Origin: Cyanidioschyzon merolae
Taxonomy: Eukaryota
DNA: 64,000 nucleotides
Assembly: GCA_000091205.1 (NCBI GenBank)
Contig: AP006501.2
Direction: 5' to 3' (one strand)
The translations under genes were made by a program, and so were the position numbers. The notes beneath the pieces are model-generated. The model was not told where the DNA came from and ran no database searches. It was given only the letters and a program-made list of their open reading frames with translations. This document shows positions 1-64,000 of the stretch, one piece after another. The number at the start of each line of letters is the position of its first letter. The first letter of the stretch is position 1.

Positions 1-764
1 CCCCCCATTCCCCCCCATATCACTCCGGCCGGTTGGTCAAAGCGGAAAAGCGTCTGTTAATTCTATGTCTATTGTTTCAGATTCAATAGTGAATTTCCTT
101 CCGCGCTACAGCCGGAATTTATGCCATCTGTACTAGCGACCTCTGGCCCAGCAGAAGTACTACCGATTTTATCTTGCGATACTTTCTCTTTACATATGTA
201 TGTGTAGGAGCATCGCTTGGATTAACAGTATCATTAGGGAATTCTCTCCAGTTCTACCTTTGTTCACAAAAACTTTCTAGTTTCCGGCTATCCCAGGTTG
301 CCTGATCGATATTTGCTCTCGTTGCGGCGTCTATTTTTTCGAGCATTATTTTGAGCTGCCGTCGCTGTTCCCCACTCTCGTCTGCACTCTTCTGTTTATA
401 CATATTATCGTGCATCGGTATCGAGCCTTGAGCACTCGCCGTGGCATCTCCGTCGCTGGTGTGGATGCACTACGGAACAGATCAGCTTTCGCATACCACT
501 AAGCGCTTCGGATTTGGCTCGTTGCTCGCGACACGAAATTTAGACTTTTCATATATGCTGGGTGTCTCCAAGCTGGACAGGCAGTCTCTCTGCTGCGATG
601 GTGCGACGCGGTCTACTATTCGTCTACCGCAATCTAGGTGACGCTTAGACTCTAAAAAGCAGATCCAATTTCCAGAATCTATTGTTTTTCGATTGAGATT
701 GTAAGGTGGGTTGCATCACTCGCAACATTGTGGTCACCCGGACTAGAGGCTGGTAGAGTCTCGC

Positions 765-3410
765 TGCTCGCCGACCCTCCTCCCAAATGTGATTTTTTGA
801 CCACATGCGAATACTTCTTTCTGTTAACGTCTACAGTCAGTGGCGTTTGTATTTGCTATTCCGTTTTTCGATATTGTCTCTCTTTGGTATTTTCTATATC
901 GTCCGCCCTGGTAGCGCATCGCGAATTCTTGCCGTTACGTTACACTCTGTGCGTCTCGCCGATCATGGGGAACGTGTTAATGACCTCTTCTAGAGCGACT
1001 GCTCCATTGGGGCCACTTGCATTCTTAATCGAATGGTAGCAAAGTATAGTTTTGTATTCAATGGCGTTTCTAACTTCTAGTAAGAGTATTCAACTGATTT
1101 TCGCCATTCAACGCAGAGGTGTCCGACGAGTTTTTTGCTAAAAAATGTCAGACTTTTGTAATATGAGGTTGTGTGTTATGGATGGCCGTTGTTGCCGAAT
1201 ATCGGGAAAAAAGGTGACATAGTAGCTAATTCCAGAGGACTAGGAAAGAAGTGGAAGCGAAATGGGGAGGTGCTACGACGAACGCTGCACTAGTTTCGTG
1301 TCTATGTCGATATGGTTGTGGAATCCTGTCGTCTCCAACATATCAATGTTCCGTACGACTGAACGCTCCAAGATGCAATCAGAAACTGCGTCGACTCGCA
1401 CTCCAGGAATGATTGTTACTCTCCTTTAGAACTGACGCATTTGGTGAGCGAGCTCCATCGCGACGTAACGCACATCGCAAAATTGATCTTTCCGGAACAC
1501 TTTTTCAAAACAGAGTTTCATCTACTATCTGAATGCTTGCAATGGGGGCGCATCGCGGGGAAACTAGCGGGCGGATGCCTACGTCAAAATTTACGACAAA
1601 TACCGCATCAACGGTGCTGGACACAGGAGTGACGCAGATATTTACGAATACAGGGCAATTAGGTGCCTCATGAATGTGAGGAACCATAGGATCCTAATCC
1701 TCGATTGTATCATGATACGCGTTGTCATTGTGCTGTACCCGGGCCTGTTTTGCGAAGGGATGCTGGCAATCATCGATGGTATGAAGAACGATCGCCAGCA
1801 TGAACAGGAGATCATATTTGTCGACAAGAGAACATCACACAGGTGAAAAAATAGGTATTCTGTTATCCACGCAAGTATTCAAAAGCATCGTTCGGTCTCG
1901 GGACTTGCCAACCCAAGAGAAAAACCTGTCATGTATGGAAAATATGAAGAGAGATGTTCCTTCCTCATCTTGCCCTACTTCATGGTTTTTGGATCGAGAT
2001 CTCGAACGCAGGGCCGAAATGGAGCTGAGTATGGATACAATGGAGTATTGGAGAGTTGGCACTGAAGAACTCCTCCAGTTGCGCTTTTTTCGACCGGTTA
2101 TGCGAATTCCTGTCACATGTTTTGATTTTTGACTTTAGAGTTCTTTTCGCCTTCATGGAAGAGGTTTATCCAGTGCCCGATGGAAGCGACAGAGACGTAA
2201 CCGGCGAAGACCGGGATACCTACTAGATGCGGAAGTTCGAGTTCAAGCGTCCGAAACCGGCCAGTAAAAGGTATTCACCGGGGCCATGGATAACGATCGG
2301 GTATACATATATGTACACTTTCAGCGGTAGCAGGCATTTGTCCCATCCCGTCTTCTTTACCGCCCTCGCCGAAGCACGGAAACAGGAAGGCCGGCCATGG
2401 GATATATAATCCCCACGAGGACGACCTCGTCGTCGGCCTCAAATCCTGGAATACTGATTTTATAACCATCGTTGTTACAAGCGTTCGGAATATTTTACTG
2501 AATGTAGCTTACGTCGGAATGACAGGCGTCTTTTGAGGTTCTAGAGATCGACGTTCTACCCAGAAGCGGGAATCGTGAATACGAGGAAGAAAATTGAGAC
2601 TTGGGATGCAAAAGTGGAAGAGCATCTCGAAGTTGTGAGCGAGGTGAAGAGCCGAGGAGCGGATTTTCAGGCTTTTCAAGATTTCATGGATGTTCGTTTT
2701 GCTCATTGGGATGCGCTGTGGAAGGAGTATACAAAGCCCCGGTGGGCTTTTCTACGTGCGAATCTATACTGTCGGAAGCAGCATGCATTCGCGGACTTTT
2801 TCAATGAGTTGAGCTCCTTGAAGGAGAATGAAAGTCTGAGGCTCGTAGTAGCATATTGAGCATGGAGCTGGGCGTCGAGAAAGGGGACTACGCGTGCCCC
2901 AACGACAAGGACATTCAAAAAGTGTGCACGGCGTCTCGTTACGGTAACTGTAGATGAATTTGGAGCTTCGTATACACACCACGAGCTGTGATGTACACTC
3001 CACAGGGGCGAGATGGAAAAGTGCCAACGGAACCCTGAGGAAATAGCAAAGTACGGACCGCTGACGGAAGAGCAAATGGAAATGAGGGCAAAAGTTCGTG
3101 GACTCCTTGCATTAGTAGGTACAACGAACGATGGCGAGAAACGGATGGAGTTAATGAACCGAGACTTTAACGCCGCTATCAGTATCAGTAGATGTGCGGT
3201 GCTGGAGAAGAGACTTGCAAAGTAGACAAGAGACAACTTTGTTGGACAACCTCACAAAGCCGAACTATATGAGAGAAAGTTGGAAGCCGTAGTGGGTGGC
3301 CGGTCGAAAACGGCGGGGAGGCGTCTGCACATCAGCTGGAGACGTTATGTCTCGGGCGCCGGTGGCCACTACTGTACACGACCGGCGTTGTTCGACTTAG
3401 AAAGGCGTTT
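765..3410 (+). mobile_element. Fanzor/TnpB-like element copy 1. Heavily degraded, with an internal deletion that removes the RuvC-I segment; the left boundary is approximate.
   Basis: Frames at 1441-2130 are homologous to the N-terminal and middle region of the other copies (compare LVKEMRDDVTGIKTV / FFGKTFIRHLMLG). ORFs 2575..2859 and 3013..3225 carry HWDALWKEYTKPRWA, VDEF..SYTHHEL and MNRDFNAAISI. The conserved 3' tail ends GAAAGGCGTT at ~3401-3410. Confidence 0.6.
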
Positions 3411-3520
3411 CGCCGCGTAAGCTTCGCGAACCAGATCATCAGGAAACTTCAGGGCGCCGCGCTTAACTCGAAGTGCGCCGTACCTTCGGACTTGCTCGGA
3501 ACATCCGATGCGGATGAAGC

Positions 3521-5455
3521 CTAGCCGCAGGCACGACAACCACTTTGGGACGCGTCGCTCGAGCGTGGCAGAGTGATTGCTGGATTTTCATCAAAAAATC
3601 CGTATGGCTGTAGCATGAAGCCAGTGCTCATTGCCGGCTGCACTGGAAAGTCCTCCGGTCTCGGCAAGTGATGAATGCCGAACACGTGCCAGAGCACAAG
3701 ATCCGTATCCTCGATGCATCGATTCTGAGACACAAATCGAAGGATGCCGTCCTGTCCGTCCGAGAGATTCACGAATTCACCAGCTGGAAAGCGCTCTTCC
3801 GGGTCATAGGCTGTCACCCACAAATGACGACGGATAAAGCCGGAGCGCTGTCCAGAGGGTGAGTCCGGGTCAAGGAACGACGTGAGCGTATGTGCCGGTT
3901 CTAGTTTGTAGGCGACTGGCATATTAACACGATTCTTTTTGTTCGGATTCAACACTTTCCAATACCGGTGGCTGGCAGGATTCGCACAGCGACATGCCTC
4001 CAGCTCAGTTCGTAGCAGCGTCTCGGTGACGTAGTACGCATTCCCGTAGGGATTCGCAGCTGCATCCTCCGCTCGCGTATTACACTCTACAACAGAGTTG
4101 CGATCCCCGTCTACGCTGAGGTCCATCCGCACGCAGAAGTAATGCTGGTGAATGTGTCCTTCGACGCCAGGCATAACCTCAGTACCGTAGCGGCTCGGTC
4201 TGCCCGGCTCGCAGGCCACAGTGCTGATGACGCCAGTAGCCCGCATTTCGTACTCAATGGCGCCGTCCTGACGAAAATACCAGTATGAGGCGTACTCGTA
4301 ATTGCAAACCGTTGAAATGCTGGAGATGACGAGGCGTCTACCGCGCCGCGTTTCTGCACGGTCGGTGCGGAAATCCCAGTGCTTCCAGAGCAGGCCGGCA
4401 TCCTCTTCGTGAATGCAGATGGCGTTTGGTATGGTCAGCGGCTCGCCGTGCATCGTGGCAATGTGGGCGTCCATATAAACCACGCAACCGGTACAATCAC
4501 AATTCATCCGTAGCGAGTTCGCTAGCTTACCGATCCCGTACTCCCCAATATCAAAAACATTCTTTCGAAAGTGGGGCTCCACTGGCGTGCCGTACGGCAC
4601 GACCATCTCCACCAGGGAGAGCCTGCGAGCCACTGGGCGTCCAGCAAACCGAATATCATGCAGCGTGATACCCTCGCGTGCATTGAAACCAATCACCAGA
4701 GACCATTGATCCCAGGCAATTGTATGATCGTTCAGGACAAAGCTCGGTCCCTGGTCCTGCACAATGCGCAGCGGCTTCAAGGGCTTGCGAATATCAGTTC
4801 TCAGATTCGGTTCGTAATTGCATTCCGTTCGCGGTACGGGGATATTCTGCAGATCATAAACTTTGAGCACTTTATTGCCCAGGACATCCACCATCGCGTA
4901 AAGTCCTTCAACTGGGTGTGCATAGAGGTTGTCATCGGCATGATTCCGTACCCAGCAGAAAGCCAACGCAAGGTGGTGATCCTTCTCCTCAACGGAACCG
5001 AACGCCCCTGCCGACCACGGATCAATACAAACTAGACTCATGTCTTCGATACCGTGTTTCCTGCACGCAGCCTGGAACTCCGGACACGCCCGTACAGCTT
5101 CTTCTATAGCAGTGAACTGTTCAAGCTGGAGCATAGGGCGAGCGTTCGGGTAGTACTTTTTGGCGATTACGATCTCTTGCGAGAGCGAAACGATCAGCTT
5201 CCACACGCCAATAGAGCTTCTCCGGAAGATGAAGACCTCGGCCTCACGTTCGGTGGGCTTGCCGGCCACCCAGAGCTCTTTGGGTGGCTCGTGGAGCTGA
5301 ATTCGCTCAAAGAGCGGTTCCTCTGGGAAAGGTGCGCCCTGGCGGCCGATGCTGGCAGCACGTAAAATCTCCGCTGGCGTGAGCGGCGTCAACGGGTGCA
5401 TAATAGAGGTGTCCTGCCTCTTGTGCAGTACTGCAAAGACAACACGAGCAACCAA
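3521..5455 (-). CDS. Copper-containing amine oxidase (TPQ quinoprotein)
   Basis: 644-aa ORF. Carries the TPQ consensus N-Y-E-Y (CNYEYASYWYF) and copper-ligand histidines (GHIHQHYF). An alternative start is MHPLTPL at 5401. Confidence 0.8.
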   Translation of the reverse strand: MVARVVFAVLHKRQDTSIMHPLTPLTPAEILRAASIGRQGAPFPEEPLFERIQLHEPPKELWVAGKPTEREAEVFIFRRSSIGVWKLIVSLSQEIVIAKKYYPNARPMLQLEQFTAIEEAVRACPEFQAACRKHGIEDMSLVCIDPWSAGAFGSVEEKDHHLALAFCWVRNHADDNLYAHPVEGLYAMVDVLGNKVLKVYDLQNIPVPRTECNYEPNLRTDIRKPLKPLRIVQDQGPSFVLNDHTIAWDQWSLVIGFNAREGITLHDIRFAGRPVARRLSLVEMVVPYGTPVEPHFRKNVFDIGEYGIGKLANSLRMNCDCTGCVVYMDAHIATMHGEPLTIPNAICIHEEDAGLLWKHWDFRTDRAETRRGRRLVISSISTVCNYEYASYWYFRQDGAIEYEMRATGVISTVACEPGRPSRYGTEVMPGVEGHIHQHYFCVRMDLSVDGDRNSVVECNTRAEDAAANPYGNAYYVTETLLRTELEACRCANPASHRYWKVLNPNKKNRVNMPVAYKLEPAHTLTSFLDPDSPSGQRSGFIRRHLWVTAYDPEERFPAGEFVNLSDGQDGILRFVSQNRCIEDTDLVLWHVFGIHHLPRPEDFPVQPAMSTGFMLQPYGFFDENPAITLPRSSDASQSGCRACG

Positions 5456-6070
5456 GATTACCTCGGTTGCGCTTCAAGGCGCCTCAGCGTCTATCGTACC
5501 AAGGACTGCAACGGAAACCGGGAGCAATGAAGGAATAAATTCCGTTGAGCGATCAACTTGCGACATAGATGTACAGAACGTACAGGAGCAATCTGGGTGT
5601 CGGACACGTCTCCTTCATCGAGCGGGGAGGCGTCTCGCGCAGTGCACGCATCGCTCTCGGTGAGCGTATACCTGGGAAATCAGGCAGTCAACTGACACGA
5701 TGCGTATGCCGTTGAAGCGAAACGCGATCCTGATCAGTAGGGTGTTGTTCAACCGGAAAAAGTTGGATTTCAATTCAGGTCGTAGCCAAGAACATTTTTT
5801 CACTTCGTATTTGTTTCAACCTTCAAACAAGTCTAGACAAGTGGTTTTTCGCAGTATATGACAGAAGCGTTCAAAGAGCGTTGTTTTTTTAAAAAAACCT
5901 AAAAAAGGAAAGCTTTGAGAAAGCAAGTTGACGATCCTGGAGGCCCAGGGTCGCCGGCCGCTAGAGACAAACAAAAAGCAGTGCCGAGTCCAGAAGAAAA
6001 GGAAGAGAAGAAGAACCGAAAGCGGGATGCCCTACGTCGGAGGCGGCAAGAAACATGACTGTAGAACGAG

Positions 6071-8310
6071 ATGGAGGTGAAAACCTTTCTTCTTGGACAT
6101 ATCAAGGATCCCTACAAGGAAAAGTTGCGAGAAACTATCGAAAAACGTGTCGACTCGTACTCCTTGAGGATTATGAAGGTTTCTTCATAACTATTCCATT
6201 TGGTGAAGGAGATGTGTCGCGACGTAACCTAGATGGAAATGGTGGCATTCCGGACAAGTTTTTCGATAAGACCTTTATTCGTCACTTGATGCTTGGCACA
6301 GAGAAAGCGCGGAAGGAAAATGAGCGGGTGTATGCGCTCCACGAAAAACATCCCTTTTACAGCTTCAAGGGTACTCGGTACAAGGGTGACCGGGATGTTT
6401 ACGACTATGGGGCGATGAAGTACCTCACGAACCTGAAGAACCATTTGACAGAGAACCTCGAACGTTCCATGATACGCGCCGTGATTGCACTCTACCCGGG
6501 CCTGTCTCGCCAAGGAAAATGGGCGATTATCATAGGCATCACCAAAGATCGCAAGCATGAAGATGAGATCGAACTCGTCGACAAGAAGACATCACGTAAG
6601 AGAAAGAATGAAGCTTCTGTCATCCGTGCGGCCATACAAGTGTACCGTGCAGTCTTGGGGTTGGCAAATCCGACAGACAAGATATCAGAGTTGAAAAAAG
6701 ATAAGGAATGATACTATCGCCTCATCCTGCGCTATTTTGTGTTTCTGGACCGAGAACTCAAACGCAAGGCAGAGGCGAGGCTGAGTGGGGAAAAAATGAA
6801 GAGTGGGAGAGACGGAAGCCTTTCCTAATGGGTAAGCGCTTCGACGTGGTTCCAATGTGCAAGATCAAGTCATATTTGTGACTATTGACTCCGGCGTCCT
6901 TCACGCCATCATGAAGGAGATCAGTCCGGATTTCAGTGTCAGCGAGGAGGAGTTCTCCGGTGAAAACCGGGAGACGTACTGGAAGAATATCTTCGGTTTC
7001 AAACGCTTGCGAGTGAGCAAGGAAACGTTGTTCACCGGAATGATTGATACCGATGGAGTAGCCTAGTGTGTACACTATCGGCGGTTCAAGAAAGATCGTC
7101 CTGGTCCGCCGTCGGCTGTGCCCGTGACGAAGGATAAAGAAAAGAATGAGGCGGATCCTGCGACGCTGGTGGTGGAGGAGAACGAACTTATTTTTGACGC
7201 GGCGAAGGATGAAGAAAAGAATGAGGCGGATCCTGCGACGCAGGCGGTGGAGGAGAACGAACTTATTTTTGACGCGGCGAAGGATGAAGAAAAGAATGAG
7301 GCGGATCCTGTGACGCAGGAGGTGGAGGAGAACGACCTTATTTTTGACGCGGCGAAGGATGAAGAAAAGAATGAGGCGGATCCTGTGACGCAGGAGGTGG
7401 AGGAGAACGACCTTGTCGTTGACGTGGCGAAGAATGAAGGAAATACGGAGGCGGATCTTACAATGCAGAAAGTGCAGGAGAACGACTTTGTCGTTGGTGT
7501 GGACCCTGGAAATACGAATATCATAACCATCGCAGCACCCAAGCGCGCGGAAGATGGTACTGACGGCAACTTACGTCAGAAAGACATGCGTCTTTCGAGG
7601 TTCTCAAGAGCTAGATATTACCGAGAATCCGGTGTAATGAATGCAAGGAAGAAAACCGAGAAATGGAATTCAGGAATGAAAGATCTCCCGGAACATTTGA
7701 GCGGGGTGACGAGCCGAGGAGCCGACTTTGAAGCTTTTCGTAAATTCGTGGAAGTTCGCATGGCGCATTGGGATGTGCTGTGGGAGGAGTATACCATGCC
7801 CCGGTGGGCTCGTTTGCGTGTGAAACTGTATTGTGGGAAGCAGCGGGCGTTCGCCAACTTTTTCAATCAGTTGAGCGCCCTCAAGGAGAATGAAAATCAG
7901 AAGCTTGTAGTAGCGTATGGGGCAGGCCACTGGAAGACCCAAAAAGGAACTACGCCAGCTCCAACGACAAGAACGTACAAGGAGTGCGCACAACGTTTCG
8001 TTGCGATACCTGTAGACGAGTTCCGAACATCCTATACACACCATGAACTGGGATGTACACTTCAGCGAGTCGAGATGAAAAAGTGCCGGCGGATCCCTGA
8101 GGAAATCGCCAAGTACGGACCGCTAACAGAAGAGCAAATGGAAAGGAGCGCGAAAGTTCGCGGACTCCTTGCGTAAGTAAGTACAACCAGTGGTGGGAAG
8201 GAACGTATGGAATTCGTGAACCGAGACTTTAATGCCGCTATCAATATCCGAAAATGTGCGGTGCTGGAGGAAAGACCTCCAGAGAAGACAAAAGGCAACT
8301 TTGTTGGATA
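6071..8310 (+). pseudogene. Fanzor1-like (TnpB-family, RuvC) nuclease pseudogene with frameshifts and a nonsense codon
   Basis: Starts MEVKTFLLGHIKDP (compare MVVKTCLLAHIKDP in copy 4 and MAVKACLLQHTKDP in copy 3). Frame changes near 6200, 6711 and 7066, and a stop at 8177. Ends after CAVLEERPPEKTKGNFVG*. Confidence 0.65.
7130..7504 (+). repeat. In-frame tandem repeat, 5 units of 75 bp (25 aa, acidic: [25 protein letters not shown]), inside copy 2 immediately upstream of RuvC-I
   Basis: The units are visible directly in the translation of 7118..8176. Copies 3 and 4 have a single unit at the same position. Confidence 0.85.
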
Positions 8311-8579
8311 GCCTCTAAAAGTCGAACTATATGAGAAAAAGTTGGAAGCAGTAGTGGGTGGCCGGTCGAAAAAGGCGGGGAGGCGCCTGCGCGTCAGTTG
8401 GTGACGATTTGTCTCAGGCGCGGTTTTCCCGCCACTACTGTACATGGCCGACGTTGTTCGACTTTCGAAAGGCGTTGATCGCGCGCGAATTTCGCGCTCC
8501 ACCTCTGTTCTTTGGCGCTCTCGCAGACCTGCGTGTGAAGTAGTTTCTGGATTCTCGACGCAAGTTTCGATCTCATAGT

Positions 8580-10091
8580 ATGAACCACCGTACGCCTCTT
8601 TCGGCTCGAGGTGAAGCACGGGCTGCCTATGCAGCGTTTGTACCCGCTACTGGAACAGTGTGGTCAGCGTCGAGACACCGGTCACTTGGCCGGAGCTATT
8701 TCACGGCGTCGCGTCCCGGAACGCTCCAACCACACTGCAGCAGTCGCGGAAAGAGACACAACGTAGACTGGCTGCGCAGTGCCATGAGGGTGCAAGCTAA
8801 TGGAGCGTCGTACCCGGGACGAGGCAACGACCGCCAACTGTCTTCGTTGCCGTTATCCAGCGACAGTTCGGCCCCGCCGTGTCTGATTAAAGTTATCGGC
8901 GTCGGTGGTGGTGGCGGCAACGCAGTGAACCGTATGGCAGATACAGGTATTTCGGGTGTGGAGTTCTGGGCGATCAACACTGACGTGCAGGCGCTGAAGC
9001 GCTCGGCGGCACACCATACGCTGAGCATCGGGAATAAGCTGACCCGTGGTCTCGGAGCTGGCGGCAATCCCGAAGTGGGTCGCAAAGCCGCCGAGGAATC
9101 GTGCGACCAAATTGCAGAAGCCGTCCGTGGCGCCGACCTGGTGTTTGTGACTGCCGGAATGGGCGGCGGCACTGGTTCCGGAGCCGCTCCAGTAGTTGCA
9201 GAGGCTGCCCGCGAGCAAGGCTGCCTAACCGTGGGCGTTGTCACCAAGCCATTCGCGTTTGAAGGCCGGAAACGCATGAATCAGGCGCTGGAGGCTATCG
9301 AGGCCTTGCGCGAGAGCGTGGACACGCTGATTGTCGTGAGCAACGACAAGCTGCTTCAGATAGTCCCTGAGAACACACCATTGCAGGACGCATTTCGAGT
9401 TGCAGATGACATCCTGCGGCAGGGTGTTGTGGGCATCAGCGATATTATCATCCGCCCTGGTCTCATTAACGTAGACTTTGCCGACGTCCGAAGTGTCATG
9501 GCACATGCGGGATCGGCCTTAATGGGCATCGGCACCGGCAGTGGCAAGTCCCGGGCCCATGACGCCGCCGTGGCAGCGATTTCCTCACCGCTGCTGGATT
9601 TCCCTATCGAGCGTGCCAAAGGTATTGTTTTCAACGTCACCGGTGGAGAAGACATGACCCTGCACGAAATCAACCAGGCCGCTGAGGTAATCTACGAAGC
9701 AGTCGACCCCAACGCGAATATCATCTTCGGTGCCCTTATTGATCAGCAAATGGAAAGCGAGATATCCATAACGGTGGTTGCCACAGGCTTCCCTCAGCCT
9801 AACGAGAGCGCCAACAGTGGCGGCTCCTCATCTACATTGAATGCTACGGCAAATGAGTTTTACCAGGCTGGTGCGGCACCGTCGTCACCAAAGCTTGGGG
9901 GAACGAGCCGCCGCGGCGGCATTGCTGCGGATACCGCCACTCACTTTGGGCGTGATGCGGGCGCTCGGCGCCCAGCTCCGGGCCCTCAAGTGCCGCCTCC
10001 CAATCGTCAGGTCACACCTCCGCCACCACAGCCGGGACCGTCGCGCACCATAGGGAACATTCCGGATTTTCTGCGTCGATTCCAAAAGTAA
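8580..10091 (+). CDS. ftsZ: FtsZ, organelle-type (probably mitochondrial) division GTPase, with an N-terminal presequence-like extension
   Basis: Tubulin/FtsZ GTP-binding signature GGGTGSG ([14 protein letters not shown]), [15 protein letters not shown], and the C-terminal conserved peptide IPDFLRRF. About 110 aa of Ser/Arg-rich N-terminal extension precede the GTPase core. Confidence 0.85.
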
Positions 10092-11334
10092 GTTTGGCTC
10101 CGTGCTCGCCCAGTGCCGCGAAGCGCATGCCCAAGTGCTCTCCGCCAGCTGGACGGATCTGAAACGAATTGCATTCGCTCGGTGCGCTCGTGCCCCGCCG
10201 CTCCTCCGTCCGAAGTGCTGCTGTATATGTTTCCATGAGCGACTTCAAAAGCGCGCACCGGTTACCCATAGCTCACTTCAAACGAGACGACAAGACGAGG
10301 CGCGAGCGCTGGGTCTGAGGTAGAGGTTTCTAGCATTCAGGAATGTCCTAAAATCGTGTTTTGAGGGTCAGTCTCCACCAGATATCCATCCTTTTACAAA
10401 ACAGACAACATCTGCTGCGCGCTTTGCCTGGCACGTGAATCTCGAGTCCGCGCTATCGGACGCGTCTCTGTCGACACGTGGATACTGCGTGCGCGAGAAG
10501 AGGCGCAGGCCTTGCACCGCCGATGCGTTTCCGTCGCGCAACGCGCCTAGCGCCCATCGCAGCATCCACAGCGTGGAACGATCACACCGGCAAATACATC
10601 GCATTCACGCAATGTGACGTCACAAAACGCATACGCACGGATACGTACACACACGCACACGCGCGAAAACAGAACAACATGTGCATGCGTGCAAGCGTCG
10701 ATCTGAGGGTGTGCCCGACTGCTGCCGCAGAGGCGCTCCAGCGCGTGTCCATGCGAGCATCGTCGGGCATCGTGAATCAGAACTGCGCCCTCATGGAAAC
10801 GGGCTACGTAGAGTTTTTCCATGTAGGCTCGGATCTCCGTGCGTCTGTTACAGAGTCGTCGAGCGCATCTGTCAAAACAGGTGACGTTTGAGGGCAAACG
10901 CACCGCACCGGGTTCACGGGAGATCGCTCGGGGCATGCGGATCGTTCAAGCGAGCAGCCGCTGCCAGCCTTGAGCGCCATCATAACGCGATCACACCAGT
11001 AGGTGCGTCGCGTTCCCGCGGAACCTGTGCGCTGCAGGTCAGCACACAGACACACGGTCCATACGCGGTGCACTGATGATGCTCGGTGCTACGCAGCGGG
11101 GATACCTCGCGTCAAGAGAACCGGCTGGCGAGCAACATCCTGGCGTCTGGCGTGAAACGTGCCTTGTCCAGCGCACAGAAAGTATCCCGGTGGAATGGAG
11201 AGATGCTCATCAGTCAATCTTCGAATGCGGTGGCAGTCACGGTACCGAACGCACTTTGTGCGCCAGCGTGCGCCCCGGGGATGAAGCGGCACCCGCCTAG
11301 TGCGACGCTTCGGCACCGGGTCACGTAGTCGCAT

Positions 11335-12312
11335 TCACTGCTGCTGCAACTGTTGCACAACGACCGAGTTCAAAAGATTCGCCTCTGCGAGTGTCTGTGA
11401 TTCTTCCTCTAGCGTTCGTCGTGGTAAAACCGTTTGGAATACGAAAGGTGTACCGGCATAGTCCGCGCGATGAGAACAAACGAGACTTCTGAGGTCGCGC
11501 ACGCGGTGCGTGGTATTCAAACGCATGACCAGACGGGATCCATCAGCTAGACGAACCTGGACTTGCGTCGTGGGTGCGTCAGGGTCCAGGTCATCGGGCT
11601 CGACCACATCGCTGGTGCACGTGTTCGCCGTTCGCTGCGACGTCGCAGCGGGTTCCTTGGGAGGCTCCTCAGCTGCCTCACCAAGGCGATATCCTCCACC
11701 CTCAAACGGCCGCCGACGGCTCGCAGCTGCCTTATCCGAGGGTGCAGTGTAGTCTTCGAAAGAGCGGTCGACAAGATTGACACTAAGCTCGCTTAGGTCG
11801 GGCTCTTCGAGTTCGCGTGGTACAACCCCTGCGTGGATATCAGCAAGAAACGCTGCTTGCGCGGGGTCGTCCAACCTTCGAAGCTCTCCGTCATCCACAA
11901 TAAAACCGTTTCGATAGAACGTAATTGTCTTTGTAACGATGCGCGTCCGAGCGGGTGTCGGAGCGCCTGCCGGCTCGTACGCATCGCTCCCCGGTGACTC
12001 CGTGTCGCCGAGTCTGTATCCCGTGCCGTGGAACGCTCCACTTGGACGAGCTGCACTCCCAGCGTCCGCAACCTGCGGTTGCCCGAGCTGCTGACGGGCC
12101 CGATCCAGAATAGCGGAAACTAGACGGTGTCGTGAACTACCAGACTGACGCGCAGCCGAGTTACGCCGCGGGTCTTGTGCTGGGTTACCTCGGATCGTCT
12201 GACCACTGGATTCGCCTCCGGCATAGTACTCGTTGTCGGAGCCGTCCTCTTCAACGTCTTCGTCTTTCTGTAGGTCAGCTAAGGTTTTAAACGGCATGTT
12301 CTCAAATAACAC
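11335..12312 (-). CDS. p47/Shp1-like cofactor of Cdc48/p97 (SEP + UBX domains)
   Basis: SEP-like segment TITFYRNGFIVDDGELRRLDDPAQAAFLADIHAGVVPRELE. UBX-like C-terminus QVQVRLADGSRLVMRLNTTHRVRDLRSLV...PFVFQTVLPRR. Confidence 0.7.
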   Translation of the reverse strand: MLFENMPFKTLADLQKDEDVEEDGSDNEYYAGGESSGQTIRGNPAQDPRRNSAARQSGSSRHRLVSAILDRARQQLGQPQVADAGSAARPSGAFHGTGYRLGDTESPGSDAYEPAGAPTPARTRIVTKTITFYRNGFIVDDGELRRLDDPAQAAFLADIHAGVVPRELEEPDLSELSVNLVDRSFEDYTAPSDKAAASRRRPFEGGGYRLGEAAEEPPKEPAATSQRTANTCTSDVVEPDDLDPDAPTTQVQVRLADGSRLVMRLNTTHRVRDLRSLVCSHRADYAGTPFVFQTVLPRRTLEEESQTLAEANLLNSVVVQQLQQQ

Positions 12313-15300
12313 TGCTAACTGTCTCGACGCTCCTGGCAGAACTGCTCGCCAACTGCGCCTGCGTTACCAGACAGTAAAAAGCGTATCTTCGACAAATGTC
12401 CGGCTAGCGCTGCTGTGTGATGCTATTCAGCGCTGCTGGCGACGCGGTCCAGCCGTTCAGCGAAGCGGCGCGCTCATTCGCAGCAAGTTCAGTCATGCTG
12501 CAGCCGGTATGCGAAGCGAGTGCTCCCAGACAGACTCGACCTGAGCAGGGTCACTGGATCGACCAAACCGCTGCTTCCGTAGGGAGGGCTGGTCCATGAT
12601 CAGGGGAGCATCGCAACCTCCACAAAGGCGCGGTAGTCGCTTTCATAACTGCCGACATGCATCAAGCAGCCGAGAAATTCTGGTTGAACGTATCCGTCTT
12701 ACACGGTAGAGGTGAACGGTATGCCGCCATTCGCGAACCCATGGAGTAGTGTCGATTACCTCTACTTCAGCCAGCGCTGTATGGGCTCCGGGACGCAGCT
12801 TCAGTTGGTTCTGATCGCTCGTCTAAATGTTAGCCCTAGTCCGTGGAAAAGCTCAGAAACCTCTACAGTACCTGAGAACATGCTCGGATTCCGAAATAGA
12901 CTATTCTCTAGGGGTTTCCGGTAATCAAGTCTATCAGCGCACCAAACGCGTGTTTGGGATAGAGGCTGTCGCTGCCGTGGAAACGTGCGCGCATACGCAA
13001 CAAAGTGTTTTGTACGCGCTGCACGGAGTGTCTAGTCCGCGTGACCGCCAGTGCCCTACTCAACCACCTGGATACAGGGGTTGTGGTTCATTCACGGACT
13101 GGGATGCACCGGTGGCAGCGACAGCGTCCCAGCTGCTGCACGGTGCGATGCATCACACCTCGCCGCCTAAGTAGATATATTGAGCCTTACAGGATGCACA
13201 CACTAGAGAAAACTACCTCATCTAATCTTCAATGGCCCCCATGGGTTTGTGCTGCGTCCTAGTTCCGGGTATCCGAAACTCCAGTCAGCATGGCAAGTGT
13301 GCTGCGCGTGGTGCGTTCTCGCACTCCACCGACACCCCAGCGCAAGTCGATGCCTTCAACCGAAGACAGGGACGGGTCTCGTCGCTGTTTTCATTTGGGA
13401 CCTGCTGTGCCATGCCCTTATCGGGTCAAAAAGAATCTTCAGCCCTAGGTGGCATCACCAAATTTGCTGATATTTCGAAGAAGCCCTGCAGGTATCTCTG
13501 AAATTGTCCACAGCGCGCCAAGTGTCGCAGAAGCACCCGAGGCGCAAGACGCTGGTCGTTGGCCTGCGCGCGGGTCTAGCGGCTTCAGAACGGGGATCAT
13601 CATCTTTGGCAAGCATTTTCGAAAACTGTCCCCGGATGCGATGCTGTATGCGAATAGAGCGCTGAACCCATCGCGCTGGTCTGTTGAACGAGCCCGCTGA
13701 CCTGCAACCGATCGTTCACGTGGCCTGTGCATTGGAGAGCAGGTCAACGACAAGTTCCATTAACGAGGACGACTCCCACGTGGGAAGCGCATTAACGACT
13801 GAAGACGACTGCTCCCAGTGAGATGCAACTTTGGGCGGCTCCGCTGGCTGCCAGGTCTCGGTCCGCATCCAAGGAGTACAAGTTTACCACGTATCCGGCC
13901 GGAAAAGAGTACATCATAGACACGAAGGAATGCGGCTGGGATAAAAGGTTCTGCTGCAGCATGACGCATGCCCTACCCTATGCCCGAGTTCTTGTTCGGA
14001 GCTCCGTATTCGGATACGCGGTGTGCATCCGCCGACGCGCTCAGGAGCGCACAGTTCGCCCCAGACCCCATCCTCTAAACAAGCCTCCGTACGGGAAGCA
14101 GCTCTATCTTGTTGGAACGGGCAGTACGCAGTGGCATCTCGTAGGCCGCTGATCTCGCTTTCCAGGTCACTGGTGGCACTCGCTCATTCGTAGAATCATG
14201 ATACAAACCTTCGTTCCTCCAGCATCACCATAACCATTATCATTACCATCCGCGCTGGACCTGGGAGGCGCTTCGCAGCTCGGAAAATGCCTCCCGAGCC
14301 CGCGCACTGCATCCAGTAGGGGTGGCGTGCTCGCGAATCACGAGGTCGCTGCGATGCGCGGTGCAATGATCATGCTATTGAAAAAGAACAGAGACTAGCC
14401 ATTAAATAGCACCGAGATGACGGTTTCTTTTCCCCTCTAGGGTAAACGTTAAAAAGGGCAAGAGGCTTCTATATTGTCGAAAGCTTACCTTATGCGTGGA
14501 ATTTTCCCAAAGCTTGACGAGTCTGCTAGGCAAGTGCATTTGCTCCAACCAGTGGCAGGTGCTTTCCTAACACCTGAGCAGCTCACCCGCAATACAGTTT
14601 ATTCTGGGACTAGACGCAGTAAAGCTGCATATGGGCGTCGCCCGGATCGCAGTAGACCCCTAGCATATCGCTTCGCGCTGCCGCAGGCAACAGGCTTGTC
14701 TGCGCAGCTTGCTGGCTCCCAGAATGATTACGCACTCCGACCCCGTATCAGATGCACCACACCTCGAGCCGTCCCCATCAGCAGTATGGCGAAGCGGTTC
14801 CGTCTCCGTGCCGCAACCGCACCAGCGGTATAAGCGCTACGACGAGTGCTCTCGAAAGGCACTCGGCGCAAGATAGAACGTATCCAACGACCAGTACACC
14901 CGAGAGGAACTGTGATTGGTGGAACTCGCATGCAGGCTGCATCATGATGGACACTTTCCTGAAAGCCATTATCCATTCCGAATTGTGGGATCCTTGCTCA
15001 TTGTAAACAATCTGTCGAACAAAAACACATGCAATGAACGTACGCGAGAGCGACGCTGGCGAGGAGCGCAACGCTGCGCTGCGTTTCCTCCAGCTCGAGT
15101 CTAGCCTGCGTCCAGTATTCGTGCTTGTCGAGCGGATGCGAGTCGCGACGCATATAGCGGCTTTCCAAGCGAGTCCTCTGCGAAGCTTGCGTTCGCTTTC
15201 CGTGAAGGGAGGCTCTACGACCGGGTTGAGTTGTTGCTCTATTGCTTCAGCGCGGCAAGCTGAACACTTATCGTGGCGAGCGAACGTCTCCACAGGTTGC

Positions 15301-15399
15301 GCTCTGAGGAGTCAGCTTCTCGGGCGTGCAAACCCAGCGTCGTCGAGTGCAGCACCGCGTACTGCCCACGCACTCCGGCTTCTAGCCACTGTGAGCGCT

Positions 15400-15990
15400 A
15401 TGACCACGAAGACAGCGCTCGTTGCTGTTGCGAACGGGAGCGAGGAAATCGAGACGGTCACTGCGGTTGACACACTGGTGCGCGCGGGGGCTCACGTGAC
15501 CCTTGCATCCGTGGAAAAGGAGCTACAGGTGACCGCTTCACGAGGCGTCAAACTAGTCGCTGACCTCCTCATATCTGATGCGTCGTTGCGCTCAAAGCAG
15601 TTCGACGCAGTGGTGCTGCCGGGGGGCATGCCTGGCGCAGAGCACTTACGCGACTCGCAACCACTCATGGACCTGGTGAAGAGGCACTTGGAAACGGGCA
15701 AACTCATCGGGGCTATTTGCGCTGCACCTGCGGTGGCGCTGGCCAGCCACCACCTTCTCAACGATGTCAAAGCGACCTGTTATCCAGCGCCGAATTTTCG
15801 GGCGAAACTCACATCCCACGCCCACATCGATGATCCTGTCGTCCGTGACGGCCAGTTTATTACCTCTCAGGGTCCAGGGACAGCTATGGCGTTCTCTCTG
15901 GCCTTGGTGGAAGCGCTTTTTGGTCATGAGCAAGCTGAGAAAGTCGCCAAGGCGATGCTCGTAACGCTGCCAGCCGTTTCCAAACGCTGA
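15400..15990 (+). CDS. DJ-1/PfpI (ThiJ) family protein
   Basis: MTTKTALVAVANGSEEIETVTAVDTLVRAGAHV...GAICAAPAVALASHHLL, with a nucleophile-elbow Cys in IGAICAAP. The ORF is open from 15034; the upstream 122 aa is Arg/Ser/Ala-rich and may be a targeting sequence or non-coding. Confidence 0.75.
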   Translation: MTTKTALVAVANGSEEIETVTAVDTLVRAGAHVTLASVEKELQVTASRGVKLVADLLISDASLRSKQFDAVVLPGGMPGAEHLRDSQPLMDLVKRHLETGKLIGAICAAPAVALASHHLLNDVKATCYPAPNFRAKLTSHAHIDDPVVRDGQFITSQGPGTAMAFSLALVEALFGHEQAEKVAKAMLVTLPAVSKR

Positions 15991-17490
15991 GCGACGCCAC
16001 CTTTTAATGCACTGCATAGCGCCATCGCTGCGTAGAGCGCGTTGCTTTGTTAAAGAACGCTGCGGAAGCGAGACGGCAACGGCACGTTCGCGTTGCGCCC
16101 GCGCACCCAGAGACAGCGCCCAGGGAAATGTGTGCAACGTGACTCGAGTTGGTATGATCAGGTGAGAGGCATTGTATAGAGGGTGCCTTTTAAGCGCGAA
16201 CGAATCAGGATGACAATAGAATGGCGAAACGGCCACCGGGCAGGTCGGGATTCCAGGACAGAGCATTTCACTTGAGAAAGCGTGCCCACATTAAAACACG
16301 GGTTTCGAAGCGAGTAAATCTTTTCAAGAATATCGCTGAGAGAGCACGTAAACACCACGATTGCTTCCAGAGCGATATCCGAAAGATGAACCTACCATCA
16401 GCGCTGCATACCTCTACGCGAGTCGATGCGCAACACCAGCGACGGCAATGCACAGACGCGACGGGTCGGACAATCCTGATACTGCACATACCACCTGGTA
16501 CGCCTAAAACGTGTGCACAAGTATGGCGGCCACTGGCGGAAGAAATCATGATTTGCAGAATTGATGCCCCAGGGGTCGTGCTACGGGGCTTTGTCCTTCG
16601 GATGCGTTGCACAAACACCGATGGAGATAGACGCGTGCGAGCGCCGCCTTCGTATTGCACCAAATGCAGTTCACGCGCCTGCTCAGCCAACAGGCAGCAC
16701 TCGTTTCAGCTGCTGGCGATGGTGAAGAATCAGGGGTCCCAGGGGTGTCGCTCGTGCCGGCGCTCGGTGTAGCGATATGCGCCACAAGGAGGCACGCTGG
16801 TCGTCGTCTTGCACCAGCGTGCTCACCGAAAGTCGCTGCAGCAACTCGCAGCGATCGCCCAGGAAGCAAACTGACGCACTGAAGCACGCGTCGGGTCACA
16901 GCATCTTCATCGCAAACGAGTAAACAGGTGCACAAGATTGGGTAAAGGAGGTAGTGAACGCTACGCTCGGAATCAATTGTCCGTTGAGGTGATCGCTCAG
17001 CGGCGCATCCCCTGATGAACACCCTGCCTGCCAATACAGGGCGGTGTGCCGCGCTGCATCATTGCCTTTCGCTACGCAACAGAGGGCGTCTGAAGCGGGG
17101 CATCGTAACAAATCAGGTTCACTGATGGAGGCTCGAGCCGCGTATCCCGAAGCGGCTCCGAGACCGGGGTCCGCTTAGGCGGCATTATCAGGATCACGAA
17201 TGTCGTGCGCTTCACTGGAGGACCTTTCGGAATATGATCCTGCCCGCCTAGCGCGGGTGCCAGCAAGGCGGCGAGCGTTACCACGAATTGTGCGACGTCT
17301 GCAACCCGGCAGTGATTCCCGAGCCTGGGATATATCTTGGTTCACACACTGCTCGCACGCTGTTACGTAGTGCTGATTTATCATCGATATGAGCTTCTGG
17401 ACAGCCTCGTGCACTGATGAATACACGCAAGTTCGTATCAGTAGGGTGCTGTATGTGATCTGCCGCAGCGCTAAACACACGGAAGGTGCA

Positions 17491-18804
17491 CTACACCAGA
17501 GCCGATCGCAGCGCATCGTCTTCTGCAGCAACTTCGGGGTCGCGGCGCTCCGTGGCACGCTCCACAGGAATCACCTCGACCATGTGTAGTCCGATGCGCG
17601 ACAAGTTCCGCTGTACCCGATCGCGGTAACCCATATCCACACACTCCACTTGCAGGGCTCGAGCGATAAGTGCACGGATGTTCTCCGCGTAAAGACGAGG
17701 ACGTTCCATCTCAGTCGGTGATGGTTCATACAAGGGTAGATGGTGCACAGTCAACGACATCCACGGCTGGGCGAGTATGCAGGCCAGGCGCCACGGCGTC
17801 AAACCAACAAACGCCGGATCAAAATCCCAGAAGCCGTACCGCAGGGCAAGCGGGCGCACCGGGACTCCACTCAGAAAAGCGCCGGAGTGGAATCGCAAAA
17901 GTGCATCACCATTGGAGGTCGTTCCCTCGGGGAAGAGTACCAGCGGCGGATAGGCGTTGGCGTCCGCCGAAGTCAGACGCATCCGAATGAGCTCCGCTGT
18001 GCCGCCGGTTCGTGATCGCTCGCGGTCCACAAAAATGCTCTGCATCGCGGCAGCAATGGTGCCTACGAATGGAAGCCGCAGCACTTCTTTCTTTGCGACA
18101 AAAGCTGGGGCAAAGGCATAGATAAAGTACAGAATATCGAAGAAACTCACGTGGTTGCTGACGATCAGTGTACCACTTGAGAGATTCTGGCGCGAGCCCA
18201 GGTCACCAAACTCCCGAACGCGCCAGAAACCGTAAACTAGGAGTAGGAAACGCGAGAAGAAGCGCAAGACTCCAAAGACGATCCTTCGCCGCCATCGTGG
18301 CAACGGGTGCGCCGCCAAACTCGCACGCGAGACGCCGAGCGTCACCAAGAAAACCAGAATCCAAGCGAAAACGAGACAGCCGACGCTCAGCAACAATCGA
18401 ATAGGCAAAAGTACTATGAGCCCAAAGACTAGGCGAACGAGCGTACCAACACGAAAAGTACGATCACGACGAACAAACGGGTTCCGCACCAGTTTCCTAC
18501 AGCTGTCGCTATCGCCACCGCCGAAGCCGCAGCCGTCGACGCCTTTGGTAGTACCGTTGAGCGCTGCACCGGCAGCACTACGCCTTGGTAGCGTTTCATC
18601 AGACAGAGCGCCTGCGTTTTCCATAGCATCAGTTGACCTGTGGTCCGTGGCTCTGGTTTCAGCACAAATTGCTTCTGTTTGCGGTTGGATACGCGTGTAA
18701 CGTCCACGGTGAGCAGTGCGGGCGAGTTGGTGCATACCTGTCTGCGCTTGATACCTTTGCTCCAGTAGAGGTGCTGTTTCCATCAAACCAAGAACGGAAA
18801 ACAA
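17491..18804 (-). CDS. Lysophospholipid acyltransferase (LPCAT/AGPAT-type, PlsC domain)
   Basis: NPFV then TM helices. Acyltransferase motif I SNHVSFFD, motif III FPEGTTSNG, and PLALRY. The true start is uncertain (alternative MENAGALS). Confidence 0.7.
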   Translation of the reverse strand: MFSVLGLMETAPLLEQRYQAQTGMHQLARTAHRGRYTRIQPQTEAICAETRATDHRSTDAMENAGALSDETLPRRSAAGAALNGTTKGVDGCGFGGGDSDSCRKLVRNPFVRRDRTFRVGTLVRLVFGLIVLLPIRLLLSVGCLVFAWILVFLVTLGVSRASLAAHPLPRWRRRIVFGVLRFFSRFLLLVYGFWRVREFGDLGSRQNLSSGTLIVSNHVSFFDILYFIYAFAPAFVAKKEVLRLPFVGTIAAAMQSIFVDRERSRTGGTAELIRMRLTSADANAYPPLVLFPEGTTSNGDALLRFHSGAFLSGVPVRPLALRYGFWDFDPAFVGLTPWRLACILAQPWMSLTVHHLPLYEPSPTEMERPRLYAENIRALIARALQVECVDMGYRDRVQRNLSRIGLHMVEVIPVERATERRDPEVAAEDDALRSALV

Positions 18805-18887
18805 CCCCTCATTGATAACAAATTGCCCCTTAGGTACTCACAGTTTTTGAACGTGTACCAGAAACGGCGGTCAACAGCTTACCAGCG

Positions 18888-20369
18888 TTGCGTAGACAAG
18901 AAAGCGCAGCTGTAGCGAAGGAAATGCCACGTCACCGTTGGCGACACTCGCGCGAGCGCTCACCGGGAGCCGGGTCAACTGGTACGCGCTCGCGGGTGCC
19001 TATTGGGGTTCCTATCGATCGAACTGGGTCAGAAACCTGCGAGACGTTGCCGGCAGCTGTTGGGGACACCTCTGCGGTCGCTGCAGAGAGCGCCTACGAA
19101 CTGAGGATGCGCAGGTTTGACTTAACCGTTTCGCAAGAGCCGCGAGGCGCTTTGTGGGGCGTGCTCCACACACGGACAGGCTTTGTGAGCACTAGTGGTG
19201 TGTTTCTGGAAAGACGGCCCAGACAGCGTGCGTGCTACGCCACTCGCGGCTGCAGTACAAGTTTGCATCGTGCAGGAGTCAAAATGTTGGCCAAACCTCG
19301 GTCCAAAGGCAAGAAAGGGAGCAAACGGCCGGCCGTGGGGAAGCCCGCAGACGGCAACGCAGTCCAGAACGCAAACTCGAACGTAACACGAGAAACGGAC
19401 CACAAGGCAGCGAGAGCAGATAGCACAGATAGCTCGCCGAGGACGATGCCCTTCTCGGGTCCGATTGCTCCTTACTTGCTGAGAAGTGCGGGGTCACTGC
19501 AGCAACGGTCTCAGAGCGCTTCTTCGTCTGAGGATGCGCCCGGGGGTGCTGCCCCGGCAGCTCCGTCTCCAGCCACGGCGGACGCTTCCGAGAGGCCAGT
19601 CTCGGAAACGGCGACACAAGACCAAAAGCCCTCTAAGGTGGGCAAACAAACATCAAAGCGGAATTCTTCTGCGAAACTATCGCGCCCGGGGACAAAGAAG
19701 GGTACAGTTTCGAAAGAGACGACTGCATCGAACTCAGCTGCAGAGGCACGGGATCCCGCAAACGTGGAAGTTGATACCACATCCGGCGCAGGTGAAGGGG
19801 ATCCAGACGCGGCTTCTGTTTTAGAGCTTGTCGAAGCGTTTCGAAAAGACAAGCGACCAAAAGATCGAGTCCTCGGAAACGACGAATCTGCGACAGGGAA
19901 TACGAAACCGGGCAAAGCGAAAGCGGCAGCGGACCTGCAGCGCTATCTCATCAGGGATGTCGAGCAAAACCCGGAAACTGGTTACGATCGGGTCGCCGCT
20001 GTTCTCGGAAAGGGCCGTCCATCAAAGCGCTTTTTGGGAACGCTGCTGGGACCTTACCTCCAGAACTCACATCTGGTTGGCTTGGTTACCGTGTTGATCT
20101 GCACTTTTGGATATGATGCTGGTAACCCGTTGACAAATCTCAGCGAAGACGTGCGTGATAAGCTGCGGAAGGGCCTCCTAATTGTAGCGACGGTGAACCT
20201 GGTGATGGCTGTGCAGGCCTACATAGAAGCTCGTCGACGCAATCAGTCGCCGTGGTTCTGGTTCGCGAAAACTATGGCGCTCGGCGGACTAGCACTGGGC
20301 GAGTTGCTCGAGAACGTTCCCCTCTCTTCGAGTTCGCAACCCGATCCGCACGAGCGTCGGGAACAGTAA
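18888..20369 (+). CDS. Hypothetical protein with a low-complexity Ser/Ala/Lys-rich region and a C-terminal region of 2-3 TM helices
   Basis: Long ORF. C-terminal hydrophobic segments LVGLVTVLICTFGY, LLIVATVNLVMAVQAYI and TMALGGLALGELL. The start is probably MLAKPRSKGKK at 19284, since the ORF start at 18888 is only 84 bp from the divergent acyltransferase. Confidence 0.4.
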   Translation: MRRQESAAVAKEMPRHRWRHSRERSPGAGSTGTRSRVPIGVPIDRTGSETCETLPAAVGDTSAVAAESAYELRMRRFDLTVSQEPRGALWGVLHTRTGFVSTSGVFLERRPRQRACYATRGCSTSLHRAGVKMLAKPRSKGKKGSKRPAVGKPADGNAVQNANSNVTRETDHKAARADSTDSSPRTMPFSGPIAPYLLRSAGSLQQRSQSASSSEDAPGGAAPAAPSPATADASERPVSETATQDQKPSKVGKQTSKRNSSAKLSRPGTKKGTVSKETTASNSAAEARDPANVEVDTTSGAGEGDPDAASVLELVEAFRKDKRPKDRVLGNDESATGNTKPGKAKAAADLQRYLIRDVEQNPETGYDRVAAVLGKGRPSKRFLGTLLGPYLQNSHLVGLVTVLICTFGYDAGNPLTNLSEDVRDKLRKGLLIVATVNLVMAVQAYIEARRRNQSPWFWFAKTMALGGLALGELLENVPLSSSSQPDPHERREQ

Positions 20370-23065
20370 TCGATTCCGCGATCGCAGCACGGAGGAAGAG
20401 GATCTTGGGTATGCCTGCTTAGCGAGACCGCACGAGGGGTTCCCCGACTAGACTGGCGATTCCGAGCGAAGACGACCAACCGAATCGGTGCAGGTGACGC
20501 TGCTGCATCATGCTTTCCGGGAAATCGCACCGCCGAGGCCAACACGAGGCAGGGTGGCAGGACGCCGGCATCCTCCGCTGCTGATGAGCACCATACAGAG
20601 CACTGTGAAAGCATCACCTGCACGGGATGTTGGCTTCGTATTCGGGTTTTGGGCTACGACGGGCTTGACACGCTCAGAGGAATTCCCGAAAACCCTCTGC
20701 AGGGAATGTGCGTTTCTCCCGAGGGCTGCACAGCGCCGTCAAGAGCGCCAATGAACGAGTCGCGCCGCTGCTAAACGCTGGTTATTGGCGTAGGTCTGCG
20801 CACCTGTAGAGCAGTGCAGCTCCGCGTCCATGTACTGCCTGAGCGTTGCCGCTGCCGCAAACGTCAATACACGGCTCGCAATCGTGGGATGTTCGTAGTT
20901 TGCAGCATCTTTGTCTAAAAACCGGCGCTGTCGCTGTACGCCCGGACAGACATTCCCGAACAGCCATGCGACACAAGCTTACCGTACCCAAGAGATGTGT
21001 CGCTACTCGTGGAATTCCCAGAGCATGTGTCGTCAAAAACACCACGATCTGGCCAATGTCATACAGGTGCGATCGCAGCGGTGCGCATGGATCGGTGTAG
21101 AGTCCCTGGTTGGGCGTCGTACATTCATTTCGGAACAAGATGGAAGGGATCGTCGTATCCAACTCGGGCCATATACTAAAGTTGGGGTGGATTCGCCCTG
21201 GCCTTAGACACTAAGCTTTGCGGGCTTTTTCAGCGACTGCCTCCTATTGCTCTCTCTGATCCCGGGCTCTAAAAGAGCCAGCCTCTGCTGGCCCCCCAGC
21301 TCCAGTGCCAGCAGCCAAAGGAGCTTGATGACTGCTTTTGAATCTCAATTTTGTGGCATCTAGCGACGCTCGATGCATTTCGCATATAGGTAGTCGACGC
21401 GATGTACGCATCGCTTGCCATTTTCATCTGGTTTGGATACATCCTCGGTGCATTCTTTGCAGCCGTGATGCGTGACTGGGGTCGGGAGCTCTCACCACTC
21501 CACGACGCCTTCTCTTCACTGGGCTGCACTGTAGCGCGGTGACACATGCTTCATCGATCCGTGCATGGACTTGATGGGTAGAGAGGGCTCGCCTTGATGC
21601 CATCCACTGTTTCGGCACCTGGTGCGGCTCTCTTAAATCACGGGTTGGTCTGGGTGATGCTCTTGTCGACAAAGCTGGACGCTGCTCGCACAGTCACACG
21701 CGAATACACGCTACAGAGAATTCGTGAAACGAACGCTTATCATTGATGATACGGGTATCGGAAGGGAAACGCGCGCTAGAGAACAAGCCGAGCGGGCTCG
21801 ATGCGTCTCTGCTGCCTTTGTGCAACGAGGCTACGCATTCTCTAGAGGACGCGATCGCTGCAATGACTAAAGTCCGAGTACAAGACTCTTTTCCATGCAA
21901 TGAAAAGCGACTGGCGCCTTTGGGGCCATATCCCATGAATTGCACGTTGCCGCCTGCAAATGCCGCTTCGTTGATATCCTCAAAGGAGAGAGCGAATCAC
22001 CTTTCGAACGCGTTCGATTATCAGTTTACGTGACAAGTTCAGTCAGCCTGCGGCTTGAGCTTGTAATCCATTCGTCAAGCAACGAAGTCGAATATACGTT
22101 CCCCGCCAGTCCTTCCGCGCGAGCTGCTGCGCACACGCAATGCCCTGGAACGGAAAGATCCAAAAGTTGAAGAACGCGTTTTTCGAGCATGCTAACCGTA
22201 GCGAGAGGAGCATTGTAAAGAATTTTATATACGCAGTGGATGAAAATATTGTTCATGTTACGAATACATGTTAAGGCAAGTCGCGAATCATGTTTATTCC
22301 GGTCACGTAACGAACGGCAGCGGCAGAACTTCGAACCAGCCACCCCGGATTTTCGTCGAACAATCCTATATGTATGTATGCATCCGCAAGTCCTGATCAC
22401 TGTACTTCGAATGCCAAGTCTGTGCGTCTATGAGAAGATTCTGAAAATATCTCAAGGAGGGAACAGAGCATGAGCACCTCAGCGTTCCATGATCATGAGA
22501 CTCTACTGCAGATGCTCTGCTATTTTAGCGGATTTTCGCGATACCCCAGAATTTTGCTCTCTTCGAATAAGAAATATTTAGCCTAGTTCTGGGTTTCAGC
22601 GGAGCATAAGGAATGGATTCAGTCTGGAGATTAGACGATTTTTGAGCAATTCGCTGACGAAGAAACGAAACGGGCGGTACCTATCACACACCAAAAAGCA
22701 TCGCATGCTGTATACCGCGCAGTTTCATGGGCTGTTCAGGACAGAGCGCTGTTGCTGTGCAAGCCGCGTAGCCATTTGGCGCTGGCCTTTACGGATACTG
22801 CTTGTGAACACCACGCAGAATTGTAGTTCAGAACGAAAAGCGTTCATTCATGAAGCATTGCATTGACATTGCAATCCGTGCACGCTTGATGCAAGCGGCA
22901 ATGGGGTTTAATTACAGGGAAAAATCGCGATTGGTCGCGAAACTCCGTGAAAACATGCGTCATAGAGTCGGCGTGTGACGCTGACCAGTCTGTCACCAAA
23001 TCCGCACAAATCTGCAAGATATGCATGAATGAACGACGATTCATTCGTGCAAGGAAGACGTCCAA

Positions 23066-25090
23066 CTACGCACCGAGGGTCGCGCATCCTGCCACAAAGT
23101 CACCTAGCGCAGAGTATGAACGAAGGATACGTCGAAACGACGTTTTCGACAGGCTCACTCGATCTGTCTGCGACTCTTCGAGCTGCTTCTCCACAGCCGG
23201 TCCCCAGAACCAGAGCTCGGAGTCCCATACGAAACCCATGCGAGGAATGCGCTCGGGGAACATACAAACGAGGCCACCCGGCAGATGCAGCAGGCGTCGC
23301 GCTACAAAACCCTCTTCGACATTAGGAACCAGACACACGCTGTCCCCGTTCACGACGTAGAGGCCATCAACTGTTTCAAATCGTGCAATAGAGCGCCGAA
23401 GTCGATGGGTGCAAGGCGCAGTTCGGGCTGCCTCACGCGCGAGCAATGCTTCGATTGTACGTCCGAGGCGGCCTTTGCGGCCTTTCAGCTTCATCGATCG
23501 TGGCGTGCGTAAGAGCTGTATGTCTGATCCAGTGAGATCGGGATCCTCAAAGCTGCTCCGATCTAAATCGACTTCAAACCGCGAGAGCGTCTCCGGTGCA
23601 ACTGGCCTGGAGTCAATCGGTTCTAGAGATACTTGTGAGGCGTGCCAACAACACGGCATCTGCGGATAAAGCGGAAAAATGCAAAAAGCCGACTCCTCCT
23701 CTGATGGGAATTGGATGCGTTCAAGAACGCTTGTCGCCTTTTGTTCCGCGGCGTTCGTCGTGGATGGCGTCGATGTGCCAAGCATCCGAGCTGAGAATGC
23801 ATCACTGGCTTGCCGCCAGCCTTGCGAGGTCGATGCTGTCGCTCGGGAGACGGGCGTAAGCCAGCGCACTCGGACCGCTACAGCGGCACGTTCGCGGTAC
23901 TCAACAGCTACATCAAGAAGGCCAGACGAGCAACCACATCGCTCGGCCTGTTCTGACGGGATCACAAAACCAAAATTAAGCTCAAACGGTGTATGTGCGG
24001 GCGGCACGTAATGCCGACCCACAGCCGACTCGACATGAACCGCAGGAACGCCACCAGTATATGAGCCGTCAGGGAATACAACCGTGCCAAACGGCATGCA
24101 CCAGTCGTAGCGTGAATCCCGCTCGGTGCTCGAAGTCTCCGGGGATTCGAGTTCCAAGGGAACGAGATCCGCTTCCTCCGGAAGCAACGATGACGGCCGC
24201 ACATGATGCAAGAACTTCCGCTCTATCAGTGAACCGCTGGTGACATCGTAACGACAGCTCCAGCCATTCCAGGCTTCGTGAGCAAGGCGCGGCTTTTCAA
24301 AAGAGAGCACCTGCGGAGGCCAGTCGGCACGGCGGAACGTCGGGTCCCGACCCGGTGTCTGACCCAGCTGCTGCCGATACTGCTGCAGAGCCTGCCTTAG
24401 CGTGCTTCGTGGGGGCAAAAAATCTGCAGCCTTCTTCGGCGGACCATCCAGTCCTAGCTTCTCGGCATGCTCTGCGAGGAACGCGGCGACTTGCTGGTCA
24501 AGCGCCAAGTCCTCAGGAGAGGCGAGCGGCTCGTTGGCGAAAAGCGTGCCCTCGTTTTCCACGAGCTCCTGAAGAAACCGCTGAAATCGTGGGTTATCGA
24601 GGTTGATCTCTTCATCAGGAGGGACCGATGCCCACTGTTCTGCTACCTCCTTTCCGTAGCGCTGCTCGAGGTCTCGGCGCACCATGTTGCAGAAGAGTTC
24701 GTGAAGGCGCCGCAGCTCCGTGAGCTCGTCTGGCGCGCTCTCGGATGCACTGCCCACCGCCCGCTTACCGTGAATGGACGCTGTCAGTGGCGGCTCCTGC
24801 TCAGGCCCGCTCGAGAGCGCGCACCCGAAAAGCGTCGACCCAGAAGTACATCGCCGAAGAGCCCGTTTTCGAGAAGCGCCTCGCCGCCTGTAGCAACAGC
24901 GCCCTGACTGCACCGGAAGCTGTGCCTGGCGCTCCACCCGACTCAAGCTGCAGCGTTGAGCTTGCACACCTGCGGAAATTCCAATGAACATGTGATCCGT
25001 AAACTTGGTGTCCACTGAACACGATCGATTCCAACTGCAAGCCAGGAAACGCGGTCCAGCGCAGCACCTGAAGCTGCGTTGGAAAGTCAA
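23066..25090 (-). CDS. Hypothetical protein (674-aa ORF), no confident family assignment
   Basis: Long uninterrupted ORF with GC3-biased codon usage like the neighbouring genes. The N-terminal limit is uncertain. Confidence 0.4.
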   Translation of the reverse strand: MTFQRSFRCCAGPRFLACSWNRSCSVDTKFTDHMFIGISAGVQAQRCSLSRVERQAQLPVQSGRCCYRRRGASRKRALRRCTSGSTLFGCALSSGPEQEPPLTASIHGKRAVGSASESAPDELTELRRLHELFCNMVRRDLEQRYGKEVAEQWASVPPDEEINLDNPRFQRFLQELVENEGTLFANEPLASPEDLALDQQVAAFLAEHAEKLGLDGPPKKAADFLPPRSTLRQALQQYRQQLGQTPGRDPTFRRADWPPQVLSFEKPRLAHEAWNGWSCRYDVTSGSLIERKFLHHVRPSSLLPEEADLVPLELESPETSSTERDSRYDWCMPFGTVVFPDGSYTGGVPAVHVESAVGRHYVPPAHTPFELNFGFVIPSEQAERCGCSSGLLDVAVEYRERAAVAVRVRWLTPVSRATASTSQGWRQASDAFSARMLGTSTPSTTNAAEQKATSVLERIQFPSEEESAFCIFPLYPQMPCCWHASQVSLEPIDSRPVAPETLSRFEVDLDRSSFEDPDLTGSDIQLLRTPRSMKLKGRKGRLGRTIEALLAREAARTAPCTHRLRRSIARFETVDGLYVVNGDSVCLVPNVEEGFVARRLLHLPGGLVCMFPERIPRMGFVWDSELWFWGPAVEKQLEESQTDRVSLSKTSFRRILRSYSALGDFVAGCATLGA

Positions 25091-25290
25091 CCGCCGTCGG
25101 CCGCATGCCCGTGGCCGCTTGTGCAGCTCTGGTACCGCCGAGTAGGGTCAGTGTGCTGGGTAAACGTTCTTTCTTAGCGAGCGTTGTGTGGGCTGTCGTG
25201 TGTTTGTGTGTCCTTTATCACACGGAAGGTTGTCGCAGTGGGATCAGAGCGAACATCGTAGGTCTTGAGCGTAAGTTGCTGAGACATTGT

Positions 25291-25319
25291 ACAACAACAA
25301 CAACAGCAGCAGCAGCAGC
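25291..25319. repeat. (CAA)4(CAG)6 trinucleotide microsatellite
   Basis: acaacaacaacaacagcagcagcagcag. Confidence 0.9.
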
Positions 25320-25488
25320 TGAGGCCTGGGGTTCGCTCGGTGGAGAACACGTCGTCTGCTGCAGGCTTGCCGAGGCGCACATCTAGCGGCGAGGTACCTC
25401 CCTGCTAGCACCTAGACTTGGGCTGAATTCTTCCAGGACGTTAACTGCACCCTCACCGGTCACACTCGATACAGGTACTAGCAGTACT

Positions 25489-27717
25489 TTGGCTATGGTT
25501 CGTTTGTCTCAAACTGCTGCTGGACGGAAGCGGAGGCGTGGGAACGCGGGTGGACGTGATAGCGCGTACAGTAGCGACCAAGTGCAGGTCGTCGAGCACG
25601 AGATCCCACTTGCACCTGGTGAGGGCATCATTGGCGTAACCACTTCATCTGGTGCTGACCTTGTTGTCGTTCGAGAGAACGGCTTGATCGAGTGGCGCTC
25701 GCCACGATATCGCTACCACGCAGAGAGCGTACTCGCTGCGCACGCTGCAGTTCGGGGCAACCGAACGATAACGGCTGCTGCTTTCCTCGCAGTTCCTGGA
25801 GGACTGCTGCTTGCACTAGGTGACGCTCAGGGGCAAGTTCACTTTTATGACGCTCTGCAGGCTGTGCTCTTGGAGTCTGTGTGGACAACCCGCGGCACAG
25901 CAGTCGCAAGTTTAGCGTTTCGCCCGCTCGGTGAACGGCTCGAAGAAGAGGCGGTCATCGCCTGTGCGTCCAAGGACGGCAAACTACGCCTATTTCGGGG
26001 CCCTGCAGCCGTCGGAGATGCATATCATGCCGCACGCGGTGTCATGCAGGCGGCATGGTATCTCGAACGGACGCTGCTGATCGCACCAAACGTACCGTTG
26101 CAATGTCTCGACTGGTCCCGCAGTGGTGATGCAGTTGCAGTGGGTACCGCTGACGGTCAGGTTCGGCTGCTGTCACTGCCGTCGGGAAAGAGTGAAACCA
26201 TCGCTCTTTTGAAAAGCGCCGGTAAAGCGCTCAGCATTGAATCGCTCTCCTGGAATGGTGCGGAGACGGGCGGTTTCCTCGCCACCGGCGATGCCTCTGG
26301 TCGCGTTCTGTTCTGGTCTCTGGACCCGTGGACACGCGGAAAAGCGTTAGCTGTCTGTGAATCCTTCGAAAACTGTCATGGAGCTATCACACACTTGCGG
26401 ATTCTCGGAGCGAATCTCGTGTTGTTTGGCTCGGCAGATGGGAGCGTCGGATTCCTCCAACGACTGGAGGCACGGACGCCCTGGTTCGTGAGCGGGCGCC
26501 CTCAGCGGCTGCATCGACGTGCCGTACGCACCTCGTGTGCAGTTCGACCTGCATGCAGTGACGCTTTCGGCATCGCCACTGGTGCCGACGACGCGCTGCT
26601 CTGTCTGATTTCGGACTTGGCTCGACATTTGGAGTCGCCGGAAAAGGTGACGCGCCACGGAGCACTTCGGGCCCCTGGTCAGCTCCGCGTTTCCTGTTGG
26701 CCTAGTTCGGAGGGGAGCTGTTTCGTGGCGGACTCGCCTGTCGAGCGCGTGTTACTCCAATGCAAGGCGAATACGCGCTGCGAGTTGTGTGTCGATCGCT
26801 ATCGATTCACGACTCAGGCTTTGTTGGCAGCGGGAGACAACGGAAGCGCCAGCCTCACACTGGGTCATCCACAGGGGGCGTTCTGCTTGTTTGTACACAC
26901 AGGAGGCGCAGCGCTGTACGCGCTACGGAAACATAGAGCTGAGCGCATCCCGCTCTCAGAAAAGAAAGCCGGAATACTCAAGGGAGCGATGATGGGGGCT
27001 GCGGTGCACCCCGACACGTTTGTGGTGCTCGCGAGCGACAAGATTCATTTGCACGTTTTGTTCGTTCAGGAAACCAATACGACGTCGCAGTGGAAAACTC
27101 GAGTACGTTCGCTGCGGCTGCAACAAGCGGACGCTTGTTGTTTATTGGGTGCTGGTGAGAACGAGCTCGCCGTCGCGTATCGAAGCGGCGTTGTAGAGCG
27201 ATTTACACTGGAGATCTCGGAGAATCACCATCCAGAGTTGAGGACTCAACAGAGGATGCTGCTAAGCGCACCCGCATGCGCGCTCTTCCTAGATTCGCCT
27301 CGTGGTGCGCTATGGACCATAGATTCAGATCACATTCTGGCGGAAAATGGTGAAAAAAAAGTGCAACTCCCACAGCCAACCGTTGGATGCTACTATCTTC
27401 TGCGCGGCGGGCCGGGGAGCTCGCTCCTGGCGGCGACGCGCTCCTGTGTGCTACAGATTGACGTGCCATCATGTGGCGCATATCGCAGCCTCTATACCTG
27501 CCGAGACTGCATCTGGGGGCTGAATTATGCCTCTGCAGCGAATGCGCTTCTGGTTGTACACGGTGCCGATTCGTATGCTGCTGATTTGGCTCTGGACGAA
27601 GCGCTCGGGCGGAAACGTTTCGGCATGGAAAGGCGGTTTCGTGGACGCCACACCTACATTATGAAATCCGCGACAGCTCGTCCACGGCGTGCGCGCTCAT
27701 CCATGATTCGGTCGTGA
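25489..27717 (+). CDS. WD40-repeat protein (742 aa)
   Basis: Recurrent WD-like blades: GDAQGQVHFYD, CASKDGKLRLF, GTADGQVRLLSL, TGDASGRVLFWSLD, GSADGSVGFL. Confidence 0.55.
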   Translation: MAMVRLSQTAAGRKRRRGNAGGRDSAYSSDQVQVVEHEIPLAPGEGIIGVTTSSGADLVVVRENGLIEWRSPRYRYHAESVLAAHAAVRGNRTITAAAFLAVPGGLLLALGDAQGQVHFYDALQAVLLESVWTTRGTAVASLAFRPLGERLEEEAVIACASKDGKLRLFRGPAAVGDAYHAARGVMQAAWYLERTLLIAPNVPLQCLDWSRSGDAVAVGTADGQVRLLSLPSGKSETIALLKSAGKALSIESLSWNGAETGGFLATGDASGRVLFWSLDPWTRGKALAVCESFENCHGAITHLRILGANLVLFGSADGSVGFLQRLEARTPWFVSGRPQRLHRRAVRTSCAVRPACSDAFGIATGADDALLCLISDLARHLESPEKVTRHGALRAPGQLRVSCWPSSEGSCFVADSPVERVLLQCKANTRCELCVDRYRFTTQALLAAGDNGSASLTLGHPQGAFCLFVHTGGAALYALRKHRAERIPLSEKKAGILKGAMMGAAVHPDTFVVLASDKIHLHVLFVQETNTTSQWKTRVRSLRLQQADACCLLGAGENELAVAYRSGVVERFTLEISENHHPELRTQQRMLLSAPACALFLDSPRGALWTIDSDHILAENGEKKVQLPQPTVGCYYLLRGGPGSSLLAATRSCVLQIDVPSCGAYRSLYTCRDCIWGLNYASAANALLVVHGADSYAADLALDEALGRKRFGMERRFRGRHTYIMKSATARPRRARSSMIRS

Positions 27718-28736
27718 TACGGCTTGTGGGCGATTCGCTTCGCAAGGCGCCAAGTGGACGCGCAGTTCAAGTTCTTCTTCTGCGTCGATGGATGTGCTCG
27801 CTGCCTCGCTTGGAACTGGAGCAGATCAATACACTTGAAATTGCGAGCAAACCTATCGATTCGTGATAACGACGAGCCCGACTCCAATCGTACCATCGCA
27901 TCAGCGCTCAGAAAGAAGCGTACGATCGCGTCCATCGCTTCTTCGTGTTGCCTGGAAGCGTGTGAAGCGTGCTTTCCAGGTGGACATGCTCGCGGGACGG
28001 CGACCGCAACGCTGCAACGCAGCAGTGCGCCACAATGACCCAGACACAGCACTTTGGCGCGTATTGTGATTAGCGGGATCCACTGCCGACGCTTTTGTGC
28101 TCGTCACCGATAGGACTGCAACGTAGATCGCGAAGATAACGGGCATTCAACGGACGCTCGGCTCGTAAACGCTGAGATGCTACCAGATCCGAGCGTTCAT
28201 GGAGCGCCAACCATTCATGCCGATGGTCTGGGCCGACGCTTTTTCGACAACATAAGCGCCATTCGCTCCGTCGGAGCACATGCTCAGAGGAACGGATATC
28301 GCTTGTTCCGTAGAGAGCGATCCATGGCGGGCCGCGATCCGAGTGATCGACGCGCATCGGCCTCGAGATGCCTCATCGGCACGCACTGGAAACAGCGACG
28401 ACATCCTTGCCACGCAGAGAGTTTCTGCAAGGCTCTTTCGACAGCAAACGACCGCACAGACGCGCTTTGCAAAGAACGTTATGTTGGCATCGTGCGCTGT
28501 TTACGTGATACCCAATGGTAGCGCCCTGCACCAGGGTTGCGCTACGGTGCGCATGCATGACGTCTCAGGAGGTACACGTGTCCGCGGCAGCGATCTGAAT
28601 CGCGTATTTGTCCTCTTTATACAGTCTTATACACCTTTGCAGCAGACTCTCATGCGTGTCGGCCTCGTACAACGTCACAGTCGTGCAGCGAACGCCTTTG
28701 GGGCGCCTCTCCGACGGTTCATGCCCCCGGCTCCTT

Positions 28737-30080
28737 CTAGCTGGGAGATACGGTTCGTGTGCTGAGCCACGCCAACTGGCCGGAGCGAGTGACGAAAATA
28801 AAGTCGCTCGCGCTTGTCGCCCAGCATCCCGTTGTCATCGTGATCATGGAGGCGGCAAGTCGCTGACTCAGACGTGAGAGCCCCGTGGCCAGCCTTCTAC
28901 TTGGTGTCGTTTCGGAGCCGTCCGCAACACCCCCTGCCTGATGTGCCGACCCTGGCTGACCTATGTCTGTGGATGATGCCCCGCTCTCGATGGAGATCCA
29001 TACGGGCACGGGTGCGTCGCCGCCCACCAACAGGCGATCGTCGTTCTGCGCTCTCGCGAATGCACAGCAAAAGGGAAGCGATTGTCGATGGAGCGTTCGG
29101 CCGGTGTCCAGGCTCGTGAGTGCAACCTCGCCAGGACGCGACGCAGTGCATACGCATCGCCAACGCTGCCAGAACAGCACATCCACGATCTCCTGACAAT
29201 GCATCCAACCGAGAAAGTCGATTTCTGGATGCATCAGCTTTCCGCGGATGAGCAGGAGGAAGCCGGCTGTGTATCCGACGGCCACCACCAGAGGCGAATC
29301 GCTCTCGCGAACTGGTTCCGTGGCGGTACCGTTCCGTCGGGCTTGCTCGGGTGATGCAGCCGCGTTCGCCGTCGTAACCAGCGCCGGTATCGGTGCCTGC
29401 ACAGCTAGCGCCGAGACACCAGCGACAGGCGCAGCAGCGCCCAGCCATTGCCGTATCCGCTCTGGTGCGACCAGCGAGAGCGGACCTGCGTGCCACGCTG
29501 CGTCCAGGTAGGTCACCCGCCCGGAGACGTGCCCAGCGATGACGGCACCACTGGGCAATGGGTGTAGCTTTGTGACGTACTCACGTTCGGCCGGCGACGG
29601 CACGGTGGTTTGGTCGTCGAGGACGAGAATCGTGGAACGGGTTTCAAAGCCGAGCTCACCGCTCTCGCATGCGTAGCAGCGCAAGGAGAGGTCCTCGTGG
29701 GCTACAAGAACCTCGTTGCTGGAGGCGAGATAGGTTGCTGCGGTAGCCCGCAACACGCGAGCGCCCGCTAGCCCTCCGAGCTGAACGACGCCGCTTTGCT
29801 TGCGCTCCGCACGGAGTCGCTCGGGGCACTCGAAAACGACGCATAGCCGGCGGTCGACGAGCTTATCCTGCCATCCAAGCTCTGGATTCCAGCGGAACGC
29901 TTCGATTGACGTCTCTGTTACCACGAATACTGCTTGGAACTCGGCATGATAAAAAGTGCACAGTGCGTGAGCGCTGCGAAGACGAGGTCCCAACACAGCC
30001 GGCGACAGCTCAGCGGCTCGCTGCACCTTTAGCAAGGGCGTGGTTGCCCACTCCATGCCCGAGTCCCTAGGTAGTGGCAA
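28737..30080 (-). CDS. Hypothetical protein (447 aa)
   Basis: Long ORF with a compatible codon bias. No recognisable motif. Confidence 0.4.
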   Translation of the reverse strand: MPLPRDSGMEWATTPLLKVQRAAELSPAVLGPRLRSAHALCTFYHAEFQAVFVVTETSIEAFRWNPELGWQDKLVDRRLCVVFECPERLRAERKQSGVVQLGGLAGARVLRATAATYLASSNEVLVAHEDLSLRCYACESGELGFETRSTILVLDDQTTVPSPAEREYVTKLHPLPSGAVIAGHVSGRVTYLDAAWHAGPLSLVAPERIRQWLGAAAPVAGVSALAVQAPIPALVTTANAAASPEQARRNGTATEPVRESDSPLVVAVGYTAGFLLLIRGKLMHPEIDFLGWMHCQEIVDVLFWQRWRCVCTASRPGEVALTSLDTGRTLHRQSLPFCCAFARAQNDDRLLVGGDAPVPVWISIESGASSTDIGQPGSAHQAGGVADGSETTPSRRLATGLSRLSQRLAASMITMTTGCWATSASDFIFVTRSGQLAWLSTRTVSPS

Positions 30081-31163
30081 CTACGAAAGACGCCAAAAAG
30101 GCAGCGTAGGCCGCAGACTCTGTCGTTCTGGAAACGGCAGACGGAAACGCACTCATAACCACGAGCAGCGGAGCCAGCGCCAGCATGCCGCGTTACCTGG
30201 GAGGGCGTTCGAGTTGCGAGCAGGCGCCACGAAGCAAAACGCCGTTGAGCTCGTTTTGGACGCTCCAAAACTGGCCGCAACGCGCCTTTTTGGCTGCTCT
30301 CGTTCTGATACTAGTGACCCGACAGTGACGCCGAAAAGACCTGGACTCGTTTGTGTGTTCTACGCTGCTTGCCAGAATCGACGCGTTTGACGGTGCTTGC
30401 TGGTCGGCGCGAACAGGCTCCCGCGCCCAAACGGCACACGAAAGCGCGGTCTCTCCGGCTGGTCAGCTACAGACGCAGTGCTTCAGTCGAGACACGGAAG
30501 TTCGACAGAGTAATTTGCAAGTTTCATAGACGCGATGAGGAACCAGTTGCGGATGCTGTTCGCTTTGCGTCGTTCCAACGCAGCTATCGGCTTTGTAAGT
30601 GCGCGCAACCTATTCTGGAACCGGAAAAGTCTTTCACGGCCACTGTGCGCACCCTGAAGCGCTTGGAGCTTTCATCAAACTGCATATCAACGCATCCTGC
30701 GACTTGTCAACATCACTGCCGCCCGATATCGACCGGCTGCTCGCTCGCAGCCGTATCATGCCAGCCAGCCAGCCAGCGACTCCGAGACAGCGACTCGATA
30801 TCAATAGGACGCAGGGACAAACTCTCTGGTTACCATATTACAAAGGCTCGGGAAAAGCACGTCAGCGAGAGTGTAGCGAGCCTCGATGACCCGAATCGAT
30901 GCGATGCACGTCACCGCCCGTATGGCTATCCATAAGGCCGCGGATGCGATTCGGAACGCTGTGGGCGTGGTGGCGCATCAGGCGCACCGCGGGAAATGCA
31001 GTGCGCTGTCCCAGTTGGATATGCGTGCAACGTATGCGTGCATGCGTGCAATGGACAGCACTTGAAACAGCGCCTCCGAGCGCTTCAGCAGTGCTTTCCG
31101 TATGCAGGTTACTGTCCAAAGGGTCTGGAATTGCAAGTCTTTGCACTACGGTGAAAGTGATTC

Positions 31164-33062
31164 ATGGTGCTCCCGACGGATCCCGAGTTCCCGTTTCCGA
31201 TAGACGCTCTGGTGCGCATCGAGCTGGAGACTGGGGAAACCCTATGGGTGCGTACGCGAACACACGACGTTGTGTCGAAGAGCGATAGCAACGGCAAGTC
31301 GTGGACAGCGCGGCTGCGCTGGCAACAGCACTCGCAAAGGGTCGTGATCCGTCCGAATGTGCGAAATCCTCAGCACCCCGTGGTAACACGGATGCGGGAT
31401 GGGAAGCTGGTTCTGTGGAGGCAGCTCGAATCAATGCCTACTCGTGCGGCATGTGGAAACGTCGCGGAAGCTCCTGTGCGGCCGAGTCGAAGCAAGCGTC
31501 GTCGCACGTCGTCGGCTCCTGTTTCGAGCGCCCCGCAGTTGAAAGCACAAAAGTCAAAGGAAATTGCGCACGAGGTCAAAGACTCACATGATGTCGAGAG
31601 CGCTGCTCCAGGAGCAGCGGTCGCGACAAACACCAGAGCCACTGCAGTGCGTGAAGCGCCCCGTGACGAAACTCCCGAACATATGCGTCGGCAGCGTCGC
31701 TGCCGTACGCTGCCCGAACGGCCAGCAGCATCCATTGCCACGGTGCCAGCATCTGCAGGCAGCGTCTCGACGCCGCGGATCAGCGCGTGCATACGAGAAA
31801 CGAGTCGTAAAAACGCGGAGGAACCGAGCTCCGCACGAAGCACGCCACAGAACCGAAACGCATCGCGCATGCCGCGTCCGATACGGAAGACCGAATCCAG
31901 GTGTGCCTGTGCCTCGACCCGTAACCCGTGTCCGAGGCTCGCAAAAGCGCCGCACGCGAATCGTAAGGATTTAGAAAATTACAATCTGCACAGCACTGCT
32001 GCTGCTGCAGCTGGAGCTGCTGCCGCTACCGGGGCACCAGATACGGACCTTGTGGAACGAACGGATACGGAGACAAGGATGGCTCTGCTCGATGAATTGC
32101 GCCATGCACATGCCGCCGCCGCCGCTGCTACCAGCTCCAGCATGATTCATGGGCATCCCGTGCCCGCGACGGATCGCCGTTCGGTGAAGTACGGGCCGCA
32201 CTGGCGATTCGCACCGCTTGCAGCCATTGCCGCGCACGCGCGCAGCCTCGCGACCCCTGGGGTTGTCACGGGAGTCGGCGAAACCGCATGCTCGACGCTT
32301 TCGTTACTGAAACTGCTCGCGGAGGATACGAGGCGATTGGTTGACGAGATACTGATCCTAGCTTCTGGTACCGACGAAGCGGAAACAACAGAGCCGGCAA
32401 AGCGCCTGCCCGATCGCGATACAACCACAGAGACGCTTGGACGCATTTTGCTTGCGTACGCACAGGCCTTGGTTTCTGTGGCGGAGGCGCAAGCAGGTTC
32501 CGGAGAGTCGCAAAACACTGTGATGCATGACCTGGGAAAGACCGCTCTTCAGGCGCTGATCCAGGCTGAACGATCGGGTATTCGAGAACCCCATTTTCGA
32601 CATGCACTCCGAACTTTGATCCGAGGCTTCGTACCCGCGACAGCATCAGCGGATTGTGTCGCTGCTATCAGCGCAATACTCGAAGAGCATCTTCCGAGCG
32701 GACGCATAGAGCGAGAATCCCACCGCTTAGAGCTACTGTGTCAGGTGGTTACCCTGGGTCCGGATCTGCTTGCCCTAGCATCAGTATTGAGGCGTGCGAG
32801 CCGTAACCAGACGTCCCACGTCCTGTCTGCGGTCGCGTGCCCTGACCTGAGGGCTCCTTGTTCTACCAAATGGTACAGGCAGGTCGTCCAGCTCTACGAA
32901 ATCGGGGCCAGAACCATCGCGAATCAGCTAACTGGTTGTTGGCCGGCGGAAGACCTGCAGGAACACACCGCTGATTTCCTCGTCAACGGGGCGATGCAGT
33001 TGCCTTTGCTTTGTACAGGAAACCTATCAGAACACGATTCAACTGTTGCGCCTGTGAGATAG
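31164..33062 (+). CDS. Hypothetical protein (632 aa) with a low-complexity Ala/Ser/Arg-rich centre
   Basis: Long ORF. Poly-Ala/Ser stretches (STAAAAAGAAAATGA; AHAAAAAATSSS). Confidence 0.4.
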   Translation: MVLPTDPEFPFPIDALVRIELETGETLWVRTRTHDVVSKSDSNGKSWTARLRWQQHSQRVVIRPNVRNPQHPVVTRMRDGKLVLWRQLESMPTRAACGNVAEAPVRPSRSKRRRTSSAPVSSAPQLKAQKSKEIAHEVKDSHDVESAAPGAAVATNTRATAVREAPRDETPEHMRRQRRCRTLPERPAASIATVPASAGSVSTPRISACIRETSRKNAEEPSSARSTPQNRNASRMPRPIRKTESRCACASTRNPCPRLAKAPHANRKDLENYNLHSTAAAAAGAAAATGAPDTDLVERTDTETRMALLDELRHAHAAAAAATSSSMIHGHPVPATDRRSVKYGPHWRFAPLAAIAAHARSLATPGVVTGVGETACSTLSLLKLLAEDTRRLVDEILILASGTDEAETTEPAKRLPDRDTTTETLGRILLAYAQALVSVAEAQAGSGESQNTVMHDLGKTALQALIQAERSGIREPHFRHALRTLIRGFVPATASADCVAAISAILEEHLPSGRIERESHRLELLCQVVTLGPDLLALASVLRRASRNQTSHVLSAVACPDLRAPCSTKWYRQVVQLYEIGARTIANQLTGCWPAEDLQEHTADFLVNGAMQLPLLCTGNLSEHDSTVAPVR

Positions 33063-33344
33063 ATTCATACTGCCTGCTGTTTTCGCGAATGGAGGCAGTA
33101 TCGTGGACAAGTTGCCTCGTGTTGGCGCGTTCTGTGGCGGAGCGGACCACGCCACCACCAGGAAATCCATGATGACGCCCTATGGAGACCAACGGAGACG
33201 CCGCATCAACCCTCATGCGCAGACAAGGACGAAAACGATCCGAAGCGAGCGATAGGATGCACTGGTGGCGTCTGCTTGCGCGCCGTCTCCACCGGCCGCA
33301 TCACGTCGCCCGCAACAGAACACCGGTTGCAAGCATGGTTGCGC

Positions 33345-33737
33345 TTACAAGTCACCAGCGCGGGCCGCGCTGTGCTGTATGCCGCCTGTAGCCTGAGGCC
33401 GCTGCAGCCTCCGGTGCGCAGAACCCGAGCGATTCTCGAGAACTGCCACGTTACGCGGACACCCGTTTCTACTTTTCAGCAGAAGGACACACTCCCGACA
33501 GAACATAGCCTGGTACTTGGCGCCAGGGGCGTTGCAGCGACAGCAGCGCGGCGTCTCGCCTCGCCGTTGTGGTTGCTCGACAAGCAGAAGCGCACAGTCT
33601 GCGCAGATGCGAGCAGGTTCGAATAGCGCGTGCACTGCTTCACAAGTCACGCACTGACCGTCGCAGCGCGCACATAACAAGCCGACTTCACTGCCCTGTG
33701 TGCGGCCGCACTGAGCTCCGGTATGTTTCAGGGACAT
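33345..33737 (-). CDS. Divergent PHF5A/Rds3-like Cys-rich protein (SF3b component-like)
   Basis: MSLKHTGAQCGRTQGSEVGLLCARCDGQCVTCEAVH...RICADC...CCRCNAPGAKYQAMFCRECVLLLKSRNGCPRNVAVLENRSGS is colinear with the PHF5A layout (..FCRKQAG..GRLCEKCDGKCVIC..RICDEC..RCVICGGPG..YYCKEC..DGCPKIVNLGS). Contains extra inserts and some Cys substitutions. Confidence 0.5.
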   Translation of the reverse strand: MSLKHTGAQCGRTQGSEVGLLCARCDGQCVTCEAVHALFEPARICADCALLLVEQPQRRGETPRCCRCNAPGAKYQAMFCRECVLLLKSRNGCPRNVAVLENRSGSAHRRLQRPQATGGIQHSAARAGDL

Positions 33738-34501
33738 TTGCGGTGCGCTCGAGCGTCTCGCTTTCGCCTCCTGAGAACGCGACGGCCAACTGCACGCACA
33801 GTTCACAGGTTCAGACTCGTAGTTGTCGTGGGTTTCGTCAACTAAGCACCGCTGCGCCTTTAGACGGTGCCAGCGCGTCTCCAAAGCCGCCTAACGGGGA
33901 ACTCAGGAACCAGTTCGGTGTCAGACTTGGAGCAAAACTTTCAACCAGTGCGCTCGTTCCACACGTTGCAGTACCGTCAAATCAAAAGGTTGAGCACTGG
34001 CTTATCGGGTACGCTGAAAGACTCGGCTAGTCCAAGCGGACGCGTGTCTGCCAACGTAACACTGACTAGAACGCGGCCCTGTTTTGGTACTTGCTCCGGG
34101 GCTCGGTGGACCGCGATGGACCACGCGACGAGCGCGCTCTGGCAGGCAGCTGCACAGCGATGAAGTCAGAGGCCTGGGAACGCGCACAGCGCCGCGGAGT
34201 TAATCCGACGCGCGTCCGGAACGCCACAGCGCACCGTTTATGCCGCAAGTTGCAGAGCGCCTGCGAGCAGGCCGGCCCAATGAGCAGCTCGCCACAAGTC
34301 CATGAACTGAACGGGCGTTCAGCAGGCTCGGAACGTGCACAGCCTCCTGCTGTTGCGGATTCGACGTTAGCAAACGAGTTAGAAATCGACCAAAAGCCGC
34401 TTTACAACGAATGCACCGCATTTTCTGCATTTAGGCCCCGTTTCATGCCGTATATGTATGTCAACGCCAGTGCTTAGTCGCCGCACCGTCTCGGCAGCGT
34501 T

Positions 34502-35761
34502 TCAAGGTGATTCGGGTTCGGGTTCGGATTCGGGTTCCAGTTGCGCAACGATAACGCTCGCATCGTCACCCTTCCCAGGACAAACAAGTCTCGGCATGCG
34601 TTCCGATATGTAAGGATCGCAATTGGTGCAGCTGGAGAAGTTATGTGCGAGTTGTGCCAGTTGATAGCTTAACAACACTGGATCTATGTGGGTAAAGGTG
34701 CCCAAGCAGGTCCGATTCGCCACCGCCAGATTCGAATCATACGCAGAAGAGACCGGACACACCAGCGCGAGAATCTGGCTCTCACTGATATTATCGAAAA
34801 GGCCATCCGTCCCAAATATAACCGTATCGTACGCTCGTAGTCGGAACACGTCGAGGTAAATGGGCACCACATCACCCGTACACGTCTCGATCGTGATGCT
34901 GGTGCGTTGGGTTTCCGGATTCCCCTCGATGCCGTTGAGGCTCGAGAACACAATTGTTTGATCACGAATCACGAGGAACCCGATATTGCCTGTACGCACG
35001 GCATAGAGCAGATTCCCATTGTTTGCGAGACATGCCGCCAGCACCGACACCGAACGCACTGCTTCGGGCGGCCGCATATGCGTCACGGCATCACGGAGAC
35101 AGCTGAGTAGTTCGAAGCGTGGTTGCCAGTTTCGTCCTCGAGCGGTGTCTTGCTCCGATTCAGAAAAAAGCACCTGTTCAATGAACCCGTCTAAGATGTT
35201 GCGCACATGGTACTGCGCCGTGTACATATGCGCCAGTTCTACATCGCGCGTGTCCTTAATCGGTGCGAATGCCGCGCGAACAACACCACGCTCAGTGGCG
35301 TAGAGAACGTGACCGCAGTCCGCAAGGCCCACCGCGCCCTTCCCCTCGCAAACGAAGACCGTGTCCGTCGACCCCGAGAGAAGCAACGCCTCACCAGGAA
35401 ACGTTGTACCTTGTTCCGCACTAGGACGATCGCCGATGATCTGGTACGTTCCACACCGAAAGACGCACCGCTGCTCTGAGACTGCAAGCGGACGCTGCTC
35501 GTTGTGCGGCTCGCTCCGCAACGACAGTTTCGCCACGCCGCACCGCCGCTGTGCCTCGTGTGAGTGCTGACCGCGCAAACACCTCAGTGCAGACGCCGAC
35601 GAGAAGAGGCTTCCGCGATAAACACACGTGTTAATAACGAACTGCAACGGATTATCAGGTTCAACTGGCTGCCGCAACGAGCTTGGGGTTTCTTTGAACA
35701 GAGTGCCGCCTCGTTGCCTGCCGAGCGACCGCATGGCGAAAACGTACCGCCTGCTTGGCAT
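34502..35761 (-). CDS. PP2C-family protein phosphatase, PTC7/PPTC7-like
   Basis: VIFGTDGLFDNISESQILALV (compare PTC7 ..SDGLFDN..). Also GSTDTVFVCEGKGAVGLADCGHVLYA and LLYAVRTGNIGFLVIRD. The N-terminus is Arg-rich and presequence-like. Confidence 0.65.
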   Translation of the reverse strand: MPSRRYVFAMRSLGRQRGGTLFKETPSSLRQPVEPDNPLQFVINTCVYRGSLFSSASALRCLRGQHSHEAQRRCGVAKLSLRSEPHNEQRPLAVSEQRCVFRCGTYQIIGDRPSAEQGTTFPGEALLLSGSTDTVFVCEGKGAVGLADCGHVLYATERGVVRAAFAPIKDTRDVELAHMYTAQYHVRNILDGFIEQVLFSESEQDTARGRNWQPRFELLSCLRDAVTHMRPPEAVRSVSVLAACLANNGNLLYAVRTGNIGFLVIRDQTIVFSSLNGIEGNPETQRTSITIETCTGDVVPIYLDVFRLRAYDTVIFGTDGLFDNISESQILALVCPVSSAYDSNLAVANRTCLGTFTHIDPVLLSYQLAQLAHNFSSCTNCDPYISERMPRLVCPGKGDDASVIVAQLEPESEPEPESP

Positions 35762-35845
35762 AGACAGTGACCGGAAAGCTGCACCGAAAACGCCGTTGTG
35801 CTCTTCTCGAGCCTGTGTTCCGAGACCTGCACGCCGCCTCCAACA

Positions 35846-38553
35846 AACGCCGTTCTAAAGAAAAGGCTGCTGTCACCAGTGGTACAGCAGTGGCGCGCCA
35901 CGCGCCCCCCAGACAAAACGTCTCGAGCAGATGCGCAGATGCCCTTCAGATTTCTTGAACCGGCCACCCAATACTGCTTCCAACTTCTTTTCATATAGTT
36001 CAACTTTGAGAGGTTGTCCAAGAAAATTTTCTCTTGACAGCTGTGGAGGTCGTTTCTCCAGCAGCGCACATTTCCTTATATTGATTGCGGCGTTAAAGTC
36101 ACGATTCACAAACTCCATATGTTTCTTGCCATTGGTAGTTGGACTCACTAGTGCAAGCAATCCACGAACTTTCGCCCTCCTTTTCATTTGCTCTTCCGTC
36201 AGCGGTCCGTACTTTTTTACATCCTCAGGGCTTCGCTGATATTTTTCCATCTCGACCGTCTGAAGTGTGCACCCCAGTTCATGGTGTGTATAGGACGTTC
36301 GGAACTCATCTGCAGGTATCGTAGCGAAGCTCCGTGCGCACTTCTTGTACGTTCTTGTTGTTGGAGCTGGCGTAGTTCCTTTTTTGGGTCCTCCATCGCC
36401 CTGCTCCGTATGCTACTACGAGCCTTTGACTTTCATCCTCCTTCAAGGCGCTCAACTGACTGAAAAAGTTGGCGACTGCAAGCCGCTTCCCACAATACAG
36501 GTTCATAAGCAGACGGGCCCATCGAGGCTTTGTATACTCCTCCCACAGCGCATCCCAATGAGCAACGCGAACTTCCATAAACTCCCGAAAAGCGTTAGAG
36601 TCCGCTCCTCGGGTCGTCACCTCGCTCAAAGCCTCCAGGTGCTCTTTCATTCCTGAATTCCATGTAATGATTTTCTTCCTTGCATTCATTACGCCGGATC
36701 CTCGGTAGTATCTCGCTCTCGAGAACCTCAACAGACGCATGTCTTTCTGACGTGAGTTGCCGTCAGTACCATCTTCCGCGCGCTTGGGAGCAGCGATGGT
36801 TACGATATTCGTAACCCCAGGGTCCGCGCCAACGACAAAGTCGTTATCCTGCACTTTCTGTGTGGCACAATCTGCCTCCTTCTCATCTTCATGCTTCGTC
36901 ACGGACACTATCGAAGACGGAACTGGACGATCCGCCTTCAAGCGCCGATAGTGAACACACATGGCTACTCCATCGGTTTCGATCACCCCTGTGAATACCT
37001 TTTGTTTGCTCACTTTCAGACTTGTGAAATCGAAGATATTCTTCCAGTACGTGTCCCGGTTTTCACCGGTACTCTCCTTCCTGCTGACATTAAACTCGGG
37101 GCTGAACTCCTTCATGATGCCGTAAAGGATTCTGGAATCGATAGTCACAAAATGTGACTCGATGTTGGACAACGGAACGACGTTGAAGCGCTTACCCAGA
37201 AGCGCAGCCTTTCGTCTCCCCCACTCTTCATTTTTTCCTCACTCAGCTTCATCTCTGCCTTGCGTTCGAGCTCACGGTCCAGAAACACAAAGTAACGCAG
37301 GACGTGGCGGTAGTATCTTTCGTTATCTTTTTTCAACTCTGATATGTTTGCTGCTCGGTTCGCCAACCCCAGTACCGCACGATGCTCTTGTATAGCCGCT
37401 CGGATGACGGAATCCTCATTCATGCTCCTGAGTGATTTCTTCTCGTCGATGAATTCAATCTCATCTTCATGCTTGCGATCGTTCGTGTTGCCATTGATAA
37501 TCGCCCATATCCCCTGGCGAATGAGACCGGGTAGAGTGCAAAGATGGAGCGTATCATGAAGTTCTTGAGGTTCATTGTTAAATGGTTCTTTAGACTGGTG
37601 AGGTAGTTCATCGCTCCGTAGGTGTAAATATTCGAATCCCCCCCTGTATCGAGTACCGTCGAAGCGGAACTCGGCGTAAATTTTGTGGAGGGCATGAACT
37701 CGCTCATTTCACCTAGACGTTTCACCGGTGCCAAGCATCCGGTGATGAAAAACGGTTTTGTTGAGAAAATCTTCCAGAATATGGACTGTTTTGATGTCCG
37801 TAACGTCATGATACCATTTTCTTAGGAAATCCACCATTCCTTGAGAAGCGTCACGAACACCGCTGGAGTTCGGCTCGACACGGTTCCAGATTGCCTCTCG
37901 AACGTTTTCCCTGTACGGATCCTTGGTATGTTGAAGAAGACAGGCTTTCACCGCCATCTCGTCGTACCGTCATCTTTTGCGTAGCCTTTGACGTAGGGCC
38001 TCCCGCTTTTACTTCTTCTTCTTATCCTGTTCCTTTGCACTTGGCACTGTTCTTCATTTTTTCGGGCTGCCGGCGACATTGGCGCCCAGGATCCTCCACT
38101 TCCCCTCCCGTAACTTTCCTTTTTCAATATAAAAAACCGAAACAACTTTGGATGGTACAGCTATTACGCATAAAAAAGCACTTGAATACATTAGTGTGAA
38201 GGTTGAAACACGATTGAGGACAAACAATGGGCTTTTCTACGACTTGAAATCGTTAAAATTTGTACGATAGAGCTACATGCTTCATTTTTCCGATGGAAAA
38301 ACACTTACATTGACAATGGATCCCAGATTGTGCTATAAATGGGTATCGGATTTGGCGAAAGCATCCATCATGCTGCATTCTAACTCCAGATTCCATTACG
38401 TATACTTCCTTTCAGATGTACTACTCGTCTCGTGCTTCCTGTCATTCGCCGGGTGCATGCGTTGATGCACCCGCCTTAGCGTCTAATCCGCTGATGCCGA
38501 TGCATAACAGAGACAGGACAGCGTTGCCGTACTACTGAGGGCGTCGGATCGAG
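35846..38553 (-). mobile_element. Fanzor/TnpB-like element copy 3 (pseudogene with frameshifts), head-to-head with copy 4
   Basis: ORFs 37709..37957, 37420..37809, 37145..37423, 36306..37172 ([16 protein letters not shown]; HWDALWEEYTKPRWARL) and 35873..36250 (MEKYQRSPEDVKKYGPLTEEQ...FVNRDFNAAINIRKCALLE). The left end (reverse complement) at 38553 is homologous to the solo left-end repeats (cctcgatccgacgccctcagtagtacggcaacgc). The right-end motif (reverse complement) ttagaacggcgttt lies at ~35846-35860. Confidence 0.7.
35873..37957 (-). pseudogene. Fanzor1-like RuvC nuclease pseudogene (copy 3)
   Basis: Colinear with copies 2 and 4. At least 3 frameshifts. Confidence 0.6.
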
Positions 38554-38682
38554 GAATGCTCCACCTGACACAGAGTCGGAGTATAGGATCATTCTGGGAG
38601 CCAGCAAGCTCCGCAGACAGACACACTGCCTGCGATAGCGTGAAGCTATATACCAGGACTCCACCGCGACCAGATCGACGCC

Positions 38683-41476
38683 CAGATGCAGTTTAACTGC
38701 CGCTAGTACCAGAATAAACAGTGCTGCAGACGAATTGCTCAGATTTCTATGCAGCACCCGCCACTGGGTGGCGAGCACGAAGCACGTGCCTGGGGTACTC
38801 GTCTGGCTCGCGGGTTTTTCCGTCGAGAAATTCAACTTTCGACAAAACGGGAACCGTGTTTCCTTTTTATCGTTTATCGTGCAGGGAAGATAAATTGGTA
38901 TATCGTTGCTAGTTAATGGTTAGTCTCTGTTCTTTGCTCTGTATGCTGCGGTCGGTTAGCGCGCCGGGGAGATCAGGTCGTACGAGACAAGACGCACGTG
39001 TCGCCGTTGAAAGGAAACGCGAAATTGTGAAAATCCGTTTTCTTATTGTTCTACCGTACAAGTTGTATTTGCGTTAAAGTCGTAACAAAGTAAAGTTGTT
39101 TCATGCAATTGTGTTTCAAACCTCAAGTAAGTGTATACAAATGATGTTTGGCAATTCAGATCAGAAGCGTCGAAAGAACCTTCTTCTTCTTCAAAAATAA
39201 AAAAGGTTATGGAAAAGAAACTGGAGGATCCTGGACATCTGGTGTCGTCGACTGCCGGAGACTGACGAAAAACATGGCGGAGCTAAAAGGAACATGAGAA
39301 GACGATGGAGCAAAAGAGGAAGGCCCGAGGTCAGAAGCTGAACGAACCACGACAGTACGACAAGATGGTGGTGAAAACCTGTCTTCTCGCACATATCAAG
39401 GATCCGTCCCGGCGAAGGCTGCGAGAGGCCATCAGAAACCGTATCGAGTCATACTCCATGAGTGTTATGATGGCTTCTGCAGGTATAATGCATTTGGTGA
39501 AGGAGATGCGCGACGACGTAACGGGCATCAAAACAGTCGAGGTTCTGGAAGAATTTTTCGGCAAAACCTTTATTCGTCACCTGATGCTTGGTACAGGGGA
39601 AACGTCGAGGAGAAATGAGCGGGTGCATGCCCTCTGCCAAAAATACTCCTTCTACAGCTCCAACGGTACTCGAGACAGGGGTGACTCGCATATTTACACC
39701 GTCGGGTTATGAAGCACCTCACGAACCTGAAGAACTATTTGACCATGAGCCTGGAACGTTTCATGATACGCGCCGTCTGTACGCGCTACCCGGGCCCCTC
39801 TCGCGAAGGGATATGGACCATCATCGACGGCATCACAAACGATAGTAAGAATGAGCAGGAGATCGAATTTGTTCACGGGAAGACATCACGCAGGAGAGCA
39901 AATGAGGATTCTGGAATCCGTGCAGCTATTAAAGAGCATCGTGTGGTCTTGGGGCTGGCGAGTCCAGCAGAAAAGATATCCGAGTTGAAAAAAGATTCGG
40001 AAAGATACGATCGCCTCATCTTGCGCTATACCATATTCCTGAACCGACAACTGAAATGCAAGACCGATATGGAGCAGGGTGTTGAAGCAAATGCAGTGTC
40101 GGAGAAACGGAAAGCTGCGCTTCTGGAGAAGCGCGTCAACGTCGTTCCGTTGTGCAACATCAAGTCACATTTTGTGAGTATCGACTCCGAAATCCCTTAC
40201 GGCATCATTACGGAGATCTGTCCAGTGTTCGATGTAAGCAACAAGCAGTTCACCGATGAAAACCAGGAGACGTACTGGAAGAAGAATATCTTCGATTCCA
40301 AACGTCTCAGAACGAGCAAGAAAAAGGAATTCACTGGGATGATCGAAAGTGATGCGATAGCCATGCGTGTACATTATCGGCGCTTGAAGGCGGATCGTCC
40401 AGTTCTGTCTTCGTTGCCGTCGCTGGCAAAGCGTGAAGAAAACAAAGAGGCTAGCCCAACGACGCAGGAGGTGCATGAGAACCACTTTGTCGTTGGCGCG
40501 GGCCCTGGGAACACGAATATCAGGACCATCACAACACGCAATTGCGGGGATGATGGCATCGACGACAACCTACGTCAAAAAACACATGCGTGTTTTAAAG
40601 CTTTCAAGAACGAGATATTACCGAGAATTCGGTGTGATGAATGCAAAGAAGAAAAGTGGGGCGTGGAACGCAGGATTGAAAGAGCACCTGGAAGCGATCA
40701 GCCAGGTGACGGGCCGGGGAGCGGACTTTCACGCTTTTCGGGAGTTTATGGAAGTTCGTGTTGCTCATTGCGAGGCGCTGTAGGAGGAGTATACAAAGCC
40801 CCGGTGGGCTCGGTTGCGTATGAATCTACACGGTGGGAGCCAGCGTGCGTTCGCGAGTTTTTTCAATGAATTGAACGTCTTGAAGGAGAGCGACAGTCAG
40901 AGGCTCGTACTAGCGTATGGAGCAGGGCGATGGAAGACCCGAAAAGGGTGTACACGAGCTCCAACTACAAGAACGCACAAGGAGTGTGCAAGGCGTTTCG
41001 TTACGATACCTGTAGATGAGTTACGAACGTCGTATACACACCATGAACTGGGTTGTACGCATCATAGAGTGGAGATGGAAAAGTACCAGTGAAGCCCTGA
41101 GGATGTAAAAAAGTACGGAGCGTTGACGGAGGAACAAATGGAAAGCAGGGCGAAAGCTCGTGGACTACTCGCATTACTGTGTACAAACAAAGATGGCAAG
41201 AAACGTATGGAGTTTGTGAATCGTGACTTTAACGCCGCTATCAATATAAGGAGATGTGCGGTGGTGGAAAGAAGACCTCCAGAGTGGACACGATAGAACT
41301 TTGTTGCGCAATCATTCAAACTGGAACTGTATGAGAAAAAGTTGGAGGCAGTAGTAGGTGGCCTGTCCAAAAAGGCTGGGAGGCGTCTGCACGTCAGCCG
41401 AAGACGATTTATCTAGCGCGGGTTTCTCGCCACTACTGTACACGGCCGCCGGCGACGTTCGTCTTTTAGGGCGTTC
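38683..41476 (+). mobile_element. Fanzor/TnpB-like element copy 4 (pseudogene; the RuvC-I Asp is replaced by Gly)
   Basis: Left end ccagatcgacgccc at ~38683. ORFs 39305..39712, 39709..40869 ([16 protein letters not shown]) and 40814..41092 (VDELRTSYTHHELGC), then FVNRDFNAAINIRRCAVVE. Right end cgtcttttagggcgtt at ~41465-41476. Confidence 0.7.
39365..41290 (+). pseudogene. Fanzor1-like RuvC nuclease pseudogene (copy 4)
   Basis: Starts MVVKTCLLAHIKDP. Frameshifts near 39712 and 40780. D>G at RuvC-I. Confidence 0.6.
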
Positions 41477-41763
41477 CTTGTGTCGGCGATACCACGGACC
41501 AGCAGCAGGCGACCGCGCCCATCGCCCGAAAGAAGCAACCGGTTTCGCGAGCTGGACGCAGTACGGCGCTCTGCCCTGTGCGCCTTTTGTGGCTTTCAGG
41601 TACGCGGTCTACCGCTCCGGACACTGCTCCAACAGTCTGGCCGGTCCTTGATTACGACAAGTAGCGCTGAAAGCAAGCCTTTCGTGCACGGAAACTGAAC
41701 GCGAGTCGGAGCACTGTTCGTCACACAAGTGCTGGGTTATCCGTTCTCGTCCCTATCATAGAC

Positions 41764-42165
41764 GTGTGTGTGTGGGCGTGCGGGTGGCTCCGCTTTGCTC
41801 CTCGAGATTTTCCCTTCCGTGAAACGGGGACGTGTCTGCAGGATTATGTGACGTACGCGAGTTTGATCGGAAGACAGTTACTGTCAGGAAAGCGCTGGCT
41901 GGAGCTGCCCGCAAGACGACTGGTCGCAGGAGGTGTTTTCGTGGTAAGCGTCACCCTCGCCGGCATCACGCTTTACCACGGGTGGTATTCCAACACACAA
42001 AGCATTCAAGACGATCATGTCCGGAATGGCTCTGTGGAGACGTGCGACTGCGCCCCGCTATGGAGATGCATGCAAGCGTTCGGTAGCGAGCACGCACCAG
42101 AGTGCGCAGCGGAACGAAGCAGCCTCCTGCGCTGCATGGCGCACAGCAAGCCTTCTACATCATAA
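41764..42165 (+). CDS. Small predicted membrane protein with a Cys-rich C-terminal tail (one TM helix; CxC...C-x11-C...C-x9-C)
   Basis: 133-aa ORF. TM segment LVAGGVFVVSVTLAGITLY. Tail CDCAPLWRCMQAFGSEHAPECAAERSSLLRC. Confidence 0.3.
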   Translation: MCVWACGWLRFAPRDFPFRETGTCLQDYVTYASLIGRQLLSGKRWLELPARRLVAGGVFVVSVTLAGITLYHGWYSNTQSIQDDHVRNGSVETCDCAPLWRCMQAFGSEHAPECAAERSSLLRCMAHSKPSTS

Positions 42166-42217
42166 ACATGAAGGGGCACCATTGGCGGCCTTTATGTGAC
42201 TGTGCAAAGAAGTGACA

Positions 42218-42853
42218 TCATGAAACTTGCTCATGGAGAATTTGGTCAACCATCCAGTACAAACGCGGACGGCGTGGTGCACGTGGAGCGCCTGGCAACG
42301 CTCGGCGGCTGAGGCAAAACCTGAAAACGGCAACGTCGTCCACGCTCGAGAGAACCTGGATACGGCAGTGGTAGAGGTATGGGGTGACTCGCATTGAGCT
42401 AAGCACGCATCGACTCTTGTGACGGAGCAGCGCGGAATACGGCCTCGCCATCATGATGCGCTTAAAGCGTTCAAACTGACCCAAATCAATGCGCTTTCCG
42501 AAGAACTCATTCTTGATCGACCAGACGTCAAAGTTCGCAAAGGCATACAACGCTTCAATACCCTCATCACACTCCTGCGCGGTGGTGAGTGCCTGTCGAC
42601 GCGAGAGACCTTCCAGTAAGTGCTCCACAGTTTGTTCAGCGGAAAGCTGTGCATAAAGCGCAACGGTATCACGCCAGCGAAGCGAGTCGCCCCCGGCCGG
42701 TCGAGGTGCACACGCGTCGAGCTTGGCGGGACCTGCACCCCGGCGCGCGTTTGCGAGGCGAAGCCGTTCACAGCGCGTTACCCGCACTGCTTTGGCTGGG
42801 TAACGCAAATAATTCAGACCCAAAGAAGGACTAGAAGCAAGTGATACCAGCAT
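42218..42853 (-). CDS. Hypothetical protein (211 aa)
   Basis: ORF with host-like codon bias. No family recognised. Confidence 0.35.
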   Translation of the reverse strand: MLVSLASSPSLGLNYLRYPAKAVRVTRCERLRLANARRGAGPAKLDACAPRPAGGDSLRWRDTVALYAQLSAEQTVEHLLEGLSRRQALTTAQECDEGIEALYAFANFDVWSIKNEFFGKRIDLGQFERFKRIMMARPYSALLRHKSRCVLSSMRVTPYLYHCRIQVLSSVDDVAVFRFCLSRRALPGAPRAPRRPRLYWMVDQILHEQVS

Positions 42854-43427
42854 TGATGGCGGTTCACGCCTCCAACAGGCACCCTTTTGGAGTCGACCTC
42901 AGTGCAGCAGCGTAGCGGTACCTGGGGGGGAGAATTCGCTGCACCCCACACAGGATTCCGTTGCGCGAGCTGTGCACGCACTTTGGCGAGCATTCGCGCT
43001 ACCTCGATGGCCAGCGCGCGCAACCGAAAGCGCAGCAGCGCCTCTGGCACGAATGGCGCCACCAAACTGCCTTCCGCAGCTTGCATGGTGGATGGTGTCG
43101 GATTGTCCAGGTTATGCGCTTATGCTAATGTGCGCGACGCGCATCGGCATCAAGGGTACCTTCTGGGCGCAAGGTCCAGCGAATCGGATACGCATACGGG
43201 GCCAGTGCGCTTTCTGCGCCTACCCACTGTGGTGGGTGTCAAGCACAAACCCGCATTGCCAACCGACAACAGCGCATTCCATGCATGATCACGAAGGAGA
43301 GCGGCGGCTCCCAGCATTCATCCTAACAGCCAAGTTTCTCCAGCGTGTCGTTCAGCAAAGGCAAGCCTGCATCCGCAGACTGTCCGAGCACATACCGACG
43401 ACGAGACCCGATTCTACGTCGGGTGAA

Positions 43428-43745
43428 GCACGCCTCAAGCCGACGCCCTCTCGGGTATAGAAAAGCTGTTCTAGCTCTATGAACTATCTGCTCTAGCATT
43501 TAAGGTCCAAAGGCGGATACGGAACGGCAGGCACTAGGCACACCCGATGGGACGTATGAAACGGCCGGAATATCCGAGAAGAGGTATCGGTAATGTAACT
43601 TGGAGGTTCGGGGGTTTGATGGACACCTTACCGCCCACTGAAAAAAACCACAAAAAAAGTAAGAAACAAATGCGCTTAATCGGAGAACGCTGGCCGAAGT
43701 AAACGTGTTGTCAGTGAAAAAAATCCGAACGTGCTGCTGTGGTGG
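43428..43745 (+). repeat. Solo left-end fragment (~320 bp) of the Fanzor-like element family (repeat A)
   Basis: ~80% identical to 50483-50812. Also homologous to the left-end regions of copy 3 (reverse complement at 38553 and below), copy 4 (38683+) and copy 2 (5459+). Begins CCTCAAGCCGACGCCCT. Confidence 0.75.
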
Positions 43746-44049
43746 CATATAGATACCTAATGATATATTTATCAATATTTATAGTACTATAGATTCATGA
43801 TGGTGCGTAAATGGAGAGGTGCATACCGTTTCGGATTGCGTGCGCGCAACTGCGCCAGCGCAGGCGGAAGAAAACGTGCGCCTGTGCGGACGCTGTCCGT
43901 TGAAGAGCAAAGGCTGGGTGTGCGGACTTGCGTATGCGCGTGTGGTATCACGAGCGTCAGACTCGAGCGCTCGTGTGACGCCAAACGTCAGCCGATGGAC
44001 TTGCAGTGAACGATAGCTGTTTGTTGGGGTTGCATACACCTCCGATGGT

Positions 44050-44475
44050 ATGGACAGTGCACCGTTGGTGCCGGTACTGAGCTCCATGGCGGCGATTCAA
44101 CAAGCACTGGCTGAGGAAACCGAGCGTCTGGTTGCCCTGCGCTTTAGCAGCGATCCAGCAGCCGTAGATTGTGTCTTCATGGACGAATTCCTGGCAAGAT
44201 CAGCAGCGCGCGTGCGGCGGTTCGCAGTGGTGTACGATGTGGACTTGCGGCAGGTTCCGCAGGCTGCGCGGCGCTTCGGCGTTGAGGCGTGGCGACCCCT
44301 GTCGCTCCAGTTCTATTATCGAAAGCGCCTCATCAAGGTGGACTGTGGTACTGGAGACACGGCGCGTCTGACCCGTCCGGTGCCGAGCGTGCAGCAGGTG
44401 GTGGACCTCTTCGAAGTCGTCTATCGACAGGCGTTGCGCGGAAAGGGTCTCGCGATGGCGCCGTTCCGACTCTAG
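44050..44475 (+). CDS. Divergent Dim1/TXNL4-family thioredoxin-like protein (U5 snRNP 15 kDa-like)
   Basis: Colinear with Dim1: VALRFSSDPAAVDCVFMDEFL...RFAVVYDVDLRQVP...LQFYYRKRLIKVDCGTGDTARL...VDLFEVVYRQALRGKGLAMAP. Compare VVIRFGHDWDPTCMKMDEVL..NFAVIYLVDITEVP..FFFRNKHIMIDLGTGNNNKI..VYRGARKGRGLVVSP. Confidence 0.6.
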   Translation: MDSAPLVPVLSSMAAIQQALAEETERLVALRFSSDPAAVDCVFMDEFLARSAARVRRFAVVYDVDLRQVPQAARRFGVEAWRPLSLQFYYRKRLIKVDCGTGDTARLTRPVPSVQQVVDLFEVVYRQALRGKGLAMAPFRL

Positions 44476-45359
44476 CGCGGACTGTGGACGTATGCTGGCG
44501 GCCTCGGAGGTGTAGGATGCAAAACGTCAGCCCCGCAGCTTCAATGCATGGCGGGATTCGCTCGTGCGTCATTCGTGCAGCATTCCATATGCTTTGATGG
44601 CTGCTGCGAACGTCGACTCATGCTATGAAGCTCCCGAGATCGTAAGAATGCCAGGTCCAGGGCGCTGCATCGCCCAAGTGGACCGCAGTTGCCACTCACG
44701 AGGGAGCGTGCGTCGACCACGTATACCGAAGCGCGCGAACGCAGAAAGCTCCCCGTCTGTGGAACAGCTGGAGCCACAAGGGTGGACACGGCAGCGCGAG
44801 CCGCACCTGGCCACGAAATGTTCATGAGTGCACGGGTACGGCTCGCTGGGGAACGCCCGCTCACCGGTCTCGCGGCAACTGACATACTGCGCAAGGCGTC
44901 GTAATCACTGGCCAGTGCCTAGACGTATGTATGCATGGATACATGTGCGCGTACGTGCGCTCAAGCGTCGCTCACGCAGTCTCCTGGATACATTCGACAC
45001 CAGTCTGAGACCAAGAAAAGGCGTCATCGACTATATCAACGGGAACGATGTGCGGTACACTGCACGCAGACGGCACAGCGTGCTACCACATCGCCGTAGT
45101 GCGCGCTCAGAATGAAACCTTCGGATGCTGCGTCAAATTTTGGTGTCTGGATTTACCCCGGATACTTCAAATGCTTTGTCAGGTGCGCCTGCTTCCTATT
45201 TGTCGCACGTATCCACATTCGAGACTCGTTTCCTATTCATACTGAGAACAGCGTGCTTCTTGTCCTACCATGCATCAATCGGCAGTGTAGATGCGCGTGC
45301 ACCTTCCTCGGCTTCCGTTCGGGCTCGGAGCCCGTCAGCGGCACTCATGCAGGGTAGCG

Positions 45360-46529
45360 CTACCACCATCGCTGCTGGTCATACACAGCCAGTTGCTCCT
45401 GTGGGCGAACTGGATTTATATCGCACCACGGGATCGCAAACTGACCCAGGCTCGACGGTGACAGCTCCGGTGCCTCGCGGGCGATGAGCTCCAAAATGGC
45501 ATCGTAAACGAAGCGCTGACCTCGATCACTCAGGTGAAGTCCATCGATGAAGAGGCCGGAACGTTCCGCTGGAGGCAGCTGCTCGATTTGCGTAAAGAGA
45601 TCTAGGAGCAAGACTCGATCTCGGGGTCGAATCTGCGCAGCAACACGGCGACAAGCAGCCGCGTACTGTCTAGTTCGTGCACACATACGATCAGACTCAG
45701 TTCGTTGACCTGAGTCCGATGGCTGGTGGGCGTCGGGCGCAGCGCGCTCCGCTGCGAGACTGCTTTGGATATGGCGCCGCCGAGCTTCCTCGTCTACCCA
45801 CGGTGGCGTCATCAGCAGAACACGAGGGTATCGAACAGACTCTATCTCATTCGCCTCCGATGCATCAGGTGCCGGTGCCGCTGCGAGCGACGGTGGCGTT
45901 CGACCGTGCTGCTGCCGCTGTGGACGCCTCTCGCTGGTCAGGGTCAGGGATGCGTCGTGCGAGCGCTCCAGTATGAGCCGAAGCATCTCGTAAACATTGC
46001 TTGCGTATTCATCCAGTGGAACGTACTGTGCAGTACCGGGTGCTGCGGCATCATTCGCTCCAAACCAGATCCCAACGAGCAGCAGACGCTCCTGTGCCAC
46101 ATCCGACAGGTGATGCCGGACCACTGGCAGCGCCCACCGCGTGTTATAACCCGACAGACCACGAAAGATGCAGTCCGCCGCACCGTTATATGCGTGAACG
46201 AGTCGCAGACCCCAGCCAACGGAGGTGTATCCAGCGTATTCGTTGATATCGAGGCCGCGACGTGTCAGCGAGTCACCCAGAAATAGCAGCACTGGAGTGG
46301 CAGCGGCCATCCGGCGCGCAAAGAGAGCCCGAAACTGCTCGGTAATACCGCCGTGAGCCCTGGACACGACGCCGCCCAGTGCGTTGAAGGTTCGTTGCCA
46401 GCGTAGCTGCCATGGTAAGCGCTGCTGCGAAGCTAGGGCGCTGACCGGTCGCTCCTCCGACTGGTTGAAGGTTGCCGCGTCGCGCGCTTGCGCGGGGTCT
46501 TCGACGCCCGCAGGCTGCTCGGATGCCAT
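45360..46529 (-). CDS. SGNH/GDSL-family hydrolase (IAH1-like esterase) with low-complexity inserts
   Basis: GDSLT block (LLFLGDSLTRRG), GxND block (WFGANDAA) and catalytic DxxH (IDGLHLSDRG). Confidence 0.6.
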   Translation of the reverse strand: MASEQPAGVEDPAQARDAATFNQSEERPVSALASQQRLPWQLRWQRTFNALGGVVSRAHGGITEQFRALFARRMAAATPVLLFLGDSLTRRGLDINEYAGYTSVGWGLRLVHAYNGAADCIFRGLSGYNTRWALPVVRHHLSDVAQERLLLVGIWFGANDAAAPGTAQYVPLDEYASNVYEMLRLILERSHDASLTLTSERRPQRQQHGRTPPSLAAAPAPDASEANEIESVRYPRVLLMTPPWVDEEARRRHIQSSLAAERAAPDAHQPSDSGQRTESDRMCARTRQYAAACRRVAAQIRPRDRVLLLDLFTQIEQLPPAERSGLFIDGLHLSDRGQRFVYDAILELIAREAPELSPSSLGQFAIPWCDINPVRPQEQLAVYDQQRWW

Positions 46530-46742
46530 TAGCCCAGCTCAGTGCACTCAGTGACAAGCGTAGAATCCATAAACCGCACCAGCATAGCAGCACTCGAGTC
46601 GCTGAGCGGACAGTCGGACCTAAGGACGTTACGCTTGCAAGGCGTATGCGCTCGCACTCGACTGCAGTTGGTGCTGGCGCTGCGGCATGCCAAGCGGCAT
46701 GCGCTGCGTACCTTGCTCGAGCGCACTACGTTGAAGCAGCGC

Positions 46743-47204
46743 ATGGACGAGACTGCTTCATACGAAGTACGTGAACTATGCGAAACAGATCTTGAGCACG
46801 GGTTTCCAGAGTTGCTTGCCCAGCTTACACAGACGGGTACGCTGCCGTTGTCCTTTTGGCGCGAACGCTACCGCCTTCGCCAGCAGCTGCCGGGCACGTA
46901 CGTGACGCTGGTGGCCGTCGAAAGTGCCACAAAGCGCGTAACAGCGACAGCAACGCTGCTTATCGAGTACAAATTCACGCGAAGCTGCGGGCAAGCCGGT
47001 CACATTGAGGACGTTGTGGTTGACGCAGCGTATCGGCGGCGGAACCTGGGCTCACGCCTCGTTCGAGAGCTGTGTGCACGAGCGCGGGACCAGTTCAAGT
47101 GCTACAAGGTTACCCTGGACTGCGTCGAAGAAAACGAGGCCTTTTATGCGAAACTCGGTCTGGAGCGGAAAGGTGTCCAGATGGTGCGCTACTTCCGTAT
47201 TTGA
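46743..47204 (+). CDS. GNA1: Glucosamine-6-phosphate N-acetyltransferase (GNAT family, GNA1-like)
   Basis: GHIEDVVVDAAYRRRNLGSRLVREL...CYKVTLDCVEENEAFYAKLGLERKGVQM. The ORF is open from 46542; MDETASYEV at 46743 gives a typical ~153-aa protein. Confidence 0.7.
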   Translation: MDETASYEVRELCETDLEHGFPELLAQLTQTGTLPLSFWRERYRLRQQLPGTYVTLVAVESATKRVTATATLLIEYKFTRSCGQAGHIEDVVVDAAYRRRNLGSRLVRELCARARDQFKCYKVTLDCVEENEAFYAKLGLERKGVQMVRYFRI

Positions 47205-47894
47205 GGCCCTGCACTGACCCAGCATCCGGACGCAAATAACCAGTGCCGAGAGGTGTACTCGTCGTTGCTGCGACTCCTGAACTTTTCCAGACGATCTAGC
47301 ATATCGCGGATGACACTGAATGCAGGCGAGAAGCTTCCCGTGATCAAGTCTAGAATTCGCAAAACCTTTTCATTGCAAGCAGCAACATGTCATAATGTTG
47401 CACGAGTATAACCATCGGTTTTCGTATTGCAGCGCACGAGGGACGACGACCCGTCCGCCCAGGAGGCTTGCGGGCACGCTGCTGCGATCGCTGGCTCGCT
47501 CCTGGTGCTCAACGCGAGCGCCCCGGATTCTCCATATGTGTGGGATCACGAGCGTACCCAGTCGCTCGTTTCCTGGATGAAACGTGTGTGCACGAAGCCG
47601 CGCTCTCTGTGGTCGAATTCGCTACCTTAACCGTTGGCAGCGAAACCACCAGCTCGATACGTGTACTGAACTCACCGGTGTCGTGATGAAAACGCATTTT
47701 ACGAGTTTTCGAGGGTTTGTGCAAGCTCGCACACCCTCGACAGCAAATGCTCGTTACCGATCATGCTTCGGATCACAACATGGATACGTTCAGCGTGCTT
47801 CTACGCTAGATGCCGCCTTTCTTCATCTGGATCGCCGCTTACACATGCGGGATATTCGGCCAAGGACGCCCGCATCGCGAACCCTGATCGCTCC

Positions 47895-48220
47895 AACTTG
47901 GTATCATGTATGTTCAATAGAGCGAAAACGTTTCGCAACCATGTAGGTTCAATGAATACCCAGGCGCAGACGCCTCCCAGCCTGTTTTGACCAGCGGCCT
48001 GCTATCGGTTTTGATTTACCCAGGTGCACCTGTAGTCTGGGAGGCTGCCCACAAAGTTGGATCGCGTCAGTTCTGCGGATCTGGCCTTCAGCACCGCACA
48101 TCGTCTGATATTGATGGTGGCGTTGAGGTCTCGGTTCTTGATCTCCTTGCGTGCAGTGCCACTGGTTGAACGCACGATTGCAAGAAGTTTTAGAACTCGT
48201 GCTCGCTGTGCCACTAGAGG
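47895..48220 (-). mobile_element. Truncated Fanzor-like 3'-end fragment (copy 7)
   Basis: ORF 48002..48214(-) reads ..LLAIVRSTSGTARKEIKNRDLNATINIRRCAVL..NFVG. Frameshifted continuation ..AGRWSKQAGRRLRLGIH (compare VVGGRSKKAGRRLRVSW). The 3' tail is deleted and degraded. Confidence 0.55.
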
Positions 48221-48726
48221 CTCGCCTATCCAACACCTCTTCTTCTGCTTCTTCGTCGTCGTCGCTTGTGCTTCTTCTTCGCTCGATCGTCAGCAAGAAG
48301 AGGATTTTTCGGCAGCGGACGATAACGGCCCTTCAGGATCCCCGACTTTCACGCCCATAACTTTCCCTTGCACTCCTTATTTCTTCAAATGAACACACCT
48401 TGAATGCATCAGCGCTAACCAGCGAGACAGCCTTTGATGAAACGCATCTAGGGATTGGAAAACAATTCAGGAGCATGTCAAGGACACGACGATGCGGGAA
48501 TCGCGCAGGCATCGATCGGGCGACGCAGGCGGGTGCACACGCTCCAGTTCACACTGAAACGTAGGAGCAGGCGGTTGAAAGGCCCTCGCGTGGGCAACAA
48601 CGTGCTCTGCGTTGCTTCGGTGGCGTTCATAGCAAGCTGTTCAGGTACGGGGTTTGTGAGGTCTGGCTTGGCCCAGGTGTGAGCAAGCTCTGCTCATAAA
48701 CGTTATCTGTAGTCGGTACGAAGACG

Positions 48727-49122
48727 ATGTTCTTGAACGCAGGCTGTGTGCCACGTCGTAGTGGGCCTGGGTCTCAGGCACGCCCCGTACGAGGTCTCGG
48801 ACGTGAACGCAAGCTGCGCTGGAGCGCCCGGTTCGCGAGGCGACGAGTGGCGTTTCTTGACATGCTGGTACTTCCCAGTGATATGCTGAGTGAACTGGGA
48901 CCACAGCCAGTGAGCCCAGTCATTTGGGTTGCCTCTTTGTTGAGCACGGTCCCGTTCTTCGTCGGACTGGTAGTGTTTCTGAAGGCGATAGCGCGACAGC
49001 GATCCTGTGCGACGTGCAAGGGCTCGGGTTTGGTCGCCACCGACTCAGCGAAGCTAGAACGCTGCCCACGGTGCGGCGGTTTTCTTCCATGGCAGCACTG
49101 GTGGCGATTTTTCACAGGATGA
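48727..49122 (+). CDS. Possible small TM + zinc-ribbon protein (two CxxC motifs)
   Basis: VIWVASLLSTVPFFVGLVVFL then CATCKGSG...CPRCGG. The probable start is MLVLPSDM at 48862. Confidence 0.25.
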   Translation: MFLNAGCVPRRSGPGSQARPVRGLGRERKLRWSARFARRRVAFLDMLVLPSDMLSELGPQPVSPVIWVASLLSTVPFFVGLVVFLKAIARQRSCATCKGSGLVATDSAKLERCPRCGGFLPWQHWWRFFTG

Positions 49123-50482
49123 CTTGTCGCTCTGTAGACCAGGACTCAGAAAAGGATCAAGGCCCCTGGGCGTTTAGATATGCGTCTGCCCAGCATCCAA
49201 GAACAGACTTGATCGGTGAGCAACAAATGCTCGGCGATACTGCGGAGATATTCTGTGCTCCTGTCGCTTGGTGCGCACCGCTCTAGGCCGCCTGAGCGTT
49301 GCAGCGTCCAGATTGTCTGGGGCGCGCGTCAGGCACTGCTGGAAGACCCGTACCAATGCCCTGCGAGCTGGTAGGCTGACACCATCCCTGCTACAAGAAT
49401 GATGATATCAAGCATGATGCGTACCCAGCGTTTCTCTCGCTCAGACGCTAGCATGAAATATGGCTGAAACGTAGAACAAGCATGCGAATATCTCCGCGAG
49501 ATTTGCGTAAAGGAAAACGCTATGCGCTCTGACGAACCAGAATGGCACTCGAGCTGAGCATTCCCTGACGCCGTGACGGACGGTGCTCGGTGGACCAGTT
49601 CGGTACGCGATCAATGGGCAGGCAAGTCACCCATCTGGTGGTGATGTCCTTGCGTTGCGGGGTGGTCGCAGCTGCCCAAAGTGCAAAATCCACTCTGACC
49701 TGGTTTGGACTTGCTCGGAAAGGCGCTCCCACAGAGCACATGCTGTTTTGTTCTCGAGTTGCAGCAAACACCGGCGTGCTCCTGTAATTTGAGGGCAAAC
49801 GCTCCGTTGTCAGCAGTTGCCGCGCTAGCGTCACGCGGTTGCGAACGAAGGCTGGTTTCCAGTCAGGCCGATCCCGAGGCTGCCTCGCAAACTTGGTACC
49901 ACGACGAGTACGCACGATCTGAACATTCAGGCGCATTCTGGATTTCGAACCTGTCCAAGTCGGTGGTGCAGAGCAGACTACACGGACGCGCACCCACAAT
50001 GAGGCCGGCTGCCGGGAGCTCAGTCTCTCTGCTTCCGCAAATGCAGCCGCGCTGCCCTCGCCTCCCGGAGCGCCTCGCTGCCCTGTGGAACAGAGCCATG
50101 TACGCACCGGCGACGTTTCTTACGCCAAAACTTTCCGAATTGTTGACGACTATGCACAAAGTGCGCCACTGCACCCGCCACGCGGCGGCGACACGGGCAC
50201 GTCAGCCACAAAGAACCCGTAGCGTGCTTCGCCTGGATGCCTGCCGCCGGTACCTGGATATCAAGGCCTCGTCGATACCGCGCCAAGCGTTAGCGGTGCG
50301 CTTAGCACGCATCGATTCGTTCAATGGATACAGATCCAGATCCGTAATACAGTACCCAGCATGGTACATATCCTAGCGCTGGAGGAGGCGCTCACGTCTC
50401 AAGTTGTCGCGCGCCCGCTCATCATATTCAGGCAAAGCGGCCTGTAACGGCGCTGTGATCGCAAAATGCGCATACAGGAATC

Positions 50483-50812
50483 GCTACCCTCGAGCCGACG
50501 CCCTTTGTGCGGTACAGCAACGCAGCGCTAGCTCTATGAACTATCTGCTCCAGCGGTTCAGGCGCAAAGGCGGATACGGAACAGCAGGCACTAGGCACAC
50601 ACGAGAGGACGTGAGAAACGACCAGAATATCTGAGAAGAAGTATAGGTAATGTAACTCGGAGGTAGGGAATTCGGTGGATACTTCACCGCGCACTGAAAA
50701 AAAAACAGAAAAAGAAAAGAAAGGAAAAAGCGCGTAATCAGAGAACGCTGGCCTAAGTAAACGTTCTGTCAATGAAGAAAAATCGAAATCGCTGCTTGCC
50801 GGTGGGCGCTCA
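50483..50812 (+). repeat. Solo left-end fragment (~330 bp) of the Fanzor-like element family (repeat B)
   Basis: Pairs with 43428-43745. Begins CCTCGAGCCGACGCCCT. Truncated at the same internal point as repeat A. Confidence 0.75.
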
Positions 50813-51041
50813 GGCAGCGCTTCGTGGTACGCGCTGCAATCACAGCGGCGGCGTTACAGGCACGCGGCGCGCATGCAGCGCACGTCACGCTCGGGACAGC
50901 GGTTACGGTTGCGGGAATTTGAACCCGGCGCATGGATCGCGTTGTTGTTGAGCCTGCAGCCGTTGCAGCTGCGGGCGAGCGTGCGTATCGTTGCGCGTTG
51001 TATTTGCTCTCCGGCTCTTTCAAGCAGTCTCAACAGATAAC

Positions 51042-52004
51042 ATGTCTCTGCAGACACCTCCGCACTATCGTCGTCCTCAGGGAATGCGCTCACCACTTGC
51101 GTACGAAAAGGAGAATGTGCGCTTGACGCCGAACAATCTCACGCGAATGAACGAGTCTTTCGCTACGCCGTTCAAGGAGCTTGCAAACTCCCCGATGCGG
51201 CTGGAGGACAAAGCCTTGCTCGTCAAAAGGATACAGGAGGAAGCCTATAAAGCGAAGCAGCTCAAGCTCCTGAACGCTACGCTCATTTCTCGTCTGAGGG
51301 AAACCACTCTCGAGCTGGAAGGAAACAGGGAGAGGCTGCATCAAGCGGAGCAGCGCGTGACGCACCTGGACCAGCAGGTCAAGACACTGGAAGCGCAGCT
51401 CCACGACAAAGACGTGGATCTCGTCTCCGTTAGCAAACAGCTTGCACTTCAGGAGCAAGCAAATCGCGAGCTCCAGGCCTACATGCGGGAGCTGGAAGAG
51501 CTCAGGCTCGAGGTCGTTGCCTTGCGTGAGTCAAAGCAGCAGGTGCTGGTGGATATGGAAGGACTGCGTTTCGAGAAGGATCACGAAATGGAGCTACTTC
51601 AGAATGACATGGAAAAGCGCCAACAAGCTCGAGAGAGGGAGCTCGCCGAGTTACTGGAGACGGTCGCAACATTGCGGCGCGAGCAGGCACAGCTTCGGAG
51701 CACGCTTGAAACCATTGAATGCAAGAAAAATGAAGTTGCTCTTACTCTTGACCGCATGTTTGGCGAAGTCCGAGTCTACCGGGAGGCGTGTCAGCTGCGC
51801 GATCAAGAAAATCAACAGCTACGCAACAGGAACCTGGAGCTGGAAGGCGAGCGCACCCAGTTACTCTTGGAAATAGAGAGGCTTGGCAAGCAGATTGAGG
51901 CCCTGCGTATGGATCTGGAAACGACGCGTCTCAAGAGCACGTTGTATTACAAAGTTCGCAGTCTGTTGGGTAATCTATTCACTTACTTTACACGCAGTAA
52001 CTAG
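51042..52004 (+). CDS. Coiled-coil protein (heptad-rich, Leu/Glu/Arg/Gln)
   Basis: LEGNRERLHQAEQRVTHLDQQVKTLEAQLHDKDVDL...ELEELRLEVVALRESKQQ...RNLELEGERTQLLLEIERLGKQIEALRMDLETTRL. The ORF is open from 50991. Confidence 0.55.
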   Translation: MSLQTPPHYRRPQGMRSPLAYEKENVRLTPNNLTRMNESFATPFKELANSPMRLEDKALLVKRIQEEAYKAKQLKLLNATLISRLRETTLELEGNRERLHQAEQRVTHLDQQVKTLEAQLHDKDVDLVSVSKQLALQEQANRELQAYMRELEELRLEVVALRESKQQVLVDMEGLRFEKDHEMELLQNDMEKRQQARERELAELLETVATLRREQAQLRSTLETIECKKNEVALTLDRMFGEVRVYREACQLRDQENQQLRNRNLELEGERTQLLLEIERLGKQIEALRMDLETTRLKSTLYYKVRSLLGNLFTYFTRSN

Positions 52005-54506
52005 ACTCATTGAGAAAGATACGTAAACGGCGCGTGCGCTCCACGCCAGACCGAGGCGTAGCAGCGAATCATCCGTACATGGCCCCCGATGGGACACGCT
52101 ATTTGTGGCAGCGGTCCGCGAGAAGAAAGCGATACCGTCGCGCTCGTACTTGCTGCTTTTATGCGTATATGAGTGGATGACGCAACCCAGGCGATCGAAA
52201 CGTCTACAGCCCGGGCGCGAAAAATGAAGCAGACTGAGGGTAACGGCCGTTTGCGGATCAATCGCAAATGCACCCTGGAGGCGCACCCTGCTGACGTCGT
52301 ACGATCACGTTGCCGGTCCAGAAAAGTGGGAATTCACGCGAGGCATTCCTGATGTGTCGACAGAGGCAAATGACAGGCTGGTGGCGGTGGAGGAGCTCGA
52401 AACGCTTCCGACTTTGGACGGGACATCGTCGCCAGCGCACGAGTCGCGTAGCTGCGTCCGAGTTCATCGTTTGGCGCTCGGCCTCGGGCTGACGGATATC
52501 GTATCGTAAGGCTGGTTTACGCATCATGTCTGTCTTCGTTGCATCTTGCGCTCCTACGTGTTCCTCAACGGACCCGTATAGAGCAAAGCAGACGACGCCC
52601 TGTCCGAATACTAACGCCTCGCCGCCACATGCGTTTCTTCTACGCGTCTCCCATATGTCACATCAAGGGTAATGATGGCATCGTAGACACGTTTGACCTG
52701 CATGGAGTCACCAGGGATCGACGGCCGGCCTCTCCGAGCAAGAAACAAGCATTCGACCGGCGTCGCGAAGCGCATGGACGGTGCTTATCCCAGGTCTCTC
52801 GTTCACAGATACAATGCGGAGCGAATGAAAATCCATATACAGGCATTTCGTGAAATCTCGACCCGAGTCGAGCAACGAGACTCATTCTCAGCCGCTCACC
52901 GTAGATGAAGAGATGGACCTGGAGATGCCGGGCTGAAGAACCTCATTGCCGTCGATGCAACGCTGCGTCAAGGAGACACAGCTAGAGACCTGAACGGAAA
53001 ACAGATGAAACGAGGCAACGTTACCGGGGCTCGTCATAATCCGTAGTCGGGCATGGCAGATGCCGGGACGCATACCAACAAATGGGATGAGGTCGTCGAG
53101 ACCGGTCTCGACACTCTCGACATCGTACTGAATAGTGGCACATGGCTTGTGCGCTTCATGTAGAGAGACTATCAATGTGTAAATCGCTCATGCGGACGAG
53201 GTTTTTGGCAGGACAACACGAGACCGCGCCAGAACACCAGCGATTTCAGTTGTTCAAGGGCGAGAAGCTCGCATTCGCCTACTTGTTCAATGCCTTGGAA
53301 AAGCAAGTAACTGACAAGTCGCGTTGTTAGGTAGTGACCCACGGCGCCGAGCACGCTGTAGCGCGCAAGGGCTGCTTTCGCGCTACCTCGTCCATAGCCT
53401 GCAACGAGCACGGGGATCGATTCGAAACGATTCCCATGGATGCGTCCAGGACGGCATCCATGAATCATGAGCAGGAGCGCACGCTGCAACAAATAGAGAA
53501 GAAGAGCGCCAAACAGAGACGGTTGCAAGAGGTGATGTAGAATACGCGGACCGGACCTCAAATGGCGAGACAATCGTAAGCGAGAGGCTTGCTATGGAAT
53601 GACTCCAGAGCTGGCAAGCATGCGCGCAAACGTGCTTCGCACTCAGCCTTGAACGCGTCAATGAACATCCAAAAACATGTCGTGCTTGCAGAGCGCCCAG
53701 CGGCTCTGTGTCGAGGCAAGTCTCTGACGGAATCGTTCAGTACCCAGTTTGGGCATCGTGCAGAAACGTTGCGATCTGGCGATGAGCGAAAATCACTGGT
53801 CACGAGAGACGGGATTGGATCCTCGCCTGGAGCAAGGCATTGGCATGGTCGGGTTCCGCTCTGTCACGAACCGCTGGAGCACCGTCTTCACACAACGGGA
53901 ACGATTTTGCGGGGTTACCGGTCGACGAAAATTCGTGCCCCATGGTTATCGATAACCGATTCCAGCACACTTGTTCTTCACGCCGTATCAGAAAAGAGGC
54001 GCGTCTCATATGCAATGCTCGTCATATCGACGCATTCCACGACGGGGTCCAGGGCCTGGGCGGGTCCCCGCTGAGCCTCGGCGACGACGACGTCGCGCGC
54101 ACTGTGCGCAACGGCACGAAGGCGGTTGTGCGGCACGCCTCAGAAATACAGCGCGTACGGCACTTTTGCCGTTTCGCATACATATCCACGCATCAGAGAC
54201 GCGGTCCTTACCGAGTACCTGGGCAGACTCGCGTCCTGCACACGACGCCAGCACAGAGTCACGTCGACGGATCGCAGCCGATGAGAGCAGTTGCAGAGGA
54301 TGCCTCCGAGGACCCGTGAGCGATTCCTCCACAGCAGCCGCCACAGCAGCCGCCACCACGGCCACTTCCATGTACGATGGTTCCGCGAACGATACCGGGA
54401 ACTGGCCCCCATCGGGCCGTGTTACGCGTCAAATACAACGCGGAGATTCTCTCGACAGCGTCTACCGACAGCAGAAGAAGCAACGCGCATCCGCGTTTCA
54501 TCGACG

Positions 54507-57170
54507 TCAATCGCTCGCCTCTTCGACAAGCGCGGCATTTATGGCAGTGCCAACCTTCACGTAACGCCGCATCTCAAAAACCAGGGCCGCATCATCCACG
54601 AGCAGCGCTCCAAGTTCGGATGAAGCGTCATAAGGCAGCAGCCGTTGCAGGTTCATGTTGTAGCGTCGAAGTTCCTGAAATGAACGTCTCAGAACAGATG
54701 CACCGATCTCCCAGTTCGGAAAACTCCGCACGATAGCCTTACACACGAGTTCGAGCTGGGCCTTCCACTCCGAGCGGAACTCGGCCAACACGAGGCGCCA
54801 GTGCTCCGTCGACGGTGCGTTCGCTCTCGGTGACGATTCGGCCTTGGAGGAGGCGAGCGTCAGAAACTCCCCGAAACTGCCCATGAGCACCATCGCCGCC
54901 AACTGATTCGTACACGCCTCGAGCTCCAGCTCGAATTCCCGCTTCATTTCTTGCAGCGTTTCGAGGCCAGCGTCGGTGACCGGATCGCGCTCACGCTGAA
55001 CCGAGGACGCCACCCGAGTCAGGCGTTGAACAATCGTTCCTAGCTGATTGATGAGGAACGCGTTCCTGTTCTGAGCCGTCTGAAAACGCTCCGCCATGCC
55101 ATGCAAAATGCGATGCATCTCTCGTTGCTGCACGTGCAACGACTTGAGCACCATCGCATCCGATGAGGGCACGCGTAGCGCCAGCGTGAGCAGTATCTGC
55201 ACGTAGTCTGCGTAGCGTTGCACAACGGCATGTATGCGCCGTGCGAGCTCAGTCTCCGGATCCTGTTCAGCACTGTATGCAGCAGCAGATATTTCGAATA
55301 GGAGCCGTGGATCCGCTTGCGCAAGGCTCGTTTCGTTCGCATCCAAAATTTCCTTCAGACGCGGAATGATCGCTAGTTCGACACGCGAGAAGAATATCTC
55401 GAGCAGCGCGAGTCCATTTGCACGTGCGTCGTCTCGCTGCGTCTGTCCGATTCGGGTGCACAGCAGGAGACCAACCACATCTGTTGTCCGGGCGAAATAT
55501 TCTGAGAATCGCTCCGCCACATAGTCTCTTGCCTGCAGCATGACGTGCTCCAGCGTGGGCGACTCAACAGGTCCGAAAAAGTCCGCGAGAAAGTCCCTTT
55601 CAGAGCTGCAGATCGTTAGTAGCATCCTTCCAACCGACCAGAAGATGCGTTCTGGGGGAATGAGCCGCCCCTCGGCCTGAGCGACGGCGAGAACTAGTGG
55701 AGGCTCGGCCAGCTCCTCCAGAACGGCTAGGCGCTGGCCGAGACCACTGGGAGTGGCAGCGCCAGCCGCGGTCCGGTCACCTGCCGCAGCGCTACCAGCT
55801 GTTGTACCAGCGCTACGCATTCGATCACCGCTGGTGGAGGTGGCGGCTTTGCTGTTGGACATCCAGGAGCTCGTGAACATCGACGGCAGACGAAACGACG
55901 TCGCGGTTGGCAGCAAGCGCTGCCAAACCGCCCCAAGGGAGCTCGACATTGACGGTGGAATCAGCAAGGTATCTTCGAGATTCTGGTCCGGCTCGTGAAG
56001 GGCCCAGAGTCCATCCAGGTACTGGCGAAAGAAATTCAGATACACCCGACTCTGCGTATTCTTATATGTTTGCGTGATGCTCTCAACCGCCTCCGGTGCA
56101 ACGTCTTGCAGAAACTCGATGAAATACCTATATTTCAGGAGCATATTCTGTTGCAGAATCTGAATATTCGTATTCGGCTCTTCCAGACGACTCATTTGAC
56201 CCAGCAAGAACGCCTGCAACCGAGCGACCACTCGACGCTGCAGCTCGTGCAGGATAGGTCGCAGGTCTTTGTAGGCCGCAGTTCGCTGTACATCCGGAAG
56301 GCTGGCGAACGCTAGCTTACTGCGAAAGCGCTTCACTTCTTCGAGGTAGACTTCATCGATCTGTGGGCGTGCTGTGAGCCTGCGTACGAGCGCTGGTGGT
56401 AGCACGACCTCCAGGGCGAAGGCTTGCAGGTGACCAGCCGCTTCGCGTGTTGTGTGCACGCGCTCGTTCCAGCGCTGACTTTCTACTTCATCGAAAGCAA
56501 GCCGACGTCTGCGGTCGTCCAGTTGCCCTAGAACTTGACAGAGTCTTTCTTCGGCGTCGGTGAAGAAGCCCTCGCAGCGAGCGAGTTCGGTAGCGGTAGT
56601 CTCGAGCAGCGGCTCGTCGGCAGCCACTCGTTGCAGCAGCTTCGATTCGAGCGCCCGCAGCTCTTGCTCGTACTGTAAGTAGAGTTCTTGCACGTGTTGC
56701 AGGGTGTCCAGAGACAGCGGCCTCTCGACCTGTGGCGCGTCGTCGAGTTCGCGTGCGAGTTTCTCCAGAAGCCGCCCTAAGTCGTCATCGAGTGCATCTT
56801 TCCCCAGAGGCGCTAGTGGTTCCTCCGGTTGGGCGATTCGCCAAGCCACGGCAAAGTCTTCCTCAGAGAAGAGGCTTTCTCCCATAAAGAGAGGTCGGTG
56901 GCTCTCGTTCGTGTCCCCCGAAGAGAGACCGCGTCGCTTAGAGCCAGAGTAGAAAGGCTTCCGCACGGAGTTTTCGAGGCCTACGGTCGACGACTCTACC
57001 AAGAGCACCCTGGTTGTGCAAGTGCTACCAGTAACCAGCGAAGACAAAGCCGTCCTCCTTTGGAGGCGTCCACGTTCTACCAGCCCCAGTCCAGGCGTGC
57101 AGCTACGCACTGGTGAGGCAGGCGTTGCATTCGTTCGTGACGGGCCGCCCGCACCATACGGGTGCCACAC
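54507..57170 (-). CDS. VPS52: Vps52 (GARP tethering complex subunit; Sac2 family)
   Basis: NIQILQQNMLLKYRYFIEFLQDVAPEAVESITQTYKNTQSRVYLNFFRQYLDGLWAL aligns with human VPS52 NYQIPQTALLKYRFFYQFLLGNERATAKEIRDEYVETLSKIYLSYYRSYLGRLMKV. An alternative start is MGESLF at 56885. Confidence 0.65.
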   Translation of the reverse strand: MWHPYGAGGPSRTNATPASPVRSCTPGLGLVERGRLQRRTALSSLVTGSTCTTRVLLVESSTVGLENSVRKPFYSGSKRRGLSSGDTNESHRPLFMGESLFSEEDFAVAWRIAQPEEPLAPLGKDALDDDLGRLLEKLARELDDAPQVERPLSLDTLQHVQELYLQYEQELRALESKLLQRVAADEPLLETTATELARCEGFFTDAEERLCQVLGQLDDRRRRLAFDEVESQRWNERVHTTREAAGHLQAFALEVVLPPALVRRLTARPQIDEVYLEEVKRFRSKLAFASLPDVQRTAAYKDLRPILHELQRRVVARLQAFLLGQMSRLEEPNTNIQILQQNMLLKYRYFIEFLQDVAPEAVESITQTYKNTQSRVYLNFFRQYLDGLWALHEPDQNLEDTLLIPPSMSSSLGAVWQRLLPTATSFRLPSMFTSSWMSNSKAATSTSGDRMRSAGTTAGSAAAGDRTAAGAATPSGLGQRLAVLEELAEPPLVLAVAQAEGRLIPPERIFWSVGRMLLTICSSERDFLADFFGPVESPTLEHVMLQARDYVAERFSEYFARTTDVVGLLLCTRIGQTQRDDARANGLALLEIFFSRVELAIIPRLKEILDANETSLAQADPRLLFEISAAAYSAEQDPETELARRIHAVVQRYADYVQILLTLALRVPSSDAMVLKSLHVQQREMHRILHGMAERFQTAQNRNAFLINQLGTIVQRLTRVASSVQRERDPVTDAGLETLQEMKREFELELEACTNQLAAMVLMGSFGEFLTLASSKAESSPRANAPSTEHWRLVLAEFRSEWKAQLELVCKAIVRSFPNWEIGASVLRRSFQELRRYNMNLQRLLPYDASSELGALLVDDAALVFEMRRYVKVGTAINAALVEEASD

Positions 57171-58535
57171 TGTTGCGATCCCGCAACAAGCGTCGTGTGT
57201 TCATCCAAACGACAGGTCCGCTGATACAGGTCACGCGCTTTCTTGATTCGTACGTGATGCTGCGGCGTGCATAGCCTGTGTTTACGCATACGATTTGCGG
57301 TGTCAGGTCAGGCATGTCTGAGCACAGGATGCACGCTGGTGGATGCTTCTCATCGACACGCGCGCCGTCACCAGCACATAACGTCGCATATATCGCGTTT
57401 CCCAGAGCGAGTGCCCGTTCTCCAGCACATTCGTCGCATCTTTTGAACAGGAAGAGCGCTGTTCACGCATCTGCTGGCCGGATCCGAATCCACCGAAAGC
57501 ATCGAACGATGGATTCACCGGCATGCAAGACAAGTACCAAAGGCGCTGCTGCACGTTCCACACATCCACAGAGGAAGAATGAGACGAAGAAGAAATAACC
57601 GGTGAGGCGTACCCTGGCAACATTTGCCGATGATTTGGGCGCATTGCCTGACACGCCCATGATACCGATCCGAGAGTTGCAGCGTCATCCTGCGCCAGCG
57701 AGGACGGGTGCAATGCACCATGTCATCCTATATCCAATTATGTCTCATGAGCGAATCGGGTCATGCGTGACGCCTCGGCTGTCGACGGCGCGCGGGTGGC
57801 AGCGTGCACCCGCACACCAGGCGGCACGATGAGGTGTCGCGAGTCGTGCCGTTGACGAGCACCCCTAAACCGTTGACGAACGGTACAGCAGCGCTGGGCC
57901 GCTCAGTGCATCACTTGACACCACGCGATGCCTCGATCAGCGACAGTTTCAGAACGAGCCTTCGCTCATGAACCCTGTATACTGCCTGGTGCTTTTGCCA
58001 TGCGCGAATATCAGCGTCGATGCTACGGCACTGCACCACGGAATTGGAAGCAACTCGTAGAGTCTCTAGGACGATGTCGTGACATGCCCGAAATATCGGT
58101 GTAGAATATACACAGGATCTCGATTGAGCGGTACAGCGGCAGCGATCAGGGTGCTGAACATGGCTTGTTTGCGATCGATCACCGACCCTCGCAGGGATGA
58201 TGATGGTGCATCGCGCGGCGAGCGGATACTTCATCGATTCCAGAATGAATGACCCGTTAGGCGTCCGTGCGAGGCTTCACAGCCGCAACCAACGGATTCC
58301 GGAACTAAAACGTTCCAGAAAACCTGGCGTTTGTGGATGCGCAAACGCGGCTGGTGATCAGAGCAGCATCCTGACGGCTCCAGCAGATGCCTCAAGGTGA
58401 CATTTCCCTCTACGCAGTACCATTGCGTTCCCATCAGGTGCGCTCATGGAATCGACCAAGACGCCTGCGGAATCGCATTCGCTGCCAATGATAGAGGCTG
58501 CATACGCATCGCTGCTGCAGAAGCGCCTCGCTTTG

Positions 58536-58608
58536 GCACCAGCACCAGCACCAGCACCAGCACCAGCACTAGCACCAGCACCAGCACCAGCACCAGCACT
58601 AGCACCAG
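58536..58608. repeat. (GCACCA)n hexanucleotide microsatellite, ~12 units with two GCACTA variants
   Basis: gcaccagcaccagcaccagcaccagcactagcaccag... This creates the poly-(AP) and poly-(LV) artefact ORFs. Confidence 0.9.
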
Positions 58609-58993
58609 AGCACCTCGCCCGATCCGCAGACGCTCAGCAGCGAGGCGCAGCGGCGTCGATGCTGGCGCCACCGCGCGGCCGTTGCCCGGAGTGCGTACTG
58701 ATGTAGCGTTTCAGTACGGCCTGCACGTTCGACCTTATCTGCGCCTGTGGAGGCGTCGGCGGCGGTTTCGTAACACTCCAGCCTTCCTCGAGGACGATCA
58801 GCAGACACCGTGACTCGTGGTGGTGCTGTGCGGTGCTGGGCTTCGTAACGGCACGCAAAGCAGCATCAACGTAGCGGCGCTAAGGTTCGGCTCACACGCG
58901 GTCTGGGCGCCGTTCGAGCTGCGACACGGCGTGTGTGCCTGGGTCGTGAAAAGCGCGCGTGGGACGCTCGGACTTTAGATCTGCGGAAGATTC

Positions 58994-60742
58994 ATGGAAA
59001 AACCCGTAGCCGACGGGCTTGAGGGACTTGAGCTCGAAAAAAAGCAAAGTCATGCACCAGATTCCGTCGCGCTCGGGAAGGAAAAGCCGGCTCGCTCTGC
59101 TGCAGCGCAGGGATCCGTGTCTGCGGAGACAAAAAAACGTGTCGAGCGAGAGACGAAAGAAGGAATAGATTGCCGCAAGGCAGATAACTTTAGTGCATGG
59201 TACCAACAAGTGGTGATCAAAGCGGAGCTCATTGAGCTCTACGATATCTCCGGCTGTTACATCATTCGACCATGGGCGTACGCCGTCTGGGAGAAGATCG
59301 TCGAATTTTTCGACGCTGAAATCAAGAAACTTGGCGTCCAGAATGCGTATTTCCCTGTCTTTGTTTCCGAACGTCGTTTGCGAACAGAGCAGGAACACCT
59401 GGAAGGGTTTGCCGCCGAGGTGGCCTGGGTGACCAAAAGCGGCTCCAGCGAGCTCGAAGAGCCGATCGCCATCCGCCCGACGTCGGAAACGATCATCTAT
59501 CCGGCGATGGCGAAATGGATACGATCGCACCGGGATCTACCCTTGAAGCTGAACCAATGGAGCAATGTCGTGCGTTGGGAATTCAAACACCCGACACCCT
59601 TCATTCGTTCACGAGAATTTCTGTGGCAGGAAGGCCACACCGCCTATGCCGATCGATCAGCAGCTGACGAGGAAGTGCTCCAGATTCTCGAGCTCTACAG
59701 GCGCATCTACGAGGAGCTGCTTGCGGTTCCCGTGATCAAAGGCATCAAAAGTGAGCGGGAGCGGTTCGCTGGCGGCCTGTACACAACCACCGTAGAGGCA
59801 TTTGTGCCCGCAAATGGCCGTGCTGTACAAGGTGCAACGAGTCACTCCCTGGGCCAGAATTTTGCCCGCATGTTTGGAGTGTATTACGAAGGCAAAGACA
59901 GCGGAGAGAAGCTCATGCCTTGGCAAAACTCATGGGGTTGCACAACACGCACCATTGGTGTTGCCGTTATGGTCCACGGAGACGACAGAGGCCTCGTATT
60001 GCCCCCACGCGTGGCACCACTGCAAGTGGTCATCGTGCCCATCATCGTGAAGAACGCCGCAGCAAACGTATCCCAAGTATGCGAGGTTCTCTGCCTGCGA
60101 CTCCAGCGTGCAAACCTGCGGGTGAAATTCGATGATCGCCCCGAGAAGACCCCGGGATGGAAATTCAACGAATGGGAGCTGCGAGGCGTCCCGCTGCGCA
60201 TAGAAGTCGGCCCTCGGGATGTGCAGTCGAAGACGATCACCATTGCACGCCGAGATACCATGGAGAAGCGAAGTATCCAGTTGGTAGATTGGGATGCGCT
60301 TGAAGCAGACGACAGCTTTGGCAGGGAAATTGCGAAAATCCTCGACGATATCCAAAAGAGCATGTTCGAAAGGGCTTCTGCTGAGCGAAACGCGCGCATT
60401 CGCTGTGTCGCAAGCTGGGAGCCGTTCATGAAAGCCATCATCGAACGTTGCCTGGCACTGACACCATGGTGCGCTGAAACCAACTGCGAGGAGCAGGTTC
60501 GTCAGAGAAGCATGCAGGACTCTGTGAGCTATCGTGAGCGCCTGGCCAACGAAGTCGACCCTGCCGCCGCGGACACTGTCCTCTCTGGTGCAGTGAAAAC
60601 GCTTTGCATGCCCTTCGCGTCCGAGCTGGAGCGGCTGCGTCTCGTTGACCGGTCAGAGTACGAGGCGCCAGCGCCTGGCAAACAGTGTTTTGCATGCGAC
60701 GCAGCAGCAAAGCGCTGGGCACTCTGGGGTCGTAGCTACTAG
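58994..60742 (+). CDS. Prolyl-tRNA synthetase, eukaryote/archaeal-type class II
   Basis: The class II core is collinear with the eukaryote/archaeal type: AWYQQVVIKAELIELYDISGCYIIRPWAYAVWE, FPVFVSERRL, IRPTSETIIYPAMAKWIRSHRDLPLKLNQWSNVVRWEFKHPTPFIRSREFLWQEGHTA, GATSHSLGQNFARMF and the C-terminal Zn-binding domain. Confidence 0.85.
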   Translation: MEKPVADGLEGLELEKKQSHAPDSVALGKEKPARSAAAQGSVSAETKKRVERETKEGIDCRKADNFSAWYQQVVIKAELIELYDISGCYIIRPWAYAVWEKIVEFFDAEIKKLGVQNAYFPVFVSERRLRTEQEHLEGFAAEVAWVTKSGSSELEEPIAIRPTSETIIYPAMAKWIRSHRDLPLKLNQWSNVVRWEFKHPTPFIRSREFLWQEGHTAYADRSAADEEVLQILELYRRIYEELLAVPVIKGIKSERERFAGGLYTTTVEAFVPANGRAVQGATSHSLGQNFARMFGVYYEGKDSGEKLMPWQNSWGCTTRTIGVAVMVHGDDRGLVLPPRVAPLQVVIVPIIVKNAAANVSQVCEVLCLRLQRANLRVKFDDRPEKTPGWKFNEWELRGVPLRIEVGPRDVQSKTITIARRDTMEKRSIQLVDWDALEADDSFGREIAKILDDIQKSMFERASAERNARIRCVASWEPFMKAIIERCLALTPWCAETNCEEQVRQRSMQDSVSYRERLANEVDPAAADTVLSGAVKTLCMPFASELERLRLVDRSEYEAPAPGKQCFACDAAAKRWALWGRSY

Positions 60743-61346
60743 ATACATGTTTTAATCAATTTAAATGAGGCTCGTGACCTGAAACCCACACGACATGCTG
60801 CACTCCTTGTCTGAACAGACGCGCGACGCCGAGCTATGCGACATGAAGCTGTCGCTGCGAAGCGTCGACACAGCGACTGTATACGCGGTGCTCGCGTGCA
60901 ACAGAGGCACCTTTCTGGCGTCCGCGAAAGGACCACGCTTTCAGCAGCGATGCTGTTTTCGTGGTGGTGTCTCGGCGGATGCACCCGGATGCCGGTGGAT
61001 GCGCGCCAGCTAACGGTCACTGGGCAAACGGCTGTTATTCCTTAACCGACACGTTTACGTTCCGCAAGCGCGAACCCTGGATTTCTCATACAAACTCATT
61101 CTTGGTCAATCTGGTAAGCAGACAGCATTGTTAGACAAGCACACGCAGCCGCGCGCACCGCGGCAGTCGACAGACGCAATACATGGGCGTCAGCGCTCCC
61201 AGCCGGCGAACAACAACTGTGCTGGACGCTCCATGAAGCAGCGCAAACCGGCAGCTGTGGCGCGATTTACCAGCGCTTGCTCGCAAAGCGGCCCGCACAC
61301 GCTGCACCGGCTTGTCTGCTCGCAAAAGAACCGAGAACACCAGCTC

Positions 61347-61598
61347 CTATACCCGCGTAGCGGCTGGTGCACAGACCGGAACCGCTCTGCTGGGACACCA
61401 CGCCTCTACGTCATAGATGACCCGGATGCGAAGCGAGCACGACGGGCACTTGGCAATCTGTTCCCCACGCCGCATTTCTGCGACTGTGAGAACGAATAGG
61501 TCCCCACACGGGCAATTGTACGTGTACCTCTGGGCATCTTCTTCATAGTTCATATCTTCGATCTCGACTTCGTCGTATACATTAGTCTCTGTTTCCAT
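61347..61598 (-). CDS. DPH3: DPH3/KTI11 CSL-type zinc finger (diphthamide biosynthesis protein 3)
   Basis: METETNVYDEVEIEDMNYEEDAQRYTYNCPCGDLFVLTVAEMRRGEQIAKCPSCSLRIRVIYD matches DPH3 (HDEVEIEDFQYDED..YFYPCPCGD.F..T.E.L..GE..A.CPSCSL.IKVIYD). Confidence 0.75.
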   Translation of the reverse strand: METETNVYDEVEIEDMNYEEDAQRYTYNCPCGDLFVLTVAEMRRGEQIAKCPSCSLRIRVIYDVEAWCPSRAVPVCAPAATRV

Positions 61599-61671
61599 TC
61601 CCTGGTCGTTATCCACGAAGCGTTCGCTCGAATGACGCACCCGGTGAATGCGAAGACAACCCTGAAAACAA

Positions 61672-62194
61672 ACCCCTTTCAAAAGAAAAACGTTGCTGCC
61701 AACGGTGTACGGTAGTGGCGACCAGCGCCTAAGCCTTGACGTCTCCAACTGACGTGTAGACGCCTCGCCGTCTTTCTGGACCGGCCGCCTACAACTGGTT
61801 TCAATTGTTTCTCATATAGTTCCACTTTGAGAGGGTGTCCCACAAAGTTCACTCTTGTCCACTTTGGAGGCTTTTTCTCCATCATCGCACATCTCCCTAC
61901 ATTGATTGCTGCGTGAGAGTCTCGGTTCGCAAATTCCATACGTTTCTTGCCATCACTGGTAGTACTTACTAGTGCAAGCAAACCACGCACTTTCGCTCTC
62001 CTTTCCATTTGATCTTCCGTCAGCGCTCCGTACTTTTTTATATCCTCAGGGCTCCGCTGGCACTTTTCCATCTCCACTCTCTAAAGAGTACACCCCAGTT
62101 CATGGTGTGTATAGGACGTTCGGAAAGCATCTACAGGTATCGTGACGAAACGCCGTGCACACTCCTTGTGCGTTCTTGTCGTTGGAGCTGGTGT
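61672..62194 (-). mobile_element. Truncated Fanzor-like 3' half (copy 5a), inverted with respect to copy 5b
   Basis: Reads ..APTTRTHKECARRFVTIPVDAFRTSYTHHELGCTL*RVEMEKCQRSPEDIKKYGALTEDQ..FANRDSHAAINV..NFVGHPLKVELYEKQL.. on the minus strand. The tail ttttgaaaggggtt ends at ~61672, 74 bp upstream of the DPH3 ATG. Confidence 0.65.
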
Positions 62195-62615
62195 ACACTC
62201 CAGAGGGTGGAGATGGAGAAATGCCAGCGGAGCCCTGGGGATATAAAAAAGTACGGAGCGCTGACGGAAGGTCAAATGGAAAGGAGGGCGAAATTTCGTG
62301 GATTGCTTGCATTAGTAAGTACAACCAGTGATAGCAAGAAACGTATGGAGTTTGTGAACCGAGAACTTAACGCGGCAATCAAGGTAGGGAGTTGTGCGGT
62401 GATGGAGAAAAGACCTCCAGCGTTGACCAGAGAGGATTGTATGGGGCAACCTCTCAAAGTGGAACTATTTGAGAAAAAAATGAAACCAGTAGTAGCTTGG
62501 CGGCCCAGAGAGGCTGGGAGCCGTCTGCACCTCAGCTGGAGACGATTTGTCCAAGGCGCGTTCGCCGCCACGACTACACACCGCTGGCGGCAGCGGTTCT
62601 CTTTTGAAAGGCGTT
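62185..62615 (+). mobile_element. Truncated Fanzor-like 3' fragment (copy 5b)
   Basis: CTLQRVEMEKCQRSPGDIKKYGALTEGQ...FVNRELNAAIKV...PLKVELFEKKM.. The tail tcttttgaaaggcgtt ends at 62606-62615, 28 bp upstream of the ATG at 62643. Confidence 0.65.
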
Positions 62616-62642
62616 ATCGGACTAGCCTCTGATTCATCAAGG

Positions 62643-63440
62643 ATGGTGCTGTTTGAAATTGAATATCGAGTGCGGCTTCCTCGGGAGGAGATGTGGAGCC
62701 TGCGAGAAGACCCTGAGTTTTTGCGTTGGCAGTATGAGCACTCCTCCGATATGAGCAACCTGGAAATTGTGGAGAAAAACGTCGACGCAGCCGACCCCGA
62801 CCGCATAACCGTGACGTGGCGGATAACACCTAGCGTGCCGCTGCCGCAGTTTGTACTTGCGTACGTTGGCGAAGGTGCTGGCATCTACATCGAAGACGTT
62901 CACGAATACCGCCTGTCGAAGCCGTACTACATCAACTTCCGCAGCCATCCGAATATGTTTCAGGAGTACACCGAGACCAGGGGTGAGTGCGAGTTCGTTG
63001 ATGAACCTGCTGACTCCGCGGATGCCCAGGCTGGAACACGCGTCTGCATCCGAGGAGAGGTGATTGTGAACGTCCCGCTTGTGGGGCCTTACGTCGAAAA
63101 CTTCGTGGTGAATAACTTGCGGAACTTTTACACGGGGTTTCCAGACCTGGTGCATTCATATGTAGCGGCCAAAAATGGACGTTTGAACCCCGACGACAGT
63201 CAGATGTGGTTGAACCCGGAGTCATCGGTGCATGTACAACCGAATACCGCAGAGGCAAACGAGGCGAGTGCCATCCACGGGGCTGGCGCGGATGTGGCCC
63301 CTGCTCTGGCGGCTCTGCAGCGCTCGCTACCGCCATCGGTCGACGCGTCACTGGCATCCGTGCCAGTGGCTTCTGGCGCCCCTGAAGCGATCCCAGAGTC
63401 CATACAAGCGCCAAGAAGATCATGGTGGCCATGGCAATGA
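62643..63440 (+). CDS. Hypothetical protein (265 aa)
   Basis: The ORF is open from 62547, but the first 32 codons overlap the Fanzor fragment tail, so the start is taken as MVLFEIEY at 62643. No family recognised. Confidence 0.4.
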   Translation: MVLFEIEYRVRLPREEMWSLREDPEFLRWQYEHSSDMSNLEIVEKNVDAADPDRITVTWRITPSVPLPQFVLAYVGEGAGIYIEDVHEYRLSKPYYINFRSHPNMFQEYTETRGECEFVDEPADSADAQAGTRVCIRGEVIVNVPLVGPYVENFVVNNLRNFYTGFPDLVHSYVAAKNGRLNPDDSQMWLNPESSVHVQPNTAEANEASAIHGAGADVAPALAALQRSLPPSVDASLASVPVASGAPEAIPESIQAPRRSWWPWQ

Positions 63441-64000
63441 ATTGCGTACCCGCCGGTGCCTTGTGGTGCCTCTGAAGTGGCACCAGAGACCGTGCACGTC
63501 CCAAGCTGATCACGCTGACCATGGCGCTGAACAGGCGGCGCAAGCCACCGTTTGAATCGATTGTCGTGGTATCATGCATACATGACGCAATATTTATTGG
63601 GGGCAATCATCGAAATGTGAACGAGAGTATTGGGCTACTCGCGTGCTTGTGGAGCACCAATGCGCAGAACTCTTGGAGATGGGACGGTGCGAATCAGAGG
63701 CTCTCCATTGTAGCGTATGCTCTGCGAAGGGTTGATTCCGCTTGCGATTCCCGAGCTGCGAGCACCAAGTACCCTGATGTACGCTATTGCTTAGGCGGGG
63801 AACGGGAGCGTTCACTCGTCGTCGAAGCGAATTCTCCCGCGACAAAGATGAGTATTCGCATGGAGCGCGCACCGCGAGTCGCCTGCGCAGTCTGTATGCC
63901 GCCATCCTGTCCCCGGAGGATCAACGAAAGCGCGAACCACCAGCAGTTCAGTCAGAGACGTCATTACCATCGAGCTGGGGTTTAAGAACGCACGAGAAAT

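What the first reader, a model, noticed from the sequence alone, without database searches (positions are those of the whole stretch)
3411..5470. Copper amine oxidase gene bracketed by two co-oriented elements, with the left end of copy 2 touching its start codon
Copy 1 ends 110 bp beyond the amine oxidase stop at 3521. The left terminus of copy 2 (CCTCGG... at 5459) begins 4 bp from the ORF's first ATG at 5455. Any promoter for the amine oxidase on the minus strand therefore lies inside the element's left end. This is a TE-captured host gene and a possible composite unit.
Basis: seen in the sequence. Interest (0 to 1): 0.5.

Follow-up and report, generated by a model that had tools for sequence, protein, structure and literature searches.

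The report
Amine oxidase between two dead transposons
A bacterial-type amine oxidase gene at the tip of a red-alga chromosome lies between two long-dead copies of a known Fanzor transposon family, and the whole tip seems to have been copied to other chromosome ends by recombination, so this is an ordinary, largely catalogued arrangement.

Summary
The window is the left end of Cyanidioschyzon merolae 10D chromosome 19: a telomere repeat at base 1, an amine oxidase (AO) identical to BAM82657.1, then FtsZ2-2.

The bracketing is real. Two co-oriented copies of the published Fanzor1 element CMe-1A (the "WSV repeat") flank AO. Copy 1 is 261-3407 and ends 113 bp from the AO stop. Copy 2 is ~5575-8474.

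The "touching the start codon" claim fails:
- 5455 is a TTG. The start is the ATG at 5401.
- No element copy (4 in the window, about 80 elsewhere, or the consensus) matches anything left of 5575.
- So 173 bp of non-element DNA lie upstream of AO.

Both copies are dead (lost start codons, 3-6 frameshifts, 9-12 stops) and only ~77% alike.

AO was not captured. AO next to FtsZ at a chromosome end is conserved in Cyanidiococcus, which has no elements there.

The telomere-copy1-AO-copy2 block is nevertheless duplicated. 10D has AO paralogues on chromosomes 9, 19 and 20. A metagenome chromosome-end contig shares window 203 to ~8066, then drops to between-copy identity inside copy 2 and continues into an anion transporter. 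That pattern indicates subtelomeric recombination between element relics, not composite transposition.

Low novelty. One contig breaks at 5457/5458 and remains unexplained.

The parts
1..18 (.). Telomere repeat remnant (CCCCCCATT, then CCCCCCCAT): the chromosome end
   Evidence: Read. C. merolae telomere unit is AATGGGGGG, and only about 2 repeats were sequenced at the ends (PMC1955436). The paralogous contig L087 also starts with (CATTCCCCC)n.
261..3407 (+). Copy 1: near full-length, heavily decayed CMe-1A (Fanzor1) element. Its 3' end points at the 3' end of AO.
   Evidence: blastn of the CMe-1A consensus: positions 6-3145 match 266-3387 at 71%. The right end is aligned with 40 other copies. 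Start codon lost, 6 frameshifts, 12 in-frame stops. The RuvC-I aspartate is lost: VVGLKSW in place of VVGADPG, read.
3521..5401 (-). Copper-containing amine oxidase CDS (626 aa), identical to C. merolae 10D BAM82657.1 / XP_005538693.1
   Evidence: Closest non-Cyanidiales relatives are acidophilic Alphaproteobacteria at 58-62% identity.
5402..5574 (.). Non-element DNA upstream of AO. The AO core promoter may lie here.
   Evidence: No match to any element copy or consensus. 97-100% identical in the contigs that carry it, some of which are paralogous AO loci: L087, L086, L088, L089, L003, L100. L090 diverges after 5457.
5575..8474 (+). Copy 2: 5'-truncated, decayed CMe-1A-family element, divergent from AO. 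Degenerate Fanzor1 ORF about 5905-8415.
   Evidence: Consensus 672-3169 matches 5679-8474 at 83-87%. 5575-5679 matches only the last ~100 bp of an alternative ~500-bp 5' module shared by 12 or more copies. ATG changed to TTG at 5905-5907, 3 frameshifts, 9 stops. RuvC motifs VDPGNTN, VDEFRTS and NRDFNAAINI are still readable.
7123..7497 (+). 75-bp in-frame tandem repeats (4-5 units) inside copy 2. Copy number differs from the paralogous copy.
   Evidence: consensus 2117-2196 repeated. L087 has 150 bp less here.
8066..8474 (+). Last ~410 bp of copy 2, lying beyond the proximal edge of the duplicated subtelomeric block (inferred recombination junction at about 8066)
   Evidence: Mismatch density between window and L087 jumps from about 7% (7430-8065) to about 20-24% (8066-8476) and is random after 8476. 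In this segment L087 is no closer to copy 2 than unrelated copies are.
8332..8474 (+). Conserved non-coding 3' tail of copy 2 (the equivalent in copy 1 is 3265-3407), placed where Fanzor/TnpB guide RNAs are encoded
   Evidence: Conserved long stem AGUAGUGG..CCACUACU in 43 copies. The consensus folds at -56.8 kcal/mol, z = -2.6. No informative covariation and no Rfam hit.
8580..10091 (+). FtsZ2-2 (CMS004C), the ancestral neighbour of AO
   Evidence: Pfam Tubulin and FtsZ_C. AO-FtsZ divergent adjacency is conserved in L001 (Cyanidiococcus) and L002. CMS004C = ftsZ2-2 (PMC2646357).

Best explanation
The window begins at the left telomere of C. merolae 10D chromosome 19. A bacterial-type copper amine oxidase gene sits at its ancestral place next to FtsZ2-2.

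In the Cyanidioschyzon lineage two copies of the Fanzor1 element family CMe-1A (the 'WSV repeat') inserted independently. Copy 1 is full-length and lies between AO and the telomere. Copy 2 is 5'-truncated and lies in the AO-FtsZ spacer, starting about 175 bp upstream of the AO ATG. Both have since decayed into pseudogenes and cannot move anything.

Later the whole terminal block (telomere, copy 1, AO, most of copy 2) was copied to other chromosome ends. The likely route is homologous recombination or break-induced replication started inside a resident CMe-1A copy. That is why the block's proximal edge lies inside copy 2 and why 10D has three near-identical AO genes.

Shown: element identity and coordinates, decay, the CDS start, synteny, and the existence and extent of the shared block. 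Inferred: the order of events, recombination as the mechanism, and that the AO core promoter lies in 5402-5574.
For: Identity of the locus
- The AO protein equals BAM82657.1 on a 1,282,939-bp record, which is the size of chromosome 19.
- A telomere repeat sits at base 1.

Element family
- The published CMe-1A consensus aligns to 266-3387, 5679-8474, 35848-38281 and 38291-41467.
- A profile of the protein family hits solved Fanzor1 structures: 9cf0 at 1e-20, 8gkh at 7e-11, 9cer at 2e-7. The DPG, DEFRT and NRDxNAAxN motifs align.

Left edge of copy 2
- It lies at 5575-5599. 5402-5574 is unique.

Decay
-.
- Copy 1 and copy 2 are 66-78% alike, no closer than random pairs of copies.

Synteny
- Relatives have AO next to FtsZ without elements.

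Duplicated block
- There are three 10D paralogues differing by 7-13 aa, on chromosomes 9, 19 and 20.
- L087 reads telomere, copy 1', AO', copy 2', anion transporter, and aligns to window 203-7339 at 95%.
- Against copy 2, L087 is 99%, 95% and 93% identical in three successive segments, where the next-best copies reach 82-87%. It then falls to background after about 8066.
- Nozaki et al. 2007 list amine oxidase and anion transporter among terminal-region genes, and separately report homologous DNA elements shared between chromosome ends.
Against: - The paralogous locus was seen only in metagenome contigs of close relatives (L086-L089, L100), not in the 10D chromosome 9 and 20 sequences, which the tools could not reach.
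- A junction inside a repeat is also what an assembly chimera would look like. The graded 99-95-93% identity before the drop argues against a chimera but does not exclude one.
- The non-element spacer left between AO and FtsZ is only 275 bp, against 1.2-1.4 kb in relatives. The copy-2 insertion was therefore not a clean event, and the intergenic DNA is too diverged to align.
- One contig (L090) breaks homology at 5457/5458, which this account does not predict.
Confidence: 0.78

Rival explanations
1. Composite transposon or TE capture: the two co-oriented elements mobilised AO as one unit using their outer ends, and the other AO copies arose by transposition of that unit.
For: - Both outer ends are present: copy 1's left end at 261 and copy 2's right end at 8474.
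- The three parts are found together at a second chromosome end.
Against: - The shared block runs past copy 1's left end to the telomere and stops about 410 bp short of copy 2's right end.
- The copies are about 77% alike and dead.
- CMe-1A has no TIRs, no defined TSDs and no known transposase (PMC3627910; no inverted repeats).
- AO is at its ancestral syntenic site.
Confidence: 0.04
2. One reading: 5458-5574 is a private 5' segment that arrived with copy 2, so the element abuts the AO leader and supplies most or all of the AO promoter.
For: - Contig L090 carries an AO that is 98% identical to the window from 3155 to 5457.
- Copies of this family have at least two alternative 5' modules. The family's 5' 635 bp is itself a separate element.
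Against: - It rests on a single metagenome contig.
- Fifteen other contigs that carry the AO 5' end keep the window-type sequence past 5458: L003, L086-L089 and L091-L100.
- 5458-5574 matches no element copy or 5' module.
- L090's upstream DNA does not reappear beyond copy 2's right end, so L090 is not an empty site.
Confidence: 0.15
3. Two unrelated old insertions that merely happen to flank AO. The elements had no part in the duplication. The apparent junction inside copy 2 is an assembly artefact or later gene conversion from a third copy.
For: - The element family is dense here, covering 22% of the window.
- Co-orientation is a coin toss.
- L087 is a metagenome assembly, and repeats are where assemblers misjoin.
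- Mismatches in 7680-7930 are patchy, as gene conversion would produce.
Against: - Segments B and C of copy 2' are specifically closer to copy 2 (93-95%) than to any other copy (86-87% at most), and only the last 410 bp are not.
- The neighbour beyond it is the anion transporter, which Nozaki et al. also list among the terminal-region genes.
- Five independent assemblies (L067/L087, L086, L088, L089, L100) carry AO' together with copy 2's left part. L086-L088 also extend well into copy 1, and L089 reaches only its last ~280 bp.
Confidence: 0.2

Closest known systems
CMe-1A (Repbase; Bao & Jurka 2013, PMC3627910), the 'WSV repeat' or 'novel interspersed repetitive element' of C. merolae (Nozaki et al. 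2007, PMC1955436)
   Same: The consensus aligns to both flanking copies and to two more in the window. The features match: a ~3.2-kb unit, one Fanzor1 ORF, no TIRs, about 70-85% identity to the consensus, and a 5' ~640 bp that also exists as the solo element TE-N2_CMe (14376-15016).
   Different: Nothing essential differs. Copy 2 lacks the consensus 5' 671 bp and carries instead the last ~100 bp of a second 5' module seen in metagenome copies. Copy 1 is unusually diverged (71%).
Fanzor1 RNA-guided nucleases (solved: Parasitella 9cf0, Spizellomyces 8gkh, Guillardia 9cer)
   Same: There is profile-level homology over the RuvC domain with the three catalytic motifs aligned. A conserved, structured non-coding tail sits at the element's 3' end, where the guide RNA is encoded in characterised systems (the position of the guide RNA is from my own knowledge of the Fanzor/TnpB literature).
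   Different: The copies here are pseudogenes. No guide RNA was demonstrated: there is no covariation signal and no Rfam family. Structure prediction failed (pLDDT 39).
Subtelomeric duplicated blocks of Cyanidiophyceae (Nozaki 2007, Fig. 3 'homologous DNA elements'; Cho et al. 2023, PMC9812998)
   Same: A telomere-adjacent block carrying a probably adaptive, probably HGT-derived gene, present at several chromosome ends at 95-99% identity, with a discrete proximal edge.
   Different: The passages read from those papers mention neither amine oxidase duplication (0 occurrences in PMC9812998) nor block edges lying inside the interspersed repeat. That detail is the only possibly unreported point here.
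Bacterial composite transposons (Tn5/Tn10 type), and repeat-mediated ectopic recombination at yeast subtelomeres
   Same: The layout looks like a composite: repeat, gene, repeat, co-oriented. Functionally it behaves like dispersed-repeat-mediated exchange between chromosome ends (comparison from general knowledge).
   Different: No transposase, no near-identical arms, and the unit is not bounded by the outer ends. It is therefore not a composite transposon.

Membership tests
CMe-1A element family | DNA homology to the published 3169-bp consensus along its length | tested here: met
   copy 1 covers consensus 6-3145 (71%). Copy 2 covers consensus 672-3169 (83-87%).
CMe-1A element family | Single Fanzor1 ORF (CMe-1, 734 aa) in the element | tested here: met
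   the ORF is recognisable in both copies but disrupted (start lost, 3-6 frameshifts, 9-12 stops).
CMe-1A element family | No terminal inverted repeats; TSDs undetermined | tested here: inconclusive
   No inverted repeats in 1-12000. Flanks of about 40 copies show a T-rich left flank and a TTTGTT right flank, but no clear duplication.
Fanzor1 / TnpB-like RuvC nucleases | Sequence-profile homology to characterised Fanzor1 proteins | tested here: met
   9cf0 at 1.2e-20, 8gkh at 7.1e-11, 9cer at 2.1e-7, using a 40-sequence family profile. Single-sequence and Pfam searches gave only a sub-threshold Cas12f1-like_TNB hit.
Fanzor1 / TnpB-like RuvC nucleases | RuvC D-E-D catalytic motifs | tested here: met
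   In the family and in copy 2: VDPGNTN, VDEFRTS, NRDFNAAINI. Copy 1 has lost the first aspartate. Both ORFs are broken, so no activity is expected.
Fanzor1 / TnpB-like RuvC nucleases | Guide (omega) RNA encoded at the 3' end of the element | tested here: inconclusive
   Conserved stem and z = -2.6. No covariation. No Rfam hit.
Composite transposon | Unit bounded at new sites by the outer ends of the two flanking copies | tested here: not met
   The shared block runs to the telomere and ends about 410 bp inside copy 2.
Composite transposon | Flanking copies closely related and at least one able to supply transposition functions | tested here: not met
   66-78% identity. Both are pseudogenes. 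No transposase is known for the family.
TE-captured (transduplicated) host gene | Gene lies at a non-ancestral site inside or with the element | tested here: not met
   The AO-FtsZ adjacency at a chromosome end is shared with Cyanidiococcus and a second relative that lack the elements.
Subtelomeric segmental duplication | Telomere-adjacent block present at two or more chromosome ends with different proximal neighbours | tested here: met
   Three 10D paralogues on chromosomes 9, 19 and 20. In L087 the proximal neighbour is an anion transporter, against FtsZ in the window.
TE-derived promoter | Transcription start or core promoter inside element sequence | not testable with these tools
   No transcript or TSS data. 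The element starts 173 bp or more from the ATG.

The most novel reading that the evidence does not exclude
Dead Fanzor1 (CMe-1A) relics, about 5% of this very compact genome, act as the homology tracts that delimit and spread subtelomeric gene blocks between chromosome ends. In this case a junction about 410 bp inside copy 2 carried a probably bacterial-derived amine oxidase to two further ends. A bolder variant is that 5458-5574 came in with copy 2, so the element supplies the promoter of the AO copies that carry the window-type upstream sequence.
Probability: 0.4. Interest if true: 0.35.

Novelty: already known. Interest (0 to 1): 0.2.

Why it matters
Little changes for biology at large. The genome, the gene, the repeat family and the existence of shared terminal blocks are all published. 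The finding is a useful calibration case: a TE-gene-TE layout that looks like a composite transposon turns out to be two unrelated, dead insertions inside a recombining subtelomere. The one point possibly worth a specialist's attention is that the edge of the duplicated block falls inside a Fanzor1 relic. That would give these abundant relics a structural role in moving adaptive, horizontally acquired genes between chromosome ends in Cyanidiales.

Tried and rejected
- Exact-protein look-ups of the window AO and of the chromosome 19 and chromosome 9 AO proteins (P0178, P0173) found no contig. The 10D paralogous DNA could not be read, so metagenome contigs served as proxies.
- Single-sequence searches of the element protein gave nothing above threshold: Pfam, PHROGs, and PDB by phmmer and by an 8-sequence profile. 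Only the 40-sequence profile built after the exhaustive search worked.
- AlphaFold2 on P0121 with 28 homologues gave pLDDT 39 and pTM 0.23. No fold search was run on it.
- I looked for an empty site by aligning the AO upstream and AO-FtsZ spacers of the window, Cyanidiococcus, L002 and L004. There was no similarity above shuffles.
- The covariation test of the 3' tail was uninformative, because the copies are neutral relics.
- The Rfam gathering scan of the whole window gave 0 hits.
- The sigma-70 promoter and terminator scan is irrelevant for a eukaryote and was ignored.
- I considered and rejected L067 as the orthologue of the window locus. It is part of L087, whose AO matches the chromosome 20 paralogue (1 aa difference) rather than the window copy (8 differences).
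- Literature searches for the AO gene's regulation and for Fanzor relics at subtelomeres found nothing relevant.
Full report
WHERE THE WINDOW COMES FROM

The window opens with CCCCCCATT-CCCCCCCAT. This is the reverse complement of the AATGGGGGG telomere unit that is unique to Cyanidioschyzon merolae, whose published chromosome ends carry only about two repeats (PMC1955436).

The amine oxidase (AO) protein read from the ATG at 5401 is identical over all 626 residues to BAM82657.1 / XP_005538693.1, 'copper-containing amine oxidase [C. merolae strain 10D]'. That record is 1,282,939 bp long, which is the size of chromosome 19.

The next gene, 8580-10091, is an FtsZ. ftsZ2-2 is CMS004C, the fourth locus on chromosome 19. 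The window is therefore the left end of chromosome 19.

CHECKING THE OBSERVATION

The AO ORF, its stop at 3521-3523 and its domain content are as described.

Two + strand copies of one repeat family flank it. Aligning six right ends from the window, and about 40 from elsewhere, places copy 1's 3' terminus at 3407 (..GAAAGGCG), or at 3410 with a frequently conserved TTT.

The other half is not:
- 5453-5455 is CAA on the + strand, giving TTG rather than ATG.
- The only supported start is the ATG at 5401. It matches the annotated protein exactly, the Pfam N2 domain begins at its residue 2, and conservation with Cyanidiococcus and bacterial homologues begins at HPLTPL immediately after it.
- CCTCGG starts at 5461.

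WHERE COPY 2 REALLY BEGINS

Within the window, nothing matches 5402-5656.

I fetched 80 further loci carrying relatives of the element's protein from hot-spring metagenomes and searched window 5201-6200 against them. No copy aligns left of 5575. Seventeen loci start at 5575-5599 (some are duplicate assemblies of one copy) and most others start at 5637-5653.

The published consensus aligns from its position 672 at window 5679.

The 17 'long' loci share a different ~500-bp 5' module. Its own left end is well defined (L058:2606). Copy 2 has only the last ~100 bp of that module, so it is 5'-truncated.

Smith-Waterman comparison of 5458-5574 with every known 5' module gives z-scores of 2.1 or less.

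So 173 bp (5402-5574) of non-element DNA lie upstream of the ATG.

WHAT THE ELEMENTS ARE

Bao & Jurka (2013) described CMe-1A in C. merolae: about 150 copies, about 80% identical to a 3169-bp consensus, no TIRs, TSDs undetermined, one Fanzor1 ORF, and a 5' 635 bp shared with TE-N2_CMe. Nozaki et al. (2007) had counted 253 copies of the same 3.2-kb 'novel interspersed repetitive element', about 5% of the genome.

I took the consensus from their supplement and aligned it to the window:
- copy 1, 266-3387 (consensus 6-3145, 71%);
- copy 2, 5679-8474;
- a solo TE-N2-like element, 14376-15016;
- copy 3, 35848-38281 (minus strand);
- full-length copy 4, 38291-41467;
- several fragments.

Together these cover about 22% of the window.

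For an independent test of the Fanzor assignment, I built a 40-sequence profile of the protein family from an exhaustive HMMER search. It hits the solved Fanzor1 structures of Parasitella (1e-20), Spizellomyces (7e-11) and Guillardia (2e-7), with the three RuvC motifs aligned.

All four large copies in the window are pseudogenes:
- copy 1: start lost, 6 frameshifts, 12 stops, RuvC-I aspartate lost;
- copy 2: ATG changed to TTG at 5905, 3 frameshifts, 9 stops.

Copies 1 and 2 are 66-78% identical to each other, no closer than random pairs.

The ~140-nt non-coding 3' tail is conserved and folds with a long stem. This fits the position of Fanzor guide RNAs, but the evidence stops there.

WAS THE GENE CAPTURED?

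No. In Cyanidiococcus yangmingshanensis (76% AO identity), AO and FtsZ are divergent neighbours 1.2 kb apart, about 5 kb from the end of a 469-kb contig. Beyond FtsZ come SEP-UBX, DJ-1 and acyltransferase genes, in the same order as window 11-18 kb. A second relative shows the same AO-FtsZ pair.

tblastn with an intact family member finds no Fanzor remnant in either locus. AO is therefore at its ancestral position, and the elements are later, lineage-specific insertions.

The best non-Cyanidiales AO homologues are from Acidiphilium, Acidocella and Bradyrhizobium at 58-62% identity. This suggests an older bacterial origin, but it was not tested by phylogeny.

THE UNEXPECTED PART

The 90% cluster that holds the AO contains three C. 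merolae 10D proteins. They sit on records of 810,151 bp (chromosome 9), 1,282,939 bp (chromosome 19) and 1,621,617 bp (chromosome 20), and they differ by 7-13 residues.

A 12.6-kb metagenome contig, L087, encodes an AO one residue away from the chromosome 20 protein. Read from its end, L087 is: telomere repeats, copy 1', AO', copy 2', then an anion-transporter gene. Nozaki's Figure 3 legend lists amine oxidase and anion transporter among the terminal-region genes.

L087 aligns to window 203-7339 at 95%. Identity to L087, measured on L067 (the same contig), by region:
- copy 1: 88-97%;
- AO, its upstream DNA and the left of copy 2: 98-100%;
- the middle of copy 2: 95%, then 93%, where the next-best copies reach 86-87%;
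- the last ~410 bp of copy 2: about 80%, where L087 is no closer than unrelated copies.

Mismatch density jumps at about 8066. Beyond 8476 the two sequences are unrelated.

Five independent assemblies (L067/L087, L086, L088, L089, L100) carry AO' together with the left part of copy 2. L086, L087 and L088 also extend well into copy 1, and L089 reaches only its last ~280 bp.

The unit that has spread is thus the whole chromosome tip, and its inner edge lies inside an element. This is what ectopic recombination or break-induced replication between dispersed CMe-1A copies would produce. It is not what transposition by the outer ends of a composite would produce. Because AO-FtsZ is the ancestral arrangement, chromosome 19 is probably the source.

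CAVEATS AND ONE LOOSE END

The paralogous locus is known here only from metagenome assemblies, and a repeat-internal junction can be an assembly artefact. The graded identity before the drop, and the match to the published gene content of chromosome ends, argue that it is real.

The non-element AO-FtsZ spacer is only 275 bp, against 1.2-1.4 kb in relatives. Sequence was therefore probably lost around copy 2.

One contig, L090, matches the window from 3155 to 5457 and then continues with 572 bp found nowhere else. Fifteen other contigs that carry the AO 5' end keep the window-type sequence past that point. L090's upstream DNA does not resume beyond copy 2, so it is not an empty site.

L090 may be a third kind of AO locus, evidence that 5458-5574 arrived with copy 2, or a chimera. 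I give the second reading about 15%.

VERDICT

The bracketing is real but ordinary. The claimed contact between element and start codon is wrong by about 175 bp measured from the true start. The gene was not captured. The 'unit' is a recombining subtelomeric block rather than a composite transposon.

The gene, the repeat family and the sharing of terminal blocks between chromosome ends are already in the literature. The only possibly new detail is that the block's edge lies inside a Fanzor1 relic.

Noticed in passing
window 5457/5458; L090 (whole contig): One metagenome contig with a 98%-identical AO loses homology to the window exactly here and continues with 572 bp of otherwise unseen sequence. 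Fifteen other contigs do not.
   Followed up: partly
window 14376-15016 (-): Solo copy of the ~640-bp element corresponding to the 5' end of CMe-1A (TE-N2_CMe of Bao & Jurka), 79.5% identical to the consensus. More diverged pieces lie at 43152-43633 and 50488-50667.
   Followed up: partly
window 35848-38281 (-) and 38291-41467 (+): A 5'-truncated copy and a full-length copy of CMe-1A abut head-to-head only 10 bp apart. The full-length copy's left flank is the truncated copy, suggesting nested insertion or a preferred target.
   Followed up: no
window 61675-62195 (-) / 62185-62613 (+): Two 3'-end fragments of the element joined at their truncated 5' ends with right ends facing outward. This is a ~950-bp imperfect palindrome (78% between arms).
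   Followed up: no
window 53250-53714 (+); also 47966-48467 (-): A distant Fanzor-like remnant (32% identity to residues 592-747 of an intact family member), possibly a second, older family. Small CMe-1A fragments lie at 47966-48467.
   Followed up: no
window 7123-7497: In-frame 75-bp tandem repeats (25-aa acidic units) just upstream of the RuvC-I motif of copy 2. The paralogous copy in L087 has two fewer units, and intact relatives such as P0121 also carry several.
   Followed up: partly
flanks of about 40 copies (window and L005-L085): Immediately after the Repbase 3' end most copies read TTTGTT (often TTTGTTGTCGCTGCCGT). Immediately before the 5' end the flank is T-rich (TTTTTC or TTTTTT). 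Either the true termini are longer than the consensus, or the family has a target motif. TSDs were reported as undetermined.
   Followed up: partly
window 3521-5401 (-): Apart from other Cyanidiales, the closest AO homologues are all from Alphaproteobacteria, including the acidophiles Acidiphilium and Acidocella, at 58-62% identity over the full length. This looks like an old horizontal acquisition.
   Followed up: partly
L091-L099 (metagenome contigs): In several hot-spring samples one AO paralogue is split by a frameshift into 199-aa and 433-aa ORFs. At least one copy of the duplicated gene is therefore decaying in natural populations.
   Followed up: no
window 1-64000: CMe-1A-derived sequence makes up about 22% of this chromosome-end window, against about 5% genome-wide.
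   Followed up: partly

Follow-up and report, generated by a model that had tools for sequence, protein, structure and literature searches.

[quoted passage not shown] Fanzor1 descends, in eukaryotes, from the RuvC endonuclease TnpB of bacteria. The initial annotation had proposed a eukaryotic TnpB/Fanzor1-like RuvC nuclease on a repeated element, and profile search, fold comparison and conservation of the catalytic residues uphold that proposal. As a discovery it carries little weight: what the family is, which genome hosts it, how many copies there are and how it relates to TnpB have all been known since 2013, when CMe-1/CMe-1A was named as a Fanzor1 family of the C. merolae genome (Bao & Jurka, Mob DNA 4:12; Repbase; PMC3627910). 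CMe-1A was described there as about 3 kb long, without terminal inverted repeats (TIRs), and present in ~150 copies per genome at ~80% identity to the consensus. Its 5' 635 bp equal TE-N2_CMe, the original phylogeny puts CMe-1 inside the Fanzor1 clade, and the transposon class of the element was left unassigned (PMC3627910). Our additions are modest. They are the coordinates of the window copies, an apparent nested insertion after TTTC without a target-site duplication (TSD), alternative 5' modules, an extension of the CMe-1A end by TT (to ...GGCGTT), a terminal hairpin and a variable 75-bp coding repeat.

Repeat finding and MAFFT alignment within the window showed that the repeats are indeed a dispersed family, the long copies being 62-70% identical to each other. 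The family is represented by four long copies, three 3'-end fragments and several solo 5'-module pieces. Using blastn, we matched all of these to the 3169-bp CMe-1A consensus (Additional file 2 of PMC3627910) at 75-87% DNA identity, with their segments in the expected order. Rebuilding the protein from the four long copies gave a sequence that aligned to the published CMe-1 protein without gaps and was identical at 612/682 positions (90%). The consensus protein is 734 aa long, where the initial annotation had estimated a total of roughly 650 aa, and it is encoded by a single ORF; neither the consensus nor any copy contains a second one. The window copies share with the published CMe-1A consensus and CMe-1 protein the same genome, element, level of decay, absence of TIRs and TE-N2_CMe 5' module, and there is no difference in kind. 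Metagenomes contained 71 loci related to CMe-1.

Table 1. Positions of CMe-1 family features in the window; consensus coordinates refer to CMe-1A.
Feature	Position	Strand	Basis
Copy 2, CMe-1 Fanzor1 element with alternative ('B-type') 5' module replacing TE-N2_CMe	5550..8476	+	blastn
Copy 2, degenerate Fanzor1 coding region	5915..8413	+	tblastn HSPs in frames 2, 1, 3, 2
Copy 2, WED-domain TDG motif	7037..7078	+	
Copy 2, in-frame 75-bp (25-aa) tandem repeat, 4.8 units, directly N-terminal to RuvC-I	7128..7486	+	TRF, 91% matches
Copy 2, RuvC-I motif (DPG signature)	7484..7534	+	
Copy 2, RuvC-II motif VAIPVDEFRTSYTHHELGC, with alternative glutamate	8000..8056	+	
Copy 2, RuvC-III motif EFVNRDFNAAINIRKC	8210..8257	+	
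Copy 2, 3' untranslated end with small hairpins and terminal stem ending ...GGCGTT, partly decayed	8414..8476	+	
Copy 1, most decayed	1036..3409	+	blastn, consensus 777-3145, 75% identity
Copy 3, 2 frameshifts, 4 stops	35846..38290	-	blastn, consensus 735-3169, 84% identity
Copy 4, only full-length CMe-1A copy in window	38291..41475	+	blastn, consensus 1-3161, 83% identity
Internally deleted, strongly decayed fragment	47958..48425	-	blastn, consensus 2849-3084 and 844-959
5'-truncated 3'-end fragment	61671..62195	-	blastn, consensus 2645-3169, 86% identity
5'-truncated 3'-end fragment	62185..62615	+	blastn, consensus 2739-3169, 85% identity
Solo 5' module equivalent to TE-N2_CMe	14376..15020	-	blastn, consensus 5-644, 80% identity
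Smaller TE-N2_CMe-like 5'-module pieces	43407-43607 and 50488-50667	-	

The family and its seven copies or fragments had been recognized before, and these stand. Comparison with the CMe-1A consensus and analysis of the element ends corrected several of the boundaries and added the three solo 5'-module pieces, all on the minus strand, which had been overlooked. Copy 1, placed at 765-3410, is solid only over the interval in Table 1; its 5' end may lie near 262, and a 5'-module fragment is detected by blastn at 425-511. The start assigned to copy 4 (38683) was ~390 bp too late, and copy 4 now consists of a TE-N2_CMe-like 5' module joined to the Fanzor core. Copy 3 had been drawn on to 38553; its 5' part is apparently split by copy 4, beyond which a short remnant runs from 41476 to about 41560 on the minus strand. 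The minus-strand fragment once placed at 47895-48220 shifts to 47958-48425 and keeps the RuvC-III remnant EIKNRDLNATINIRRC. The last two fragments form a head-to-head inverted pair, detected as an inverted repeat. Seven copies in 64 kb had been read as a notably high load; given the published number of copies in the genome, they are a local cluster only. Outside the family, the window holds an FtsZ ORF that is identical at 503/503 residues to FtsZ2-1 of C. merolae 10D (XP_005538694.1), which assigns the window to that strain.

None of the copies in the window is intact. Every one is frameshifted and contains stops, a pseudogene state that the initial annotation had passed over, and several have lost a catalytic residue. 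Copy 1 has 11 stops, 2 frameshifts and no RuvC-I aspartate; copy 4 has 5 stops and 2 frameshifts, and its RuvC-I D is changed to G. In the inverted pair, the minus-strand fragment has exchanged the RuvC-II glutamate for alanine (DAFRTS) and its partner carries a D-to-E change in RuvC-III. The window copies are dead pseudogenes, fossils of the family. Some of them are old: two metagenome contigs, L024 and L023, are syntenic with the window at 95-99% identity and both carry copy 2, and L024 carries in addition the 3' part of copy 1, to which that part of copy 1 is orthologous. Hence, copies 1 and 2, at least, are so old that related strains share them. Intact CMe-1 copies do survive in C. merolae (PMC3627910), and intact Fanzor1 ORFs of relatives occur in metagenomes.

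Copy 2 covers consensus positions 672-3169 at 83-87% identity. It had been started at 5459, but family sequence begins at about 5550-5597, from where its 5' module is common to loci L033, L065, L061 and L035; the end at 8476, ...GAAAGGCGTT, stands. Measured against the 734-aa CMe-1 protein, the coding region has three frameshifts and nine in-frame stops, and its longest open stretch is 369 aa. The three RuvC motifs quoted in the initial annotation are all present. The canonical RuvC-II strand of this copy, KLVVAYGAGHW (7901-7933), lacks a glutamate, and the RuvC-III motif is the only stretch that touches the Pfam family Cas12f1-like_TNB. Directly before RuvC-I lies the 75-bp tandem repeat. The consensus element has one such unit, and the extra blastn HSPs of copy 2 map to consensus 2117-2196. 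The number of units varies, the syntenic contigs L024 and L023 having two units and one unit more, respectively, and the region is disordered in the AlphaFold model described below.

How might such an element move? Copy 4 appears to be nested in copy 3, inserted after TTTC without a TSD. Rejoining its flanks restores the consensus TTGAAGG|GAAACG, with a far-side match of only ~14 nt, and the absence of a TSD is seen at this one apparent insertion only. Upstream of full-length and TE-N2 copies, the flanking DNA ends in TTT(T)C. One 3' core is joined to four or more alternative 5' modules, many copies are 5'-truncated, and a small hairpin, GCGCTC-GGT-GAGCGC, stands at the start of the shared core. 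We considered whether CMe-1 is a non-autonomous rolling-circle element, Helitron2-like or IS91-like and of HUH type, with a variable or bypassed 5' start and a stop at the 3' terminal hairpin. Such movement would complement our main explanation and would yield a constant 3' end with many 5' modules and truncations, as reported for the Chlamydomonas elements CRe-1/2/3. The missing TIRs, the missing duplication at the copy 4 insertion, the hairpin at the core start and the conserved terminal hairpin are all consistent with it, and the TTT(T)C flanks resemble the TTTT^T/C target of the Fanzor1-carrying Chlamydomonas Helitron2 elements (PMC3627910). Consensus positions 5-14 match 3098-3107, a site upstream of the 3' hairpins, in inverted orientation; this 10-nt match reached a length seen in only 1/2000 shuffles and resembles asymmetric terminal inverted repeats. 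However, its distance from the end, 62-71 nt, exceeds the 20-30 nt usual for Helitron2, and in L038, an independent full-length copy, the match is not co-conserved. The ends are also unlike the 5'-TC / CTRR-3' pattern of Helitrons, the nested insertion is documented by ~14 nt on one side, and the weak KGTTGKTG or microsatellite-like bias of the 3' flanks is unexplained by the model. We regard rolling-circle movement as possible but on balance unlikely. The 5' truncations and microsatellite-like flanks also brought a retrotransposon to mind; we dropped that reading, as poly(A) and a reverse transcriptase are lacking and a hairpin marks the 3' end precisely.

We then asked what the conserved 3' end of CMe-1A could do. 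The end ...GGCGTT is conserved and the last 330 nt are ~85% conserved across 49 copies. The TT after GGCG could be taken for target sequence. We assign it to the element, because the apparent nested insertion puts it inside (with a 1-nt ambiguity at the boundary) and because it pairs within the terminal stem. The terminal hairpin folds in ~25 of 36 copies. Two consensus variants gave folding z-scores of -2.8 and -4.7, and the window copies z = -1.3 to +1.3. RNAalifold predicted 3 pairs for the 36 aligned 3' ends, with no covariation and no consensus structure. We had taken the two hairpin variants for compensatory changes, but their stems use different registers in the alignment columns. Since they do, and since formal covariation is absent, we limit our claim to a terminal stem that is kept in both variants. 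Fanzor1 guide-RNA scaffolds have been reported to close with a double-stranded stem in their last bases (PMC10711439), a description that the ...GGCGTT hairpin fits by analogy. The 3' end of copy 2 (8414-8476) is a candidate omega-RNA scaffold, transposition signal, or both.

On the model of Fanzor1 proteins that have been characterized experimentally, an intact CMe-1 protein would be brought into the nucleus by its K/R-rich N-terminus and would bind an omega-RNA/fRNA made from its own transcript at the conserved 3' end, with a guide that would extend beyond the right end of the element into the adjoining DNA. Its split RuvC site, made up of the D of DPG, the E of DEFRTS and the D of NRDFNAA, would then cut DNA paired with this flank-derived guide, beside a short adjacent motif for which the conserved TTT(T)C 5' flank is a candidate TAM. 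Such activity would presumably help the element to persist or to spread. The window copies can do none of this: frameshifts and stops interrupt all of them, and several lack a catalytic residue.

Perhaps the hairpin-rich 3' end is instead only a DNA-level signal for transposition or transcription termination, and the CMe-1 Fanzor has no guide RNA, being inactive or serving another role such as binding without cutting? The T-runs of the terminal hairpin would resemble terminators, and RNAalifold found no covarying consensus structure; hence, a guide RNA for CMe-1 is something that we infer. CrFNuc-1 of Chlamydomonas, the one tested Fanzor1 from a Helitron2, bound RNA and showed no cleavage in vitro (PMC10530073), so nuclease activity should not be assumed even for an intact CMe-1. 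Against this, every Fanzor1 tested binds RNA from its own 3' end (PMC10432273, PMC10530073, PMC10711439), and ~160 nt of the coding 3' tail and UTR are ~85% conserved at the DNA level. Moreover, even relatives at about 30% identity strictly keep the D/E/D residues and the WED/REC architecture, which speaks for selection on catalysis. We judge a CMe-1 Fanzor without a guide RNA to be improbable.

Guide-RNA function and rolling-circle movement could also be combined. CMe-1 would then be a hairpin-ended, TSD-less element moving by a single-strand or rolling-circle route (Helitron2/IS91-like), with TTT(T)C as both insertion target and Fanzor TAM and the ...GGCGTT hairpin as both termination signal and last stem of the guide RNA. 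We offer this as speculation and think it rather doubtful. If it were true, CMe-1 would be a eukaryotic analogue of the TnpA-TnpB logic of IS200/IS605, and one-ended transposition or bypass of the terminator would account for its interchangeable 5' modules. A rolling-circle mode would also tell to which class the element, unclassified in 2013, belongs.

The assignment of the protein to Fanzor1 rests on profile, fold and motifs, since direct Pfam and single-sequence PDB searches were essentially negative. The best Pfam match of the rebuilt protein was PF07282 at E=0.7, with 10.5 bits against a cut-off of 26.3; seven relatives gave sub-threshold matches to Cas12f1-like_TNB (best E=0.006), and single-sequence phmmer against PDB sequences returned noise only. 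PF26935, listed for many homologues, is a weak DUF8286 match that did not appear in our local Pfam results, and we discarded it. To look further, we aligned 16 relatives reaching down to 29% identity (alignment A1), numbered on P0001, an intact relative that ends ~45 aa before the C-terminus of the consensus. The profile built from A1 matched PpFz1 of Parasitella parasitica (9cf0) with E=2.2e-15 and GtFz1 of Guillardia theta (9cer) with E=0.086 in a search of PDB sequences by hmmsearch, and no family other than Fanzor1 was hit at E<=1. In the AF2 model of P0001 (pLDDT 73.8, pTM 0.66), ~370 residues ahead of RuvC-I are structured, and two long helices separate RuvC-I from RuvC-II. In a Foldseek search of the PDB, its top seven matches were all SpuFz, PpFz or GtFz structures, with E from 2e-16 to 7.5e-13 and TM scores of 0.50-0.68 normalized to the target; Cas12 proteins came far behind, the best of them being Cas12o at E=9e-3.

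The catalytic residues gave the same answer. D484 (RuvC-I, DPG), E656 (DEFRTS) and D725 (RuvC-III) are invariant in all 16 relatives of A1. The canonical RuvC-II strand (LVVAYGAGRW) has no glutamate, and from the alignment E656 appears to be the alternative. N727 is likewise invariant, and R724, A728, A729 and N731 are each at least 90% conserved. All four long window copies have NRDFNAAINIR, and of these four only copies 2 and 3 keep DPGNTN. In the WED domain, T358-D359-G360 is invariant across A1. The DPG, the alternative glutamate and the WED TDG have been described as Fanzor1 hallmarks (PMC10711439). The degenerate HH..C..C finger of the initial annotation is present in CMe-1 as HH-x3-C-x11-C (THHELGCTLQRVEMEKC), but it is not conserved across the subclade: relatives P0051-P0061 lack these residues, with one Cys left in LLWC, and the C4 residues are not kept as a set. 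The C4 zinc finger belongs to the original TnpB/Fanzor motif of Bao & Jurka, who assigned CMe-1 to Fanzor1 regardless (PMC3627910). Though an intact finger and any associated transposase are missing and Pfam yields only a sub-threshold Cas12f1-like_TNB match, it is extremely improbable that the ORF belongs to a host multigene family or to another RuvC/TnpB-like lineage (Fanzor2, IS607-type or a viral insertion), given that the best matches in sequence and fold are specifically Fanzor1 (SpuFz, PpFz1, GtFz1), that a long N-terminal WED/REC region with the TDG motif is found, that the copies behave like those of a transposable element, being dispersed, decayed, truncated and apparently nested, and that the family sits within the Fanzor1 clade of the original phylogeny.

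C. merolae is a minimal, transformable and nearly intron-free model alga in which an old Fanzor1 family is still partly coding. Fanzor function was established in 2023. Since the alga is genetically tractable and intact copies survive in it, the native-host role of Fanzor1 is testable there. Starting points both for such work and for classification of the element are the modular 5' ends, the TTT(T)C 5' flank, the ...GGCGTT end with its terminal hairpin, and the lack of a TSD at one apparent nested insertion.

How does CMe-1 compare with known systems? Bacterial TnpB (IS200/IS605, IS607) has the RuvC-III RD.NAA.NI motif and the TS motif after RuvC-II in common with CMe-1, together with a presumed 3'-end guide-RNA logic and TSD-less insertion beside a short motif. 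At about 400 aa, however, TnpB is ~330 aa shorter. Its canonical RuvC-II glutamate is replaced in CMe-1 by the alternative one, and CMe-1 has no intact zinc finger and no TnpA and does not reach the Pfam TnpB-type models. The CRe-1/2/3 elements of Chlamydomonas reinhardtii (CrFNuc, Helitron2) are, like CMe-1, algal Fanzor1 genes on non-autonomous elements. Both combine a 3' end that stays constant with a 5' region that varies or is often truncated, and both have terminal hairpins and a T-rich target; for CrFNuc, a conserved 3'-UTR RNA has been reported. In contrast to the intron-less CMe-1 gene, the CRe genes have 5-10 exons. Their ends agree with those of verified Helitrons that have a RepHel partner, whereas none is known for CMe-1, and many CRe copies have TSDs of 7-19 bp where CMe-1 has none detectable. 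Finally, SpuFz1 of Spizellomyces punctatus (PDB 8GKH, 9CEU-9CEZ), PpFz1 and GtFz1 share the overall fold predicted for the CMe-1 relative P0001, although their sequence identity to CMe-1 is only 12-16%. The split RuvC D/E/D and the WED-REC-RuvC order are the same, and each is encoded by a single ORF in a short non-autonomous element. CMe-1 differs in its longer C-terminal tail and in a tandem-repeat insertion, predicted to be disordered, that precedes RuvC-I; its RNA guidance and TAM are putative by analogy with these proteins. The SpuFz1 element is flanked by TIRs in a TA/CATA context; CMe-1 has neither TIRs nor a detectable TSD.

The repeat in the window is the published CMe-1A family of the published genome. 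CMe-1A is the one Fanzor1 family given for Cyanidioschyzon merolae by Bao and Jurka in 2013. Its 3169-bp consensus (about 3 kb) encodes a 734-aa protein, CMe-1. The family has about 150 copies, and each shares about 80% identity with the consensus. It lacks terminal inverted repeats; target-site duplications (TSDs) were undetermined and the transposon class unknown in 2013. The 5' 635 bp are 95% identical to a separate element of about 70 copies, TE-N2_CMe (PMC3627910). We took the consensus DNA and protein for comparison from the additional files of that paper. By blastn, every window copy matched the consensus in the expected order at 75 to 87% identity, and the protein that we had rebuilt independently from four window copies was identical to CMe-1 at 612 of 682 positions (90%), without gaps. 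Because of these two matches, we conclude that the window element belongs to CMe-1A, a family already known, published and deposited in 2013 from this same genome. A 2023 census took in red-algal Fanzors too (PMC10530073). Our additions to the 2013 description are modest and partly tentative.

The initial annotation had recognized a repeat family here, and a repeat search of the window indeed found dispersed direct and inverted copies, 73 to 84% identical, at the same places. Its coordinates, however, had to be corrected by blastn against the consensus and by end analysis, and it had missed the solo TE-N2-like pieces (Table). The four long copies share 62 to 70% pairwise identity (MAFFT); in their majority-rule consensus almost all stops disappear, and a protein of about 680 aa can be read in two frames. 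All three RuvC motifs that had been reported were found in copy 2. Checked against the family protein, no copy in the window is intact. In addition to frameshifts and stops, the RuvC-I catalytic aspartate is replaced by leucine in copy 1 and by glycine in copy 4, and the 5'-truncated fragments carry catalytic E to A (minus strand) and D to E (plus strand) changes. The window contains pseudogenes only. These two fragments lie head-to-head with about 10 bp of overlap, and the pair makes up a palindrome of about 940 bp with about 83% complementarity between its arms. It may have arisen by inverted duplication, or from two truncated insertions independent of each other.

Table. Positions in the window of CMe-1A copies, their parts and neighboring genes
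Feature	Position	Strand	Frameshifts	In-frame stops	Remarks
Copy 1	1036-3409	+	2	11	start possibly near 262
Amine oxidase-like ORF	3521-5455	-			putative
Copy 2	about 5550-8476	+	3	9	other 5' module in place of TE-N2 module
Differing 5' module	about 5550-5680				5' modules also at loci L003, L007, L013, L016, L019, L022, L030, L035, L005, L069, L027, L046
75-bp tandem repeat, copy 2	7128-7486				just before RuvC-I
RuvC-I motif, copy 2	7484-7534	+			17 residues
RuvC-II motif, copy 2	8000-8056	+			VAIPVDEFRTSYTHHELGC
RuvC-III motif, copy 2	8210-8257	+			EFVNRDFNAAINIRKC
FtsZ gene	8580-10091	+			plastid type
Solo TE-N2-like piece	14376-15020	-
Copy 3	35846-38290	-	2	4	short remnant further on, 41476 to about 41560 (-)
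Copy 4	38291-41475	+	2	5	sole full-length CMe-1A copy in the window
10-nt inverted match, copy 4	about 38295-38304 and about 41400-41412
Solo TE-N2-like piece	43407-43607	-
Fragment	47958-48425	-			internal deletion
Solo TE-N2-like piece	50488-50667	-
Fragment	61671-62195	-			5'-truncated
Fragment	62185-62615	+			5'-truncated
Palindrome	61671-62615

Pfam and single-sequence PDB searches gave almost nothing, the sole match being a sub-threshold Cas12f1-like_TNB at NRDFNAAINI. A database search gave 61 relatives, some of them distant (about 30% identity). Among them was P0001, a 752-aa uninterrupted ORF from a hot-spring-type JGI metagenome. This ORF (metagenome locus L001, 6001-8259) ends at a TAA stop about 45 codons short of the consensus stop, and its cluster holds 22 near-identical sequences from several samples.

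When 16 relatives were aligned, the catalytic D/E/D residues proved invariant: the aspartate of the RuvC-I DPG, the DEFR(T/S)S glutamate and the aspartate of the RuvC-III RD.NAA. The TDG motif was invariant as well. In the CMe-1 family, the strand where ordinary TnpB has its glutamate is VVAYGAG; hence, the glutamate occupies the "alternative" position, outside the canonical strand. Published signatures of Fanzor/Fanzor1 include DPG, the TDG motif of the WED domain and an alternative glutamate (PMC10711439). In the zinc-finger region CMe-1 has HH..C...C, some aligned relatives lack even those residues, and a C4 finger, alone among the classical features, is not clearly present. In the PDB, a profile of the 16 relatives had no matches other than Fanzor1 chains, from Parasitella parasitica (E=2.2e-15) and Guillardia theta (E=0.086). 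We also built an AlphaFold2 model from P0001 (mean pLDDT 73.8, pTM 0.66), whose low-confidence parts include the basic N-terminus, residues 191-207 and a tandem-repeat insert at 374-471. Its seven best PDB matches were the Spizellomyces, Parasitella and Guillardia Fanzor structures (E 2e-16 to 7.5e-13, TM up to 0.68), followed by Cas12o and Cas12f at E of about 1e-2. Since profile, fold and invariant catalytic residues agree, the Fanzor interpretation of the initial annotation stands.

Tested Fanzor1 proteins are RNA-guided DNA endonucleases that depend on a target-adjacent motif (TAM). Their guide RNA begins in the 3' end of the ORF or UTR and continues through the right end of the element, the RNA scaffold finishes in a double-stranded stem made by its last bases, and many of the proteins have N-terminal nuclear localization signals (PMC10432273, PMC10530073, PMC10711439). 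As far as sequence can tell, CMe-1 fits this picture. Its N-terminus is rich in K and R (GKKRKT..KKQKREARRQR). The last 330 nt, including the coding tail, are about 85% conserved among 49 distinct copies, and the element has a precise end, ...GAAAGGCGTT. In about 25 of 36 copies, these last bases fold as part of a terminal hairpin, which comes in two sequence variants, AACGTTTTTC/TTTT/GAAAGGCGTT and GCGTCGTTCGA/CTT/TCGAACGGCGT. The consensus forms of both fold far more stably than shuffled sequences (z = -2.8 and -4.7). The window copies, which are decayed, show no such marked advantage (z = -1.3 to +1.3). An intact CMe-1 would take a guide RNA from its own 3' end and cut DNA in a TAM-dependent manner, as tested Fanzor1 proteins do. 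RNA guidance is only what we infer, because RNAalifold found no covarying consensus structure at the 3' ends and the two stem variants are in different registers; like a TAM and activity, it would apply to intact copies elsewhere and not to the window fossils.

Beyond ...GGCGTT, the first 8 nt of the 3' flank are biased to KGTTGKTG (36 distinct copies from the window and the related metagenome loci L001-L071). Trinucleotide repeats follow immediately in several copies; L049 has (GCT)n/(GGT)n, and L068 has (GGC GGT)n. No model that we considered accounts for this bias.

Window positions 2482-11808 have syntenic counterparts, at 95 to 99% identity, in two metagenome contigs, L024 and L023. Both carry copy 2, and L024 also holds the 3' part of copy 1. 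Therefore, the insertions of copy 2 and (by L024 only) copy 1 are older than the divergence of these strains. The 75-bp repeat is in frame (25 aa, acidic) and varies between paralogues, with one unit in the consensus, 4.8 in copy 2 and more in the related protein P0010. It also varies between the orthologous copies of related strains (+2 units in L024, +1 in L023), and the region is disordered in the P0001 model (residues 374-471). Copy 2 adjoins the FtsZ gene, which falls in a 90%-identity cluster with FtsZ2-1 of C. merolae 10D (BAM82658.1 / XP_005538694.1) and is identical to it at 503 of 503 residues, which identifies the window as DNA of strain 10D. On its other side lies a putative copper amine oxidase-like ORF (644 aa, intron-less). 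Copy 2 is housed in the gap of about 3.1 kb between these divergent intron-less genes, and only about 100 bp separate the amine oxidase ORF start from its first family sequence.

The junctions (38281-38300, 41470-41560) suggest that copy 4 has inserted head-to-head within the 5' part of copy 3. Joining the flanks of copy 4 restores the consensus ...CGCCGTTGAAGG followed by GAAACG..., with a far-side match of only about 14 nt. In copy-4 orientation, this one apparent nested insertion gives the target ...TTTC^CC..., with no duplication. The element then spans CGATG... to ...GGCGTT, with a boundary ambiguous by one base, whereas the published consensus ends at GGCG, two bases short. In a dozen independent copies, either full-length or TE-N2, the 5' flank closes with TTT(T)C. 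At least four 5' modules occur ahead of the Fanzor core (consensus about 645-3169): TE-N2_CMe, "B," an A-rich "C" and "D." At the 71 related metagenome loci, most copies are without the TE-N2 module and start near consensus 645-690, and upstream of them lie at least three other shared modules or unique sequence. Module B is at least 600 bp long and holds the palindrome GGACACGTGTCC; the shared core begins at a small hairpin, GCGCTC-GGT-GAGCGC. Many copies are 5' truncated, while the 3' end is constant. Consensus 5-14 and 3098-3107 form a 10-nt inverted match (GACAAAACGT / ACGTTTTGTC), a length reached by only 1 of 2000 shuffles. One side of the match lies at the 5' tip and the other shortly ahead of the stop codon, on the upstream side of the 3' hairpins.

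Could CMe-1A be a Helitron2-like element? The TTT(T)C flanks, the apparent nested insertion without a TSD, the variable 5' modules with a constant 3' end and the inverted match point that way. However, the spacing of the inverted match is unlike Helitron2, the match is not co-conserved in the full-length copy at L038, and no Rep/helicase partner of CMe-1 is known, so we hold this possible but doubtful. Less probable still, CMe-1 might be an element with hairpin ends and no TSD, for which TTTC would serve both as target and as TAM. Taken together, the features of CMe-1A resemble, though incompletely, those of the Helitron2-borne Fanzor1 elements of Chlamydomonas, which insert at a T-rich target, end in hairpins, carry asymmetric inverted repeats and undergo one-ended transposition (PMC3627910, PMC10530073).

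Follow-up and report, generated by a model that had tools for sequence, protein, structure and literature searches.

The 3' end of CMe-1A, a Fanzor1 element of Cyanidioschyzon merolae 10D, seems to preserve the remains of a guide-RNA gene. We put the probability at about 55% that positions 8348–8476 (+ strand) of the window, i.e., the whole stretch of 64,000 nucleotides analysed here, are the decayed gene of an omega-RNA (right-end RNA) scaffold. This putative relic is 129 nt long and overlaps the final 22 codons of the ancestral nuclease ORF. The reading is plausible and the best available; it draws on the Fanzor1 framework and on a stem found in a sister clade with intact genes, whereas covariation within CMe-1A itself does not add to it.

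Results

By self-BLAST and copy alignment, positions 5595–8476 (+) were recognized as copy c2 of CMe-1A, a pseudogene with several stops, whose homology with other copies begins on the left at about 5595 and which bears a 75-nt tandem expansion of five units at 7123–7497. FtsZ2-1 matched that of C. merolae 10D exactly. A 2007 study had described the repeat as interspersed, 3.2 kb long, and present in 253 transcribed copies (PMC1955436); in 2013 it was listed under the name CMe-1A as Fanzor1, a family that Bao and Jurka report from several transposon superfamilies (PMC3627910). RuvC-like motifs of the D/E/D type, including NRDFNAAINI, were present in the CMe-1 consensus protein, and a profile search matched GtFz1 in the PDB at E 0.006. 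Moreover, the AlphaFold model (pLDDT 86) of P0047, a relative 43% identical to the CMe-1 consensus over 95% of its length, matched SpuFz, PpFz, and GtFz with E values of 1e-15 to 1e-17 and TM scores of 0.55–0.69. The CMe-1A ORF is a member of the Fanzor1 family. Pfam and NCBIfam scans of ORF fragments, relatives, and alignment A2 returned nothing useful, and PF26935/DUF8286, precomputed for relatives, was not reproduced in our Pfam scan. CMe-1A once encoded a Fanzor RNA-guided nuclease and is now a dead repeat of ~3 kb; ORFs were broken or truncated in every copy of the window and in 80 of 80 metagenome loci. Since all window copies carry broken ORFs, nothing there is likely to be functional today.

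The tail was present in six window copies, namely c1 (3266–3411, +), c2 (8328–8480, +), c3 (35841–35997, −), c4 (41330–41478, +), and the 3' fragments c5a (61666–61818, −) and c5b (62466–62618, +), in addition to one 3'-truncated fragment (48171–47962, −). Three extra divergent CMe-1 copies (P0034, P0042, and P0022) had two ordinary tails and one truncated tail. Across 51 non-redundant copies, drawn from the window and the metagenome loci, majority-base agreement dropped from ~0.78 to ~0.45 immediately past 8476, and the right boundary is therefore real. On the other side of the element, no common left flank or TAM could be defined, because the 5' ends are heterogeneous and fall into several unrelated modules; 5'-truncated copies that retain the 3' end were also found (c5a, c5b, and L030:330–430). 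No terminal inverted repeats (TIRs) and no detectable target site duplications (TSDs) have been described for CMe-1A (PMC3627910), and TSDs were likewise not seen among the copies examined. An empty site upstream of FtsZ2-1 was sought in other strains; no record held the exact protein, and every variant-bearing contig whose upstream region was long enough to judge carried the insertion. The FtsZ2-1 variant contigs break inside the repeat.

A preliminary description of this DNA had pointed to a conserved tail that overlaps the end of the ORF and runs to the element boundary, and this geometry was borne out. The ancestral stop codon lies at 8414–8416 (+), where an in-frame TAG or TAA was present in about 40 of the 51 copies and TCA in c2, so that the non-coding part comprises only 8417–8476 (60 nt); ~70% of the tail as earlier noted is coding sequence. 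The reading frame of c2 itself ends at a premature TGA at 8402–8404 (+), a position occupied by AGA in most copies. The tail's conservation was confirmed and stops at 8476; at 0.78–0.88, against ~0.90 in the ORF, agreement does not rise above that of the coding region. The exception is a block of 16 nt at 8430–8445 (+; CGCCACTACTGTACAC; agreement ~0.93), the sole strongly conserved non-coding stretch, which includes the 3' arm of the long-range stem described below (P1). It had also been argued that conservation of the tail persists in copies whose protein is broken; this is uninformative, because all window copies and the 80 metagenome loci are broken or truncated, and the tail is at most as conserved as the ORF. 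Codon periodicity vanished over the last 14 codons of the CMe-1A ORF. Excess conservation at synonymous sites was looked for in the overlap of ORF and RNA and was not found, third positions being ordinary.

The complementarity between two distant arms of the tail was confirmed in c2, where CAGTAGTGG (8349–8357) forms nine Watson–Crick pairs with CCACTACTG (8432–8440), a result matched by 5 of 300 dinucleotide shuffles. The geometry of the arms was corrected, the 5' arm lying at 8349–8361 (GTAGTGGGTGG at 8351–8361) and not near 8338–8348, and the distance between the arms being 67 nt and not ~85 nt. The best family-wide model of P1 consists of 7 bp (8349–8355 with 8434–8440), a 1-nt bulge at 8356, and 5 bp (8357–8361 with 8429–8433). 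Its 5' arm (8349–8361, +) reads CAGTAGT, the bulged G8356, and GGTGG within codons for AVVGG, and its non-coding 3' arm (8429–8440, +) reads CCGCC and ACTACTG, as given by the sequence and the pair counts. The bulged nucleotide is A in 29 copies and G in 19. Two frequent arm polymorphisms, at 8429 (T in 30 copies, C in 19) and 8359 (T in 44, C in 5), retain pairing as G-U or G-C. Pairing had been described as visible in every full-length copy and in c5b; this did not hold, as P1 has uncompensated mismatches in c3, c5a, and c5b. In the family consensus, the uninterrupted stem amounts to only 7 bp, a length reached by 58 of 300 shuffles (19%).

Three smaller hairpins may accompany P1. Directly 3' of its 5' arm lies H1 (8362–8379, +; CCGGTC-SAAAAA-GRCKGG, with an internal G-G or G-U), in which 81% of cells were paired and three pairs showed double changes, values not above shuffles. 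H3 (8417–8433, +; GGCG/CGCC around a hypervariable loop with indels) competes with the inner 5 bp of P1; 95% of its cells were paired and it was the sole helix (3 bp) reported by RNAalifold. The terminal hairpin H4 (8451–8475, +; ACGTTGTTCGA-CTT-TCGAAAGGCGT) occurs across the CMe-1A family as two sequence variants in different registers, and a hairpin of at least 7 bp was found within the last 34 nt of 51 of the 54 copies.

Fold prediction, which had been proposed as a check, supported a structured tail at the level of the consensus (z of about −5), but for c2 on its own the advantage over shuffles was marginal on both strands. For 8348–8476 of c2, the minimum free energy was −52.9 (z −1.92; antisense z −1.79), while the tail consensus gave z values of −4.65 to −5.1 (antisense −2.4). 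Among the 54 non-redundant tails used for folding and RNAalifold, the mean z was −2.16 in sense and −1.04 in antisense orientation, the sense value being the lower one in 42 of 54. When a simple majority consensus was used instead, z for the tail window was −2.3, a value equalled by 2 of 13 coding windows. RNAalifold on the 54 tails did not recover the long stem, and returned only the 3-bp hairpin. Compensatory changes in the stem across copies, which had likewise been suggested as a check, were either negative or without power: P1 had 0–1 double changes within CMe-1A, and two explicit structure models on one alignment gave no covariation above shuffles, with 82.4% of cells paired versus 81.9% in shuffles (36/500) and a covariation score of 0.136 versus 0.133 (146/500). 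Rfam gave no match at the gathering score for the whole window, and none at E <= 1 for 8280–8520.

A sister clade with intact ORFs (P0047, P0048, P0049, P0084, P0086, and P0087; loci L081–L090) was available for comparison, its proteins sharing 40–43% identity with CMe-1 over their full length. A DDE_3 (Tc1/mariner) transposase gene lies upstream of the sister-clade ORFs in the loci with called upstream genes, and the 3' non-coding region of 190–230 nt terminates in a TIR (...GAGTATA). Downstream of the stop, RNAalifold predicted a 7-bp long-range stem with four compensatory pairs; by eye, each member has within this stem a hairpin unrelated in sequence to those of the others. Both statistics of this stem exceeded those of the shuffles, with 90.5% of cells paired versus 78.9% and a covariation score of 0.476 versus 0.256, each reached by 0 of 500. 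The two groups are alike in having a long-range stem that starts at the stop (or its equivalent) or just past it, a hairpin immediately following, and a GGYGG-like motif in the 5' arm; intact ORFs, the transposase, the TIR, and covariation of the stem are, in contrast, found on the sister-clade side. We infer that the sister-clade stem and P1 are homologous. Next to these closest intact relatives, the CMe-1 ORF appears to have grown by ~22 codons into the scaffold.

Beyond the element, the putative guide position (8477–8490, +) is occupied by a degenerate (TGN)n tract in most copies, and by GATCGCGCGCGAAT in c2. Of 51 independent flanks, 26 were (TGN)n-like over the first 10–14 nt past the end, compared with 5 and 2 in control windows. 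L054 and L061 have a true microsatellite here, (TGC)6-7(TGG)3-5, with a length difference between two alleles; no (TGN)n was found at the left end of L054. A (TGN)n-like flank is unlike free guide sequence. The proposal that the right flank serves as guide is sound for Fanzor and TnpB in general, but in CMe-1A it encounters this degenerate tract.

Discussion

The omega-RNAs of Fanzor and TnpB systems come from the 3' end of the nuclease gene, share its strand, and reach the right end of the element (PMC10432273); this agrees with the placement of the scaffold that had been put forward for the present tail. Indeed, an omega-RNA is encoded here in all Fanzor1 loci characterised (PMC10432273, PMC11423790). 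The CMe-1A tail lies on the strand of the ORF and overlaps its 3' end, with P1 starting at 8349 and the stop at 8414–8416, and its partner protein belongs to the Fanzor/TnpB RuvC nucleases, although the window copies are pseudogenes.

One of the nearest counterparts is Guillardia theta GtFz1, whose omega-RNA covers the last 17 aa of its ORF (Saito et al. 2023, PMC10432273; Xu et al. 2024, PMC11423790). Both lie on the sense strand where a Fanzor1 gene ends, overlap its last codons (17 aa versus ~22), reach the right end, have a multi-stem scaffold, and accompany proteins of the same fold family. Their sequences are, however, unrelated, and the CMe-1A scaffold is a prediction; CMe-1A also differs by its missing inverted repeats, its (TGN)n flank, and the pseudogene state of all copies examined. 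SpuFz1 of Spizellomyces punctatus has a 75-nt scaffold followed by a guide of 14–15 nt that lies beyond the conserved region, and the SfAV Fz1 scaffold is ~120 nt long. The putative CMe-1A scaffold is in keeping with known Fanzor omega-RNAs in its position, strand, and size. SpuFz1 resembles CMe-1A in that conserved 3' sequence separates the nuclease gene from the right end, but its omega-RNA is located entirely 3' of the stop, within the 3' inverted repeat, whereas in CMe-1A coding sequence makes up 69 of the 129 nt and an inverted repeat is absent. Solved Fz1 omega-RNAs have a first stem of 7 bp, as long as the outer part of P1 and the sister-clade stem, a correspondence that is an echo rather than a test. 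Beyond Fanzors, the reRNA of ISDra2 TnpB similarly overlaps both the end of the nuclease ORF and the transposon's right end and takes the flank as guide, but ISDra2 is prokaryotic, carries a Y1 transposase, and has a TAM in its left flank as well as defined LE/RE hairpins.

On these grounds, an active ancestor of CMe-1A would have produced a sense transcript starting around the final 22 codons of its nuclease gene. Such a transcript would have folded into P1 (7 bp, the bulge, and 5 bp) around small hairpins, followed by the terminal hairpin at the end of the element, and by reading 15–20 nt past that end it would have supplied the nuclease with its guide. Production of the RNA, its binding by the protein, and use of the flank as guide are steps we infer for CMe-1A.

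Other explanations of the tail were weighed against an omega-RNA scaffold. The terminal hairpin could, together with the (TGN)n tract, be a cis-acting 3' mobilisation signal, comparable to stringent LINE/SINE tails, by which the element spread in trans. CMe-1A would no longer have the Tc1/mariner transposase and the inverted repeats that its relatives carry and would have been mobilised, for example, by a C. merolae non-LTR retrotransposon, the tail being kept for recognition by that machinery and not for guiding a nuclease, although the same tail could serve both. Indeed, CMe-1A shares with such tails a terminal stem-loop, the short tandem repeats of varying number directly behind it, 5'-truncated copies, and the absence of TIRs. 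The uniform 3' end with its two hairpin variants and registers, the heterogeneous 5' ends, the lack of detectable TSDs (PMC3627910), the excess of (TGN)n over controls, and the allelic microsatellite at L054 and L061 all fit this explanation, as do the class I elements of C. merolae, which are only 26 non-LTR retrotransposons, three of them with intact RT (PMC1955436). Nevertheless, the nearest relatives of CMe-1A are DNA transposons whose TIRs end in ...GAGTATA, no RT ORF was found in the 618 kb searched and no partner RT element with the same tail is known, no TSDs were seen, the tract is not poly(A), and the long-range stem with its sister-clade parallel is left without explanation, so we regard this alternative as rather unlikely. 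An extension of the same idea is that CMe-1A switched its mode of spreading by using the structured 3' end as a recognition tail, or that it carries a fixed, microsatellite-like guide. Here, an element of Tc1/mariner-borne descent would have lost transposase and inverted repeats and reached hundreds of copies through other machinery (e.g., a non-LTR reverse transcriptase), with the omega-RNA scaffold or its remnant doubling as a retroposition signal; we find this scenario improbable.

It is equally doubtful that the region amounts only to C-terminal coding sequence plus a short 3' UTR, with arms that pair by chance and were inherited from one master copy, and with a conserved block (which has TGTA) acting as an mRNA 3'-end/polyadenylation signal or another protein-binding site. 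The large coding share of the tail, its conservation at or below that of the ORF, the absence of covariation within the family, the frequency of a 7-bp stem among shuffles, and the similar z-scores of two coding windows are all as expected from such a UTR. By contrast, the consensus z of about −5 with its clear strand bias, the coincidence of the conserved block with the 3' arm of P1, the retention of pairing by the frequent arm polymorphisms, the sister clade's covarying stem in the corresponding position, and the omega-RNA encoded here in every characterised Fanzor1 locus (PMC10432273, PMC11423790) argue against it. Very improbable, finally, is a subterminal hairpin recognised by an HUH protein, as at the 3' end of a Helitron or the right end of an IS200/IS605-type rolling-circle or single-strand transposon. 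The absence of TIRs and TSDs, the 3' hairpin, and the occurrence of Fanzor1 in several superfamilies (PMC3627910) would agree with such an end, but no HUH or Rep-helicase gene is associated, the heterogeneous 5' ends lack a defined left-end hairpin or TC start, and the relatives are of Tc1/mariner type. End models of this kind were rejected on the terminus as well, which is GGCGTT followed by (TGN)n and not CTRR; the hairpin of a Helitron stands 10–12 nt upstream of the end, whereas that of CMe-1A reaches to 1 nt from it.

Because an omega-RNA is already expected at this place, the scaffold reading would leave the understanding of Fanzor biology unchanged. In brief, if the omega-RNA reading is true, the most abundant repeat of C. 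merolae, which makes up ~5% of a very compact genome, once held a complete RNA-guided nuclease system. The scaffold could then be reconstructed from the consensus as 129 nt over the last 22 codons, providing a Fanzor1/omega-RNA pair derived from a thermo-acidophile to be tested, and CMe-1A would represent a case of a nuclease ORF growing into its own guide-RNA gene.

Results

The repeat is an element already known from the literature. It was described as a 3.2-kb interspersed repeat of 253 transcribed copies, making up ~5% of the genome, with a truncated ORF similar to WSSV WSV486 (Nozaki et al., 2007; PMC1955436), and was later named Fanzor1 family CMe-1A, with ~150 copies that each match the consensus at ~80% identity and without TIRs, its TSDs being given as undetermined and its class as unknown (Bao and Jurka, 2013; PMC3627910). 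No description of an omega-RNA of CMe-1A was found in the literature. The window was assigned to Cyanidioschyzon merolae 10D, with support from ORF 8580-10091, an exact match to the plastid division protein FtsZ2-1 of this strain. It carries long copies c1 (~1231-3409, plus strand), c2 (5595-8476, plus; our positional reference), c3 (38248-35882, minus) and c4 (39046-41451, plus), the 3' fragments c5a (62195-61671, minus; ~525 nt) and c5b (62192-62619, plus; ~430 nt), and a small fragment at 48171-47962 (minus), equivalent to c2 8181-8395 and without the right end. Fragments c5a and c5b are inverted relative to each other and abut head to head at a TGTACA microhomology (junction 62192-62195), a configuration reminiscent of fold-back or palindromic rearrangement. 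The window also contains a direct repeat unrelated to CMe-1A, with two 154-nt copies (43454-43607 and 50511-50664) that are 84% identical and separated by 7 kb.

Pairwise identity between CMe-1A copies was 72-81%, and the reading frame was broken in every copy of the window, all of which are dead. The majority consensus restored an ORF of ~680 aa with the RuvC-type motifs VVGADPG, IPVDEFRTS and NRDFNAAINI. Just upstream of the RuvC-I motif, c2 has five tandem 75-nt units (7123-7497), each encoding a 25-aa acidic repeat; there is a single unit in each of the other window copies, and two to four in some metagenome relatives (proteins P0001 and P0006). On the strand opposite the gene, several copies have long open frames across the 3' portion of the element (8062-8619, minus; 2703-3236, minus; 35931-36239, plus; 41062-41370, minus), probably a by-product of sense-strand codon usage.

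Pfam and NCBIfam scans for the CMe-1 protein family returned no matches, and the only PDB match of the family profile was Guillardia theta Fanzor1 (E 0.006, WED/RuvC-I region). The intact relative P0047, 43% identical to the consensus across 95% of its length, gave an AlphaFold model (pLDDT 86, pTM 0.81) that matched the structures of SpuFz, PpFz and GtFz (E 1e-15 to 1e-17, TM 0.55-0.69), Cas12f being a far weaker structural match. Judged by the profile match and this predicted model, assignment of the CMe-1 protein to Fanzor1 is sound.

For the 3' tail, 80 related metagenome loci were gathered out of >466 relatives, yielding 54 non-redundant tails; two of these loci, L003 and L006, correspond to c2 itself. 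Majority-base agreement was ~0.90 in the ORF, 0.85-0.92 at 8325-8414, 0.72 at 8415-8429, 0.93 at 8430-8444 and ~0.77 at 8445-8474, and the fall to ~0.45 past 8476 confirms the element boundary there. The tail as a whole, presented in the preliminary description as conserved, is thus no better conserved than the ORF, and what stands out is a 16-nt non-coding block, CGCCACTACTGTACAC (8430-8445). At 8414-8416 the majority of copies carry TAG or TAA in frame (c2 reads TCA at this site and has a TGA of its own at 8402-8404), so that the ancestral protein ended in ...LEAVVGGRSKKTGRRLHVSWRRFV and the non-coding part is just 60 nt. Conservation by codon position at 7500-8335 (0.918, 0.938 and 0.825) indicates that differences among copies are largely those of active masters evolving under protein selection. 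This periodicity is gone from the last 14 codons (0.86, 0.89 and 0.87). The clear change where the ORF overlaps the putative scaffold is a fall at codon positions 1 and 2; third positions showed no unusual conservation there, hence no clear added constraint on synonymous sites.

The complementarity behind the proposed long-range stem P1 (8349-8361 with 8429-8440) was recovered, with corrections to its earlier placement: the 5' arm had been set 13 nt off, GTAGTGGGTGG lying at 8351-8361, and with CCGCCACTAC at 8429-8438 it encloses 67 nt rather than ~85. In the best family model, an outer helix of 7 bp (8349-8355 with 8434-8440) is followed by a bulge at 8356 (A in 29 copies, G in 19) and an inner helix (8357-8361 with 8429-8433, GGUGG with CYGCC) that includes U-G and G-U pairs. 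Pairing is preserved by both frequent polymorphisms of the arms, 8359 T/C and 8429 T/C. With G at 8356, c2 has nine uninterrupted Watson-Crick pairs, equalled in 5 of 300 shuffles; the consensus run is 7 bp, equalled in 58 of 300. Single-sequence folds contained P1 in most copies and the terminal hairpin in nearly all. The interior of P1 is ambiguous because several helices compete, among them hairpin H1 (8362-8379), the alternatives GAGGCGUCU with AGACGUUUC versus AGACG-loop-CGUCU, and hairpin H3 (GGCG with CGCC around a hypervariable loop), which competes with the inner 5 bp of P1.

Region 8346-8476 of c2 had an MFE of -52.9 (z = -1.92; antisense -1.79), and a subfamily-consistent consensus reached z = -4.65 (in a second run -5.1, versus -2.4 antisense). 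Across the 54 copies, which are kin and hence not independent samples, mean z was -2.16 sense versus -1.04 antisense, with sense lower in 42, a strand bias consistent with G-U pairs in a sense-strand RNA. In the plain majority consensus the z of the tail window was -2.3; of 13 coding windows further upstream, two reached -2.5 and -3.2.

As for the compensatory changes on which the preliminary description had staked the stem, no covariation above shuffles was seen within CMe-1A. RNAalifold on the 54 tails predicted solely the 3-bp core of H3; two explicit structure models had 82% of cells paired, with no excess over shuffles (36 and 39 of 500), and covariation scores like those of shuffles (146 and 141 of 500). 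P1 showed 0-1 double changes. By the standard that the preliminary description set itself, this outcome formally refutes the proposal. The test has little power, however, since the arms are nearly invariant and dead copies decaying without compensation account for most of the variation. The terminal hairpin occurs as two sequence variants with different pairing registers, CGUCGUUCGA-CUU-UCGAACGGCG and AACGUUUUUC-UUUU-GAAAGGCGUU, which is suggestive of selection for the hairpin, though not classical covariation.

The closest intact relatives (P0047, P0048, P0049, P0084, P0086 and P0087) are 40-43% identical to CMe-1. Where upstream genes were called, the Fanzor1 genes of this sister clade (loci L081-L090) lie downstream of or adjoin DDE_3 (Tc1/mariner) transposase genes, and their 3' non-coding DNA (190-230 nt) ends in a TIR, ...GAGTATA. 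In six distinct 3' regions, RNAalifold found a 7-bp long-range stem downstream of the stop, of the type CCGGYG with CRCCGG, with four compensatory pairs, enclosing a hairpin that, judged by eye, is unrelated in sequence from member to member. The stem had 90.5% of cells paired (shuffles 78.9%) and a covariation score of 0.476 (shuffles 0.256); 0 of 500 shuffles reached either value.

Discussion

The sister clade and CMe-1A share one layout, in which the 5' arm ends in GG and leads directly into a hairpin, with a linker before the 3' arm; we infer that their stems are homologous. Sister-clade ORFs end in ...VG(R/K)xxxR. Read without gaps, the protein C-termini would place the sister-clade stop at CMe codon 8348-8350, where P1 starts; the CMe ORF therefore seems, from sequence comparison with its closest intact relatives, to have been extended by ~22 codons into the putative scaffold (8348-8416). 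Among known omega-RNAs, that of SpuFz1 combines a 75-nt scaffold lying downstream of its gene with a variable guide of 14-15 nt, that of SfAV Fz1 combines a ~120-nt scaffold with a ~20-nt guide, and that of GtFz1 overlaps the final 17 aa of the ORF; solved Fz1 complexes show a first stem of 7 bp, the remaining scaffold being variable. A CMe-1A scaffold of 129 nt (8348-8476) overlapping 22 codons would fall within this range.

The DNA past 8476, proposed earlier as the guide, is not free sequence: TGNTG or GGTG occurs within 14 nt in 26 of 51 independent flanks (control windows: 5 and 2), and the flanks are depleted of A and show a 3-nt periodicity of G. Degenerate (TGN)n tracts follow the right end in about half of independent copies, among them window 8477-8490 and the flanks of L002, L014, L021, L034, L035, L050 and others; one more divergent copy has a true microsatellite here, (TGC)6-7(TGG)3-5, represented by two alleles of unequal tract length (L054:3994-4029 and L061:1475-1501). 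Either the true element end is fuzzy or insertion prefers such sites. A Helitron-type end was ruled out by the terminal sequence. At the other end, at least four unrelated modules lie upstream of c2 ~5648 (window 5560-5720; L017, L027, L030, L034, L048, L052, L072 and L073), the c2-type module beginning at ~5595 and some loci having further upstream sequence in common, which fits the report of a 5' 635 bp common to TE-N2_CMe. Several copies are 5'-truncated with the 3' end kept (c5a, c5b and L030:330-430). The last is a solo ~100-nt tail that corresponds to c2 from 8383 onward, with hairpin and TG-rich flank and no Fanzor coding upstream.

Together with the lack of TIRs and TSDs in CMe-1A, and with a class I complement in C. 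merolae made up solely of non-LTR retrotransposons (PMC1955436), these flank and end features raise the prospect that the hairpin-plus-repeat end may serve as a mobilisation tail, as a rival or an additional role. A search of the window and the collected loci for an RT element as mobilisation partner found none. The omega-RNA scaffold proposal is confirmed in part as an observation and supported in part as an interpretation, with the sister-clade stem and consensus folding in its favour and the lack of covariation within CMe-1A and the flank against it. The likeliest reading of the tail, at a probability of about 0.55, is that a known Fanzor1 family carries here a decayed gene for its omega-RNA scaffold. 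The puzzle that CMe-1A poses is how a transposase-less element with a hairpin and microsatellite tail has spread.

Follow-up and report, generated by a model that had tools for sequence, protein, structure and literature searches.

Fanzor1 copies and host genes in the window

The window analysed here, a 64-kb stretch of Cyanidioschyzon merolae DNA, holds one family of repeated elements, represented by six copies that carry a right end, a fragment with an internal deletion and three 5′ modules standing alone. These and the host genes beside the right ends are as follows.

386..3409, plus strand: copy 1, pseudogene of the long form whose 5′ module has diverged (nhmmer, HMMs of the element and of the module)
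5607..8476, plus strand: copy 2, short 5′ variant with the leader GTGTCGGACACGT at its start (HMM, ORFs)
7123..7497, plus strand: tandem repeat within copy 2, 4-5 units of 75 bp (25 aa) each
8348..8476, plus strand: tail at the right end of copy 2, predicted to form a structured scaffold resembling an omegaRNA
8477..8579, plus strand: unique DNA, 103 nt, from the right end of copy 2 to the FtsZ ATG
8580..10091, plus strand: plastid-type FtsZ, 503 aa, Pfam Tubulin and FtsZ_C, co-oriented with copy 2
14364..15030, minus strand: solo 5′ module (TE-N2-like; module HMM)
34502-35761, minus strand: 419-aa ORF with ATG at 35761, co-oriented with copy 3
35846..38260, minus strand: copy 3, 5′-short variant, pseudogene
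38281..41476, plus strand: copy 4, full long form (~610-bp 5′ module plus Fanzor unit), pseudogene
43405..43729, minus strand: partial solo 5′ module (HMM positions 4-300)
47962..48471, minus strand: fragment 7, internal deletion (HMM positions 220-427 and 2268-2507 kept)
50485..50787, minus strand: partial solo 5′ module (HMM positions 3-275)
61347-61598, minus strand: DPH3, ATG at 61598, CSL zinc-finger domain from residue 9 (Pfam)
61672..62198, minus strand: copy 5a, 5′-truncated right-end tail
62187..62615, plus strand: copy 5b, 5′-truncated right-end tail, head-to-head with 5a
62643-63440, plus strand: DUF2505 protein, ATG at 62643 (Pfam)

All Fanzor ORFs in the window are pseudogenes with frameshifts or stop codons. 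The ORF of copy 2 is broken into pieces at 6055-6711 and 7118-8176, and its 75-bp units lie in the linker directly before the RuvC-I motif DPGNTN, their number differing among homologues. Copies 3 and 4 lie head-to-head, ~18 nt apart, and the tails of 5a and 5b make up 944 of the 1044 bp that separate the divergent start codons of DPH3 and DUF2505. The right end of copy 1 is found 111 nt from the stop codon of an amine-oxidase ORF (3521-5401, minus strand), convergent with the element as the initial annotation had reported, and the left end of copy 2 lies ~205 nt from the ATG (5401) of the same ORF, from which it is divergent. Fragment 7, which has no intact right end, indeed has no co-oriented neighbour, the next gene being a convergent GNAT acetyltransferase (46743-47204, plus strand). 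As for the solo modules, 3-9 nt separate the left end of the one at 14364..15030 from the first ATG of a DJ-1/PfpI ORF (15034-15990, plus strand), an ORF that is probably over-extended because its domain begins at residue 126 and the Cyanidium caldarium orthologue has 198 aa; the left end of the partial module at 50485..50787 is ~255 nt from the ATG of a plus-strand gene at 51042.

Judged from its sequence, the repeat belongs to the Fanzor1 elements, and among them to the CMe-1A/TE-N2 type. A 46-member family profile matches the Fanzor1 structures of Parasitella (9cf0, E=2.3e-19), Spizellomyces (8gkh, 4.5e-11) and Guillardia (9cer, 4e-5) across the RuvC motifs. The split RuvC triad D...E...D is seen in the window consensus in the motifs GxDPG, DEFRTS and NRDxNAAxNI, and D318, E490, D559, N561, A563 and N565 are invariant in the 46-homologue alignment. 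When Pfam, NCBIfam and PDB were searched with one sequence or a shallow profile, there were no matches or faint ones only, among the latter guided_TnpB (E=0.033) and Cas12f1-like_TNB. In Fanzor1 a zinc finger follows the catalytic Glu after about six residues (PMC13565253); here the sequence reads DEFRTSYTHHELGC...EKC, with His/Cys candidates from 7-8 residues after the Glu on and canonical CxxC pairs absent. The AlphaFold2 model of P0011 (mean pLDDT 39.6) was too poor to compare folds. The longest related metagenome ORFs reach 586-593 aa against ~640 aa for the consensus.

CMe-1A/TE-N2_CMe of Cyanidioschyzon was described as a ~3-kb element with Fanzor1 only, without terminal inverted repeats or determinable target-site duplication, the ~635-bp 5′ segment of CMe-1A existing also as a separate short element (PMC3627910). 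The family in the window shares with it the ~3-kb length, Fanzor1 as the only gene, old and diverged copies and a ~600-bp 5′ segment that also stands alone: the long form consists of a 610-bp module and a ~2.6-kb unit, solo modules exist, and the likeness is drawn from the published description. No terminal inverted repeats were seen in the end alignments of the copies, and neither a target-site duplication nor a transposase was found for the family. The copy density here appears much above the reported ~150 per genome. A Helitron identity was rejected, the 5′ TC and 3′ CTRR ends not being matched by the element ends.

Right ends and the starts of neighbouring genes

The right end of the element is sharp and its left boundary variable. 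Alignment of the six right ends in the window showed that their similarity stops at ...GAAAGGCGTT, which places the ends at 3409 (copy 1), 8476 (copy 2), 35846 (copy 3, minus strand), 41476 (copy 4), 61672 (copy 5a, minus strand) and 62615 (copy 5b). Beyond the terminal GGCGTT weak conservation continues for 4-12 nt before falling to background, so that the true ends may lie slightly nearer to the genes. Together with the ORFs, this alignment showed all right-end and ATG coordinates of the initial annotation to be correct, and a credible co-oriented gene begins 28-104 nt downstream of 4 of the 6 intact right ends.

The pairing of copy 2 with FtsZ (ATG 8580) was borne out at 104 nt, and that of copy 5a with DPH3 (ATG 61598) at 73-74 nt. 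Copy 5b is followed after 28 nt by the ATG at 62643, and the gene once called hypothetical there encodes the DUF2505 protein. For copy 3 the co-oriented ATG at 35761 (85 nt) stands; the identification of its 419-aa ORF as PP2C does not, since a Pfam scan returned no match. The pairing of copy 4 with an ORF at 41764 fails, as this ORF has a GTG start, no coding signal and no Pfam match; the first credible gene beyond copy 4 (42218-42853, minus strand) is convergent and 740 nt away. Thus of the five co-oriented starts claimed for seven copies, four hold. An identical-protein look-up for DPH3 and the 419-aa ORF returned no record.

The FtsZ protein is 83% identical over its full length to that of C. 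caldarium, both having 503 aa. At the C. caldarium locus the downstream synteny is kept, the element is absent and the upstream spacer measures 280 bp; going by this element-free locus, the insertion at FtsZ is lineage-specific relative to C. caldarium.

To obtain a random expectation, elements were excised and an intergenic position and strand were drawn at random, which puts a co-oriented start within 300 nt in 9.8% of draws. Against this null model the window copies are significant at P=0.0012 (4/6) or, with fragment 7 counted, P=0.0025 (4/7); orientation by itself is not significant among them. We then tallied the window together with 80 related metagenome loci (the best 80 of at least 298 tblastn matches, in assemblies that are possibly chimeric inside repeats), which gave 56 independent right-end sites. 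Of the 56 sites, 22 have a co-oriented start no more than 100 nt away (null 3.8%, P=3e-17) and 34 have one no more than 300 nt away (null 9.8%, P=2e-20), the median distance to co-oriented neighbours being 84 nt. By distance, 22 co-oriented starts fall within 100 nt, 12 at 101-300 nt and 3 farther away, compared with 3, 2 and 9 convergent gene ends in the same bins. At 12 of the 54 sites with a downstream neighbour the start is within 40 nt (null 1.6%, P=4e-11). The 50 sites outside the window replicate the effect, with a start no farther than 100 nt away at 19 of them and no farther than 300 nt at 30 (P=3e-18). The comparison with random expectation that the initial annotation had proposed thus yields a roughly tenfold excess near co-oriented starts at these 56 sites, a sample smaller than a genome-wide count, and confirms the observation as real and stronger than first thought.

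This excess refutes chance, to which we assign practically no probability. In a compact genome, the argument would run, intergenic insertions always fall near genes and half of the neighbours are co-oriented; the genome is gene-dense, and the 4-5/7 orientation in the window is not significant. Native intergenic spacers, however, have medians of ~1000-1700 bp (the smallest divergent spacer being 140 bp), and the null model predicts 3.8% and 9.8% where 39% and 61% were seen, with replication at the 50 outside sites.

An artefact of spurious or over-extended ORFs, of loci counted repeatedly or of chimeric contigs is very improbable. Genes were called with our own ORF and dicodon model, in which first-ATG ORFs can be over-extended, as is clearly so for the DJ-1 ORF beside the solo module, and the divergence of contigs inside repeats is mosaic. 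Yet the null was built with the identical gene caller, and the effect survives a stricter gene threshold (17/56 within 100 nt and 26/56 within 300 nt, null 2.6% and 6.7%). The 51 neighbour proteins are all distinct, none being repeated, and belong to diverse housekeeping genes, with a Pfam domain in 15 of the 20 scanned. TFB5, a COPI-associated protein, a TPT transporter and a zuotin DnaJ have Pfam-verified starts 8-22 nt past the right end, their domains starting at residues 1-27. Chimeras, moreover, form inside repeats and not at junctions of right end and flank, which should be read-supported.

The copies are all old, the nearest paralogue being at most 90% identical with the exception of one pair, and no element-free alleles were found among the fetched loci (best 80 of at least 298). 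Flanks are swapped exactly at the right end between the window and locus L070 and between loci L053 and L026, reflecting recombination or movement, or else assembly chimeras. RIP-like hypermutation was discarded as a cause of the excess divergence of copies between strains, transitions being about as frequent as transversions.

Orientation and the left ends

Over the 51 neighbours of the 56-site tally, 37 are co-oriented and 14 convergent (p=0.0018), so that the Fanzor gene mostly points into the host gene. Right ends are near a start more often (34/56) than all left ends (15/80, p=7e-7) or the left ends of the long form (12/33, p=0.03), and starts within 100 nt were counted at 22 right ends versus 4 left ends. 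When elements flanked at both ends by informative genes were compared in a paired test, there were 11 right-end-only against 3 left-end-only cases (p=0.057), in which the orientation bias is only suggestive. Long-form left ends are themselves enriched near divergent starts (12/33), and the effect is therefore in part a general preference for 5′ regions and short divergent spacers, which is not specific to the right end. The left flanks carry no TAM: information is ~0-0.3 bit per position in 28 distinct long-form left flanks, the left boundaries outside the long form being too variable for this analysis. The left-end classes have distinct 5′ leader sequences rather than a continuum of truncations.

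Two RNA-based explanations were weighed against these ends. A chimera made by reverse transcription, with template switching from the 5′ end of a host mRNA to the 3′ end of the element RNA and recombination of the cDNA at the gene, predicts a co-oriented right end exactly at the transcription start site (TSS), variable 5′ truncation and no target-site duplication; co-orientation, a sharp right end, variable or truncated 5′ ends and the lack of duplications and inverted repeats are all seen. The junctions, however, carry neither poly(A) nor untemplated bases, each 5′ variant has its own leader, the family has no linked reverse transcriptase, and a right end that equals the RNA 3′ end is at odds with a guide lying beyond it, so that we hold this explanation to be highly improbable. 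Removal of a sense element in the 5′UTR from the host pre-mRNA by splicing, as with introners or IStrons, is extremely improbable. After some A-type right ends comes TGTTTYCAG|GGG, a sequence similar to a 3′ splice site, but B-type ends have no AG acceptor and no left-end class has a GTAAGT-type donor. Cyanidioschyzon has very few introns with a strict splice consensus, which also counts against this reading.

The right-end tail, its putative RNA and the neighbouring gene

The tail of copy 2 (8348..8476) is predicted to fold into a long-range stem pairing GCAGTAGTGGGTGGC with GCCACTACTG, with internal hairpins, and to end in the terminal hairpin GTTCGActtTCGAA followed by GGCGTT. The terminal hairpin of the right end has the form GCGTCGTTCGA-CTT-TCGAACGGCGT, and a left-end hairpin TTTTGT-n8-ACAAAA was read from the consensus. 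The consensus tail folds at -60.2 kcal/mol versus -42.8 +/- 3.6 for shuffles (z=-4.8). RNAalifold returned a consensus structure from sub-alignments of the tail and none from the full 297-column alignment. Covariation in the right-end tail did not exceed that of controls, as the copies are pseudogenes in neutral decay, and an Rfam search of the tail gave no family matches. A TATA-like motif, CTATATGAG, is located at 8327-8335, ~20 nt upstream of the tail; it appears nearly invariant on reading the alignment and is to be taken as a lead.

Fanzor 3′ transcripts run 14-15 nt into the non-conserved flank (PMC13565253), and the loss of conservation 4-12 nt past GGCGTT is as expected if a variable guide comes next. 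In copy 2 the first ~15-20 nt of 8477..8579 would be the candidate guide segment and the remainder host leader, and by the same logic the guide of each copy would be host leader sequence. If the omegaRNA exists, its predicted length is ~130-150 nt, with a 5′ end near GCAGTAGT and 3′ ends 14-20 nt past GGCGTT.

For the verified ATGs 8-22 nt past a right end, part of the leader and any upstream promoter must be element DNA. This brings in a possible, though tentative, alternative, namely that insertion was untargeted and copies survived where the outward transcription of the tail drives, or is tolerated by, a co-oriented gene, the hosts then depending on the tail for promoter or 5′UTR. Those close starts favour it, as do the divergent spacer of DPH3 and DUF2505, 90% of which is element tails, the under-representation of convergent arrangements (14 vs 37) and the nearly invariant TATA-like motif ~20 nt before the predicted scaffold start. 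Conservation speaks against it. Over the last 300 nt, start-adjacent copies are 86-87% identical to the consensus versus 88.5% for other copies, and along the element the identity to the family consensus stays level (84-90%), the tail being no better conserved than the body. Filtering of random insertions, furthermore, would hardly yield a tenfold excess, insertions between promoter and ATG usually being among the most harmful, and the enrichment of long-copy left ends near starts is inexplicable by a right-end tail. Hence, while the 56-site tally upheld the proposed association with gene 5′ ends, the further claim that broken copies persist because they are needed found no support, since the tails beside gene starts are not better conserved.

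A selective advantage of the guide itself, following the logic of homing endonucleases, is unlikely as the cause of the pattern. Guides in constrained host DNA would resist escape and imprecise loss, and copies with such guides would persist and home better. Within 100 nt of a start there are 22 right ends vs 4 left ends; with an ATG within 40 nt at 12 sites, a guide of 15-20 nt would lie near or overlap the start codon; and a review treats OMEGA systems as homing endonucleases, the same logic holding for those of introns (PMC13565253). The flanks of convergent gene ends are, however, equally constrained and yet not enriched (5/56 within 300 nt against ~9% expected). Homing also needs sex or diploidy and an active Fanzor, whereas the window copies are all dead, and the left flanks have no TAM motif.

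The explanation that we favour, at about an even chance, is that the right-end placement reflects an integration preference of a now decayed Fanzor1 element (CMe-1A/TE-N2 type) for sites just upstream of ORFs. The preferred target would be short, probably nucleosome-free and transcriptionally engaged DNA directly upstream of the ORF, and the strand bias could come from the insertion chemistry or from fast loss of copies whose read-out transcription collides with a convergent gene. The 15-20 nt beyond the right end would be transcribed as the guide, which would hence be host gene leader in each copy, so that the site re-cut in an element-free allele would be the start region of the neighbouring gene. 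Host genes with an ATG a few tens of nt past the right end would be transcribed within or through the tail. A stronger version, in which Fanzor1 integrates strand-specifically and TSS-proximally, takes leaders and start codons as guides, homes anchored at gene starts and leaves a sizeable share of genes transcribed via its tails, is rather doubtful as a whole; a possible route for it would be single-strand, right-end-anchored integration acting on the strand displaced in R-loops or transcription bubbles near promoters.

Implications and comparison with known systems

The roughly tenfold, strand-biased excess of right ends offers a testable handle on the site choice and host effects of Fanzor elements that lack a recognisable transposase. 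It predicts that guides are host gene leaders and that chimeric transcripts run from right ends into host genes, and it points, in a eukaryotic genome that is very compact, to either a new mode of target selection or promoter donation on a wide scale. The upstream region of many host genes now consists of element DNA, and where Fanzor repeats lie, gene 5′ ends will be broken or mis-called in the assemblies and annotations of these algae. Cyanidioschyzon is transformable, and the promoter activity of the tail and the cleavage activity of a reconstructed Fanzor are open to direct assay.

As in the TnpB-omegaRNA systems of IS200/IS605 and IS607, the nuclease gene reads toward the right end, the tail is a predicted structured RNA and the guide is expected from the flank. 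The element also resembles IS200/IS605 in having no inverted repeats or target-site duplications and in the subterminal hairpins at both ends, which is a resemblance only. It differs from IS200/IS605 and IS607 in having no TnpA, no left-flank TAM, a eukaryotic host and a variable left boundary; we know of no bias toward gene starts in those families. For a Y1 HUH TnpA there is no room, as a second ORF, within the 3.2-kb element, and Bao & Jurka found no TnpA in C. merolae (PMC3627910). Their 2013 paper did not treat position or orientation relative to host genes, unlike the present analysis (PMC3627910), and we found no mention of a gene-start bias in the literature on Fanzor or on C. merolae repeats.

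The excess upstream of ORFs relative to random intergenic sites is shared with promoter-proximal integrators of the Tf1 type. Tf1 of S. pombe, the P element and mPing and other MITEs are enriched within a few hundred bp upstream of ORFs, with 5′ preferred over 3′. To our knowledge, these have little or no orientation bias and lie farther from the ATG than the Fanzor right ends. Unlike Tf1-type integrators, the element described here often has its right end less than 50 nt from the ATG, shows a 37:14 strand bias and carries an RNA-guided nuclease, for which the host sequence at the insertion site would serve as guide. ISAba1 and IS10 pOUT have outward promoters that activate downstream genes, and in them, as here, a host gene on the same strand begins just beyond the end of an element, so that its transcription would start in that end or pass through it; the promoter role of the Fanzor tail is, by comparison, putative, and the start-adjacent tails show no extra conservation.

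IStrons, which combine TnpB with a group I intron, are tolerated inside host transcripts, and TldRs are nuclease-dead TnpB repressors whose guides match promoter-proximal host DNA (bioRxiv 10.1101/2023.11.20.567912; PMC10705468). The copies in the window have no intron signature and are pseudogenes that are not domesticated and lie in cis beside many genes. What they have in common with IStrons and TldR is the TnpB family and a right end or guide that touches host gene expression.

Element copies and right ends in the window

The window (~56% G+C, few introns, long eukaryotic ORFs) contains a single repeat family, as judged by self-comparison and by an HMM based on four of the copies, and every copy carries frameshifts or stop codons. 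The family is a decayed Fanzor1 element, whose ~610-bp 5′ module also stands alone (solo module).

Copies of the element (self-comparison and HMM) and solo modules in the window
386-3409, plus strand: copy 1
~5607-8476, plus strand: copy 2
35846 to ~38260, minus strand: copy 3
38281-41476, plus strand: copy 4
47962-48471, minus strand: fragment 7, with an internal deletion
61672-62198, minus strand: 5a, 5′-truncated tail
62187-62615, plus strand: 5b, 5′-truncated tail
14364-15030, minus strand: solo 5′ module (TE-N2-like), left end 3-9 nt from a plus-strand ORF start
43405-43729, minus strand: solo 5′ module (TE-N2-like), left end ~320 nt from a plus-strand ORF start
50485-50787, minus strand: solo 5′ module (TE-N2-like), left end ~255 nt from a plus-strand ORF start

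The left ends of all three solo modules thus face the starts of plus-strand ORFs. Alignment of six right ends revealed that similarity stops at ...GAAAGGCGTT, with weak conservation persisting for another 4-12 nt. The right end is sharp and the left boundary heterogeneous, comprising the long module, a 65-nt leader beginning GTGTCGGACACGTGTCC and two or more further start points.

The initial annotation placed five of seven right ends 28-290 bp upstream of co-oriented start codons. Its right-end coordinates match our alignment, and the ATGs of FtsZ (8580; Pfam Tubulin and FtsZ_C, same length as the Cyanidium caldarium orthologue) and DPH3 (61598; CSL zinc finger from residue 9) are correctly positioned, as is the start at 62643 of a gene called hypothetical, whose product Pfam makes a DUF2505 protein. 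The start at 35761 likewise stands, as that of a 419-aa ORF (34502-35761, minus strand), for which PP2C is a tentative name: no Pfam match was found even at E<=1, though the ORF does have the PPM-like strings GTDGLFDN and DDASVIV. The pairing of copy 4 with an ORF at 41764 fails, as the latter has a GTG start and neither coding signal nor Pfam match, and the nearest credible gene beyond copy 4 is convergent. The claim therefore shrinks to four of the six intact right ends, each followed after 28-104 nt by a credible gene in the same orientation.

Copies 3 and 4 form a head-to-head pair with a gap of only ~18 nt (38260-38281), and 5a and 5b, also head-to-head, overlap at their truncation points (62187-62198) to form a 944-bp quasi-palindrome occupying the DPH3/DUF2505 divergent spacer; such pairs may stem from independent insertions or inverted duplication. 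The 64 kb hold six copies with a right end, one fragment and three solo modules, a density far above that reported for C. merolae (~150 copies in 16.5 Mb), which reflects either a repeat-rich region or many more copies in this lineage.

C. caldarium (GCA_026184775.1, locus L081) keeps the order FtsZ, SEP/UBX, DJ-1/PfpI, acyltransferase (window 10092-18783). The element is absent from its FtsZ locus, where the upstream spacer is only 280 bp, and the insertion of copy 2 is therefore lineage-specific. Spacers across this region measure 80-440 bp in C. caldarium and 1.2-2.7 kb in the window, an expansion that is partly element-derived.

Right-end placement in metagenome loci

Close relatives of the Fanzor consensus number 212 and come almost entirely from JGI metagenomes, and we sampled the best 80 of at least 298 matching loci on metagenome contigs, with flanks of up to 10 kb. 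One of them, L070, corresponds to the chromosomal region at window 1-7.3 kb, with unique DNA 99.3-99.6% identical, so the sample covers the window's own species. The 99 right ends detected by nhmmer were reduced to 56 distinct sites when clustered by the 400 nt of flank next to the right end, and the 51 proteins neighbouring these sites are all different. Gene calls are our own: ATG-initiated ORFs of 60 aa or longer were scored by a dicodon model, itself trained on long ORFs, and overlaps were resolved greedily.

First feature beyond the right end
Co-oriented start codon: 22 within 100 nt, 12 at 101-300 nt, 3 farther
Convergent gene end: 3 within 100 nt, 2 at 101-300 nt, 9 farther

Of the other five sites, three are followed by a further element copy and two by no feature. 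Co-oriented neighbours lie at a median distance of 84 nt and convergent ones at 412 nt, and at twelve sites the start codon lies within 40 nt. When elements were excised and reinserted at random intergenic positions and on random strands, given a neighbour, a co-oriented start was expected within 40, 100 and 300 nt in 1.6%, 3.8% and 9.8% of cases; the observed numbers were 12, 22 and 34 (P=4e-11, 3e-17 and 2e-20). The association with co-oriented starts that the initial annotation had noted in the window was thus confirmed against random expectation. It persisted without the window (50 sites, 19 within 100 nt and 30 within 300 nt, P=3e-18) and at a higher gene threshold (17/56 and 26/56, expected 2.6% and 6.7%). 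Null and observed tallies used the identical gene caller; first-ATG ORFs may be over-extended, as in the DJ-1 ORF beside a solo module, and the metagenome assemblies show mosaic divergence inside repeats. Element-free native spacers have a median length of ~1000 bp where the genes are divergent or convergent and of 1740 bp where they are in tandem; the shortest of the divergent spacers measure 140-213 bp.

Pfam scanning of 20 downstream ORFs recognised 15 housekeeping genes, including TFB5, zuotin, a COPI-associated protein, a TPT transporter, an ATPase subunit, an XPD-like helicase, phosphoglucomutase and phosphoserine phosphatase. Domains start at residues 1-27 in TFB5, the COPI-associated protein, TPT and DnaJ, and therefore their called ATGs, 8-22 nt past the computed right end, cannot be far off. 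Three of these four loci lack the terminal hairpin and homology stops ~30 nt earlier, still <60 nt from the ATG.

Across all loci, right ends fall into two subfamilies: A-type ends finish in ...CGTTTTTCTTTTGAAAGGCGTT, in which stem formation requires G-U pairs, often followed by TGTTTYCAGGGG, and B-type ends in ...CGTTCGACTTTCGAACGGCGTT, often followed by GNTGGTGYG; in ~13/56 copies the terminal hairpin is wholly absent and homology stops after CCACTACTGTACAC. The tail is predicted to fold into a long-range stem, internal hairpins and the terminal hairpin (z=-4.8 against shuffles), with covariation not above controls and no Rfam match. Neither a transposase, a target-site duplication nor a TAM at the left flank was found for the element. 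Splice-signal and Helitron-end models were rejected because the termini do not fit.

Right ends face co-oriented starts more often than convergent ends (37 vs 14, p=0.0018). A start lies within 300 nt of 34/56 right ends, against 15/80 left boundaries of all kinds (p=7e-7) or 12/33 intact long-form left ends (p=0.03), which across all loci are themselves enriched near divergent gene starts. Of the elements with informative genes at both ends, 11 had only the right end near a start, 3 only the left and 5 both ends (p=0.057). By these counts the element strongly favours gene 5′ regions in general, short divergent spacers included; less strongly, but consistently, it tends to have its right end facing the gene and nearer to it. 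Start-codon-proximal, right-end-first placement is statistically secure and, as far as we could find, new, no mention of a start-proximal bias having turned up in searches of the Fanzor and C. merolae repeat literature.

No empty alleles were found among the sampled loci, and no young copies. Between near-identical strains (window 203-8476 vs L070), element copies are only 89-96% identical, compared with 99.3-99.6% for unique DNA, with transitions about as frequent as transversions. Two element copies are each followed by differing flanking DNA that begins exactly at the right end; in one of these cases, L053:1-982 and L026:2127-3108 share 982 bp at 99.2% identity before becoming unrelated. 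These patterns could come from assembly chimeras via repeats, from ectopic recombination or gene conversion, or from elements having moved recently.

Possible causes of start-proximal placement

Purifying selection acting alone should make insertions between promoter and ATG rarer. A tenfold excess there needs an integration preference or a benefit. We favour, with roughly even confidence, preferential integration into start-proximal DNA as the primary cause, since the excess is large and reaches the left ends of long copies; the strand bias could come from insertion chemistry or loss of convergent insertions. It is rather unlikely, by our assessment, that copies owe their survival to outward transcription from the tail that benefits the downstream gene. 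Such a role would fit the very short distances from right end to ATG, the DPH3/DUF2505 spacer, 90% of which is element tails, and a TATA-like candidate motif, nearly invariant by eye in the alignment, ~20 nt upstream of the predicted scaffold, but it predicts extra conservation of start-adjacent tails, and these are 86-87% identical vs 88.5% elsewhere (84-90% across the whole element).

Fanzor 3′ transcripts extend 14-15 nt into the flank (review PMC13565253). Conceivably, in an idea peculiar to TnpB biology, only the right flank becomes guide, and a copy with its guide in constrained host DNA would resist target escape; this accounts for right-end specificity but not for the lack of enrichment at convergent gene ends. 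Whether integration preference, which we favour, or either alternative applies, by analogy with those 3′ transcripts each copy would have host leader DNA as its guide.

Family identity

The consensus of the copies encodes a ~640-aa protein with a basic N-terminal stretch and motifs that include NRDFNAAINI. The linker directly before the RuvC-I motif of copy 2 contains a 25-aa repeat, encoded by four to five tandem 75-bp units (window 7123-7497), and the number of units differs among homologues (e.g. P0003, P0006 and P0007). Searches of Pfam, NCBIfam and PDB with a single sequence gave no match or only faint ones, and an AlphaFold2 model was of too low quality for use. A library-wide HMMER search yielded 1432 representative relatives, and a profile built from 46 of them matched, across the RuvC motifs, the solved structures of the Fanzor1 proteins of Parasitella (9cf0, E=2e-19), Spizellomyces (8gkh, E=4.5e-11) and Guillardia (9cer, E=4e-5); the catalytic D, E and D are invariant in the 46-member alignment.

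The element family is already known. Bao & Jurka 2013 (PMC3627910) described the Fanzor1 family CMe-1A in Cyanidioschyzon merolae as ~150 copies of ~3 kb, ~80% identical to consensus, without inverted repeats and with target-site duplications undetermined, whose 5′ 635 bp is also a separate element, TE-N2_CMe. The window element has the same architecture, with a ~610-bp 5′ module in long copies that also occurs solo.

Follow-up and report, generated by a model that had tools for sequence, protein, structure and literature searches.

The window analysed here (64,000 nt of Cyanidioschyzon merolae contig AP006501.2, assembly GCA_000091205.1) holds, between 35.8 and 41.5 kb, two long related sequences lying 5′ end to 5′ end with their 3′ ends outward. 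What are these sequences, and how did they come to face each other in this way? The region consists of two ancient, inactivated and broken copies of CMe-1A, an unclassified transposon family of cyanidialean red algae that lacks terminal inverted repeats (TIRs) and whose single gene encodes Fanzor1, an RNA-guided, TnpB-like nuclease of eukaryotes. Both the family and the gene have been known since 2013, and the pair is ordinary transposon debris of that known family. The C. merolae Fanzor1 transposon CMe-1A has a published consensus of 3169 bp, the 5′ 635 bp of which is TE-N2_CMe, also found as a separate repeat (Bao & Jurka 2013, Mobile DNA 4:12; PMC3627910). Its elements measure about 3 kb, match the consensus at about 80% identity and have no TIRs (PMC3627910). 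The two copies, referred to as copy 3 and copy 4, and their parts are as follows.

35846..38281, minus strand: copy 3, a 5′-truncated CMe-1A covering consensus 735–3169 (84.2% over 2445 nt, blastn against the published consensus)
35846..36016, minus strand: conserved non-coding 3′ tail of copy 3, with a subterminal hairpin and a terminal ...GGCGTT; the flank begins TGTTGGAGGCGGCG
36017..38047, minus strand: Fanzor1 pseudogene of copy 3, matched in tblastn by the intact family member P0001 as three HSPs (frames -1, -3, -1); 3 in-frame stops
38282..38290, no strand: junction of the two 5′ ends, ~9 bp by the published consensus and ~5 bp by the 5′-module boundary of this analysis
38283 or 38291 (module boundary or consensus)..41475, plus strand: copy 4, a full-length CMe-1A of ~3.19 kb (82.8% over 3186 nt, window 38291–41467 against consensus 1–3161, blastn)
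38283..38943, plus strand: 5′ module of copy 4, a TE-N2_CMe-like repeat of ~650 bp (consensus 1 to ~650), aligned to CMe-1A in one run with the remainder of copy 4
39308..41308, plus strand: Fanzor1 pseudogene of copy 4, HSPs in frames 2, 1, 1 and 2 with 3 stops (tblastn)
41309..41475, plus strand: conserved non-coding 3′ tail of copy 4 (putative omega-RNA-like region), from the alignment of copies; the flank begins CCTTGTGTCGGCGAT

With identities of 84.2% and 82.8% over most of the element, both copies reach the level of ~80% or more that characterises CMe-1A. Copy 4 also carries the 5′ module, which opens with a terminal hairpin (TTTTTCC-GAT-GGAAAAA); copy 3 is without it because it is 5′-truncated. 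The same TE-N2_CMe-like module occurs alone at 14376–15016 and directly 5′ of the core at about 8 other loci, and at least three kinds of 5′ extension precede the core in the loci compared here, which are metagenome contigs picked by protein patterns. A comparison of the first 80 nt with the reverse complement of the last 80 nt revealed no TIRs: the best local end-to-end score was 11 for the consensus, a value reached by 2% of shuffles and coming from an internal rather than a terminal match, and 7 for copy 4. The rebuilt consensus protein reads almost as the published CMe-1 protein. The FtsZ encoded by the host shares 83% identity with that of Cyanidium caldarium, the nearest named relative, which places the host among cyanidialean algae.

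That the region is an inverted pair of long homologous arms with their right (3′) ends outward, as the original prediction proposed, is borne out by the repeat search, by blastn and by the consensus alignment. The arms (35882–38216 on the minus strand and 39106–41441 on the plus strand) consist of collinear blocks with 72–82% complementarity in the inverted-repeat search, and protein blocks are common to both (tblastn). Self-alignment, the check suggested at the time, confirms the homology with a single match of 2248 nt at 76.4% identity (blastn, E=0, far above chance), although at 76% the term ‘quasi-palindrome’ is generous. The outer ends also lie where they were placed, the conserved terminal motif ...GGCGTT stopping at 35846 in copy 3 and at 41475 in copy 4. 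The inner ends do not. They had been put at 38553 and 38683, about 130 bp apart across an AT-rich spacer, whereas the published consensus ends copy 3 at 38281 (consensus 735) and starts copy 4 at 38291 (consensus 1), leaving ~9 bp between the elements; the supposed ends and spacer are part of copy 4's 5′ module, and 38555–38684 has a GC content of 56%. The description of both arms as near-full-length suits copy 4 but not copy 3, which is without the first 734 of 3169 nt and so has neither the TE-N2-like module nor the leftmost ~100 nt of the core; no remnant of the missing left end was found beyond copy 4. The homologous parts of the arms are consequently ~890 nt apart, with nothing between them besides copy 4's own module and no cargo, and the flanking DNA of the pair is not duplicated (inverted-repeat search and blastn). 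The ORF adjoining copy 3 (34502–35761) had been labelled ‘PP2C’; it has no Pfam match, even at E=10, but does contain the PP2C-like C-terminal motifs FGTDGLFDN and GDDASVIV.

The assignment of the gene to Fanzor1 draws on the fold, as the family protein goes undetected in Pfam and PDB sequence searches and shares 11–16% sequence identity with the solved Fanzors. Solved Fanzor1 nucleases include SpuFz1, GtFz1 and PpFz1 (PDB 8GKH, 9CEU, 9CER, 9CF1; PMC11423790). The AlphaFold model of the full-length homologue P0055 (pLDDT 81), a protein sharing just 43% identity with the consensus for the copies in the window, matches SpuFz, GtFz and PpFz with E-values of 1e-15 to 6e-14 and TM-scores of 0.63–0.70, and Cas12f/TnpB behind the Fanzors at 5e-5 or weaker. 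On this model, the CMe-1A-type protein is predicted to have the Fanzor1 fold, nearest to the solved Fanzor1 structures. The consensus protein bears the motifs GxDPG, VDEFRTSYTHH and NRDFNAA, the last within a longer NRDFNAAINIR, and in a comparison of 16 homologues conservation reaches at least 90% at each of the RuvC residues D398, E569 and D636 (P0055 numbering). The D...E...D triad of Fanzor1 is therefore present in the family but not in copy 4, where glycine stands in place of the catalytic aspartate of the RuvC-I motif. At least two frameshifts and 3 stops break the reading frame of each local gene (tblastn), and neither copy can make a Fanzor; in copy 3 the final ~175 codons remain open.

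Downstream of the gene, the 3′ tail of ~170–190 nt is conserved with a mean column identity of 80% across 30 distinct aligned copies, and homology ends at GGCGTT, exactly where the flanks diverge. Fanzor elements encode the scaffold of their guide RNA at the 3′ end, from where it reads out into the adjoining DNA (PMC13565253), and by that analogy the tails are the putative omega-RNA scaffold region; both arms would therefore point a scaffold outward. The tail has a subterminal hairpin (CGTTCGA-CTT-TCGAACG) and no match in Rfam. Candidate helices pair in 77% of cells with covariation not above shuffles, and RNAalifold gives just 9 pairs.

How the two copies came together is best approached through the family as a whole, which supplies 8 fragments to the window. 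Among the loci compared, closely abutted (within about 25 bp) or overlapping 5′-to-5′ pairs occur at 5 distinct places: 35.8–41.5 kb and 61.7–62.6 kb of the window, L043, the locus represented by L044/45/57/59/61, and that of L053/56. Junction gaps are ~9 bp here, 24 bp in L056 and about 2 bp in L043, while the copies overlap at 62.19 kb. L056 is an unrelated locus with exactly the same architecture, the 5′ end of a full-length copy lying 24 bp from a module-less inverted copy. Tail-to-tail pairs number 0 against these 5 head-to-head (one-sided p about 0.03, in a small sample). Every copy not cut by a contig end keeps its 3′ end, and 5′ starts span consensus 1 to 2739. Universal 3′ retention together with variable 5′ ends hints at 3′-end-first copying, as read from the truncation pattern only; neither a target-site duplication nor clear junction microhomology was found for any insertion chemistry.

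We consider it probable that the two arms were separately derived and were brought 5′ to 5′ as a by-product of the family's mode of insertion, rather than by local inverted duplication. Copying would start at the 3′ end, because every copy keeps that end while the 5′ ends vary. In the simplest version, each broken end of a target would gain a copy primed from its own 3′ end, with subsequent joining of the two copies 5′ to 5′, copy 3 stemming from a lineage or an event lacking the first 734 nt; alternatively, a second element might land immediately next to the first, on its 5′ side. The distance between the arms is what separate derivation would look like: their JC distance is ~0.30, the same as to unrelated copies, and copy 4 is only the 102nd of 133 matches to copy 3 when ranked by identity. 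Copy 3's nearest relatives are without the 5′ module that copy 4 carries. The family tree is star-like, so that sister arms from the original burst would by now resemble any pair of copies, and both arms could conceivably have formed together from one template.

Much of the same evidence fits two independent insertions of opposite orientation that adjoined by chance where a gap between genes tolerates transposons, with a later deletion trimming the 5′ end of copy 3 and the recurrence elsewhere owed to chance or ascertainment. We give this explanation a real but clearly smaller chance. The absence of any special similarity between the arms relative to other copies, their different 5′-end types and the richness of the window in family fragments all agree with it; the excess of abutted head-to-head over tail-to-tail pairs and the tightness of the junctions do not, and a nested insertion should have left a remnant of the disrupted copy on the far side, where there is none.

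Separate derivation with joining can be carried further. The 5′-to-5′ dimers and universal 3′ retention may together be the footprint of 3′-primed copying from both sides of a break followed by joining, and consensus-directed changes between strains may reflect ongoing ectopic gene conversion, possibly started by Fanzor cleavage; we regard this combined account as rather unlikely. The changes in question come from L074, an independent assembly from a strain that is ~99% identical, relative to which the copies show 10–40 times the divergence of their flanks, often in the direction of the family consensus. This excess could be due to gene conversion or to assembly artefact. The pair itself is collinear there, with an identical junction sequence. 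The arms, just 76% identical, have exchanged no sequence that we could see, and the picture of a fragile and recombinogenic site, for which structural variation in other assemblies had been the proposed check, is not upheld.

Local inverted duplication of a single copy, with fold-back break repair as one conceivable route and a long period of divergence between the arms thereafter, appears improbable. Beyond the palindromic geometry, it can call on block A, in which derived-site sharing between the arms falls at the 98.8th percentile of pairs, and on the similar locus L056, where the 3′ halves of the arms are mutual nearest relatives (distance 0.12, with 54% of derived sites shared). Yet the excess of derived sites common to the arms here is no larger than that of copy 1 with copy 3 or copy 4, and therefore points to an old subfamily and not to sisterhood. 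The arms are also asymmetric, 734 nt including the entire 650-bp module being present in one only, and neither the unduplicated flanks nor the low rank of copy 4 among the matches to copy 3 fits such an origin. A palindrome or inverted segmental duplication was accordingly rejected as a description of the locus, the arms being neither sisters nor symmetric, with the 734-nt difference at the centre. A composite transposon was likewise rejected: ~9 bp separate the elements, there is no cargo, and the L056 arms are no closer to these than random copies are.

The least probable reading by far is a functional composite or bidirectional unit, either mobile through its outward right ends or acting on neighbouring genes through guide-RNA or promoter modules, for although the 3′ ends do face outward (that of copy 3 being 85 bp away from the adjoining ORF's start codon), the tails are well conserved and the architecture recurs at L056, both nuclease genes are broken, the pair encloses no cargo, its arms and those of L056 have diverged to the same extent as random copies (and therefore the whole unit has not moved recently), the pair evolves faster and not slower than its flanks between strains, and neither structure nor covariation supports a functional RNA. 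The bidirectional role once suggested for the pair thus finds no support, and with no Fanzor from either copy, no cargo and an arrangement unchanged between strains, we infer that it has no present function.

In itself, then, the pair matters little, being two dead copies of a transposon lodged between genes of a red alga from hot springs. The head-to-head bias and the consensus-directed strain differences could, however, help to classify this Fanzor carrier, and help to test whether Fanzor elements exchange sequence by homology-directed repair in eukaryotes. The family is also a worked example of how a protein invisible to Pfam and PDB sequence searches can be tied by fold to the solved Fanzors.

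Compared with the published description of CMe-1A, the present analysis shows the same solo TE-N2-type repeat, ~80% consensus identity and absence of TIRs, and adds head-to-head pairs, 5′ truncation and alternative 5′ modules, which are not mentioned there (PMC3627910). The family resembles the Fanzor1 systems SpuFz1, GtFz1 and PpFz1 in predicted whole-protein fold and RuvC D/E/D motifs. The catalytic glutamate of Fanzors lies just upstream of the zinc-finger region (PMC13565253), as does that of the family, in VDEFRTSYTHH, and the conserved non-coding 3′ tail stops where copy-specific flank starts. It differs in that both genes of the pair are pseudogenes and the family's omega-RNA is putative, and, unlike SPu-1, the CMe-1A carrier is without TIRs or TA duplications. 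The Helitron2-type Fanzor1 elements CRe-1/2/3 of Chlamydomonas are often 5′-truncated with almost all 3′ ends intact (Bao & Jurka 2013, PMC3627910), and CMe-1A copies are likewise frequently 5′-truncated with 3′ ends kept, with a hairpin near the 3′ end and another that opens the TE-N2 module on its 5′ side. In contrast to CRe-1/2/3, CMe-1A is without TC...CTRR termini, no variable-length target duplications were seen, and no RepHel was noticed in an unsystematic look through ~80 loci; its candidate asymmetric terminal inverted repeat is weak (the score of 11 given above, 2% of shuffles) and not kept in copy 4. An inverted structure joined at internal points, in a family prone to 5′ truncation, also recalls the ‘twin priming’ of L1. 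In that process, one template gives rise to two segments from different, adjacent stretches, of which a single one has the 3′ end, whereas both arms here cover the same sequence and each has its own 3′ end.

The inverted pair at 35846-41475 is real but ordinary: it consists of two copies, both dead, from a known family of Fanzor1 transposons, which lie 5'-to-5' and have no evident function. Comparison of 35000-42500 with itself gave 11 collinear inverted blocks of 72-82% complementarity between 35911-38216 and 39106-41414, and blastn joined the arms in a single 2248-nt alignment (76.4% identity, E=0); the pair therefore lies far beyond chance. The self-alignment thus bears out the homology of the arms and, together with alignment to the family consensus, their head-to-head orientation, both of which had been proposed in the original prediction.

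Annotation by sequence and profile failed to place the encoded protein. In Pfam, the local ORFs, the consensus protein and full-length homologues had no match beyond a faint Cas12f TNB hit (E 0.76), and PDB sequence and profile searches returned nothing for the family protein, hence the need for a fold search. A majority consensus built from the four large copies in the window recovers an open frame of ~640 aa, with one 28-residue stretch and NRDFNAAINIR. A protein search found 80 relatives, nearly all on JGI metagenome contigs, including an intact one of 752 aa (P0001) and three full-length ones at ~42% identity (P0055, P0058, P0064). An AlphaFold model based on 16 relatives (pLDDT 81) had as its top solved-structure matches the Fanzor1 proteins of Spizellomyces, Guillardia and Parasitella (E 1e-15 to 6e-14, TM 0.63-0.70), with Cas12f and TnpB well behind; by its predicted fold, the family protein is a Fanzor1. 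The window's repeat family was already described in 2013 by Bao & Jurka as CMe-1A, present in about 150 copies in Cyanidioschyzon merolae, each ~80% identical to a ~3 kb consensus encoding a 734-aa Fanzor1 (PMC3627910). TIRs are absent, TSDs were not determinable and the class was given as unknown, while the 5' 635 bp matches a separate repeat, TE-N2_CMe, at 95% identity (PMC3627910).

Alignment of the published 3169-bp CMe-1A consensus (supplement of PMC3627910) to the window resolves the pair as follows.

Anatomy of the inverted pair
38281-35848, minus strand: copy 3, consensus 735-3169, 84.2%
38291-41467, plus strand: copy 4, consensus 1-3161 in one piece, 82.8%
38283-38943, plus strand: 5' module of copy 4, ~650 bp, directly before the core

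The predicted outer ends, 35846 and 41475, hold, as the conserved terminal motif ...GGCGTT stops at both. The inner ends had been placed at 38553 and 38683, across a 130-bp AT-rich spacer; both positions fall inside the 5' module of copy 4, and the supposed spacer is a 56% GC part of that module. The 5' ends of the copies are in fact ~9 bp apart, and a gap of ~890 nt separates the homologous arm sequences solely because copy 3 lacks its first 734 nt. The module begins with a small hairpin (TTTTTCC-GAT-GGAAAAA), lies directly 5' of the core at about eight other loci and is also found alone. To be read through, each Fanzor gene of the pair needs a minimum of two changes of frame, and each has three in-frame stops; the RuvC-I aspartate is missing from copy 4. 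Both genes are dead, and the idea of a bidirectional unit finds no support. No target-site duplication flanks the pair, and no tRNA or known RNA that could serve as insertion target was found in the window. The match to a Helitron2-type asymmetric terminal repeat is weak and has no counterpart in copy 4.

Among the neighbouring genes, an ORF on the minus strand (34502-35761) starts just 85 bp from the right end of copy 3. Its PP2C label has no Pfam match behind it even at E=10, but the C-terminal FGTDGLFDN and GDDASVIV are PP2C-like. The window has long intron-less ORFs and 56-59% GC; its genes include the following.

8580-10091, plus strand: nuclear, intron-less gene for plastid-type FtsZ, 83% identical to Cyanidium caldarium FtsZ

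With the ORFs and the GC content, this FtsZ, whose exact sequence occurs in metagenomes alone, places the window in the genome of a cyanidialean red alga. Exact-protein look-up gave no match for the 34502-35761 ORF and found the upstream ORF 31164-33062 in six independent assemblies. One of these, L074 (JGI contig Ga0080006_1131325), covers both copies in full, in collinear arrangement at 98.95% to the window, with identical sequence at their junction. The pair is stable between strains, with no sign of rearrangement, and the fragility that had been foreseen is not supported. The remaining assemblies end at or within copy 3; short-read assemblies stop at repeats. Two points alone merit follow-up: that the head-to-head geometry recurs, and that strains differ in the direction of the consensus.

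When the element was mapped on 71 related metagenome loci, all copies, those cut by a contig end aside, had kept the 3' end, while 5' starts ranged from consensus 1 to 2739. Abutted 5'-to-5' pairs with outward 3' ends occur at five distinct loci and close tail-to-tail pairs at none, a weak bias (one-sided p about 0.03).

Loci with head-to-head pairs
the studied pair
window 61.7-62.6 kb
metagenome locus L043
the locus represented by L044, L045, L057, L059 and L061
the locus represented by L053 and L056: 1449-4575, minus strand, and 4599-7092, plus strand (L056 coordinates)

The last of these, unrelated to the studied locus, has the same layout, the 5' end of a full-length copy lying 24 bp from an inverted copy that lacks the module. 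In their 3' halves its two arms are each other's closest copies (distance 0.12, with 54% of derived sites in common), and the 5' halves are very different, a pattern suggestive of conversion between the arms or of a chimeric origin. The recurrence of such pairs suggests that the head-to-head arrangement is produced during insertion. On either side of a break, copying would begin from the 3' end; alternatively, a new element would insert at the 5' end of an existing one.

Origin of the studied pair by palindromic duplication would make its arms sister copies. Neighbour joining of 41-51 distinct copies gives star-like trees whose terminal branches are long, and the arm-to-arm distance (~0.30) equals that to unrelated copies. 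By identity, copy 4 ranks 102nd of 133 among matches to copy 3, whose nearest relatives are the module-less copies L008 and L009; on these grounds palindromic duplication is unlikely. Derived sites common to both arms are somewhat above average, yet no more frequent than those that another of the window's copies, copy 1, shares with either arm, so that the excess points to an old subfamily and not to sisterhood. Had copy 4 landed inside copy 3, the lost left end of copy 3 should lie past the right end of copy 4, but left-end scores there are at background and nothing matches the consensus; a nested insertion is therefore dismissed.

The window holds further members and relatives of the family.

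Other copies and related repeats in the window
1036-3409, plus strand: further copy of the same repeat
5679-8476, plus strand: further copy (copy 2)
7128-7486: tandem repeat inside copy 2, 75-bp unit, 4.8 units, 91% matches
14376-15016, minus strand: solo ~650-bp TE-N2_CMe-like repeat, 79.5% to CMe-1A consensus 5-644, without the Fanzor part
47966-48425, minus strand: Fanzor-derived remnant
53250-53714, plus strand: Fanzor-derived remnant, protein only 32% identical to P0001
61671-62195, minus strand, and 62185-62615, plus strand: second, smaller inverted pair, 5'-truncated (consensus 2645-3167 and 2739-3169)

The 75-bp repeat lies in frame in the Fanzor ORF, 5' of the RuvC-I motif, and its unit number differs among family members (copies 3 and 4 have none, L001/P0001 several). 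The remnant at 53250-53714 may derive from a different Fanzor lineage. The arms of the smaller pair, ~83% complementary with 3' ends outward, overlap by ~10 bp at a GTGTACAC palindrome. At several loci another repeat, of ~750 bp, replaces TE-N2 directly 5' of the Fanzor core.

Occurrences of the ~750-bp alternative 5' repeat
window 43157-43723, plus strand
window 50488-50782, plus strand
metagenome locus L001, 4401-5133
metagenome locus L020, 308-1050

It has a ~200-bp core in common with TE-N2, in opposite orientation. A third, short 5' extension, ~55-100 nt with the palindrome GGACACGTGTCC, occurs in about 11 copies besides copy 2; together with TE-N2 and the ~750-bp repeat, this gives the Fanzor core a choice of at least three 5' ends.

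Strain differences were compared for window 35846-41475 and 981-7336 against L074 and L025 (one JGI contig). Between strains ~99.9% identical, transposon copies differ by 2-10% and flanks by 0.07-0.5%.

Divergence between the window and L074
flanks, non-coding DNA included: 0.07-0.47%
copy 3: 2.4%
copy 4, 5' module: 2.1%
copy 4, remainder: 3.5%

Within copies the differences are patchy, reaching ~6% per 500 nt, and copies 1 and 2 show the same pattern. Across three strains, 26 of the 57 singleton alleles of copy 3 (46%) match the family consensus, where random point mutation would give about 5-6%; restricted to the two strains in which singletons can most safely be taken as derived, the figure is 10/26. 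Such consensus-directed differences are the signature of templated change. They could stem from ectopic gene conversion between members of the family or, in assemblies of short reads, from the mixing of paralogous reads. The two arms seem not to convert each other, arm-to-arm identity being equal in both strains and variant alleles showing no preference for the other arm. Deamination-type hypermutation was rejected (transitions only 33/57 and 40/89 of differences). The patch of greatest divergence (copy 4, alignment columns 2180-2420, ~11% between strains) has no donor among the available copies, the closest of which reaches at most 88%.

At the other end of the element, the first bases past ...GGCGTT are often G/T-rich and alike between unrelated insertions (TGTTGG, GATGGTG, TGGTGTGG, GTTGGTG), as seen at many loci.

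Examples of G/T-rich outer flanks
window 35826-35845, minus strand
window 41476-41495
window 8477-8496

Such flanks could be due to a preferred target site, or the element could in truth end a few bases further out. The last 170-190 nt of the element are non-coding, 80% conserved and end exactly where the copy-specific flank begins. Candidate helices, including AGTAGTGG/CCACTACT and a terminal hairpin, are paired in 77% of cells. RNAalifold gave only 9 pairs, and the structure from single-sequence folds had no covariation above shuffles in a family whose great uniformity limits the test; Rfam had no match to the tail. The guide of a Fanzor omega-RNA is read from the flank (PMC13565253). We infer a putative omega-RNA in the 3' tail of CMe-1A, for which a conserved non-coding tail ending at copy-specific flank would be expected.
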